Shown here: positions 1 through 32,000 of the stretch, piece after piece
Layout: each line of letters starts with the position of its first letter
Position numbering within the stretch: the first letter of the stretch is position 1
NCBI GenBank assembly: GCA_965228485.1
Contig: OZ245819.1
Location: forward strand, 210,001-242,000
DNA length: 32,000 nt
DNA from: Candidatus Saccharimonadota bacterium
Lineage (GTDB): Bacteria; Patescibacteriota; Gracilibacteria; UBA4473
Reading direction: 5' to 3'
The notes under the pieces: generated by a model
The model's database searches: none
Seen by the model: the letters and a program-made list of their open reading frames with translations, nothing else
What the model was told of the DNA's origin: nothing
Position numbers and translations under genes: made by a program

Positions 1-1
1 A

Positions 2-2293
2 TTGCAGACCGAAATTCCAGAATTAATTGAAGAAAAACGAATGGAGCTACCATTTGTTAAGAATCTTCCTGCCACAGCAGGCGGAGGGGAGAGTTCTTTC
101 CAACCAGATATTCCAAGTCTTCCAATGAGCCAGCTACCATTCTTACCACCACCTCCAAAGATGGATAATTTGACTTGTGGGATGCTTAATAATTTGAAAG
201 TTCCACTCTCATTCTTGAATTTGGAATGTATGATTCGTTTGGGAGTAGCCCCTGTGTCTGAGTGGTATGTAAAACCTCATGTAGAGAGAAGAACTAATCG
301 TTCAGCACTTTCAAAAAATAAAGACTTTACTTCGTCTTCGATTAAACCAGGACCATTTACAGGAAATCCGAGTACTATGAGTGTCTTTGGGAAAAGTGGA
401 AGAAACTCTATTTTTGAAGGAAATCATGATCAACTAAAGGAAGCGGCAAAAGGCCAAAGTTCTTTTATTAAATCCAATTCTCAATCGCCTTCCACTAAAG
501 GCTTGAATAGTATCCCCGCTTCAGGAGGTGAAACGATTAAAACTTCTTCTCTTGATCCATTAAAAGAATGGAAAAATTGGCTCGTTACAGGAGAAACAGA
601 ATCTGAAAAAGCACTAGAGCCAATCGCTTTTTTGAAAGCTCTGAAGCATTTATCAGAAACGATGCCAACCTATGTTGATGCGCAAGAAAAATTAAAAGTT
701 CAATTAGCGACAACGGAAATTCCTGAGTCTATTACCAGGGCAAGAGAGATTAAAGAAATAGATACCGCCTTTAATAATTATTTGGCTAAACTTGAATCTT
801 ACAGACAAGAACGATTACAAGAAACTAAAAGACTTAAGTATGTATACGAAAGTCAGCCAGAAACTTTCTTTGAAGATCGATTTGTTCAAAATACGATTTC
901 TAAAGACAAACGTTTCTTAGCGGCTAATACTGATAGCGCGCTTGACTTTGAAATTCCAGTGAGAGAATTTACAACCAGTGTGGCACAATTTGAACCACCA
1001 GTAGAAGATACGGCAGATTTTGAATTTGTGGCGGATAACTTTGAAGAAAATATTAATCAAGATGAATCAAGCAATAGCTGTGCCAATATGGTAAAGCCCG
1101 GGATTTACTACGGGGATGGTAATGGCGATAGCTTGGATAGAATTAATAAGCTGCCATACCGAACTATTAGTGCTTATGCGGTCTTTGACCTAGATGATGA
1201 TGGAGTGAATGAAATTCTCTATGGATTGGGAGCAGAGCTCTTTGTAAAAAGAAAATCAGGACCGAGTGGAGAAACTCTTAAGTTTAATTTGGAAGTTATC
1301 AACAGCATTGATCTAGATGATTTTGAAAGGCCTGTAGATACATTGGAAAACTATGAATTCTATGGGGCACTGAATAGTGAATTTGGAAAAGATGAATCTC
1401 TAGCCAATTATACGGAATGGGAATTCTCTGAACGACCAGACCAGATTTTTGAGCTTCATAAAACCTCCGCTAATAAGTATGCGAACTGGAAATCTTCTTT
1501 AGGGACTATTTCTAGAGGCATTCCAGAGCAGGGAACTTTGAGAGATACGACCGCTCAAATTGTAGAAGTAAAAGGTTCTCCACAGATTAAATCTCCATTA
1601 AAAATTCCTCTACTCAAGTTTGAACCAGAAGCTTGTGCCAATGAGAATATTGTAAAACCTTTCATTCAGAGTGGGATGGTTATGGCCATAGATGAACCCG
1701 CAACGGTTCAGGTTTACTTCCCACCAAATAGAGCCCGAGAAGCGAGAGTAGAAGTACATGATATTGCCCCAGGGGAAGAGCTTTATTTAGAAGATGCTGA
1801 TGTTTGCCTCTTTGAGGGAACGGCTTGGTTTGCTCAGTATGATTATTTGGATGAATATGATTTTTGGGTAACAAACCAACAAGTTTTTGCGGGTAACAAT
1901 GAGGAACTTGAGCCAAAAGTTATTAAATTTGCTGACGGATCAGAAGTACTTATTGAAGGGCGGGATGAATGGCTTGAAAAAGTAGAAGACGGGACATTCC
2001 AAAACTGGACACCTCTGATTAATACAACATTGCTATCGGCCTCTCAATTACGATTAAAACCAGATGAAGAGGTCACTATCGTTTTCAATAATGGAGAACG
2101 AAGAGTGCTGACAGGTCCAATGGATTATTATTTCCAGATCAATGATACCGATGAGGTATCAAGTGAGTTTAGATTCCCAGTACCATCGTTTGATCAAATT
2201 TATAGTCAAGTGGCTGGATTTGAAGTCAATCAAAAATCTTACTACAAACCACAATTTTTCCCTATAATTACTCAGAGTGAAGATGAAGAATAA
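2..2293 (+). CDS. Large orphan protein, probably extracellular. Its 5' end is cut by the window edge (first in-frame ATG at 41). The C-terminus carries the shared DEYDFW domain.
   Basis: A 2.3-kb uninterrupted frame is open to the window edge, and the TAA stop at 2291-2293 is overlapped by the next start. It contains LPATAGGGES (65-94), a Pro-rich stretch and one FG-GAP/VCBS-like motif FDLDDDGVNEILYG (about 1187-1228). The C-terminal domain (1547-2140) is paralogous to 4420-5004. I recognise no family for the whole protein. Confidence 0.8.
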   Translation: MQTEIPELIEEKRMELPFVKNLPATAGGGESSFQPDIPSLPMSQLPFLPPPPKMDNLTCGMLNNLKVPLSFLNLECMIRLGVAPVSEWYVKPHVERRTNRSALSKNKDFTSSSIKPGPFTGNPSTMSVFGKSGRNSIFEGNHDQLKEAAKGQSSFIKSNSQSPSTKGLNSIPASGGETIKTSSLDPLKEWKNWLVTGETESEKALEPIAFLKALKHLSETMPTYVDAQEKLKVQLATTEIPESITRAREIKEIDTAFNNYLAKLESYRQERLQETKRLKYVYESQPETFFEDRFVQNTISKDKRFLAANTDSALDFEIPVREFTTSVAQFEPPVEDTADFEFVADNFEENINQDESSNSCANMVKPGIYYGDGNGDSLDRINKLPYRTISAYAVFDLDDDGVNEILYGLGAELFVKRKSGPSGETLKFNLEVINSIDLDDFERPVDTLENYEFYGALNSEFGKDESLANYTEWEFSERPDQIFELHKTSANKYANWKSSLGTISRGIPEQGTLRDTTAQIVEVKGSPQIKSPLKIPLLKFEPEACANENIVKPFIQSGMVMAIDEPATVQVYFPPNRAREARVEVHDIAPGEELYLEDADVCLFEGTAWFAQYDYLDEYDFWVTNQQVFAGNNEELEPKVIKFADGSEVLIEGRDEWLEKVEDGTFQNWTPLINTTLLSASQLRLKPDEEVTIVFNNGERRVLTGPMDYYFQINDTDEVSSEFRFPVPSFDQIYSQVAGFEVNQKSYYKPQFFPIITQSEDEE
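1547..2140 (+). other. Copy 1 of the shared roughly 195-aa domain (TAxxV..GxPxIKxPxKIPL ... EGxAxFAxxDxxDEYDFW ... LSAxQLxLK ... YxxQI)
   Basis: By-eye alignment of the two ORF translations gives colinear blocks and two conserved Cys. Confidence 0.75.
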
Positions 2294-3374
2294 TTTATTA
2301 GGACTGGCTCTGATGTTTGGGATTTCATCCTGCTTTACGCTGGTAACGGTGGTGATTGCTCAAGGAGAATTTCAGAGCGATTTTGCTACTCCTATTGAAG
2401 AAAACAATCAAGAATACTACACGGCTTACGTTGAAAACGCTTTTCATACTAAACCTCGAGACCTAATGCAGAGTCCAGAGGAAGCTAAAAAAGAGCACGA
2501 TGAAAAAATGCAGGGAATGTTTAAGAGTGCTATGATTGATCGTGATTGTGAAAACAAAAAGAAGTATAATAAAGAGCTTAAAAAAGTAGCCCCTCAAGAA
2601 AAGTTTAAATGTATGCCAAAAGACCCTTCTATTAAACAAGAAAATACTTTTAAGGCTATTGCTCAAGCTCAACAAGAAGTAAGAGTGGCTTTGTGGGAAG
2701 AAGATAAAAAATACTTAGCAAAGCTCAATGAACCGAGTCTTTGGGATCGCCTAACGACGACTTATGCGGCTCGTCAGTCTAGTACGCCTGGAGGGAATGG
2801 GTATCAATCTCGGTGTGAAGCTCGAGGAGACCAAAAAACCACCGCTTCAGAAGAAAATTCTCCTTGTAGAGTCGCTGAAGCGGCTACAAATGAAACGGCT
2901 GGTTACGATGCGTATCTAAAGGCTCGCCTGAATCATGGGCCTGCTTTAGAACAAGATCTCTGTGAAAATTTTGCATACTTTGGAGTTGAAGATCCCAAAT
3001 GTGATGGTGGGGGATCGGCTTCTATTAATAGTTTATTCCCTGTTGTCTATGCTGCTAAAACAATGGGGGGCGTAAGTGAGATTGAACTACATAGTTTTCG
3101 ACAAATCCGTCGAGATAAATATGCTGAAGAAATGGCTGGATCTGCCAAAGCTAACAAAGAAGCGAGTCGGCAATTCACAGAAAGAGATCTAGCTCAGAAT
3201 GATCATTTGAGGACAGAGGTAACGATTCAGGGGGAGAAGGGTGAGAATGAAAGGTTAAAGCAAGCAGGAGGAAACTCTAGTGAAGAAGAGTGTCAGGGGA
3301 CGTGTAAATTTCCTAAAAAATTCCATGATGCTTCTAGTGGTCAGGGAGGAACTCAACAACATATGGATGCATAA
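2277..3374 (+). CDS. Orphan secreted protein or lipoprotein, Cys-rich and highly charged
   Basis: The ATG at 2277 (or 2283) overlaps the upstream ORF by 17 nt. The N-terminus MKMKNNLLGLALMFGISSC has a basic n-region and a hydrophobic core. ISSC fits a lipobox, and VIA|QGE is an alternative SPase I site. It has nine Cys, is E/K-rich, and shows no recognisable catalytic motif. Confidence 0.75.
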   Translation: MKMKNNLLGLALMFGISSCFTLVTVVIAQGEFQSDFATPIEENNQEYYTAYVENAFHTKPRDLMQSPEEAKKEHDEKMQGMFKSAMIDRDCENKKKYNKELKKVAPQEKFKCMPKDPSIKQENTFKAIAQAQQEVRVALWEEDKKYLAKLNEPSLWDRLTTTYAARQSSTPGGNGYQSRCEARGDQKTTASEENSPCRVAEAATNETAGYDAYLKARLNHGPALEQDLCENFAYFGVEDPKCDGGGSASINSLFPVVYAAKTMGGVSEIELHSFRQIRRDKYAEEMAGSAKANKEASRQFTERDLAQNDHLRTEVTIQGEKGENERLKQAGGNSSEEECQGTCKFPKKFHDASSGQGGTQQHMDA

Positions 3375-4063
3375 TGCTTGATATTATTTTTTCTTTATCG
3401 ATTTTTGCACTAATCAATCTAGGTCAACACCTGGAAGAAGGTGTGGCAACTGGAGGTGGTGGAGAAAGTGGATATAGTGCCGTAAGAAAGGGGGAGACAA
3501 AAGAAGGACAAGCCGAAAGAGTAAAACAAGGACAAAACTTTCCAGAAACTGGGACCGCTAAAGATGCTTATAAAAGACCTTTTGATGCGACCGATACTCA
3601 ACCCGAAAGAACAACTACTGCTGCGGTAGAATCGGCTCTTTCTGAAGATGGAGATTTTTCGGTTCCGCTTAATGAATATGATCCAGATCCTTTATTTACC
3701 CTGGATACCTTAGGGGCTCAGGCAGATCTGGATGTAAATCAAAAAACTTTTGGTCCTATAGCCGAAAATGATTCTGATATGAAGAAGCAAGATGATAGTG
3801 CGGTTTACAATGATCGAAAAGGGGATAACAACAAAACGGCTATGGTTTCAGAGGACGATTATAAAGCTCAATTTACGGAGCCTTACGGAAAGCCTCGTAA
3901 ACCTGAGAATGGAGATACTAATTATCAAATAGATGAGACTTTAGATAAACAACAGGCTGGGGCAAAGGCTCGAGAACAAAAACCTAAATACACCGATCCA
4001 TCATCAAATAAGTTGGATTCGAGCGTTGATAAAGCTTTGGTTGGTGATCCATTACAACAATGA
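3374..4063 (+). CDS. Orphan acidic low-complexity protein with a hydrophobic N-terminus followed by VATGGGGES
   Basis: The start ATG shares its A with the upstream TAA (TAATG), and the TGA stop lies inside the next start (ATGA). The N-terminal segment IIFSLSIFALINLG is hydrophobic. The rest is D/E/K/T/Q-rich, has no Cys and is probably disordered. Confidence 0.65.
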   Translation: MLDIIFSLSIFALINLGQHLEEGVATGGGGESGYSAVRKGETKEGQAERVKQGQNFPETGTAKDAYKRPFDATDTQPERTTTAAVESALSEDGDFSVPLNEYDPDPLFTLDTLGAQADLDVNQKTFGPIAENDSDMKKQDDSAVYNDRKGDNNKTAMVSEDDYKAQFTEPYGKPRKPENGDTNYQIDETLDKQQAGAKAREQKPKYTDPSSNKLDSSVDKALVGDPLQQ

Positions 4064-5703
4064 GAAAGTATTTTATGTTTCTAGTTCTATTTCTGGGGGA
4101 AACTTTTCTGGTTTCGGCTCAGTCTGGGATTGTAAAGCCCGTGAAATTAAGCCAGCCAACAGAAGCTCTTAGTAAAGTAAATCAACAAAAGATTCTACAA
4201 AAAAATAGCTGTCAATCATTGGCTACTTTAGGGGGGAGTATTCGTAAGGAAAATTATCTAAAATCGGTTAATAAATCCTTATTAAAACTTAGTAATAATG
4301 AGGATTATGCTGAGTGGTTTGTGCTTGGACCGCCTTTTATTCGTCAGCCAGAAGATCATCGAGTTTCACTGGGGCTAACGGTTCGGGCAGATGGCCAAGA
4401 TATGGAAGTTCGAGAGACAACTGCCAAAGTGGTTTCTATTACCGGGACTCCTAAAATTAAAGCCCCGATAAAAATTCCATTAAGAAAAACTTCTTTAGAG
4501 GACTGTGATCAGCTGGATGTGGTAGATTCCTTTGTGAAAAAAGGGAGGGTTTTTGCTGAAACTGAGTCAGTAGCTCTCTCTGTTTATGACCTAAAGGATA
4601 GAGATGAACCGCCTGTTCAGATTAAACTGAATCCAGGGCAAGAAATCTTTTTAGAAAATAAGAAGGTTTGTAATTATGAGGGACAGGCTTATTTTGCTCG
4701 TTTTGATTTCTTTGATGAATATGATTTTTGGCAGAATAACCGAAAGGCTTTCTCACGACAGAAGACTAATAACGGTACTGTCATTAAATTTTTTGATGGT
4801 TCTTCTTTGCTAGTAGATGATCGGGAAGGTTGGTTTTCCGAATTAGGATTGGCTCGTTTGACGTCTTTTAATCCACTTAAAGAGGATGAGGTAATTTTAT
4901 CTGCAGCGCAGCTTGATCTAAAAAAAGGAGATAAGGTTAAACTAGAATTTTCTAATGGTTTGACTCGGACCTTTAGTATTCCTGGTAAATATTGTTATCA
5001 GATTGAGGCCCTTCCTTTGGAGGTCCTACTCAGCGAAGAGGAGGAAGAAGAAAAGAAAGAGGAGGAAGAAAAATCGGATGAAGATAAACCATTTTCTTCT
5101 GGGGTTAATAACGTAAATGCTTGTCGTCCTTCTCAGTATCCACCTAATGATAAATCAAACTCAGCCAGAATGGACCGTATTCGTGGGAATATGTGTAAAA
5201 CCTTTTCTAAGGATGTTTCAACCCGTCAGAACGGAGTGCATATTAATCAGCCGCATCAGGTTCCAAACAATCTGACCAATAGAGGGCAAAATAGTGATGG
5301 GAGTTGTGATAGTCCTCCAGCACCAAGAAGTAAGCAGCCAAGAAATAAACCAGAAGGACGAAAATCTGTGAGTGATCGTTATGACGAAATTTTAAATAAG
5401 AATGTTTATGGTCACGATCAAGATATTGCAGGTTTAGCTGATGCTGGAGGAGCTTCGGCTTATGGAGATACGAGTTATGTTTCGGCTTTACGTTCGGTGA
5501 TTAACTTCAAAGCAGAAAAATTTAATAGAGATACGAAAAAAATGGAAAGAACTCGGGAAACCGAAGCGGTTCAAACTCGGCTTGAAAGAGAATCTCAGTC
5601 TCAAGAAGAAGAATTCAAAGCTAATAAACTTAAAAATTGTCAGATGACTGAATATAGACATCATATGGAAGATTTAGCTGGTAAACCAAAAGTATCCTCG
5701 TAA
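4060..5703 (+). CDS. Orphan secreted protein: signal peptide, shared DEYDFW domain, poly-E/K linker and a basic C-terminal region
   Basis: MRKYFMFLVLFLGETFLVSA|QSG is a classical Sec signal. Residues encoded by 4420-5004 are paralogous to 1547-2140. An acidic run LSEEEEEEKKEEEEKSDED is encoded at about 5030-5090. The start overlaps the upstream stop as ATGA. Confidence 0.85.
   Translation: MRKYFMFLVLFLGETFLVSAQSGIVKPVKLSQPTEALSKVNQQKILQKNSCQSLATLGGSIRKENYLKSVNKSLLKLSNNEDYAEWFVLGPPFIRQPEDHRVSLGLTVRADGQDMEVRETTAKVVSITGTPKIKAPIKIPLRKTSLEDCDQLDVVDSFVKKGRVFAETESVALSVYDLKDRDEPPVQIKLNPGQEIFLENKKVCNYEGQAYFARFDFFDEYDFWQNNRKAFSRQKTNNGTVIKFFDGSSLLVDDREGWFSELGLARLTSFNPLKEDEVILSAAQLDLKKGDKVKLEFSNGLTRTFSIPGKYCYQIEALPLEVLLSEEEEEEKKEEEEKSDEDKPFSSGVNNVNACRPSQYPPNDKSNSARMDRIRGNMCKTFSKDVSTRQNGVHINQPHQVPNNLTNRGQNSDGSCDSPPAPRSKQPRNKPEGRKSVSDRYDEILNKNVYGHDQDIAGLADAGGASAYGDTSYVSALRSVINFKAEKFNRDTKKMERTRETEAVQTRLERESQSQEEEFKANKLKNCQMTEYRHHMEDLAGKPKVSS
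4420..5004 (+). other. Copy 2 of the shared roughly 195-aa domain
   Basis: It has the same blocks as 1547-2140: TAKVVSITGTPKIKAPIKIPLRK, PGQEIFLE..VCNYEGQAYFARFDFFDEYDFW, VIKFFDGSSLLVDDREGW, LSAAQLDLKKGD and YCYQI. Confidence 0.75.
5037..5070 (+). repeat. 13-nt purine direct repeat AGAGGAGGAAGAA, two copies (5037-5049 and 5058-5070), offset 21 nt and in frame
   Basis: Read directly from the sequence inside the poly-Glu/Lys linker of CDS 4060-5703. Confidence 0.8.
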
Positions 5704-7652
5704 TGAAACATCTTATTATTTCAATGTTCCTAACAATTGCTTTGAGTCCATTGACTCAAGCACAGAGCTGTACTCCACCGAGTACGATACAGTCTATTTG
5801 TGGAGAATGTAAAGGTGGAGGTGGCGGTTCAGGTGAAAATACTGGTGACTTCAAGATAAAAGATAAATCTTTGTTGGCTAAATATGGGAGAGTTGATGCT
5901 ATGCCGAATGTTCCAAAATCTTTGTCAAAAACCCTAGATCAGTGTTGGGAAGATATTCGAAAACTAGATCAAGAATGTAATAGTGAAGGGGACGAATCAG
6001 TGTGTCAAAAGAGTCGAAAATGTATGGATAACTACCATAAAATTGTGAATTCTTTTACTCGGGCACACTCTGATGATTTACCAGAATCAGAAGATCGTCA
6101 CGATCAAGAGCTTATGGATAAGCTTCAGAAAGAAACAGACCCTCAAAATTTAGCTACCTGTGCTGATGAGGAGTCAGAAAAATCACAGGGACTTCAGCCA
6201 GCAGAAAAAACGATTGATAAGTTAGAGAAGCCCAATGAAGATGAGTTTGAAGGTTCTGAACAACCCGCTCCAGCCAGTGGAGAATTTGGTCCAGATGTGC
6301 CAGGGCTAAAAGGGGGAAAAGGTTTTGTTCAAGATCAGGGAAAACGACATAGAGATTTAGAGACACCAGAAAGTGATGGTCCCTATCAAAAAGCTAAAGA
6401 AGAAAAAGAAAAGGGGAAAGTCTCGTTTTTAAACTTCTTTATTTCAGGGGCGGTAGCCAATGATAGTATGGAAGATTCGAGAACAGGATTCTTTGGGAGA
6501 TTAAAGGATTCTATTGGAAGTTTTTTTAAGGGGGGTGGTAAAGCTCGAGAGCAAGGGGCAAAATCATTTGATCAAGGAGAATATATTGCTCAAAATCGGG
6601 TACAAACTATTTTAGCGAGAAGTGGTGATCAGGCTTTGAAAAGGAATTACCAGCAATTTACCGAAGAAAAAAATCATCAGACTCGACTTAATAATGACGT
6701 TGCAGGAGAAGGTGAGGCGGCCATTCAAGAACGTTTTTCCAAAAATGTAGATGAACAAAAAAAGACGAATGATGAGTTAGATAAAGCGATTAAGGCTATT
6801 GCCAAAATCTGTCAAAATCAACAAGCAGAAATCAAATGCTGGAAGACCGGTAACACTCCACCACCTCTGCCTTTTCCATTTGGAGGTGGGCCTGCACCAG
6901 AAGAAACACCTCAGGAAGAGTTAGAAGATTGGAGTGAATTAATAAAACGTTCGGCGAGTTATTACTGTCCATCTGTTGATCAGCCTTTAATCCTTACAGC
7001 TGAGGAGGGGATTTGGCATTCTGGTCTTATTCTCACTCCAAAAGGAATTGTGCTTACTCATTTAGATCCGATGAAAGATTATGACTTTCATCCAAAGGGG
7101 TGTTTGGTTCGTATGCCTGATCCATTGGATCCAGAAAATTTTGAAGTTTATGTTTCTGAGCCTCGTTTTGTAGAGGGAATTTCTTCGAGAGATAACTTAA
7201 TATTCTTGGTGCCAGAAGCTCCACATGTTGAAAATAATGAGTTCCTTGGTTCACCAGAGAAAGATCGAAAATTTCCGACGATCTTAGATTATATCTCTCA
7301 ATCAACCGATACTTGTGCTCAATCTGATCTAAAAATGGGAACGCCTTTAAAACTGATTGGTTATAATACTCCAGAACGTTTTGAAAAAAATCGTCCAGTT
7401 GCAATTCTAGAGGCCCTTAGTACGACTTTCCCAAGTGGAGAACAGAAAACAATGACCGCTGTAGTTGAAGCCAAAGATGGTATGACTGGAGCGATTTTAG
7501 CTCACAGAGATAATCAGTGTTTTCAGGGAATTGCACGGATTAAAAAAGTAGATGAAGAGGTAACCATAAGAGATATTATCCCTCTAGAAACGATTCAAAT
7601 ATTTGTCGAAGAAGCTGTAGAGGTGCTTAATGCCGATAAACAGGAAAGTTAA
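5703..7652 (+). CDS. Orphan secreted protein: signal peptide, Cys-rich N-terminal region with a Gly5 run, charged middle and a C-terminal chymotrypsin-fold-like domain
   Basis: MKHLIISMFLTIALSPLTQA|QSC is a signal peptide, and the TAATG junction links it to the upstream ORF. The C-terminal roughly 230 aa show trypsin-like block order (see the feature at 6955-7640). Confidence 0.85.
   Translation: MKHLIISMFLTIALSPLTQAQSCTPPSTIQSICGECKGGGGGSGENTGDFKIKDKSLLAKYGRVDAMPNVPKSLSKTLDQCWEDIRKLDQECNSEGDESVCQKSRKCMDNYHKIVNSFTRAHSDDLPESEDRHDQELMDKLQKETDPQNLATCADEESEKSQGLQPAEKTIDKLEKPNEDEFEGSEQPAPASGEFGPDVPGLKGGKGFVQDQGKRHRDLETPESDGPYQKAKEEKEKGKVSFLNFFISGAVANDSMEDSRTGFFGRLKDSIGSFFKGGGKAREQGAKSFDQGEYIAQNRVQTILARSGDQALKRNYQQFTEEKNHQTRLNNDVAGEGEAAIQERFSKNVDEQKKTNDELDKAIKAIAKICQNQQAEIKCWKTGNTPPPLPFPFGGGPAPEETPQEELEDWSELIKRSASYYCPSVDQPLILTAEEGIWHSGLILTPKGIVLTHLDPMKDYDFHPKGCLVRMPDPLDPENFEVYVSEPRFVEGISSRDNLIFLVPEAPHVENNEFLGSPEKDRKFPTILDYISQSTDTCAQSDLKMGTPLKLIGYNTPERFEKNRPVAILEALSTTFPSGEQKTMTAVVEAKDGMTGAILAHRDNQCFQGIARIKKVDEEVTIRDIIPLETIQIFVEEAVEVLNADKQES
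6955..7640 (+). other. Putative PA-clan (trypsin/HtrA-like) peptidase fold with Thr in place of the Ser nucleophile
   Basis: WHSGLILTPKGIVLTHLD resembles GSGfvis.dGyilTnaHV (His codon 7059-7061). RDNLIFLV resembles DlAllkv (Asp codon 7191-7193). MGTPLKLIGYNTP resembles vGd.v.aiGnP. KDGMTGAILAHRDNQCFQGIA resembles GnSGGPlvn..G.vvGI (Thr codon 7485-7487). His-to-Asp spacing is 44 residues and Asp-to-Thr spacing is 98. In chymotrypsin numbering, H57-D102-S195 gives 45 and 93. Confidence 0.45.
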
Positions 7653-7655
7653 TTT

Positions 7656-8336
7656 TTAGCCAAATACAGCCCAACTTTTTCTGATCCACTGCCAAAGTTT
7701 AAAAGCGGTCATTACTGATGAATCTACTCGTTCCCCTTCCCGTTTTAGAGTCGTGACATTTCCAACACCAACCTCAGTGATGGTGTTTGTGTCTGCCATG
7801 ATTCGTGCTTGCTCTTCCCGTTCATGGGCACGATTGTCCGCTCGAGTTTCTTCGGTGTATCCTGCAATTTTTCTCTCTTTGTTAGCGGTTTGAGAATGAG
7901 TTAGATGTTGTTGTTGAAGTGCTTGAGTTCGTTCATTTTTTTGGCGAGTATCCTCTAGGACTTCTTGGATATCTTGCCTATTGGTTGGATACTGAGAGCA
8001 GTCTTTATTAATATTTGCCTCAACATCAGCACGACACTGACTACAATTTTTTAGATTTTTTGTGGTTTCCTCCGTTACGGTTTTATGATTGGCCTTGTTG
8101 TCATCGTCAATATCTTTAGCTCCTTTTACTTCACCTTCACCTTCTTTGTGACATTTATTCGCTTTTTCTAATTTCTTTTTAACGGCTTCATAAAGCGCCT
8201 TTTTTGTAGGGTCTGTACATTCTTGCTCAGTAAAAGGTTTAAAGGTAATTGGGCATTTTGCTTCGGAGGCAAAAGTTGTCTGAGAAGATGCAATAATCAC
8301 ACTTGTAACGATAAAACTGCTTACACGCCAATTCAT
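7656..8336 (-). CDS. Orphan secreted protein with six Cys, a charged body and a Trp-rich amphipathic C-terminal tail
   Basis: MNWRVSSFIVTSVIIASSQTTFA|SEAKC is a signal peptide. The C-terminus is FKLWQWIRKSWAVFG. It lies 76 nt downstream of the secA stop on the same strand, and its end is 3 nt from the stop of CDS 5703-7652. Confidence 0.75.
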   Translation of the reverse strand: MNWRVSSFIVTSVIIASSQTTFASEAKCPITFKPFTEQECTDPTKKALYEAVKKKLEKANKCHKEGEGEVKGAKDIDDDNKANHKTVTEETTKNLKNCSQCRADVEANINKDCSQYPTNRQDIQEVLEDTRQKNERTQALQQQHLTHSQTANKERKIAGYTEETRADNRAHEREEQARIMADTNTITEVGVGNVTTLKREGERVDSSVMTAFKLWQWIRKSWAVFG

Positions 8337-8412
8337 ATCACCATTCTAGTGATATTTTTTAGGTATTTAAAGCTTGCTCCGCTTGAAGTGATGAGAAAAA
8401 TAGGGAATTGTA

Positions 8413-10977
8413 CTATTTATTCTTTTTTTTCTGGTCTCTTTCCATGGCTCGACGTTGTTGTCGTGAGAGCCCTTGTTTCTCTCCAACGCCAAATTCGGCT
8501 GTGTTTTCTAAAGTGTCAGTAATTTGGTCAGCATTGGTCTGAGCTTCGCTGTAATCTGCTGCTTCAAATTTCGGTTTTTCTTTAAACTGTACTCGGAATA
8601 GATTTGAAATAGCGGTTAAACGTACGCTTTGTAGAAGTTTTGAAAACATTCTGAAAGCTTCTGCTTTATATTCCATAATAGGGTCTTTCTGCGCGTATCC
8701 AGAAAGCGCTACTCGGTCTCTTAGATGCGTCATTTGATCAATATGTTCCAGCCAAAGTTCATCGATTGAACGAAGAATGATTTGTTTAGAAACTTCATCA
8801 ACCAATTCTTCTGGGAATTCGTCTTTTTTGGTATCCCAACTAGAGAGCAGGTAGTTTTGTAGTGATTCAATCATCTCATCTCGGTGGTGAAAAGCTTCTA
8901 GCTCTTCTAGACTTAATGGTTCAGATTTATTTTGATGCACGGCGGTAATAATTTCAAAAATCTCTTTTGCGTCCCAGCTTCTGTCTGCTTCTGGAGTAGG
9001 AGCATACATTTCAACGATTTGAGAGACTAAATCTTTAATCATCTCATCTACGTCATCTAATATAGCCTCTGAACTTAGTAGTTTTTTTCTTCGAGCGTAA
9101 ATTTTTTCTCGATGGATGTTCATGACATCATCGTATTGAACTACGTGTTTACGGGCGTCAAAATGGAATCCTTCAATTTTCTTTTGAGCATTTTCTACCG
9201 ATTTCGAAATCATACTATTTTCGATGGCTTCATCAGCAGGAAGTCCCATTCGTTCCATCAAAGATTCTAGTTTTTCTCCACCAAAACGTCTCATGAGTTG
9301 ATCCGTCATAGCCACGTAGAATTGAGAAAACCCTGGGTCTCCTTGTCTTCCAGCACGCCCTCGAAGCTGATTATCAATTCGTCGAGATTCATGTCTTTCT
9401 GTTCCGACAATAGCTAGTCCACCAAGCTCCTTTACTCCTTCTCCAAGTTTGATATCGGTTCCTCGCCCCGCCATATTTGTGGCAATGGTTACCGCTCCTT
9501 TTTGTCCAGCATTAGCAACGATTTCTGCTTCTCGTTCGTGATGTTTGGCATTAAGTACCTCATGGGTAATCCCTGCTTGAGAAAGGGCTTGAGAGAGGAT
9601 TTCAGATTGGTCAATATTTACCGTTCCGATAAGCACCGGTTGTCCGTGGGTGTTAAGCGCTTTTACGTGGTCAATCAAAGCTTTTGTTTTTCCATTTTGA
9701 TTTTTAAAGATTTTATCTGGAAGGTCTTGTCTCTGAATAGATTTATTTGTTGGAATAACGATTGTGTCTAGTCGATAGATTTTTGCGAATTCTTCAGCTT
9801 CAGTTTCAGCGGTTCCTGTCATTCCTGCTAGCTTGTTGTAAATTCTGAAGTAGTTTTGGAAAGTAATGGTTGCAAGTGTTTTGGATTCTCTTTGTATTTC
9901 AACCGCTTCCTTAGCTTCTAGGGCTTGATGTAATCCATCAGAATATCGACGACCACTCATCATTCGCCCAGTAAATTCATCGATAATAACCACTTTTCCA
10001 TCTCGAATTACGTAGTCTTGATCCTTTATCATTACCACATTAGCTTTTAGAGCATTTTCGATGTGATGTACTTCTTCAAAACCAGCTTCTGTATAGAAAT
10101 TAGAAATACTTAAAAGTTCCTCAAGACGTTTCACACCATCCTCTGTAAGGTGAACCGTTTTTTGTTTGTAATCAATGTTGTAGTCTTGGTTTTCTACAAG
10201 CTTAGGAATAATTTGAGAGTATACTTGGTATTTATCAGTAGATTCTTCGGCTGGTGCTGAGATAATTAAAGGGGTTCGGGCTTCATCAATTAAAATAGAA
10301 TCTACTTCATCTACAATGGCATAATTTAGTTCTTTCTGGACAATGTCTTCTGGACGTTGAGCCATATTATCTCGAAGATAATCAAATCCAAATTCATTAT
10401 TGGTCCCATAAGTAATGTCAGAGTTGTAAGCCCCTCGTCTTTCTTCCGTAGTTTTTTCGTTAACAATAACTCCAACAGTTAATCCACAAAATTCATAGAG
10501 TGGCTTCATCCATTCGGCATCCCGTGAAGCTAGATAATCATTAACAGTAATCACGTGGACTCCTTTTCCTGTAAGTGCATTAAGGATTACTGGGAGAGTA
10601 CAAACAAGAGTTTTCCCTTCTCCTGTTTTCATTTCAGAAATTTTTCCTTCATGGAGAACCATCCCTCCAATAAGCTGAACATCAAAATGAACCATATTCC
10701 ATTCAGTCATTTTCCCACTCACTTCAAAGCTTTGTCCACAAAGCCTTTTTCCTGCACTTTTAATCCCTGCAAAAACCTCAGGTAGTAATTCGTCTATTTT
10801 GTCAGGAGATTCTGAAAGTTCAATTTTCCATTCGGCAAATTTGGCTTTCATTTCATCATCGCTAAGTTTTGAAAAATCTTCATAAAGAGCATTTATTTGA
10901 GCAACCTTCGGTTGAAGATTTTTAATCTGTTTTTCATTGTAGTTTCCAAAGAGTTTATCGATAAAAGATTGGATCAT
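8413..10977 (-). CDS. secA: Preprotein translocase ATPase SecA
   Basis: This is a full-length 854-aa ORF. It has the DEAD-motor Walker A region MKTGEGKTLV, the DEVDSILIDEARTPLIIS box and the TNMAGRGTDIKLG motif. The basic C-terminal tail lacks the Cys-rich zinc motif. Confidence 0.97.
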   Translation of the reverse strand: MIQSFIDKLFGNYNEKQIKNLQPKVAQINALYEDFSKLSDDEMKAKFAEWKIELSESPDKIDELLPEVFAGIKSAGKRLCGQSFEVSGKMTEWNMVHFDVQLIGGMVLHEGKISEMKTGEGKTLVCTLPVILNALTGKGVHVITVNDYLASRDAEWMKPLYEFCGLTVGVIVNEKTTEERRGAYNSDITYGTNNEFGFDYLRDNMAQRPEDIVQKELNYAIVDEVDSILIDEARTPLIISAPAEESTDKYQVYSQIIPKLVENQDYNIDYKQKTVHLTEDGVKRLEELLSISNFYTEAGFEEVHHIENALKANVVMIKDQDYVIRDGKVVIIDEFTGRMMSGRRYSDGLHQALEAKEAVEIQRESKTLATITFQNYFRIYNKLAGMTGTAETEAEEFAKIYRLDTIVIPTNKSIQRQDLPDKIFKNQNGKTKALIDHVKALNTHGQPVLIGTVNIDQSEILSQALSQAGITHEVLNAKHHEREAEIVANAGQKGAVTIATNMAGRGTDIKLGEGVKELGGLAIVGTERHESRRIDNQLRGRAGRQGDPGFSQFYVAMTDQLMRRFGGEKLESLMERMGLPADEAIENSMISKSVENAQKKIEGFHFDARKHVVQYDDVMNIHREKIYARRKKLLSSEAILDDVDEMIKDLVSQIVEMYAPTPEADRSWDAKEIFEIITAVHQNKSEPLSLEELEAFHHRDEMIESLQNYLLSSWDTKKDEFPEELVDEVSKQIILRSIDELWLEHIDQMTHLRDRVALSGYAQKDPIMEYKAEAFRMFSKLLQSVRLTAISNLFRVQFKEKPKFEAADYSEAQTNADQITDTLENTAEFGVGEKQGLSRQQRRAMERDQKKKNK

Positions 10978-11059
10978 TTTTAGGTGGTAAATTCTGGCGA
11001 ACTATACTCAAAACTTTGTTTTTCAAAATGGTTTTATTAGTATTGAGTAGAATAAAATA

Positions 11060-11089
11060 TTGACTTTAAAAATTTATATTTTATATATA
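11060..11089 (+). promoter_or_regulatory. Candidate sigma-70-type promoter (TTGACT, 16-18 nt spacer, TATATA)
   Basis: TTGACT lies at 11060-11065, and an alternating TATATATAT run around 11082-11089 offers a -10 hexamer. The site is 20-30 nt upstream of the ATG at 11110, in the secA/acyltransferase divergent spacer. Confidence 0.35.
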
Positions 11090-11109
11090 TAAAAATTAAA
11101 AGTTAACAC

Positions 11110-11922
11110 ATGGCACAAGAAACATTGAAAGGGAGTGTCTTAGGAGGGGATAGAGAGGTTCCTGAAACCACTCATTTTTCCGATATAGAACAGGCAGAAA
11201 TAGCTCGAGTTAATGGCATTACTAAACCTGCTTTCATTAAAGCACTAGCTTGTCTTTCAATAAAACAAAGACAAAAAATTGCACTAACTCTTAGAACCGC
11301 ATTTGATACTGTTTTAGAGGGGGTAAGTGTTCAGGTAAATGGTGTATTGCCTCAAGAAAATGCCATTATGGTTATGAACCATCCTACACACTCTAATCAC
11401 CATAGAATTCTTCCTAGTTGGTCACCAGTTAATTATGCACCACCTCATTATATTATGCTTTTAGACGCTTTAATGAGAACGGAAGCTGGTGATTCAGATT
11501 TTGCCTTAGTCACACGAGCTACAAAACCTGTAAATGGTATGATTGAGGCATTAGACTATATTACTGTCGATTCAGATACTCCAGATGTTGATAGAATTAA
11601 TACTGATGTTGTAAAAGCTATTGATACTGGAAAAGTGGTGGCGGTTTGTCCAGAAGGGCGTTTCTATGGAAAAAGAGAGAGTAATCAAAGAAAACTTATG
11701 GGACCTTTAAAAGGTGGTTTTTATCATTTTGCTAGAGAAGCAGATGTCCCAGTAGTTCCGGTTGAATTGGAGGGGTTTAACAGAGCTGGAAGTACTCAGT
11801 TTACTATTAATGTAGGAGATCAGTTGAGGGTTGAAGATTTTACATCTTCGGGAGAAATGGCTCAATATGTAAAAGAAAAGATTTTTTGTGAACGATTTGG
11901 TTTTTCTTCAGTAGATACATGA
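11110..11922 (+). CDS. PlsC-family (lysophospholipid/glycerol-phosphate) acyltransferase-like protein with an atypical catalytic motif
   Basis: MVMNHPTHSN occupies the NHxxxxD block, and AVCPEGRFYG occupies the FPEGTR block. GGFYHFAREADVPVVPVELEG matches the Ga..lA...gvPivPv block. Asp of the HX4D motif is replaced by Asn. Confidence 0.65.
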   Translation: MAQETLKGSVLGGDREVPETTHFSDIEQAEIARVNGITKPAFIKALACLSIKQRQKIALTLRTAFDTVLEGVSVQVNGVLPQENAIMVMNHPTHSNHHRILPSWSPVNYAPPHYIMLLDALMRTEAGDSDFALVTRATKPVNGMIEALDYITVDSDTPDVDRINTDVVKAIDTGKVVAVCPEGRFYGKRESNQRKLMGPLKGGFYHFAREADVPVVPVELEGFNRAGSTQFTINVGDQLRVEDFTSSGEMAQYVKEKIFCERFGFSSVDT

Positions 11923-11993
11923 TTGGAAGAGTAAGTTCTGTGCTTGAAAAAAATACTTTTATTTTTAAAGTCTTTTTACTTTTCTGATTAACA

Positions 11994-13034
11994 ATGAATA
12001 GATACCTTCATAATCGACTAAATAAAGAACAGGCAGAGACCGTTTTAGCGGCTGAAAATTTCAAACGGAAAACACTCTCTTTTTATCGATATGTGAATAT
12101 TGAAGATCCTAGGGCTATGAGAGATCAACTATTTAGAGTGTGGTATGCTCTTGGATGTTTAGGACGGATTTACATAGCTAAAGAGGGGATTAATGCTCAG
12201 ATGAATGTACCAGCTCATAATTGGGATAAGTTTGTTGACTTGCTCTACAGTTTTGAAGCTTTTAAAAATGTTCCTTTTAAGCATGCTGTAGAATCACCTC
12301 AAGATTCATTTTGGAAATTAGCGGTTACAGTTAAGGATAAAATTGTTGCGGATGGTATTGAGGATACAAACTTTGACGCGAGTGATGTTGGAACTCACTT
12401 AGATGCCAAAAAATTTAATGAAATGCTCGATAATCCAGATTCAGTTTGTGTGGATATGCGAAATTTTTATGAATCAGAAGTTGGTCACTTTAAAGGGGCG
12501 ATTCTTCCTGAAGCTTCAACCTTTAGAGAAGAATTACCAATGACGAAAGATTTATTAAAAGGGAAGGAAGATAAAGATGTATTGCTTTATTGCACGGGTG
12601 GTATTCGATGTGAAAAAGCTAGTGCCTACCTTCGCAAACATGGATTTAATAAAGTATATCAACTGCATGGTGGGATTATTCAATACAAACATGAAATTGA
12701 ATCAAAAAACTTAGAAAATAAATTTATTGGGAAGAATTTTGTTTTCGATGAACGGCTAGGAGAACGAATTAGTGATGATGTTATTTCCACTTGTCATACT
12801 TGTGGAAAGAGCTGTGATGTTCATACAAACTGTTTAAACAAGGCTTGTAATTTGTTGTTTATCCAGTGCGAGAATTGTAAAAAATCTCTAGAGAATTGTT
12901 GTTCTAATTCTTGTATGGAAATTGCCGCTTTGCCGGAAGAAGAACAGAGAAAAGCTTGGAAAAAATTTCAAAAAAAAGATGATTTTTCGTTGAGTAGAAA
13001 TCCTCATCGATCAAACATCTATAGAAAGGCTTAA
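11994..13034 (+). CDS. trhO: Rhodanese-domain tRNA uridine(34) hydroxylase (UPF0176/YceA family)
   Basis: The N-terminal block is LSFYRYVNIEDPRAMRDQL...GRIYIAKEGINAQMNVP. The rhodanese active-site loop is YCTGGIRCEKASAYLRKHGFNKVYQLHGGI. A Cys-rich C-terminal tail is typical of the family. Confidence 0.85.
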   Translation: MNRYLHNRLNKEQAETVLAAENFKRKTLSFYRYVNIEDPRAMRDQLFRVWYALGCLGRIYIAKEGINAQMNVPAHNWDKFVDLLYSFEAFKNVPFKHAVESPQDSFWKLAVTVKDKIVADGIEDTNFDASDVGTHLDAKKFNEMLDNPDSVCVDMRNFYESEVGHFKGAILPEASTFREELPMTKDLLKGKEDKDVLLYCTGGIRCEKASAYLRKHGFNKVYQLHGGIIQYKHEIESKNLENKFIGKNFVFDERLGERISDDVISTCHTCGKSCDVHTNCLNKACNLLFIQCENCKKSLENCCSNSCMEIAALPEEEQRKAWKKFQKKDDFSLSRNPHRSNIYRKA

Positions 13035-13096
13035 AGTATTTGAATTTTCGACGAAACTGTGATACAATTGGGAGATTTTAAGCTTAATAATCTCTC

Positions 13097-14164
13097 ATGG
13101 ATTTTAATCAGGTTGTCGACTTTGCCACACAAAATGGAGTGTCAGATATTCATCTAATTGCTGGTTCGCCTATTTTTATGCGTCGAGATGGACAGATGCA
13201 AGCGATGGGAAATCCCGTTGAAGAATCTTTTATCAGTAACATTGTTGAGTCAGTAGTAACGCCAATTCAAAAGAAGCATCTTGAGGATAAACGTCAGGTT
13301 GATTTTCTTTATCAGACACCGAAAGGCATACGTTTGAGAGGGAATGCTTTTTTTACTCATAATGGACTTTCTGTTTGTTTTCGAGTGATTTTGAGTGAGC
13401 CACCAGATTTTAATGTTCTTGGTTTTCCTGATTTTGTGGGAGAAGAACTTATGAGAGCAAAACAAGGTCTTGTGCTTGTTGTTGGTCCCACTGGTCAGGG
13501 TAAATCAACGACTATTGCTTCTCTTATTAAAGCTCGAACAACGGCTTATACTGAGCATGTTTTGATGATCGAAGACCCAGTAGAATATGTAGTTCCAAAT
13601 TCCAAGAGTGTTATTCAACAGCGTGAGATTGGGCGAGATGTTCTAAGTTTTGAAGCGGGTATTATGGGAGCCCTAAGAGAAGACCCTGATCTACTTATGA
13701 TTGGAGAAATCCGTGATAAAGAAACTATGGCAGCAACATTAACATTGGCCGAAACAGGCCATCTTGTATTAGGAACACTTCATACTAATAGTGCTGTACA
13801 GACTATTACACGAATTCTTGATAGTTTTACGGCCGAGCAACGTCCACAAGTGAGAAGTCAATTAGCGAGTCATTTATCTATGGTTATTTCTCAACGACTG
13901 GTTCCAAGAGCTGATGGAAATGGACGAGCTTTGGCTTTTGAGATTTTGACCATGAATTATGCAGTCGCAAATTATATTCGTCAGGATAAAATCTTCCAAA
14001 TTCCAAATGTTATGCAAACTGATAACTCAGGAAGAATGATTCAGTTTGAACAATCTCTAGTTGGTCTCGTAATGGCTAAAAAGATTAGTAAGGAAGTAGC
14101 CATTGAATATGCCAATGATAAAAACCAGCTAAAAGCTCTATTTGAACTTAATAATATTGCCTAA
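13097..14164 (+). CDS. pilT: Type IV pilus retraction ATPase, PilT family (copy 1)
   Basis: It has Walker A GPTGQGKSTT, the Asp box/Walker B DPDLLMIGEIRD, the His box GHLVLGTLHTNSA and a PilT-type C-terminal motif AVANYIRQDKIFQI (compare AIRNLIRE). Confidence 0.9.
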   Translation: MDFNQVVDFATQNGVSDIHLIAGSPIFMRRDGQMQAMGNPVEESFISNIVESVVTPIQKKHLEDKRQVDFLYQTPKGIRLRGNAFFTHNGLSVCFRVILSEPPDFNVLGFPDFVGEELMRAKQGLVLVVGPTGQGKSTTIASLIKARTTAYTEHVLMIEDPVEYVVPNSKSVIQQREIGRDVLSFEAGIMGALREDPDLLMIGEIRDKETMAATLTLAETGHLVLGTLHTNSAVQTITRILDSFTAEQRPQVRSQLASHLSMVISQRLVPRADGNGRALAFEILTMNYAVANYIRQDKIFQIPNVMQTDNSGRMIQFEQSLVGLVMAKKISKEVAIEYANDKNQLKALFELNNIA

Positions 14165-14166
14165 GT

Positions 14167-15249
14167 ATGAATTTTGATCTTGATCAGATTTTAGAATATG
14201 CCATTAGCAAGGGGGCCTCTGATATTCATATTAGTCCAGGTAAACCGCCATGTTTTCGTATTGCGGGAAAGATAGTCCCTGTTGGAGAACCGGTAAACTC
14301 TGGAAATATCCAGACACTAGTTGGACAGGTTTTAGATGGTTTTCAACAGGCCAAAATTGACGAGTTTAGAGATATAGATTTTGTTCACACGACAATTAAG
14401 AAGAACCGTTTTAGAGGGAATGCCTATCATACTAGAGATGGCATTTCTTTTGCGTTTAGACTAATCGCGCAAAATATACCAGCTTTTGACACACTCGGAT
14501 TACCGCAGTTTGTTCTCGATTATGTAATGAAGCTTAATAAAGGGTTGGTACTTGTTGTTGGACCAACTGGACATGGTAAATCAACGACGTTAGCGTCAAT
14601 GATTAAGCGAAGAGCTGACGCTAAGGCTGAACATTTTATCCTCTTAGAAGATCCAATTGAGTTTTTGATTGATTCAGATACGAGCATTGTTCATCAAAGA
14701 AGTCTTGCTCGGGATGTGCATACTTTTGAGAGAGGATTAAAAGCGGCACTGAGAGAAGATCCAGACGTTATGATGGTGGGGGAAATGCGTGATCTTGAAA
14801 CCATTACTGCCGCATTAACAGCTGCAGAAACTGGGCATGTAGTCTTTTCAACTTTACATACTAATAGTGCTGCAGAGACCATTCACAGAATTATTGATGT
14901 TTTCCCTTCTGAGAAACAATTACAAATTCGTTCTCAGCTGGCTTCAAGCTTGGCGTTAGTGATTTCACAACGTCTACTTGAGGGGGCTGATGGACGACGA
15001 GTCCTAGCTTATGAGGTTATGACGAGTAATTATGCTATTAAAAATCATATTCGTCAGAATTCTGTTTTCCAAATTCCAAATGCGATGCAAACCGATAATT
15101 CTGGGCGAATGGTGTTATTTGATCAGTCTTTAGCTTTCTTAGTTAAAAGTGGTAAAGTTGCTTATGAAGTGGCAAAAGATTCGGCTCATTTTCCAGACCA
15201 GTTAGATTATATTTTGGAGACTTCAGGTTTTGATTTTGAATCAAAATAA
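14167..15249 (+). CDS. pilT: Type IV pilus retraction ATPase, PilT family (copy 2, tandem paralog)
   Basis: It starts 2 nt after the stop of copy 1. It has GPTGHGKSTT, DPDVMMVGEMRD, GHVVFSTLHTNSA and AIKNHIRQNSVFQI. Confidence 0.9.
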   Translation: MNFDLDQILEYAISKGASDIHISPGKPPCFRIAGKIVPVGEPVNSGNIQTLVGQVLDGFQQAKIDEFRDIDFVHTTIKKNRFRGNAYHTRDGISFAFRLIAQNIPAFDTLGLPQFVLDYVMKLNKGLVLVVGPTGHGKSTTLASMIKRRADAKAEHFILLEDPIEFLIDSDTSIVHQRSLARDVHTFERGLKAALREDPDVMMVGEMRDLETITAALTAAETGHVVFSTLHTNSAAETIHRIIDVFPSEKQLQIRSQLASSLALVISQRLLEGADGRRVLAYEVMTSNYAIKNHIRQNSVFQIPNAMQTDNSGRMVLFDQSLAFLVKSGKVAYEVAKDSAHFPDQLDYILETSGFDFESK

Positions 15250-15320
15250 GTCTTAAAAAAAAGTGAAATTATTCAGATGATTGGGTAGTATGAATACACT
15301 CATATTTTTGTTATACTCTT

Positions 15321-18300
15321 ATGAATCAGAAGCCGTTTGTGAATCTTCACGCTCATTCTTATTATTCTATTTTGGAGTCTTCAAATGCTCCGAAAGATTT
15401 ATTGAATGCGGCAAAAGAAATGGGGGCAATCGCTACGGCTATTACTGATACTGGTGTTGGTCATGGTTTTGTTGATTTTGTTGAATCAGCTAACAAAGTA
15501 GGAGATATCAAGCCTATTTTAGGAGCAGAAATTTTTGTATCTAAAGATTCTAGATTTGAAAAAAGGCAAGGACTTGATGGTAATGAAGGTTATATTGTAC
15601 TTTTAGCCCAAACCAAAGTAGGTTATGAAAACCTTCTTAAGCTTATATCTCTAGCACACCTTCAAGGCTATTTTTATAAACCGAGGGTCGATTGGGAGCT
15701 TTTAGAGGCTCACAAAGAAGGATTAATCTGTTTGACTGGGGCTGAAGGGAGTCTTATTGATAAAGCTTTGCAGTTTGAAGGACAAAATTCAGCTAAGGAG
15801 CTTGTTGATAAATTAAAAGCACTTTATACCAACAGTTTTTATGGAGAACTTTGTGCACGAAATACTCCAGAACAGAAGAACCTTAATGAATTTATAGTAG
15901 GAGAGGGGATTAATACTGTAGTAACCTCGAACGCTCGTTTTATTAAACCAGAAGATGAAGAAGCTGCTGACACGCTTTACTGTATTGGGAAAAATCAACT
16001 TGTAAGTGATCCTTCTCGTCCTAAGATTATGTCTGGGAGCTGGTTTAAAAACTGGGAAGCTATTCAAATGGATCTAATTTATATTGATCCTTCAATATTG
16101 GAAACCTCTCGAGAAAACACTTTGTTAGTTGCTGATAGTATAGGTTTTGAAATGGAGTTTGATCAGCAACTTCTTCCTTATTTTGAGGTAGAAGAAGGGT
16201 TAAATCAGGCTGAGCAGTTAAGAAAAAATTGCGAAGAAAATATTCCTCTTAGGTACAAGACCTCAGAAGATCAAAAAGCCGCTAAAGAGAGATTGGATTA
16301 TGAATTAAGCATTATTAGCAAAATGGGTTTTGATTCTTATTTCTTGATTGTAGCTGATTTTATTGATTTTGCTCGTAATAATGGAATTTCTGTTGGGCCA
16401 GGAAGGGGTTCAGCAGCAGGGTCTATTGTTTCTTTTTTACTTGGAATTACGAACATTGACCCCATTTATTACGAATTGCTTTTTGAGAGGTTTCTCAATC
16501 CAGAAAGAATTTCAATGCCAGATATTGATATTGATTTTTCCGATGAAAGACGAGATGAAGTATTACAATATGTGATTGAAAAGTATGGTATTGAAAAAGT
16601 TTCTAAGGTTTGCACCTTTGGAACTTTGGCAGCCAAAGCCGCACTAAAGGATGTTGGGAGAGCTCGAGGAATTCCTTTTGCAGAGATGAATGCGATGACG
16701 AAACTCCTTCCGAATAAGCCAGGATTTAGTTTGAGCGATGCAGAAGAAGTAAAAGACTTTACAGATTTATTAGATAAGAATCTTGGTCTACAAAAAGTTT
16801 TTGAAGTGAGTAGAAAATTAGAGGGTTGTGTTCGACATGTCTCAGTTCATGCTTGTGCGGTGATTATTGGACAATCCGATCTTAGTGAACACACTCCTAT
16901 TCAGTGGGCACCTGGGGCAGAAGAGATCAAAATTACCCAATTTCCTTATCAACAATTAGAACACTTGGGACTCCTAAAAATGGACTTTTTGGGCTTAAAA
17001 AATCTGACAGTTTTGGAAAGGGCTATTTTAAATATTGAAAAAAGTATAGGCAACAAACTCGATCTCAATGACATTCCATTAAATGATAAAAAGACTTTTG
17101 AAATGTTATCAGAAGGGGAAACAACAGGAGTTTTTCAATTTGAATCTGCGGGAATGAGACGTTATCTAAAAGAGTTAAAACCGACAGAATTAGAAGATCT
17201 TGTGGCCATGAATGCCCTTTACAGACCTGGGCCAATGGAATACATTCCTCAATATATTAAAGGAAAACATGATCCAAAAACGGTAAAATATATGCACAAA
17301 GATCTAGAAATGATCTTGAAAAAAACTTACGGAATTGCCGTTTATCAAGAACAAGTATTAAGAATTGCTCAGGAATTTGCTGGTTTCTCTTTGGGAGAAG
17401 CCGATATTCTTCGGAAGGCTATTGGGAAAAAAATTGCTTCTATTCTTGCTGAACAACGAGCAAAATTCATTGATGGAGCGGTTAAAAAAGGGTATGATAA
17501 AAAATTGGCTACAAAAATCTTTGATGATATTGTGGTTCCATTTTCAGGATATGGGTTTAACCGGTCTCATGCGGTTTGTTATGCAAGAATTGCCTATGAA
17601 ACAGCTTATTTGAGAGCCAATTATCCTGTTGAGTTTATGGCTGCAATGATGACGGCTGATCGAAATAACACTGACAGGATTGTACTAGAAATGAATGAAT
17701 GTCAGTCTATGGGGATTGAAGTACTACCGCCAAGCGTAAATGAATCAGGAAGCCATTTTACAGTTATTACCGAATCGAATGAGGTTCTTCCTTTAGAAAA
17801 TGATGAAAAATCTTTATCAAAAATTCGTTTTGGTTTAACCGCTATTAAAGGATTGGGAGAAGATACGGTTGATATCATCATTTTTGAGAGAAATCAGAAT
17901 GGAAAATATAAGAATCTTCAAGATTTTGCGAAAAGAGTTCCAGCGAAAGTGATGAATAAGAAGACGCTAGAAGCACTTGCTTTTTCAGGGGCCTTAGATG
18001 CTTTTGGTAATAGAGGAGCGATTGTTGATTCTCTTGATGAATTAGCAAAATTTGCTCGAGATTATCAACACAAGGAAAGTGCTGGTCAGATGGGTTTATT
18101 TGGTGGCGTTGATGAAGCCGCTATAGAATTTTCTCTTAAAGAGACTGTCGCTACGAAAGAAGATATTCTTGCTTGGGAAAGAGAGAGTTTGGGGTTGTTT
18201 GTTTCTGATCATCCATTAAAAGGTTTGAACGATTATTTTGAAAAGTATGGAACACTTATTGGAAGGCTGAACGAATCAGAAGACAAAGGACAGAGAAGAA

Positions 18301-18848
18301 CTATTCATGGGCTTGTAATTAAGTGTAGAAAAATTATTACCAAAAGAGGTAAGAATATGGCCATTTTAGAGTTGGAAGATACTTCTGGAAAAATCGAATG
18401 TGCCATTTTCCCCAATGCTTATGACAAGATTCCTGCTCAAGCTCTTAATGAAGATGCCTTTTTGCGGGTTCGAGGAAAAGTTGAGGCTAGAGATGGTCAG
18501 CTTAATTGTATTGTTGATGAAATAAAGGTTGGAAATCTCAAAGATATTCAAAATTCTACTGCTATGTTTGCTAATGAGAAAAAACCAAAAGAAGAGAAAG
18601 TTGTACCTCCACCAACTCAAATTACCAAAGATATTTATGAAATTGTTGTGCCAGAAAATACTTCAAAAGAAATAGTGAACCGTTTGAAAATACTTTTATT
18701 TGAATCTAAGGCAGAAGGGGAATCTGGAACTAGTGTAACGGTCGCTTTTAAAGGTAAGACGGTTGAGATTCCTTTTAAAATTAAACATACGGCCTCTTTG
18801 GAGGAAAAAATTAATACTTTACTTAGACCAGAAGAAATTCATTTTTAA
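15321..18848 (+). CDS. dnaE: DNA polymerase III alpha subunit
   Basis: This is a 1175-aa ORF. It has the PHP domain FVNLHAHSYYSILES, the polymerase core PDIDIDF and GLLKMDFLGLKNLT, HhH and OB-fold regions, and the FGLTAIKGLG motif. Confidence 0.97.
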   Translation: MNQKPFVNLHAHSYYSILESSNAPKDLLNAAKEMGAIATAITDTGVGHGFVDFVESANKVGDIKPILGAEIFVSKDSRFEKRQGLDGNEGYIVLLAQTKVGYENLLKLISLAHLQGYFYKPRVDWELLEAHKEGLICLTGAEGSLIDKALQFEGQNSAKELVDKLKALYTNSFYGELCARNTPEQKNLNEFIVGEGINTVVTSNARFIKPEDEEAADTLYCIGKNQLVSDPSRPKIMSGSWFKNWEAIQMDLIYIDPSILETSRENTLLVADSIGFEMEFDQQLLPYFEVEEGLNQAEQLRKNCEENIPLRYKTSEDQKAAKERLDYELSIISKMGFDSYFLIVADFIDFARNNGISVGPGRGSAAGSIVSFLLGITNIDPIYYELLFERFLNPERISMPDIDIDFSDERRDEVLQYVIEKYGIEKVSKVCTFGTLAAKAALKDVGRARGIPFAEMNAMTKLLPNKPGFSLSDAEEVKDFTDLLDKNLGLQKVFEVSRKLEGCVRHVSVHACAVIIGQSDLSEHTPIQWAPGAEEIKITQFPYQQLEHLGLLKMDFLGLKNLTVLERAILNIEKSIGNKLDLNDIPLNDKKTFEMLSEGETTGVFQFESAGMRRYLKELKPTELEDLVAMNALYRPGPMEYIPQYIKGKHDPKTVKYMHKDLEMILKKTYGIAVYQEQVLRIAQEFAGFSLGEADILRKAIGKKIASILAEQRAKFIDGAVKKGYDKKLATKIFDDIVVPFSGYGFNRSHAVCYARIAYETAYLRANYPVEFMAAMMTADRNNTDRIVLEMNECQSMGIEVLPPSVNESGSHFTVITESNEVLPLENDEKSLSKIRFGLTAIKGLGEDTVDIIIFERNQNGKYKNLQDFAKRVPAKVMNKKTLEALAFSGALDAFGNRGAIVDSLDELAKFARDYQHKESAGQMGLFGGVDEAAIEFSLKETVATKEDILAWERESLGLFVSDHPLKGLNDYFEKYGTLIGRLNESEDKGQRRTIHGLVIKCRKIITKRGKNMAILELEDTSGKIECAIFPNAYDKIPAQALNEDAFLRVRGKVEARDGQLNCIVDEIKVGNLKDIQNSTAMFANEKKPKEEKVVPPPTQITKDIYEIVVPENTSKEIVNRLKILLFESKAEGESGTSVTVAFKGKTVEIPFKIKHTASLEEKINTLLRPEEIHF

Positions 18849-18881
18849 GGATTCTTTTTTTAATGTAGAATTAAACTATTA

Positions 18882-19835
18882 ATGAAAGTACTCATCTTAG
18901 CTGGGGGTTTTGCTACGCGTTTATGGCCACTGACAGAGTCTCGGGCTAAGCCACTCTTAGTCGTCGATGGGAAAACTATTTTGGCTCACGTTTTAGAGTC
19001 TGTAACTGCTTCTCACAAATTCAAGCCAGAGGACATATTTCTTTTAACAAACTCTAAATTTGAGAAAGATTTTAAAACAGAATTATCTCAATTAGGCTTA
19101 GAAAATACACATGTTTTTTGTGAAGAAGCTTTTGCTGATGGAGAAAAATTAGGAGCTCTTGGGGCTATTTCTGTGGCCATAGAGCATTTTAGAATTGATG
19201 AATCAATCTTAGTTCTGGCTGGAGATAATATTCTTTCTCATTTTGATGCTTCTAAGATGCTTTGCGAAGATGATGAATCTGTCTTAACGGTTAGAACGGT
19301 TGAAGATCCTTTTGAAGCTCGTAAATTTGGAGTTGTTGAATTAAACAGTGAAGGTTGCGTGGTTGGTTTTGAAGAAAAACCTGAGCATCCAAAATCACTG
19401 GATGTTTCAGCTGGCTTTATGAGTTTTGGAAAAAATCTTTTATCGCTCATTACTCATTTTGCCAAAACATCCCCAGATGCTTTGGGAGGAATTTTCCCAG
19501 AGATATTAAGAAATCAAAAGAGAGTTCGAGCTTACAAAACTCAGGGACACTGGTTTGATGTTGGAAGTTTTGATACTTATCTAGAAGCGCATAAAGCTTT
19601 GCAATCCGAAAAAAGAGAAAGTGTAAAAAACAATAATTTTTCAGGCAAGGTGTATGTTTCTGATACCGCTTCGGTTAAGAATTCTACTCTTATTGATACT
19701 ATTGTTTATCCTGGAACGAAGATTGAAAACTGTAGACTCTCTAATTGTGTTATTGATCAAAACTGTATTCTTTCCGGAGTTGATTTAAATAGAAAACTTG
19801 TTCGCCAAAATACTCATCTAGCCTTCCAGTCATGA
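18882..19835 (+). CDS. Sugar-phosphate nucleotidyltransferase (NTP_transferase fold) with a C-terminal left-handed-helix-like region
   Basis: MKVLILAGGFATRLWPLTESRAKPLL matches the GGxGTRLxPLT signature, here with GFATRL. The LAGDNI and GHWFDVGSFDTY blocks are present. I cannot determine substrate specificity from the sequence. Confidence 0.8.
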   Translation: MKVLILAGGFATRLWPLTESRAKPLLVVDGKTILAHVLESVTASHKFKPEDIFLLTNSKFEKDFKTELSQLGLENTHVFCEEAFADGEKLGALGAISVAIEHFRIDESILVLAGDNILSHFDASKMLCEDDESVLTVRTVEDPFEARKFGVVELNSEGCVVGFEEKPEHPKSLDVSAGFMSFGKNLLSLITHFAKTSPDALGGIFPEILRNQKRVRAYKTQGHWFDVGSFDTYLEAHKALQSEKRESVKNNNFSGKVYVSDTASVKNSTLIDTIVYPGTKIENCRLSNCVIDQNCILSGVDLNRKLVRQNTHLAFQS

Positions 19836-20446
19836 AAAAAGCTCAAGGAGAATCAGCTATTCGCTTAATTTTATTGTCGATATTTGTTATTTTACTTATT
19901 GGGTTCTTTCTAAGGAATGCGGCCTTGTATATTAGAGCTTCTCATGAAGCAACAGCACAGGATCAACTATCAAAGATGAATTTTCTCATTCAGGCTTATT
20001 TTATAGAAAATAATAATTCCTATTTTGTTCATACACATTCAGATATTTTCATGCCTTATGAAGGAAACTCTAGAAAGGGGATTAAACCCAGCAAGCAGAC
20101 ATTAGCTCAGCTATTTTTAGAAAACGATTTCACGCCTGCAAAACCAGGGAAAACAAACTGTTATCTATATGTTTATTGGCCAGCTGAAATAAGTCGTGAA
20201 AATTTAGATAAAGATAAAAATCTTTATTTAATTTCAACATGGGGAGTCCAGACAAACACCGTCTTGACTGCTGGATCATTAGAACTACAAAAGTGGGCTC
20301 AGAAGAATTTAAAGGAAAATCATTTTGAGTGTGATATTTCAAAAATGACTCCTAGACGCAAAGCGATTTCACTTGATGGTTCATCAATAAATATACCAGG
20401 ATTTAATTTTCAATTTGTAGAGGACCAATATACAAAATCCTACTAA
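19832..20446 (+). CDS. Type IV pilin-like/pseudopilin-like protein with a non-canonical N-terminus
   Basis: The start ATGA overlaps the upstream stop. In MKKAQG|ESAIRLILLSIFVILLIGFFL, a short basic leader ends in Gly and is followed by a roughly 20-aa hydrophobic helix. Next comes ALYIRASHEATAQDQLSKMNFLIQAYFIENNNSY, which follows the pilin alpha-1C pattern (A..L..i..A...Y...ng.Y). Positions +1 and +5 are E and R instead of F/M and E. Confidence 0.5.
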   Translation: MKKAQGESAIRLILLSIFVILLIGFFLRNAALYIRASHEATAQDQLSKMNFLIQAYFIENNNSYFVHTHSDIFMPYEGNSRKGIKPSKQTLAQLFLENDFTPAKPGKTNCYLYVYWPAEISRENLDKDKNLYLISTWGVQTNTVLTAGSLELQKWAQKNLKENHFECDISKMTPRRKAISLDGSSINIPGFNFQFVEDQYTKSY

Positions 20447-21153
20447 ATAATCATATCTAGGGTGTTTTCTAATAGAGCCTTGTTCACTCCATACTTCATT
20501 CTCATTGGGCCAAGAATCCCAAGGTGTCCAGAGATGTTCTCGTTTTTAAAATAAGAAACGAGCATTGCACAACTCGAAATTTCTTCAAGAAGGTTTTCCT
20601 CACCAATAAATATTTTTACATTTTTTTCTGGAAGACTTAGTCCAGATAGAAGTTTTTGTAGCTGAGTTCTCCCTTCAAATACTTCAAAAATCTGAGCAGC
20701 CTTTTCTGGTTCAGCAATAAACTCAGGACTTCGTAACACATTAGAAAGTCCCAAGTAGAAAGTTTGATCATCTTCAATACTGGCGAAGGCAACGTTCCCT
20801 GAAAGCTGAGAAATAATTCTAAGGGCATCGAAGAGGCTTTCTTTGCTTTTAGAGAGCTTGTATTCTTGAACGTATTTTTCAAATATATTATGAACAATCT
20901 GTTGATCTTCTTGTTCATCGATAAGCTCATCTACAAAAAAACGATATCCTTTTTGAGTTGGAACTTTACCAGCAGAAACATGAGGAGAATGAATCAGACC
21001 TACTTCTTCCAAGATAGCAAATTCATTTCTTACGGTTGCGGAAGATATATCAAAGTTATGAGACTCGATTAACTTCTTTGAAGCTACAGGATTTGCAGTC
21101 TCAATAAAGTCTTGAACAAGAGTTTTTAAAATTATGAGTGTTCGTTCTTTCAT
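20443..21153 (-). CDS. hrcA: Heat-inducible transcription repressor HrcA (short form, 236 aa)
   Basis: I chose the start at Met57 of the track ORF (cat at 21151-21153). MKERTLIILKTLVQDFIETANPVASKKLIE...SSATVRNEFAILEEVGLIHSPHVSAGKVPTQKGYRFFVDELI is the canonical HrcA winged-helix N-terminus. The C-terminal GILGPMRMKYGVN matches the conserved IGPtRMdY block. Confidence 0.9.
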   Translation of the reverse strand: MKERTLIILKTLVQDFIETANPVASKKLIESHNFDISSATVRNEFAILEEVGLIHSPHVSAGKVPTQKGYRFFVDELIDEQEDQQIVHNIFEKYVQEYKLSKSKESLFDALRIISQLSGNVAFASIEDDQTFYLGLSNVLRSPEFIAEPEKAAQIFEVFEGRTQLQKLLSGLSLPEKNVKIFIGEENLLEEISSCAMLVSYFKNENISGHLGILGPMRMKYGVNKALLENTLDMII

Positions 21154-21183
21154 CAAAATATATTCTAAGTAAAGTAGCAATAT

Positions 21184-23313
21184 ATGCAATATGTTGAGGT
21201 ATACTTGAAGAACGTTACAGAAATTTATACTTGGCACACAAGTATACCTGTTCAGATTGGGAGTAGGGTTGAACTCCTTTTCAGAAATAAGCCAAAAATT
21301 GGAGTTGTTACTAAAATTCATACAACTCCTCCTGATTTTGAAACCAAAAGCATTCTGAGCGTTCTAGATCTGGAATTTGTTCCCTCTAAGTATATTGATT
21401 TTGCTTTTGATATTTCAGAAATCTGCTTTTGCAAGCCCACTAAGGTGTTGAGCCTTATGATTCCTTCTAAGTTTTTTTTAAAGAAACAAGCTTTAGAGAT
21501 GAATCGTTATTATACTTTGATAGAAAAAAATCGAGAAGTATTAGAAAAAATAAAGGGAAAAAAACAAAAAGAACTTATTGAGTATTTAGGCAATAATCCT
21601 CAAGTAGAACATAGTGTTATTACTAAACTGTTTACAACGGGAACTATCAAATCTCTCTTAGATCGGGATATTATTAGATGTGAAAAAAATGGATATATAT
21701 TGGCTTCTAATTGTGAAGAATTAGATGAAGCGGTTGCACTGAGCTCTGTGCAATTGAAGGCTGTTAAAAGCATAAAAAATGCAGAGACACCTTCTTTGTT
21801 ATGGGGAGTCACAGGAAGTGGAAAAACTGAGATTTACAAGCAGCTAGCCAAAGAGTTAATAACTCAAGATGGTCAAATGTTATTACTAGTTCCAGAGATT
21901 GGACTGACACCTCAACTCATTAATCACTTTAAAGGGATATTTGGGGACAAGGTTGTTGTTTGGCATTCTAATTTATCTGATGGAGAAAAATTACGTACTT
22001 GGCTGAGTATGTTTACAGGAGAAGCCAAAGTTTTAATTGGAGCTCGTTCGGCCGTTTTAGTGCCGATTCCAAATCTTAAGCTTATAATTTTAGACGAAGA
22101 ACATGAATGGACTTATAAAAACGAATTTGTTCCGAGGTTTTGGACTCATGACATTGTTGAATTGTTGGCACAAAAATTTGAGGCACAACTACTCTTTGGG
22201 ACCGCTACTCCAAGAGTTGAAAGTATTAATAGGGTCGAAAAAGATGACTGGAATTTGGTTCGCTTAGATAAACGTTTTTTTGAAGCTCCAAAATCAAATA
22301 TTCAATTAGTGGATCTTAAAAATGAAATAAAAAGAGGAAATGCTTCACCTTTGTCAGAAGCACTTGTAAAAAATATTAGAGAAATTGTAAACGATAATAG
22401 ACAAGTTGTACTATTTCTCAATAAACGAGGTTTTGCAGGAGCAACTATGTGTCGTTTTTGTGGTCAAACTTTTGAGTGTAAAAACTGTAGTGCTCATATG
22501 AAAGTTCATGGGATCAGTCAACCTAAATTGATCTGTCATATCTGTCACTATATACAACCATTCCCCAAAAAATGCCCTACTTGTAGTTCTGAAAACTTTA
22601 AATTTCAAGGATGGGGGACGCAACAAGTTGAGCAATTGCTAAAACAAAATTTTCCTGACAAAAAAATTCTTAGGGCTGATAGCGATGCTTTGGGGAGTAA
22701 ATATGATTTTGATGATTTAATACAAAAGTTCCACAATCATGAAGCTGACATATTGCTCGGAACACAGATGATTGCTAAAGGTCTTGATTTTGCAAAAGTT
22801 GATTTAGTCGGTCTTATTTTAGCAGATGTAGGGCTTAACCTGCCTGATTTTAGGTCTGAAGAAAGAGTTTTTCAGTTATTAAATCAGGTAGCAGGAAGAA
22901 CGGGGAGAAGGGGACAAGAAAGCCGTGTTATTGTTCAGACTTTTGAACCAGATCATGAAGTTTTTAAATATCTTTTAAAAGATGATATTCCTGGATTTTT
23001 GGAGACCCAAAAGTTATCTAGAAAGTCTATGAATATGCCACCGTTTAGCCACATTGCTAAAATTACCTTTTCTGATCCGAGTAAAACTACAGCCTTTGCT
23101 GAAACAAAAAAGTTTTTTGAAATCCTAAAGCAAATAATTACCGATGAAGAAGAATGCTTTTGGGCTCCAGCATTTTTTCCCAAAGTTCATAATAAATACT
23201 GGTTTTATATTTTTCTTAAGACTCGTGATATAGATAAAACAAAAGCAATACTTCAAAATGTCGATATTCCAAAAGAAGCAAAACTTGATCTGAGTCCTAT
23301 AAGTTTATTGTAA
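21184..23313 (+). CDS. priA: Primosomal replication-restart helicase PriA
   Basis: It has an N-terminal 3'-DNA-binding-type block (IGSRVELLFRNKPKIGVV), Walker A GVTGSGKTE, the DEEH box, and the Cys-rich zinc insertion CRFCGQTFECKNCSAHMKVH...CHICHY...CPTCSS. The motif QVAGRTGRRG is also present. Confidence 0.93.
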   Translation: MQYVEVYLKNVTEIYTWHTSIPVQIGSRVELLFRNKPKIGVVTKIHTTPPDFETKSILSVLDLEFVPSKYIDFAFDISEICFCKPTKVLSLMIPSKFFLKKQALEMNRYYTLIEKNREVLEKIKGKKQKELIEYLGNNPQVEHSVITKLFTTGTIKSLLDRDIIRCEKNGYILASNCEELDEAVALSSVQLKAVKSIKNAETPSLLWGVTGSGKTEIYKQLAKELITQDGQMLLLVPEIGLTPQLINHFKGIFGDKVVVWHSNLSDGEKLRTWLSMFTGEAKVLIGARSAVLVPIPNLKLIILDEEHEWTYKNEFVPRFWTHDIVELLAQKFEAQLLFGTATPRVESINRVEKDDWNLVRLDKRFFEAPKSNIQLVDLKNEIKRGNASPLSEALVKNIREIVNDNRQVVLFLNKRGFAGATMCRFCGQTFECKNCSAHMKVHGISQPKLICHICHYIQPFPKKCPTCSSENFKFQGWGTQQVEQLLKQNFPDKKILRADSDALGSKYDFDDLIQKFHNHEADILLGTQMIAKGLDFAKVDLVGLILADVGLNLPDFRSEERVFQLLNQVAGRTGRRGQESRVIVQTFEPDHEVFKYLLKDDIPGFLETQKLSRKSMNMPPFSHIAKITFSDPSKTTAFAETKKFFEILKQIITDEEECFWAPAFFPKVHNKYWFYIFLKTRDIDKTKAILQNVDIPKEAKLDLSPISLL

Positions 23314-24036
23314 AATCTTTTGAGGATATATGAGTTGACCATCCTTTATCAAGTTGTCTTCGAGAACCTTAAAATAAGTTTTGTCTAAATACATATTTAT
23401 TTTTTTGAGGTCTTCTTTTGTAGTATTTTTCCAGTCATATTTAATAAAATATTTAGAAATATTTCTTAAATTTTTTATTTCATATTCATAATCTTTTGTT
23501 TCTTTCAATAGTTCTAAAGTTTCTAATCTACTTAATTCGTGTTCGTAATACCTACTATCATGTACATGTAGATTTCTTTTATGAACATAACTCTTAAAAA
23601 CTTTTTCGACATCATTTTTTAAGAGAGTTGTTTTTTTCTTCACAGATTTATTTTGATAGGATTTATTAATGATATTTACGTGTTTTTTCAATCTTTCTTT
23701 TAAGAGATATATTTCGTGTAGATAGTTCTCAATGTTATATCTAAGAAATTCTACGTCACCTACTTTTTTAGTAGGAGATTTAACTCCGAGGTAGGCTTGT
23801 ATATTTTCTAGCTTTGTTAAAGAATCTAAAATTTCAATTAGCGATCTGCTTACTTCGCTAACAAATATCCCTTTTAAAGTTAAATATTTTGACTGATCAA
23901 AAAAATCCTTTTGGGGAGATAGCCAAACCTCATTAAGCTTTTTTCGATCTTCTTGTGTTAACCTTGATTCAAACTCTTCTATTTCTTCTATTGCAAGAGA
24001 ATTAATAATGAAGATGTATTTAGATGTGAATTTCAT
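23305..24036 (-). CDS. Orphan 243-aa protein, very AT-rich, with an RNxxxH (HEPN-like) motif
   Basis: The start lies 3 nt after the stop of the upstream 680-aa ORF. The protein is K/E/N/I/Y-rich and looks all-helical. It has a single KRNLHVHD motif (R codon 23575-23577, H codon 23560-23562). There is no signal peptide or TM segment. Confidence 0.7.
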   Translation of the reverse strand: MKFTSKYIFIINSLAIEEIEEFESRLTQEDRKKLNEVWLSPQKDFFDQSKYLTLKGIFVSEVSRSLIEILDSLTKLENIQAYLGVKSPTKKVGDVEFLRYNIENYLHEIYLLKERLKKHVNIINKSYQNKSVKKKTTLLKNDVEKVFKSYVHKRNLHVHDSRYYEHELSRLETLELLKETKDYEYEIKNLRNISKYFIKYDWKNTTKEDLKKINMYLDKTYFKVLEDNLIKDGQLIYPQKILQ

Positions 24037-24039
24037 TCT

Positions 24040-26082
24040 TTAAAGTTTTCCTATTTCACTTTGGATTTTTTCAATAAATTGCTTGGGCGTGTAAGTCTCA
24101 GAGCTTGGACCTTGCCAGTTAATAGAAAAGGCTCCAGCTAAAGCACATAAGGCATAGCCAGATTCTTTGTATCGAGCGAGATATTTTACCCCAGAAGCCG
24201 CCTTTCCTCCCGTGAGGCTGGCACTTCCAACTCCATCGAGCCATCGAAAACGAAAACCTCCTGTTTGAGCTTCTTTTGGAACATTGGGATCAGAACTATT
24301 AAAGGCTGCATACTTTGTATAAAGACCAGTTTCCTTTAGCCATTTTACTCGGTTTCTGACTCCATCTGGACTCCCCCAAAACTTACTGTCATCGACCGGA
24401 ATTCCTAACTTTGTACATTCTTCCATTACCTTTTTCGCGTGCTCAATACACCCATTATAAAAGTTTAATTTTTGTTGTTTTTCAGAAGACATATCTAGGT
24501 TTTTGTCCGCAGCGGTTATCTTTTCTTTTTTATCGTCTTCATCTTCTGTTTCATTTCCTTCAAGGTTTTTTATTGATTTTTCATGAGCATAAGCTTTTAC
24601 GGCATCTAGGGCGTAGAGTTGATTTATCGCATTACGAGCCGCACCAAAATTGGATTGGTTTTTAAAGTAGTTAATCTCGTTTACAACTCGGGCAATTTCA
24701 GCGTCTAAAGCTTTTGGGTCTTCGTAGTCGATTAATAGACTTGTATCATCGGATATTTTGGCTAGTTGTGTTTGATATTTAGTTTTCTCTTTTTTGTCGG
24801 TAGTGCTTTTTATTCTTAGCTCTAACCTTTTTACTTCAGTAATTTGAGTCAGGATACTTGTTTTTAGACTAGTGAGTCTTAATGCTTGTAGAGTATTGAG
24901 CCCAAATTTTTTTTCGAGCATTTCCAATTGATTTGCTGCCCCTCGAATATTTTTGGCAATAAGAAGTTTTCGAGCATGAGTAGCTATGTTTAGAGCTTCA
25001 GTTTGTCTCTGATCTTTGCCAAATTGTGCTTCTAAAAGGATATTTAAGACTTCTGCTGGTCGTTTTGAATTGGCATTCCTGAGTTTTTGTGACCATTCAT
25101 TAACTTCTTTGGGGGTAAAGAAATTTTGGAGTGTTTCTTTTAAATCTTTTTCAGCTGCAGTTTTTAAAGTTTCTGGGAATTTTTTAATCTGATTCAATGT
25201 GAATTTTGTGAGAAAGTCTTCTTCAGTTTGAAAGTTAAAGCCCCGAGTAAAATTCGGGAAAAACATTGGTTGCATTTTTGGAAGTAGACGCCAAAATTTA
25301 GGATCAAATACCTGGCTATAATGCTCATTAAATTCTTTAAGATTTTGAGGTGTCTGTTTATGGATAAGTTCTTCAAAATTTCTGGACCAATCCTTTAGAC
25401 TGATTTTTTGAGAAAGCCATTCTTCAAGTCGAATTGATAATATTTGAGACATTGTATCTCTGATAGACGGCCCGCTTTCGGATTTCAGTCGAAAGTATTT
25501 TTCTTTTCCTATTCTCTTTTCCAGTTCTGCCTGCATATCTAGAACCCGTGCGAGATGGCGAAAAGTTGTTTCAATAGATCGGTGAAAATTTTCCATTAAA
25601 TCTGGATTTAATAAATCTCCACTGGTTTCTTTTTCAAATCGTTTCATAAAACGATCCCAAATTTTTTGCTCTAATCCTGCAGGGAGATTTCTAATTCGTT
25701 GAACACTTGATTTTACCAATTCTTGATTCCTTTTTAATTTCTTCAGAGTTGTGAGAGCTGCATTCAAACGTTCTCTTTTGATTTCTCGACTTTCACTGCC
25801 ATTTAGAAGTTTATTAAGCCTATTTAAGATTTCTCCTTTTTTAGTCTGTGGAGCTAGCTCGATAATTTCAACTCTAAGTTTGGCGGCATCTAAATAAAAA
25901 GATAGCTTTTTTCTTTTTTCTTCTATATCCAAATCCAGTCGCCTAGTTTCTAGTGAAAACCATTCACGATCTTTTGGAGTTAAGTAGTGAAAATTAGCAT
26001 GACCTTTCCACCAGGATTCTAACTCACTAATCTGAGTGGAACCTTGAAAGCTTTCTATATTATAAGCCGATGACTCTGCCAT
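24040..26082 (-). CDS. Orphan 680-aa cytoplasmic protein, mostly helical/coiled-coil, with a distinct roughly 150-aa C-terminal globular region
   Basis: This is a 2-kb uninterrupted frame with no signal peptide and no Walker A or other nucleotide-binding motif that I can see. The C-terminal region (CIEHAKKVMEEC...GGFRFRWLDGVGSASLTGGKAASG...INWQGPS) differs in composition from the helical body. Confidence 0.8.
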   Translation of the reverse strand: MAESSAYNIESFQGSTQISELESWWKGHANFHYLTPKDREWFSLETRRLDLDIEEKRKKLSFYLDAAKLRVEIIELAPQTKKGEILNRLNKLLNGSESREIKRERLNAALTTLKKLKRNQELVKSSVQRIRNLPAGLEQKIWDRFMKRFEKETSGDLLNPDLMENFHRSIETTFRHLARVLDMQAELEKRIGKEKYFRLKSESGPSIRDTMSQILSIRLEEWLSQKISLKDWSRNFEELIHKQTPQNLKEFNEHYSQVFDPKFWRLLPKMQPMFFPNFTRGFNFQTEEDFLTKFTLNQIKKFPETLKTAAEKDLKETLQNFFTPKEVNEWSQKLRNANSKRPAEVLNILLEAQFGKDQRQTEALNIATHARKLLIAKNIRGAANQLEMLEKKFGLNTLQALRLTSLKTSILTQITEVKRLELRIKSTTDKKEKTKYQTQLAKISDDTSLLIDYEDPKALDAEIARVVNEINYFKNQSNFGAARNAINQLYALDAVKAYAHEKSIKNLEGNETEDEDDKKEKITAADKNLDMSSEKQQKLNFYNGCIEHAKKVMEECTKLGIPVDDSKFWGSPDGVRNRVKWLKETGLYTKYAAFNSSDPNVPKEAQTGGFRFRWLDGVGSASLTGGKAASGVKYLARYKESGYALCALAGAFSINWQGPSSETYTPKQFIEKIQSEIGKL

Positions 26083-26097
26083 GATCTAAATTTATGA

Positions 26098-26126
26098 ATT
26101 ATATAAAAAAAGACAAGTCTTGGAAA
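26098..26126 (-). promoter_or_regulatory. Candidate promoter for the 680-aa ORF (TTTCCA, 17 nt spacer, TATAAT) embedded in the groEL terminator
   Basis: On the minus strand, TATAAT is 26103-26098, 15 nt upstream of the ATG at 26082. TTTCCA is 26126-26121, which is the terminator loop. The spacer is 17 nt. Confidence 0.3.
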
Positions 26127-26140
26127 ACTTGTCTTTTTTA
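26105..26140 (-). terminator. Rho-independent terminator downstream of groEL (symmetrical, A-run/stem/T-run)
   Basis: AGACAAGT (26111-26118) and ACTTGTCT (26127-26134) form a perfect 8-bp stem with an 8-nt loop. It is flanked by A6 (26105-26110) and T5 (26135-26139). On the minus strand the stem is followed by T6. Confidence 0.75.
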
Positions 26141-26160
26141 CTGTTAAATTAATCAATTGA

Positions 26161-27807
<1,647 letters not shown>

Positions 27808-27826
27808 TTATTTAATGATTAAAAAA

Positions 27827-28117
27827 TTATTTCTCTACTGCAAGCAGAGAATCAAAACCAAGGATATAAAGGTCTTGTCCATCAATCTTGATTTCAGTTG
27901 GAGCATATTTAGTAAAAATTACGGTATCTCCTGTAGAAACTGGACATTCAATCTTTTGTCCATCTTTAATTTTTCCTGGACCAACAGCGATAACTTCTCC
28001 TCTCATTGGTTTTTCTTTAGACACTGTATCAGGAATAACAATCCCAGAGGCGGTGGTTGTTTCTCCTTCTAGTGGTTTAACAATTACATTGTCTTGTAAG
28101 GGTTGTAACTGAGCCAT
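27827..28117 (-). CDS. groS: Co-chaperonin GroES (10 kDa)
   Basis: I chose the start at Met25 of the track ORF (cat at 28115-28117). MAQLQPLQDNVIVKPLEGETTTASGIVIPD is the canonical GroES N-terminus with the mobile loop. The longer ORF would run through the CIRCE operator. Confidence 0.95.
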   Translation of the reverse strand: MAQLQPLQDNVIVKPLEGETTTASGIVIPDTVSKEKPMRGEVIAVGPGKIKDGQKIECPVSTGDTVIFTKYAPTEIKIDGQDLYILGFDSLLAVEK

Positions 28118-28146
28118 TTTTTGTTTATTAAAAAAATACACCCTAA

Positions 28147-28176
28147 ACTTTAGCACTCGAAGTAGGGGAGTGTCAA
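28147..28176 (-). promoter_or_regulatory. Candidate groES promoter (TTGACA, 18 nt spacer, TAAAGT) overlapping CIRCE-1
   Basis: On the minus strand, TTGACA is 28176-28171, which is the imperfect arm of CIRCE-1. TAAAGT is 28152-28147. A start site would be expected about 20-25 nt upstream of the ATG at 28117. Confidence 0.35.
28150..28176. promoter_or_regulatory. CIRCE operator 1 (HrcA binding site), groES-proximal
   Basis: The element reads TTAGCACTC-gaagtaggg-GAGTGTCAA. The consensus is TTAGCACTC-N9-GAGTGCTAA. The left arm is perfect, the right arm has 2 mismatches, and the spacer is exactly 9 nt. Confidence 0.85.
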
Positions 28177-28182
28177 ACCTTT

Positions 28183-28209
28183 TTAGCACTCAAGAAAAGA
28201 GAGTGTTAA
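28183..28209. promoter_or_regulatory. CIRCE operator 2 (HrcA binding site), groES-distal
   Basis: The element reads TTAGCACTC-aagaaaaga-GAGTGTTAA. The left arm is perfect, the right arm has 1 mismatch, and the spacer is exactly 9 nt. It starts 33 bp after CIRCE-1 starts. Confidence 0.85.
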
Positions 28210-28221
28210 ATATAAAAAAGT

Positions 28222-28250
28222 TTATATTTTTTTGTGTTAGTACTTATAAT
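28222..28250 (+). promoter_or_regulatory. Candidate trpS promoter (TTATAT, 17 nt spacer, TATAAT)
   Basis: TATAAT lies at 28245-28250, 21 nt upstream of the ATG at 28272. The -35-like hexamer is weak and AT-rich. The predicted short leader contains AAGGAA. Confidence 0.35.
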
Positions 28251-28271
28251 TTAGGCACTTAAGGAATATTT

Positions 28272-29255
28272 ATGCCTAGAATTTTAACCGGAATGCAATC
28301 GAGCGGGAATTCTCACCTTGGGAATTACTTTGGTATGATGAAACAGGCCAAGGAACTTCAAAATCAAGAAGGGAACGAGTGTTTTTATTTTGTAGCGGAT
28401 TTACACAGTTTTACCTCTAAGCAGGATCCAGTTATTTTTGCTCAAAATCAGAAAAATGGAGTATTAGATTGGCTAGCACTGGTTATTGATTCTGAAAAAT
28501 CGATCTTTTATAGACAGTCAGACATTCGAGCTCATACAGAGCTTTTATGGTATCTGTCTTGCCTTACCCCATTTGGATTGATGGAGCGAGCCCATTCTTA
28601 TAAAGATAAAGTAGCAAAAGGATTAGAAGCCAATGTTGGCTTATTTACTTACCCAATCCTGATGGCGGCTGATATCATTCTTTATGATGCAGAGGTGGTT
28701 CCTGTTGGGAAAGACCAAAAACAGCATGTAGAAATGGCTAGAGACTTGGCTCAGAAGTTTAATCATCATTTTGGTGATACTTTTGTGTTACCTGAGGCAC
28801 GAATAAAAGAAGAAGTGCAAACTATCCCAGGGCTCGATGGTGCCAAAATGTCTAAAAGTTATGGAAATACGATTGAGATATTTGCTGATGAAAAAACGCT
28901 TAAAAAGAAGATTATGTCTATTAAAACTGATTCTGTAGAATTGGGAGATCCTATAGATCCTGAAAATTGTAATGTAATGGCTTATCATCGTTTATTTGGA
29001 AACCCAAATACTGAAATATTAGAAAAAGCTTATAGAGAGGGGAGTGTTGGTTTTGGGGAAAGTAAAAAACAACTTTTTGAATTTGTTTGGGAATATTTTG
29101 CTGATGCTAGAGTTAAAAGAGAGAAATTAGCCAATGACCCAGCCGAAGTTGAAAGAATCCTTAAATCGGGAGCACATAGAGCTAGTGAAATAGCAGAAGC
29201 TAAGTTATCACTAGTTCGAAAGCGCTTTGGATTGAGTAAAACTCATCTTATCTAG
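28272..29255 (+). CDS. trpS: Tryptophan--tRNA ligase
   Basis: It is a class I synthetase of TrpRS size (327 aa). It has TGMQSSGNSHLGNYFG (HIGH-type region), the KMSKS loop GAKMSKSYGNTI and VPVGKDQKQHVEMARD. Confidence 0.95.
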   Translation: MPRILTGMQSSGNSHLGNYFGMMKQAKELQNQEGNECFYFVADLHSFTSKQDPVIFAQNQKNGVLDWLALVIDSEKSIFYRQSDIRAHTELLWYLSCLTPFGLMERAHSYKDKVAKGLEANVGLFTYPILMAADIILYDAEVVPVGKDQKQHVEMARDLAQKFNHHFGDTFVLPEARIKEEVQTIPGLDGAKMSKSYGNTIEIFADEKTLKKKIMSIKTDSVELGDPIDPENCNVMAYHRLFGNPNTEILEKAYREGSVGFGESKKQLFEFVWEYFADARVKREKLANDPAEVERILKSGAHRASEIAEAKLSLVRKRFGLSKTHLI

Positions 29256-29375
29256 CTACTCTATTTAACCTATACCTCATTGTTTTTCGGGGTTTGACAA
29301 CCCAAGTTGTTTGCCGACTATGGTTTTTTTAGGTAAAATCGCCAGATTTATTTACAAAAATCAAAACAAACAAGA

Positions 29376-30182
29376 ATGTCAAACGACTCTAATTTCAACT
29401 TTGAAAACCTAGAAAAAAGACGTCCCCTGTGGAAGGATATAGCTTATTTTTTGGGTATTACTCTTATTATTTGGGGGGGGAGTCATACATTCTTAAACCG
29501 AGATGCTTTTGGTCAGATTGCAGAATTTAAATATGAACAATTAAAAGCTTCTGTGATTACTAATTGGGAAGAGATGCAGCCTAAGGAAGAAGCTTTGGCT
29601 AAAGTAGAACCGACAAAAACACAAGAAGTAAAATTAAAAAAGGTTAACCATAAAAAGAAATCTATTTTTAGAAAAAAAGAATTAACTCCTAGAAACCAAG
29701 CGAAGCAAGTATTTGAGGATATGAAGGTTTATCCTTCTGATAATCGTTTATATATTCCAAGAATCAATAAAAATGTACCGCTTGTAAGTGTTCCAAGTCA
29801 TCAAAACTGGAATCAGCTAGAAAAAAATATTCAAAAAGGATTACAAGAGGGCGTTGTAGTTCATCCAATTTCTCATGCTCCAGGGAATTTTGGAAATCTA
29901 TTTCTAACAGGACATTCCTCTTACTATCAATGGGATCCAGGACGATTTAAAGACGTGTTTGCTTTGCTGCATGAGGTAAAAGTAGGGGATAATATTGAGG
30001 TGTATTGGGAAGGAAAGAAGTATATTTATCGAATAAAACACTCTGAAGTTGTGAAACCAACACAGGTAGAAGTTCTAAATCAGCCAAAAGATAGGTTTTT
30101 GATTACACTAATGACCTGTACGCCAGTGGGGACAAACAAAAATAGACTTATTCTTACTGGAGAACTTCGTCGACAGGAATAG
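29376..30182 (+). CDS. Sortase-family transpeptidase (membrane-anchored)
   Basis: The N-terminal TM segment is IAYFLGITLIIWGGSHTFL. The catalytic His lies in LFLTGHSSYY, the TLxTC motif is ITLMTCTP, and a downstream Arg lies in NKNRLILTGEL. I cannot assign a sortase class. Confidence 0.85.
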   Translation: MSNDSNFNFENLEKRRPLWKDIAYFLGITLIIWGGSHTFLNRDAFGQIAEFKYEQLKASVITNWEEMQPKEEALAKVEPTKTQEVKLKKVNHKKKSIFRKKELTPRNQAKQVFEDMKVYPSDNRLYIPRINKNVPLVSVPSHQNWNQLEKNIQKGLQEGVVVHPISHAPGNFGNLFLTGHSSYYQWDPGRFKDVFALLHEVKVGDNIEVYWEGKKYIYRIKHSEVVKPTQVEVLNQPKDRFLITLMTCTPVGTNKNRLILTGELRRQE

Positions 30183-30294
30183 TTATATCAAATAATCTTT
30201 CAATCCAATAGAGTGTAAACTCAAAGTTTGTCACAACAAATATTGTGGGAATAGTGAGAAAATAATAAGTGGTAACCTTTTTTTCTTAAGCCAT

Positions 30295-30819
30295 TTATTG
30301 AGTGGCAATCAAAGCGTTCTTAGGGCTGACAAATTTTTGCCAACATCGAACAACTCCTTCATCATATAAGAATCCTGAAAGCCACTCGTGGTCATTGGTC
30401 TCAACATAGTAAAAATCACCAGCAATAAAGATTTTTTGCGCCTCTATAGACACGAAATCCTCTGATTCAGAGTCTTTCAAAAAGGAGACTTCATAATTAG
30501 CCGTTTCTACAAATGTAAAATTAGTGTGTCCTAGTGCTTCTTGTATTTCATTTTTAAGACTCTCATCAATCGATTCATCTTCAACTTCTCCAGCCATTAA
30601 ATTTAGATGTTTCTGTGCCAGGTGCTTTGCAGCTTCCATGTTGTCGACAATAAAAGGACCTGCGACTCTTTCCCACAGAGGATTTCCTTCATCATCTTTA
30701 AGGTCTTCATTCCAATAATAAACAATCGATTCAAAGCGAGCTGGAGTTTCTTCTGTTTCAAATATTGCAGCCTTGTAATTAAGACTATTAGACATAATCT
30801 CTTCTAGTGGTTTACTCAT
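30295..30819 (-). CDS. Orphan acidic cytoplasmic protein (start uncertain: 30855, 30831, 30819 or 30795)
   Basis: The ORF is uninterrupted. I prefer the start at 30819 because it ends the 32-nt overlap with the upstream SemiSWEET gene. I recognise no motif. Confidence 0.6.
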   Translation of the reverse strand: MSKPLEEIMSNSLNYKAAIFETEETPARFESIVYYWNEDLKDDEGNPLWERVAGPFIVDNMEAAKHLAQKHLNLMAGEVEDESIDESLKNEIQEALGHTNFTFVETANYEVSFLKDSESEDFVSIEAQKIFIAGDFYYVETNDHEWLSGFLYDEGVVRCWQKFVSPKNALIATQ

Positions 30820-30823
30820 TGCG

Positions 30824-31213
30824 CTAACCATACAAAAATATTCCAGCCACGACAAATGATTGGACTAAAATACAAAAGGTATAGATAAAGACAATTGGTT
30901 TTTCTTCGTGTAAAACCCCATAGATAAACCAAAAACAAGATATAAATAAGTAGGCACTAAAAGTATAAACCGAAACTCCACCAGCTTCTTTTTCTACCCA
31001 TATATTCCAAAGCTGAGGTAGTGTTGCTATTGGTCCCAAAACCCCAACATAATAAATACATCTATCAATAAATTGTTTTATATTATCAGGATGAGGGTAA
31101 TCTTCTAGATAGTGATGAACTCTCTTTCGTACATGGAAATGATGCATGGCATCACTGTGTTGATTCTTTTTTATCTTTTTCTTTTTACGGAATATTTTTT
31201 TCAAAAATGCCAT
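30824..31213 (-). CDS. SemiSWEET / PQ-loop (MtN3-like) 3-TM transporter with a Lys/His-rich N-terminal extension
   Basis: TM1 carries a PQ motif (VGVLGPIATLPQLWNIW) and is followed by the loop EKEAGGVS. TM2 is FSAYLFISCFWFIYGVL and TM3 is PIVFIYTFCILVQSFVVAGIFLYG. Block order matches bacterial SemiSWEETs (..LPQ....K...g.S....w..YG....P). Confidence 0.75.
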   Translation of the reverse strand: MAFLKKIFRKKKKIKKNQHSDAMHHFHVRKRVHHYLEDYPHPDNIKQFIDRCIYYVGVLGPIATLPQLWNIWVEKEAGGVSVYTFSAYLFISCFWFIYGVLHEEKPIVFIYTFCILVQSFVVAGIFLYG

Positions 31214-31259
31214 TCTTTATTACTAATAAGCTTCTTAAATAAATATAACATAAAAAGTT

Positions 31260-31287
31260 TTGCAGGCTCTAAAAAAATGGCTATATT
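31260..31287 (+). promoter_or_regulatory. Candidate promoter for tRNA-Val (TTGCAG, 16 nt spacer, TATATT)
   Basis: TTGCAG is 31260-31265 and TATATT is 31282-31287. The mature tRNA 5' end lies 18 nt downstream, which leaves a short leader for RNase P. Confidence 0.5.
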
Positions 31288-31304
31288 CTCCCAGCATTTA
31301 TTGC

Positions 31305-31381
31305 GAGCGCGTAGCTCAGTTGGCTAGAGCATCTGGTTTACACCCAGGAGGTCGCGGGTTCGAATCCCTCCGCGCTCACCA
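31305..31381 (+). tRNA. tRNA-Val, anticodon UAC, 3' CCA encoded
   Basis: I folded it by hand. The acceptor stem is GAGCGCG/CGCGCTC, the D-arm is GCTC-AGTTGGCTA-GAGC, and the anticodon stem is TCTGG/CCAGG with loop TT-TAC-AC. The T-arm is GCGGG-TTCGAAT-CCCTC, with one C:U mismatch in the stem. The discriminator is A, followed by CCA. Confidence 0.9.
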
Positions 31382-31382
31382 G

Positions 31383-31423
31383 AAAAACTCTTTAGATCTT
31401 GCTGGTCTGAAGAGTTTTTCTTT
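31383..31423 (+). terminator. Hairpin terminator after tRNA-Val
   Basis: AAAAACTCTT (31383-31392) pairs perfectly with AAGAGTTTTT (31410-31419). An inner AGATC/GGTCT helix extends the stem. The T-rich 3' side continues as TTTTTCTTT. Confidence 0.6.
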
Positions 31424-31440
31424 AGTATTATTTTATTTGT

Positions 31441-32000
31441 ATGGAAGGAATCAAATGGCTTGAGAGTTTATACACCGAAAGGGCTTTCTTTCGTGACAAA
31501 CAAGTCCCTGATATCAAACCCTTTAAAGCATTGTTAGAAGCTCTCAGAAATCCTGATAAACAATTCGAATTAAGAGTTATTATTGGAGGAAGTGCGGGCA
31601 AGGGGACTGTTTGTCGCTATATAGAGCAAGTACTACTTTCGAAGGGCAAGAAAGTAACATTGATTACCTCGCCTCATGTTCAAGTAATTAATGAACGGAT
31701 TAGAATTAATGGCTGCTTAATTTCTGATAAAAGCTTAAACGAAACCTTATTGATCATAAAAAAAGCTTCTGATGAAATAGGTATTGTTCCGACACTTTAT
31801 GAAGCTATGGTTTTAGTTGGACTGGTAAAAGGTTCTAAGGTTAGTGATGTTTTAGTTGGAGAGATTGGCTTGGGCGGGGAGTGGGATGCCCTAAACTGTG
31901 TTAAGGGAAAAAGAATTTCGGGGCTCACATTTATCGGCTCTGATCATCTCGATATCCTTGGTCCAAAATTAGAAGATATAGCCAAAACCAAGGCTGGTAT
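31441..32000 (+). CDS. folC: Folylpolyglutamate synthase/dihydrofolate synthase family (Mur-ligase fold), 3' end cut by the window edge
   Basis: This ORF is not in the supplied track, so I translated it by hand from the ATG at 31441. The translation reads MEGIKWLESLYTERAFF...RVIIGGSAGKGTVCRYIEQVLLSKGKKVTLITSPHVQVINERIRINGCLI...VGEIGLGGEWDALNCV...FIGSDHLDILGPKLEDIAKTKAG. It matches the FolC blocks GTNGKGS (here GGSAGKGT), SPHL..fnERi.inG, E.GlGGrlDa.N and DH...LG.tl..IA.eKaGI. Confidence 0.85.
   Translation, partial: MEGIKWLESLYTERAFFRDKQVPDIKPFKALLEALRNPDKQFELRVIIGGSAGKGTVCRYIEQVLLSKGKKVTLITSPHVQVINERIRINGCLISDKSLNETLLIIKKASDEIGIVPTLYEAMVLVGLVKGSKVSDVLVGEIGLGGEWDALNCVKGKRISGLTFIGSDHLDILGPKLEDIAKTKAG

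Follow-up and report, generated by a model that had tools for sequence, protein, structure and literature searches.

The window analysed here, a stretch of 32,000 nucleotides, opens with six tightly packed open reading frames. ORF1 (2..2293, forward strand) runs off the window start and constitutes the 3' end of a giant gene, and it is followed on the same strand by ORF2 (T2; 2277..3374; 363-365 aa), ORF3 (T3; 3374..4063; 229 aa), ORF4 (T4; 4060..5703; 547 aa) and ORF5 (T5; 5703..7652; 649 aa), with ORF6 (T6; 7656..8336; 226 aa), a leader-bearing product of the reverse strand, converging on the group. A direct reading of the window sequence bears out a first-pass annotation in its six ORFs, its four junctions at which genes overlap or abut, and its hydrophobic leaders at the N-termini. 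The TAA stop of ORF1 occupies 2291-2293 and is overlapped by ORF2 by 17 nt if translation begins at GTG 2277, or by 11 nt if it begins at ATG 2283; the latter is the more likely start, and the protein collection contains the products of ORF3-6 exactly but not a GTG-start ORF2 product. ORF2 and ORF3 meet in TAATG at 3372-3376 and ORF3 and ORF4 in ATGA at 4060-4063, while the TAATG of ORF4 and ORF5 exists but lies at 5701-5705, one base from where it had been placed. Only 3 nt separate the convergent stop codons of ORF5 and ORF6, and ORF6 lies on the strand of secA, 76 nt downstream of that gene. Stop/start overlaps are also found elsewhere in this compact genome.

The first-pass view of five orphan proteins does not hold for the first of them. 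The ORF1 translation is an exact substring of P0006, a protein of 3,729 aa, of which it forms residues 2967-3729 (the C-terminal 763 aa); the gene for this giant, of about 11 kb, is the real core of the locus. Nor is this protein an orphan, since its family has at least 25 representatives of 3,100-4,700 aa in MAGs labelled Peribacteria, Gracilibacteria and "Altimarinota"; ORF1 itself aligns with the giant of locus L001 at 30% identity over 775 aa (E=5e-112). The giant opens with a signal peptide and a conserved N-terminal region of 600 aa, continues with Ig-like modules and an FG-GAP-like region, and passes through Pro-rich and coiled segments to a C-terminal beta domain; an alignment of 23 giants displays conservation along the whole length. 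P0006 has a leader ending in VFA|QS and a net charge of about -242. Neither inspection nor Kyte-Doolittle profiles revealed a TM-like segment beyond the leader and, as LPXTG, lipobox and SLH features are also absent, the giant carries no anchor. Weak matches to the Ig-like Big_1, Invasin_D3 and GH2_C5 and to FG-GAP_3, all below Pfam gathering scores, fall in the middle of the giant, outside the window.

Two features of the giant family lie within ORF1. A Pro-rich stretch (137..310, forward strand) carries the motif PVSEWYVKPHVERRTNR, with a consensus of PVPEWY.KP.VEQ.TNR kept family-wide; its P, E, N, R and D columns are nearly invariant among the 23 giants, and it ranks among their best conserved 8-mers. 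The second, the family-defining C-terminal beta-rich domain (1346..2140, forward strand; ORF1 aa 449-713), was located by profile search near the C-terminus of 24 other giants. Its core is modelled by AF2 as all-beta with pLDDT 85-96, and Foldseek returned nothing at E<1e-3, with only a weak resemblance to cupin/jelly-roll folds. No ligand-binding domain of an adhesin was identified.

Export-type N-termini were recognized on all cassette products, as first proposed, by inspection and Kyte-Doolittle analysis only. The ORF2 leader comprises MKNN, 22 hydrophobic residues and VIA|QGE, and could be a signal anchor; those of ORF4 (MRK...VSA|QSG), ORF5 (MKH...TQA|QSC) and ORF6 (MNWR...TFA|SE) follow, whereas the N-terminus of ORF3 is hydrophobic and uncharged. 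By the same means, no further TM-like segment was seen in the products of ORF2-6. The reported richness in E, K, D and Q is present at 27-34% of residues, but the enrichment is modest because ten housekeeping proteins of the window reach 21-30%. The even sets of cysteines stand, with mature counts of 8, 0, 8, 14 and 6 for the products of ORF2-6 and 26 for the giant, and conserved cysteines occur in T2, T5 and T6.

Conservation of the gene set and its order in related genomes had been named beforehand as the key test, and the cassette is indeed present at seven independent loci of Gracilibacteria/Peribacteria-type Patescibacteria, recurring in L001, L002, L007, L012, L020/L021 and L022. At the seven loci, the tail genes are tightly packed in the order T2, then Tx or T3+T4, then T5, with a convergent ORF6 homologue after the tail in two loci; overlapping junctions are present at the relatives' loci as well. 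For all ORFs but ORF3, sequence homologues occupy the equivalent position in other genomes. The locus is best explained as the 3' part of a conserved cassette composed of the giant gene, four co-oriented tail genes coupled by their stops and starts, and convergent T6. The tail is confined to giants whose sequence stops immediately after the C-terminal beta domain, and long-form giants lack it; a short C-terminus in P0013 and P0028 predicted a tail, which was confirmed at both. Most giants of the family have no tail genes, and the tail is thus not essential to the basic function of the giant.

T2 is the first tail gene at every tailed locus and was detected by hmmsearch immediately after the giant gene in L012 (9e-16), L007 (6e-9), L020 (1e-17) and L022 (3e-18), as well as in L001 and L002. 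It bears conserved C178 and C195 within a C..G...CRV.E...N motif and a C-terminal K(F/W)P.KFH(D/N)A motif. Beyond its N-terminus, the T3 chain is Gly-rich, charged, free of cysteine and probably disordered. The counterparts of T3, 266 aa long in L001 and 253 aa in L002, match it in position and N-terminal character only; in each, a comparable N-terminus leads into a Gly-rich, charged segment, and sequence similarity to T3 is not significant (E 0.07-0.8). T6, with 6 Cys, has homologues that converge on the tail from the same position in L002 (E=8e-10) and L001 (E=1e-5); in L007, the protein at this position (225 aa, with a leader) shows no detectable similarity to it.

T4 opens with a signal peptide and continues with an inserted copy of the C-terminal domain of the giant (nt 4249-5004, aa 64-315, forward strand; found by BLASTP), a low-complexity linker of E and K, and a T4 tail (nt 5050-5700, forward strand). 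Single comparisons align this tail with T4 proteins of 241-246 aa from L001 and L002 (E of about 2.6e-4), and a T4 profile aligns with the C-terminal half of Tx from three-gene tails (hhalign probability 83%, E=1e-5). The domain copy is 34% identical to that of ORF1 (BLASTP, E=3e-43) and is specific to the window, being absent from L001 and L002. CdiA/Rhs loci carry orphan CT cassettes, and such a repeat of the C-terminal region downstream of a giant exported protein and several small genes recalls a polymorphic toxin or contact-dependent effector system, in which the giant would deliver a C-terminal effector into prey or host, the downstream genes would encode immunity proteins or chaperones, and ORF4 would be an orphan module. 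Predation by relatives of the clade (PMC8080830) is in keeping with this idea. It is nevertheless improbable: the C-terminal domain is conserved in at least 20 giants rather than hypervariable or polymorphic, and no toxin, VENN, Rhs/YD or PT-domain match and no immunity family was obtained. At only 34% identity, the ORF4 copy dates from an ancient duplication and is no substrate for recombination. ORF4 also bears a leader peptide for its own export, and the proteins encoded downstream are large (229-649 aa), exported members of conserved families, unlike cognate immunity genes.

T5, which has a signal peptide, shows 32% identity to its L002 homologue (E=1.5e-95), 30% to that of L001 (E=5.5e-63) and 8 invariant Cys. 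Its Cys-containing helical N-terminal and central part ends with CWKTGNTPPPLPFPFGGG (nt 6837-6890, forward strand) and alone constitutes the last tail gene in L007, L012, L020 and L022. The C-terminal domain (nt 6936-7649, forward strand) is found only in four-gene tails and, being missing from three-gene tails, is dispensable for the cassette. By eye, this domain follows the motif order of HtrA-type proteases (G..LTH, D/N-L-x-F-L, L.MG..L.L.GY..P, G-x-S/T-G-G/A, G-I and IIP with a terminal helix), the spacing of H453-N498-T595 is 45/97 compared to 45/93 in chymotrypsin, and the same columns hold H/D/S in the L001 orthologue and H/N/T in the window and L002; hhalign places its best local matches at the GxSGG and VGD..aiG.P motifs. 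The domain might accordingly belong to the chymotrypsin-fold (HtrA/S1C-like) Ser/Thr proteases, as an active or a dead member, and serve to mature or release the giant as an adhesin, much as LapG acts on LapA as a processing protease. This assignment is possible though doubtful, as it failed every formal test: there was no Pfam or PDB profile match at E<=10, hhalign probabilities stayed below 1%, the global profile score did not exceed column-shuffled controls, and the AF2 model (pLDDT 39.8) gave only unrelated Foldseek matches.

Proximity to secA, pointed out in the first-pass annotation, is common only to L007 and is absent from L001, L002, L012, L020 and L022; the arrangement was inherited in synteny with a single relative and is neither a functional link nor a feature of the system. 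Between the window and L007, SecA is 72%, rhodanese 68% and PilT 68% identical, compared to only about 25-29% for the giant. The cassette diverges far faster than its housekeeping neighbours, the latter being approximately 70% identical between relatives and the former 25-30% identical or undetectable. It could be argued that the genes encode unrelated secreted proteins, with no complex and no common function, brought side by side only by the compactness of the genome: gene overlaps are frequent in the rest of the window, an SD-like motif precedes only 3 of its 23 genes, and promoter and terminator scans found sites at background frequency only. Such coincidence is highly improbable given the same families in the same order beside the same giant type at seven loci despite 25-30% identity, the covariation of the tail with the C-terminal form of the giant, and the domain common to the giant and ORF4.

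The divergence also bears on whether the giant and its partners form a constitutive coat or fibre that serves envelope integrity and not specifically host recognition. The exported, acidic products, the weak Ig-like matches, the setting among housekeeping genes with secA synteny kept in two genomes, and the spread of the giant family over MAGs of three labels would all suit an S-layer-like role. That role is unlikely, since the searches gave no wall-binding domain of the SLH, CWB2 or any other type, cassette architecture varies between lineages, and divergence this extreme against its neighbours is more typical of interaction or antigenic surfaces. The reading with somewhat better than an even chance is that this fast-evolving cassette of tiny-genome Gracilibacteria/Peribacteria-type bacteria encodes a cell-surface complex that holds a host cell, as fast evolution, conserved cysteines and export all fit.

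In such a host-attachment system, the giant and tail proteins would be made in fixed proportion from one transcript, exported by Sec, stabilized by disulfides outside the cell and assembled into a surface fibril or adhesin complex, through which the small-genome, presumably episymbiotic cells may recognize and hold a host or partner cell. As the giant lacks its own anchor, either T2 or T3, tail proteins whose hydrophobic N-terminus is long or stays uncleaved, could plausibly tether it, probably via the C-terminal beta domain; copying of this domain into ORF4 is as expected of an interaction module.

Searches of Pfam, NCBIfam, PHROG, PADLOC, PDB sequences (with ORF1, ORF5, the shared domain and the giant profile) and Foldseek identify no described family that claims the members of the cassette. 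Its novelty is lower than first assumed, however, because large extracellular proteins of this clade are already published. In Ca. Peribacter, large extracellular or surface proteins of 1,219-3,861 aa are the main strain-variable loci (PMC4736985), and those of Vampirococcus and Strigamonas are treated as candidates for host attachment (PMC8080830; PMC13059738). The giant resembles these proteins of Ca. Peribacter riflensis, Vampirococcus lugosii and Strigamonas methylophilicida, which belong to the same broad clade of small-genome Patescibacteria: across Peribacteria and Absconditabacteria they span 1,200-4,200 aa, have a signal peptide and integrin/FG-GAP or Ig-type domains, vary between strains and are proposed to act in attachment (PMC4736985; PMC8080830; PMC13059738). 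Those papers, in the portions available, list large proteins by size and Pfam content and do not define the family, its C-terminal domain, its short and long forms or the T2-Tx/T3+T4-T5 tail.

Further afield, the weak mid-giant matches recall the Ig arrays of invasin and intimin and integrin-like FG-GAP/VCBS propellers, although the giant bears neither a LysM/beta-barrel anchor nor a C-type lectin tip. LapA-LapG-LapD and SiiE likewise combine a giant, acidic surface adhesin of Ig repeats with accessory genes nearby, on which its display depends; the analogy with LapG, a periplasmic release protease, applies only should the C-terminal domain of T5 be proteolytic. Unlike RTX/T1SS adhesins, the giant has an N-terminal Sec leader and no GGxGxD repeats; no T1SS ABC or MFP genes occur in the window, and the envelope appears monoderm-like because a sortase is present. 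The P1/MgPa operons of Mycoplasma, in which a large adhesin is co-translated with accessory P40/P90 or P110, offer a parallel in a minimal-genome, host-dependent bacterium, with a large surface adhesin and its partners in one tightly coupled operon, fast-evolving loci and duplicated segments of the adhesin gene. The PDB searches revealed no sequence similarity between the two, and the mycoplasma proteins are anchored by TM helices. Their duplicated segments serve as silent recombination donors, whereas ORF4 presents the duplicated domain as part of an expressed fusion.

ORF1 (2-2293, + strand), which the first-pass annotation had taken for a separate orphan protein, is the exact last 763 residues (2967-3729) of a giant protein of 3,729 aa, P0006; the giant is known here from this protein alone, the window covering its 3' end. 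ORF1 and ORF4 (4060-5703, +) have in common a domain of 265 residues (34% identity, E = 3e-43), and a profile of this domain searched exhaustively against 1.8 billion protein representatives returned P0006 and 24 other proteins, nearly all of them 3,100-4,700 aa long with the domain near the C-terminus. The label of orphan is thus mistaken, and a giant family (P0006-P0029) recurs in related MAGs by profile and pattern searches. A degenerate-pattern scan in which each GTDB species was represented by a single genome gave 15 loci, all from MAGs that bear the title Candidatus Peribacteria, Gracilibacteria, Altimarinota or just "bacterium"; a scan of genome contigs with ORF1 alone gave no match. 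The closest relative of the giant is found on a 1.33-Mb Altimarinota chromosome (41% identity), where it crosses the start of the record (locus L005; OZ246423.1, 1-17255 reversed), query residues 1-2335 being matched.

The 23 giants that align end to end display sharply conserved landmarks, namely DDPRGFSF, EIWHGVIR and LIGD.PLPVVEKNG within the first 600 aa, then PVPEWY.KP...TNR downstream of a Pro-rich stretch (137-310 of the window), and YFEW.SDRPD with two invariant Cys residues in the C-terminal domain. The single residues C440, R444 and H571, in the N-terminal 620 aa, are likewise conserved. The window fragment belongs to the family by these features, as it carries PVSEWYVKP and a C-terminal β domain of the YFEW.SDRPD...C...C type. 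P0006 has a leader ending ...PQVFA↓QS, a net charge of about -242 and 26 cysteines, and its Pfam matches are all sub-threshold, to FG-GAP_3, Big_1 and GH2_C5 (Ig-like), with Invasin_D3 in a relative. The C-terminal domain is conserved in at least 20 giants, and the Y, G, C, C, G and Y columns of its alignment are invariant. An AF2 model of ORF1 residues 330-763, built from a 20-sequence alignment (mean pLDDT 68), reveals a confident all-β core (blocks of 85-96) and a second, moderately confident β region. Foldseek searches of PDB and BFVD with the domain gave no match at E<1e-3, only short cupin- or jelly-roll-like resemblances, and PDB sequence searches with ORF1, ORF5, the common domain and the giant profile returned nothing significant. 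As modelled, the domain appears to be a β-sandwich or barrel module with no relative identified in PDB or BFVD.

The ORF listing reproduces all six ORFs first claimed, and their close-packed junctions are likewise present in the sequence. The ORF1 stop (TAA, 2291-2293) is overlapped by ORF2 (2277-3374, +), whose start is GTG 2277 or ATG 2283; ORF2 meets ORF3 (3374-4063, +) at TAATG 3372-3376, ORF3 meets ORF4 at ATGA 4060-4063, and ORF4 meets ORF5 (5703-7652, +) at TAATG 5701-5705. The stops of ORF5 (7652) and the convergent ORF6 (7656-8336, - strand) lie 3 nt apart. ORF3-6 are present exactly in the protein collection, each as a singleton 90% cluster and all on the same 1,295,315-bp contig, whereas the GTG-start product of ORF2 is absent from it, and therefore the annotated start of ORF2 is probably ATG 2283. 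Since stop/start overlaps are present elsewhere in the window as well, the tight coupling is partly a genome-wide habit; an unbroken row of four junctions, each of 0 nt or less, nonetheless stands out. A Shine-Dalgarno-like motif (GGAG/GAGG/AGGA, at most 20 nt upstream) precedes only 3 of the 23 genes of the window, whose starts include 11110, 13097, 15321 and 26161-27798, so that initiation in this genome seems largely Shine-Dalgarno-independent, and re-initiation at stop/start overlaps is potentially the more important for it. Promoter and terminator consensus scans stayed at background level, with a single promoter-like site at 8371-8343 on the minus strand, in the gap between secA and ORF6.

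Every complete product bears a hydrophobic N-terminal segment and, by hydropathy, no further TM-like stretch. Judged by inspection and hydropathy for a charged n-region, an h-region of 7-15 residues and small residues at -3/-1, the leaders of the giant, ORF4, ORF5 and ORF6 fit a Sec type I signal peptide; this part of the earlier reading stands, but ORF2 and ORF3 are atypical. The h-region of ORF2 extends over 22 residues and its N-terminus may be a signal anchor, while the hydrophobic N-terminus of ORF3 is without basic residues or a charged n-region. The even sets of cysteines are borne out (8, 0, 8, 14 and 6 in mature ORF2-6), and conserved cysteine pairs are seen in T2, T5 and T6, the products of ORF2, ORF5 and ORF6. 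Glu, Lys, Asp and Gln together make up 27-34% of the locus products vs 21-30% of the housekeeping proteins of the window. As claimed at first, none of the six products can be assigned to a known family, searches of Pfam, NCBIfam, PHROGs and PADLOC having returned nothing significant.

The tail that follows the giant gene (T2-T5, encoded by ORF2-ORF5) is conserved in gene set and order in related genomes, by locus look-ups and profile matches. In L001, a giant of 3,752 aa (P0007) is followed by same-strand genes for 321, 266, 241 and 660 aa and a convergent gene for 563 aa; in L002, the locus of the ORF5 homologue P0031, a giant of at least 2,251 aa at the locus edge is followed by genes for 305, 253, 246 and 651 aa and a convergent gene for 286 aa. 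ORF5 matches the last tail gene over its full length (E = 1.5e-95 in L002, 5.5e-63 in L001), ORF6 the convergent gene (E = 8e-10 and 1e-5, respectively) and ORF2 the first tail gene of both, while the tail of ORF4 matches the third in single comparisons (E ~2.6e-4) and the counterparts of ORF3 are alike in position, N-terminal character and composition only. Two further loci, L007 and L012, have three tail genes, of which the T2 profile matches the first and that of T5N, the N-terminal and central part of T5, the last. The middle gene of such three-gene tails, Tx, aligns through its C-terminal half with the T4 profile (hhalign probability 83%, E = 1e-5), and from this alignment and the T2 and T5N matches the T2-T3-T4-T5 and T2-Tx-T5N tails are, at the level of sequence, versions of one cassette. 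A relationship of Tx to T3 was rejected, no similarity being detectable. When ORF4, ORF5 and the ORF5 alignment served as queries in word-index searches, nothing beyond the query itself and one homologue was retrieved, low-complexity tails having probably swamped the candidate lists, and neither a metagenome scan with the ORF5 alignment nor the degenerate DNA pattern for NTPP(P/Q)LPFPFGGG gave a match.

The presence of a tail follows the form of the giant. Tailed giants are of a short form that ends directly after the C-terminal domain, and tail-less giants bear an extra 320-375 aa. A tail was predicted from the short form for P0013 and P0028 and was found at both loci, with overlapping junctions and genes for 292/362/373 and 283/479/400 aa, whose products belong to T2 (E ~1e-17), Tx and T5N (E = 1e-14 to 6e-21). 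Derivation of the tail genes from the long-form C-terminal extension was rejected (hhalign probability <1%). The long-form loci (L003, L008, L009, L011, L013, L017, L018) represent another conserved layout of this locus, distinct from the tailed one, in which a same-strand protein of 1,250-2,040 aa, homologous among the loci, is encoded 28-84 nt upstream of the giant and a 710-885-aa protein ~5.5 kb upstream on the same strand. Mere co-location, in which these genes would be no more than neighbours, is the rival to be weighed here; what the loci display is a conserved, rapidly diverging cassette of proteins with export-type leaders around a giant, its tail co-varying with the C-terminal form of the giant.

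Other neighbours recur at some of these loci. Downstream of the three-gene tail in L012 (17458-20036), L020 (20523-23053) and L022 (13519-16086) come a gene for an SBP_bac_1 solute-binding lipoprotein (~480 aa) and a conserved ~360-aa gene, and the same pair turns up downstream of some long-form giants (L011, L013), at a distance of a few kb. In two tailed loci of different assemblies (L001, 378-4250; L020, 1-2685), a 7TM_transglut and ATP-grasp/MATCAP gene pair precedes the giant by a few kb.

The adjacency of secA, noted at first, is shared with L007 only, where the order of giant, tail, convergent small leader-bearing protein, secA, UPF0176 rhodanese and two PilT genes is that of the window. 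Since L001, L002, L012, L020 and L022 have neighbours other than secA, the adjacency reflects shared ancestry with one relative and not a property of the cassette. Between the window and L007, SecA (72%), the rhodanese (68%) and PilT (68%) are well matched in identity, whereas identity is only ~25-29% for the giants and similarity of the tail proteins can hardly be detected; the cassette is evolving several-fold faster than the genes around it. The PilT/T2SSE-type ATPases are tandem genes of 355 and 360 aa lying 2 nt apart (13097-15249, +), and the same pair follows secA and the UPF0176 rhodanese in the same order in L007 (23779-25931; a Gracilibacteria MAG), at 57-68% identity.

Two members of the tail carry additional domains. 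ORF4 is over twice as large as its orthologues, because a copy of the giant C-terminal domain is inserted after the signal peptide and ahead of the T4 tail; only 34% identical to the giant domain, the copy is an old duplication. The C-terminal 240 aa of T5 are confined to the three four-gene loci (window, L001, L002). Chymotrypsin-fold proteases (PA clan, S1) have a double β-barrel and a His-Asp-Ser triad in that order, and the T5 domain carries HtrA/chymotrypsin-like motifs whose order and spacing appear right by eye; across the three sequences the His is invariant, with H/D/S in L001 and H/N/T in the window and L002. An adhesin accompanied by a processing protease is a rival reading of the cassette. 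The formal tests of the domain failed or were uninformative: there was no Pfam or PDB match, alignment to protease profiles had an hhalign probability <1% and a score not above shuffles, and an AF2 model of low confidence (pLDDT 39.8) drew no informative match from Foldseek. The protease-like reading is kept as a lead only.

The remainder of the window encodes secA, dnaE, priA, hrcA, groES/EL, trpS, the two PilT-type ATPases, a sortase and one tRNA, the latter (31305) being the only Rfam match, and this content fits a small-genome patescibacterium using code 11. TGA acts as a stop codon, and the alternative code of some Gracilibacteria (UGA=Gly) was rejected on account of housekeeping genes intact under table 11 and three genes ending in TGA. 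A prophage or defence island was likewise rejected, the locus products having no PHROG or PADLOC matches and the chromosomal synteny being conserved. A 680-aa ORF without Pfam match (24040-26082, -) lies next to a 243-aa ORF (23305-24036, -) with weak matches to DUF3310 and a phage nucleotide-kinase PHROG, where GC falls to 0.28 (23001-24000); the pair, which lies between priA and groEL, may be a small insert of foreign origin. The mechanically called hrcA (-) and priA (+) ORFs overlap at their 5' ends by 138 nt (21184-21321), and priA probably begins in fact at an ATG further on.

Expression of the cassette would be coupled and its products exported by Sec, to assemble outside the cell into a surface fibre or adhesin complex for contact with a host or partner; T2 or T3 could serve as membrane tether and the C-terminal β domain as docking module. 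This proposal draws on the weak Ig and FG-GAP content of the giant, the lack of an anchor in it, and the large surface proteins reported in this clade (PMC4736985, PMC8080830, PMC13059738). Giant surface proteins of Peribacteria and Absconditabacteria are already known as a category, although the family definition, the two architectures and the conserved accessory tail were found in none of the literature searched, and no member has a recognisable relative in the libraries searched. A fuller picture, offered tentatively and as a whole rather doubtful, is a hitherto unrecognised, lineage-specific host-contact organelle of Gracilibacteria and Peribacteria, whose fibre of 3,700 residues is tethered and capped by T2, T3/T4 or Tx, and T5; one sublineage would have gained a protease-like domain in T5 (H/D/S to H/N/T) and a copy of the fibre's C-terminal docking domain in T4, and the same machine would be built in another way from the long-form giants and the two large proteins encoded upstream of them.

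Outside Saccharibacteria, little is known, to our knowledge, of the means by which ultra-small Patescibacteria that depend on a host recognise it and hold on to it, and giant surface proteins are commonly just listed by size. The general idea is unlikely to surprise a CPR specialist, and the function is one that we infer; the analysis nevertheless yields a defined family with landmarks, two locus architectures and co-inherited small partners. The cassette is a concrete, testable candidate for an attachment or host-specificity determinant in Gracilibacteria and Peribacteria, and is usable as a metagenome marker locus for strain and host-range variation. Should it instead be a constitutive envelope coat, the rival to a host-contact complex, it would still occupy ~16.6 kb, from the 11.2-kb giant gene through ORF5, or ~1.3% of a 1.3-Mb genome.

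Among known classes of surface systems, sortase-anchored proteins need a C-terminal LPXTG, a hydrophobic stretch and a basic tail; a regex search for a C-terminal LPXTG in the six products and the full giant found none, only an internal LPATA at residue 2988 of the giant. The sortase gene of the window (29376-30182, +) would thus have its substrates elsewhere. Type IV pilus tip adhesins and minor pilins bear a class III signal (G↓F/M-T-L-I/V-E) or PilY1/PilC-type domains by pilus assembly genes; two PilT-like ATPases are encoded 5 kb from the cassette, beyond secA, and no prepilin motif is present in the giant (regex) or the leaders of ORF2-6 (by eye). Accessory Sec (SecA2/SecY2) adhesin loci comprise a second SecA, SecY2, Asp1-3, glycosyltransferases and a serine-rich-repeat substrate, whereas the window has a single secA in housekeeping synteny, no SecY2, Asp or glycosyltransferase gene near the cassette, and a giant that is not serine-rich. 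The RTX/T1SS adhesins of the LapA/SiiE type have GGxGxD nonapeptide repeats and ABC/MFP genes beside them, carry their T1SS signal at the C-terminus and lack a Sec leader at the N-terminus; the giant differs in its N-terminal leader and its lack of a GG.G.D motif, and T1SS genes are absent from the window. In polymorphic toxins (CdiA, Rhs, MafB) the body is conserved, a demarcation motif sets off a C-terminal toxin that is hypervariable, and a small gene directly downstream encodes the cognate immunity protein, an arrangement that a giant gene followed by small ones would share if the locus encoded an effector and its immunity proteins. That reading is disfavoured: no toxin or immunity family was matched in Pfam, NCBIfam or PADLOC, the C-terminal domain of the giant is conserved and not polymorphic, and the downstream proteins, predicted to be exported, form conserved families, as typified by T2 at 260-365 aa.

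Follow-up and report, generated by a model that had tools for sequence, protein, structure and literature searches.

The window analysed here, a stretch of 32,000 nucleotides on contig OZ245819.1, carries a gene that we call orfE, and the C-terminal part of its product raises the question of whether an apparent serine peptidase still cuts. A sequence-only reading had proposed a chymotrypsin-fold peptidase with a His/Asp/Thr triad, and it left two choices, a pseudo-protease used as a binding module or an unusual enzyme with a Thr nucleophile. The open reading frame on which it was based (5703-7652, plus strand, 649 aa) is as described, and the four peptides it quoted were located at aa 438-455, 496-503, 545-557, and 591-611. 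Our own answer, which we hold with good though not complete confidence, is that aa ~418-649 form a trypsin/HtrA-type (clan PA, S1-like) double beta-barrel that has lost catalysis and been retained for a non-catalytic role.

Architecture and genomic setting of orfE

The features of the locus are listed below in base-pair order.

2..5703, plus strand: upstream cluster genes, comprising a giant protein represented by its last 763 aa (2-2293) and three predicted secreted orphans (2277-3374, 3374-4063, and 4060-5703)
5703..7652, plus strand: orfE, a predicted secreted protein of 649 aa, with stop codon TAA; homologues P0002-P0004, P0014, and P0017 are 618-653 aa long
5703..5768, plus strand: signal-peptide-like N-terminal segment, aa 1-22, MKHLIISMFLTIALSPLTQAQS, read from the sequence and free of Asp and Glu
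5769..6182, plus strand: helical Cys-rich N-terminal region, aa 23-160, with eight Cys (full-length AF2 model)
6183..6638, plus strand: charged, Gly-rich low-complexity region, aa 161-312, predicted to be disordered from its composition and from a pLDDT <50 for aa 163-312
6639..6836, plus strand: conserved segment of predicted helices, aa 313-378, carrying NDxxG[EQ]GxAAxxER...K as its motif and C370 at its end (clade alignment, AF2)
6837..6890, plus strand: proline-rich linker CWKTGNTPPPLPFPFGGG, aa 379-396 (comparison with a homologue)
6954..7649, plus strand: PA-clan chymotrypsin-fold (trypsin-2/HtrA-like) domain with a degenerate active site, aa 418-649 (phmmer, profile, hhalign, AF2, Foldseek)
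6966..7520, plus strand: four family-wide cysteines, C422 (6966-6968), C467 (7101-7103), C538 (7314-7316), and C606 (7518-7520) (family alignment)
7656..8336, minus strand: convergent predicted secreted orphan of 226 aa between orfE and secA, a placement kept in relatives
8413..10977, minus strand: secA, used as syntenic anchor and taxonomic marker (protein matches)

orfE is the last of five co-directional cluster genes; its start codon and the stop codon of the preceding ORF overlap (TAATG). The order giant FG-GAP-like protein, small secreted proteins, orfE, and then SecA is shared by three other loci (L001, L082, and L002, the last being a complete Ca. Altimarinota chromosome) and is conserved in part at a fourth (L020). 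Pfam and NCBIfam give no above-threshold match for any of the five proteins of the cluster; in L001, the giant protein matches FG-GAP_3 (E 2.8e-7). secA finds its top matches in a chromosome of Candidatus Altimarinota (= Gracilibacteria) and in a MAG of Candidatus Gracilibacteria, both at 74% identity; Peribacteria MAGs come next at 72-74%. Given the Gracilibacteria label, genetic code 25 (UGA = Gly) was considered and rejected for the window because table-11 ORFs of >=120 aa cover 95% of it, in-frame TGA is absent from its long conserved genes, TGA terminates only 3 of its 24 ORFs with a read-through of just 3-10 codons, and orfE itself ends in TAA.

Within the orfE protein, aa 1-22 would serve as a signal peptide. 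The helices predicted across aa 23-160 have a pLDDT of about 64-90, except for the block at aa 121-130 (45); this region has no match in Pfam or NCBIfam, and Foldseek with the full-length model returned matches to the protease domain only and none to the N-terminal helices. Further helices are predicted at 298-329 and 338-372 in the same model, and G335, G337, E343, R344, and C370 are invariant in eight clade members. The linker CWKTGNTPPPLPFPFGGG is unchanged in a homologue with just 34% overall identity to the orfE protein. The idea that this invariant linker docks onto the protease-like domain was considered and found unsupported, with aa 390-407 at a pLDDT <50 in the full-length model.

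Ancestry and fold of the C-terminal domain

The domain had originally been placed at 6955-7640, a span whose start is one base out of frame, as the A418 codon begins at 6954. Searched with phmmer against 1.84 billion proteins, aa 418-649 gave 45 matches at E<=1e-3. About 36 of these are uncharacterised relatives (E down to 5e-13; P0005 is matched at 5.4e-13) with canonical LTNxH, YD[IL]A, and GNSGG motifs. All five of the triad-bearing relatives scanned (P0005, P0007, P0010, P0013, and P0021) pass Pfam Trypsin_2 at 1e-13 to 1e-16; P0013 and P0021 additionally pass Trypsin PF00089, and P0005 and P0007 match NCBIfam DegP/HtrA models below cut-off. A profile of the family (alignment A2) matches Deg2, Deg9, DegP, HtrA, DegS, HtrA1, and SplB in the PDB at 2e-12 to 1e-7. 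When the triad-less clade to which orfE belongs was compared with the triad-bearing one by hhalign, the probability was 99.8% (E 1.6e-28, 219 columns), and the orfE product scores 85.7 bits against an HMM made from triad-bearing members only.

The window protein taken by itself finds far less. Neither the full protein nor the domain alone matches a protease family in a direct Pfam scan at E<=10; an NCBIfam scan found nothing, and the domain has no phmmer match among PDB sequences. The profile of the triad-less clade likewise matches no protease in the PDB, its sole match being a chance one to an antibody (E 0.5). Word-indexed homologue searches returned P0002 only for the full protein and three proteins only for the A2 profile. 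Scans of genome contigs with alignment A1 and of metagenome contigs with A5 yielded no relative, and a metagenome-contig scan with the sister-subclade alignment (A6) yielded two loci. The direct searches, namely the missing Pfam match even at E<=10, the missing PDB match, and the clade-only profile, are what could be said for a resemblance of motifs by chance in a protein that lacks the protease fold altogether. However, that explanation is refuted by transitive homology at E-values of 1e-13 to 1e-28, by a confident AF2 model, and by 228 structural matches, and we regard its probability as vanishingly small. The link between the orfE domain and S1 peptidases, as sequence comparison gives it, is thus transitive, yet strong, and the likeness to trypsin/HtrA peptidases far exceeds chance. 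Of the refuting outcomes named with the initial proposal, the lack of any PA-clan match did not occur: the direct Pfam search was negative, but hhalign and the Trypsin_2 matches of the relatives were positive, and the fold stands.

The AF2 model of the domain (pLDDT 89.1, pTM 0.87) consists of two beta-barrels and one C-terminal helix, which ends the protein. Foldseek found 228 PDB matches at E<=1e-3, and among the 50 listed, all are PA-clan proteases or pseudoproteases, led by the MamO protease domain (5hm9, 2e-7), DegS, TEV protease, HtrA1, and SplB. A second model, made from eight triad-less sequences only, again matched TEV protease, SplB, HtrA1, and DegS, together with thrombin and heparin-binding protein. 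Residues 418-649 are a genuine clan PA chymotrypsin-fold (trypsin-2 superfamily) domain, as the block order had led the sequence-only reading to predict; phmmer, the Trypsin_2-positive relatives, the A2 profile, hhalign, AF2, and Foldseek all agree on this.

Catalytic positions in orfE and its clade

The residues at and beside the catalytic columns are as follows.

7059..7061, plus strand: H453, on the conserved Asn of TNxH, two residues before the His57 column (alignments)
7065..7067, plus strand: D455, at the catalytic-His (chymotrypsin His57) column; LTHLD aligns ungapped with LTNxH, whose His never varies in the active clade
7191..7193, plus strand: D497, on the Tyr column preceding the Asp102 column (alignments)
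7194..7196, plus strand: N498, at the catalytic-Asp (Asp102) column; RDNLIF against YD[IL]A[YF]L
7485..7487, plus strand: T595, at the nucleophile (Ser195) column; DGMTGA against GNSGG

Three independent alignments (MAFFT L-INS-i, MAFFT, and hhalign) agree on this register, with LTHLD and LTNxH aligned ungapped, and the Asp102 column is anchored by P0004, which retains YD at both columns. In the window protein, a His and an Asp thus lie within one or two residues of the catalytic columns, beside a hydroxyl nucleophile candidate and an oxyanion Gly593. G593 aligns with the first Gly of GNSGG and occupies the oxyanion-hole Gly193 column; in the sister subclade, position 193 is Ser or Thr in four sequences.

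The proposed triad of H453, D497, and T595 had been located correctly on the DNA, and its spacings of 44 and 98 residues were counted correctly, but H453 and D497 are displaced by two residues and one residue, respectively, from the catalytic columns, and only T595, in GMTGA, is in place, aligned to the Ser of GNSGG. By alignment, all three catalytic positions are replaced in the orfE protein (D455, N498, and T595): there is no His at the His57 column, no Asp at Asp102, and no Ser or Cys at Ser195. Residue identities of this kind suggest that the domain lacks catalytic activity.

The clade in which the orfE protein falls is monophyletic and consists of proteins of about 650 aa; an intact triad is present in none of the ten sequences examined from it (nine distinct). 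The triad columns of eight representatives read DNT, HNT, DKT, RDS, SDS, SDN, SDS, and SDN, and those of P0046 and the protein of L082 add two further SDN; outside the clade, H/D/S is found in 36 of 37 relatives. The recommended comparison of Ser and Thr among orthologues gave T, T, T, and S in the four closest homologues, which thus keep a hydroxyl at the nucleophile column, and Asn in four other clade sequences. In P0002, the true His57 column still holds His (H/N/T).

An active PA-clan peptidase in which Thr595 is the nucleophile, with H453 and D497 as register-shifted general base and acid, has to be weighed against these columns. His, Asp, and Thr at chymotrypsin-like spacing, the oxyanion-hole Gly593, and the hydroxyl shared by the four closest homologues all speak for it. 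However, H453 and D497 lie outside the catalytic columns, and neither is conserved: D497 is found in the window protein only (F, Y, and Y stand there in its three closest relatives, P0002, P0003, and P0004, respectively), and at the H453 column P0003 carries Thr, the sister-subclade representatives P0014, P0017, P0024, and P0035 carry Val, and both P0046 and the L082 protein carry Leu. Asn takes the nucleophile column in the four sequences noted above, and the clade shares no residue set capable of catalysis. A Thr nucleophile is undocumented in trypsin-family proteases, in which S195T greatly compromises both thrombin and trypsin (PMC8695361), and MamO, with a Thr in the same place, is inactive (PMC4794232). 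The second of the two choices offered at the outset is accordingly very unlikely, whereas the first, a pseudo-protease, agrees with D455/N498/T595 and with the lack of an intact triad in the clade. The variant in which PA-clan hydrolases with a natural Thr nucleophile might occur in the subclade with T, T, T, and S and the P0002 His, the window protein using its displaced H453 as base, is given the same very low probability; if true, the chymotrypsin fold would have its first natural enzyme with a Thr nucleophile.

Loss of the triad did not extend to the rest of the domain. In the family alignment, which includes active and inactive members, C467 and C606 are present in 45 of 45 sequences, C538 in 44, and C422 in 43 (two gaps); all four are invariant in alignments A2 and A3, and they probably form two disulfides, whose pairing we infer. 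In the triad-less clade, G546, G553, G596, and G609 are invariant along with the four Cys, and K447, H463, E510, and Y530 are clade-specific invariant residues across proteins of 20-38% identity. A decaying relic domain without function would account for catalytic residues that are gone and differ between members, but it is extremely unlikely in view of the full domain length, the four invariant Cys and the structural Gly, the clade-specific invariants kept in syntenic loci of several genomes, and the intact ORF.

Comparison with known systems and a proposed role

The closest analogue of the orfE domain is MamO of Magnetospirillum magneticum (PDB 5hm9/5hma), an HtrA-derived pseudoprotease for which there is crystallographic and genetic proof and which has Thr at the nucleophile position (PMC4794232). 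The two share the chymotrypsin fold, a degenerate site, and the Thr, and MamO is the top Foldseek match. MamO is one of a monophyletic group of inactive proteins descended from trypsin-2 superfamily enzymes (PMC4794232), and the eight representatives, P0046, and the L082 protein likewise make up a monophyletic inactive clade with a degenerate site. They differ in that MamO has its His and Asp in place and a non-Gly residue at 193, whereas the orfE domain has His and Asp replaced and retains Gly593. MamO also resides in the magnetosome membrane, has a TauE-like domain and a di-histidine metal site, binds transition metals, and partners an active paralogue, MamE; the orfE product has no membrane domain and no Pfam matches, and no MamE-like partner is encoded in its locus or in the syntenic loci. 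Identity between the two is only about 11-12% in the Foldseek alignment, which indicates an independent loss of function in the orfE lineage.

The likeness to MamO allows a narrower reading, in which the orfE domain acts on a separate, active trypsin-like protease as its allosteric partner or activator, or else serves to bind metal. Besides the top structural match and the shared Thr, the recurrent pairing of active and inactive paralogues in the MamE/MamO system (PMC4794232) favours it. However, neither the window nor any of the syntenic loci L001, L002, L020, and L082 contains another trypsin-like ORF, the architecture differs in lacking both the TauE-like membrane domain and a PDZ domain, and the Foldseek E-values and TM-scores for MamO are not better than those for DegS or HtrA1. 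We consider this reading unlikely, though less so than an active Thr enzyme.

Catalytically intact enzymes are recognizable as relatives at two distances. HtrA, DegP, DegS, Deg2, and Deg9 (MEROPS S1C) and staphylococcal SplB (S1B) are the A2 profile matches cited above, with structural TM-scores of about 0.55-0.67, and share with the orfE domain the block order GSG...TNxH, D[IL]A, GYP, GNSGG, and G[IV]P. In contrast to them, the orfE protein is without PDZ, has Asp, Asn, and Thr in place of His, Asp, and Ser, and carries the four family-specific Cys; it reaches no Pfam or NCBIfam threshold and matches neither PDZ nor HtrA models there. The nearest triad-intact relatives are uncharacterised zinc-ribbon/TM-anchored Trypsin_2 peptidases (P0005-P0045), the group with H/D/S in 36 of 37, with 25-32% identity over the whole domain and identical four Cys and loop lengths. 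Their other domains are an N-terminal zinc ribbon plus TM or DUF2569 and C-terminal PG_binding_1, fn3, and SecDF_P1_head, and all are without the long helical/low-complexity N-terminal half and the proline-rich linker of orfE. Eukaryotic PA-clan pseudoproteases such as heparin-binding protein/azurocidin (PDB 1ae5, among the structural matches) also have a chymotrypsin fold with the catalytic residues replaced, and act as secreted binding proteins. They belong to an unrelated lineage with an independent loss and have no specific sequence similarity to orfE.

The orfE domain is most likely a new lineage-specific pseudoprotease, a binding module that does not cut. Its ancestors would have been secreted or membrane-anchored serine peptidases with the four conserved cysteines. 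In the lineage of the ~650-aa family, selection on the His, Asp, and Ser positions was probably released, leaving them variable between proteins, as they now are. Because the fold, the four Cys, the structural Gly, and the domain length are conserved, the domain appears to have been retained for work other than catalysis. On the analogy of other pseudoproteases, it most likely binds proteins or peptides or acts as a scaffold, forming the C-terminal module of a protein that is presumably exported and disulfide-bonded. The protein would be part of a lineage-specific extracellular cluster, with the giant FG-GAP-like surface protein and three small secreted proteins, adjoining secA.

No new catalytic mechanism is revealed by the orfE domain; what is gained is the first structural and evolutionary annotation of an otherwise orphan protein, whose cluster a Gracilibacteria-like CPR lineage conserves beside secA. 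Among CPR relatives, Vampirococcus for one has giant surface proteins that are thought to mediate host recognition and attachment (PMC8080830). The domain is an independent bacterial example, parallel to MamO, of a serine protease scaffold repurposed after the loss of catalysis, and as a dead-protease domain, it offers a testable handle on the cluster and could be used as bait for its ligand.

Fold and ancestry of the C-terminal domain

ORF 5703-7652 (+) encodes a 649-aa product and ends at a TAA stop codon. The four peptides cited by the sequence-only reading are present in this protein (aa 438-455, 496-503, 545-557, and 591-611), and both the codons for H453 (7059-7061), D497 (7191-7193), and T595 (7485-7487) and the spacings between them (44 and 98 residues, respectively) are as claimed; the domain start placed at 6955 is off frame by one base, the A418 codon beginning at 6954. 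The nearest relatives bear the label Gracilibacteria/Altimarinota, a group known for code 25. The lineage label suggested this code, but it was rejected for the window: table-11 ORFs (at least 120 aa) span 95% of it, the SecA, DnaE, and PriA genes are uninterrupted under table 11, and TGA is the stop for three of 24 ORFs, with the next stop only 3-10 codons further. ORF 5703-7652 contains no TGA, and its translation is therefore identical under either code.

Neither the full protein nor its C-terminal 232 aa matched a protease family in Pfam (E<=10), the NCBIfam scan of the protein and a phmmer search of PDB sequences gave no match, and a word-indexed homologue search returned P0002 only, at 34% identity. 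Taken alone, these negatives would make the motif likeness look like chance. Searching aa 418-649 by phmmer against 1.84 billion representative proteins yielded 45 matches at E<=1e-3, including three full-length homologues (P0002-P0004; 646-653 aa, E 1e-46 to 7e-32) and 37 shorter or differently built proteins, 36 of which carry the canonical GSG...LTNxH[IV], YD[IL]A[YF]L, and GNSGG motifs. All five triad-bearing relatives scanned passed Trypsin_2 (PF13365; Pfam 1e-13 to 1e-16); Trypsin (PF00089) was passed by two of the five as well, and two scanned with NCBIfam matched DegP/HtrA/DegS models below cut-off. The profile A2, made from 25 domain sequences, found Deg2, Deg9, DegP, HtrA, DegS, HtrA1, and SplB in the PDB (2e-12 to 1e-7); hhalign of the triad-less clade that includes the window protein against the triad-bearing clade gave 99.8% probability (E 1.6e-28, 219 columns), and an HMM built from triad-bearing sequences only scored the window ORF at 85.7 bits. 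Judged by these comparisons, the similarity to trypsin-like peptidases is true homology rather than chance.

The AlphaFold2 model made from A2 (pLDDT 89.1, pTM 0.87) has the strand pattern of two beta-barrels plus a C-terminal helix. Of the 228 PDB matches from Foldseek (E<=1e-3), 50 were listed, and every one of these belongs to the PA clan; the top one is the MamO protease domain (5hm9, 2e-7), and DegS, TEV protease, HtrA1, SplB, DegP, and Deg9 are among the others. A viral library added potyvirus NIa and picorna-like 3C proteases. A second, full-length model, whose input was eight triad-less clade members only, had poor overall confidence (pLDDT 61), but its C-terminal domain again matched PA-clan structures (TEV protease, SplB, HtrA1, DegS, thrombin, and heparin-binding protein), and the fold thus does not depend on signal from active relatives. 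Transitive homology and structure matches together bear out the PA-clan, chymotrypsin-fold assignment made earlier.

The nearest triad-bearing relatives (P0005-P0045), all outside the window, form an apparently undescribed Trypsin_2 subgroup with four conserved cysteines. Their N-terminus is usually a zinc ribbon plus TM segment, or DUF2569, and their C-terminal modules vary (PG_binding_1, fn3, SecDF_P1_head).

Protein architecture and genomic neighbourhood

Regions of the window protein preceding the domain
aa 1-22: signal-like N-terminus
aa 23-160 (5769-6182): Cys-rich helical region, 8 Cys, pLDDT mostly 64-90
aa 163-312: disordered, charged, Gly-rich stretch, pLDDT <50
aa about 313-378: conserved helical segment, invariant G335, G337, E343, R344, and C370
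aa 379-396 (6837-6890): linker C379-WKTGNTPPPLPFPFGGG-396, same in P0002

The helical region at aa 23-160, predicted at moderate to high confidence, has no assigned family or fold. In the window protein, P0002, and P0004 (three of the four closest homologues), the signal peptide runs straight into a CxPP motif, which is absent from P0003. The linker, CWKTGNTPPPLPFPFGGG, shows 100% identity in P0002, although the two proteins share 34% identity overall. P0003 and P0004 carry near-identical versions, and the sister subclade retains CWExGNxIPFD there. So conserved a stretch suggests a motif for binding or processing. The full-length model does not place it with confidence (pLDDT <50) and hence lends no support to its lying in the former substrate cleft. 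The protein is presumably exported and disulfide-bonded, which its even number of cysteines (14) fits.

Gene order around ORF 5703-7652
2-2293, co-directional with 5703-7652: giant protein, C-terminal part
2277-3374, 3374-4063, and 4060-5703, co-directional with 5703-7652: cluster ORFs
7656-8336 (-): convergent orphan ORF, 3' of the window gene
8413-10977 (-): secA, beyond the orphan ORF

ORF 5703-7652 is the last in a run of five co-directional ORFs that overlap or abut; every one has a hydrophobic N-terminus, and none has a family match in Pfam or NCBIfam. The secA gene has its best matches, at 74% identity, in OZ246423.1, a complete chromosome of Candidatus Altimarinota (as NCBI names the phylum of Gracilibacteria), and in a MAG of Candidatus Gracilibacteria; Peribacteria MAGs come next (72-74%). 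The order giant protein, two or three small proteins, pseudoprotease protein, convergent small protein, and secA is shared with the syntenic loci L001, L002 (a complete chromosome), and L082, and partially with L020. No second trypsin-like ORF was found in the window locus or these four. The cluster (2-8336) is thus syntenic beside secA in several Gracilibacteria-like genomes; across it and these loci, the orphan proteins bear putative signal peptides and are K/E/D/Q-rich, with no Pfam/NCBIfam match above cut-off.

The giant protein ranges from 1483 to 2576 aa in the syntenic loci, and that of L001 has a weak FG-GAP-like repeat (FG-GAP_3, E 2.8e-7). For the CPR predator Vampirococcus, attachment to the host has been proposed to involve giant surface proteins that carry adhesion domains, integrin-like ones among them (PMC8080830); the likeness to the giant protein here is by analogy only. 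A domain of about 150 aa in the 547-aa ORF 4060-5703 (aa 82-248) is common to the giant-protein C-terminal parts in L001 (tblastn, 6120-6566, E 3e-14) and L002 (18363-18776, E 2.5e-5), and the module thus seems to have moved between giant protein and separate small gene.

About 5 kb from the cluster lie two tandem T2SSE-family (PilT/PilB-like) ATPases (13097-14164 and 14167-15249; Pfam E 2e-46 and 8e-48); at the corresponding positions, L082 has ORFs of 354 and 358 aa, matched by length only. The divergent HrcA-like (20443-21321, -) and PriA-like (21184-23313, +) ORFs, as mechanically listed, have 138 bp of their 5' ends in common, and the start of one or both is probably over-extended.

Substitution of the catalytic residues

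The register was taken from three independent alignments (MAFFT L-INS-i of 45 sequences, MAFFT of 25, and hhalign), in all of which GSG-to-TNxH is ungapped. T452-H453-L454-D455 lies over T-N-x-H, placing D455 in the catalytic-His column and H453 in place of the conserved Asn, while R496-D497-N498-L499-I500-F501-L502 lies over x-Y-D-[IL]-A-[YF]-L, placing N498 in the catalytic-Asp column and D497 in that of Tyr. The Asp-column register is anchored by P0004, which retains YD at the D497/N498 columns and then the clade-specific Pro at +6. T595 occupies the Ser column and G593 that of the oxyanion-hole Gly. By DSSP, a strand of the model finishes at H453, a short helix begins at D455, and N498 directly precedes a strand, a pattern consistent, from chymotrypsin topology, with D455 and N498 in the catalytic columns. 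Of the His/Asp/Thr triad proposed earlier, T595 thus stands at the nucleophile column, but H453 is off by two residues and D497 by one; by alignment, all three catalytic positions are substituted.

Residues in the His/Asp/Ser columns of the long clade
Window protein: D/N/T
P0002: H/N/T
P0003: D/K/T
P0004: R/D/S
P0014: S/D/S
P0017: S/D/N
P0024: S/D/S
P0035: S/D/N
P0046: S/D/N
L082 protein: S/D/N

The long proteins form a single clade in a neighbour-joining tree of 45 domains. None of the ten tabulated has an intact triad, whereas H/D/S is found in 36 of the 37 sequences that fall outside it. Nor are the residues proposed as catalytic conserved among clade relatives: the D497 column holds F, Y, and Y in the three closest, and that of H453 holds Thr in P0003, Val in P0014, P0017, P0024, and P0035, and Leu in P0046 and the L082 protein. 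Invariant within the clade are C422, C467, C538, C606, G546, G553, G596, and G609, together with the clade-specific K447, H463, E510, and Y530. Such invariance while the triad varies is the sequence signature of a fold maintained by selection after catalysis was abandoned.

Of the two readings offered earlier, a pseudo-protease or a Thr-nucleophile enzyme, the former is strongly favoured. No trypsin-family protease is documented with Thr as its nucleophile, and the S195T change leaves both thrombin and trypsin greatly impaired (PMC8695361); with no intact triad in any of the ten clade sequences, such an enzyme is highly improbable. MamO derives from HtrA and carries Thr in the nucleophile position; it is incapable of proteolysis and has been repurposed, as genetics and crystallography showed, and pseudoproteases like it have several independent origins (PMC4794232). 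The window domain resembles MamO both in having it as top structural match and in its Thr. It is most likely an inactive PA-fold domain, for which we infer a binding or scaffold role. The window protein probably represents a new, lineage-restricted addition to the known bacterial PA-clan pseudoproteases; it brings no new mechanism, but the call is a useful annotation handle on an orphan extracellular cluster.
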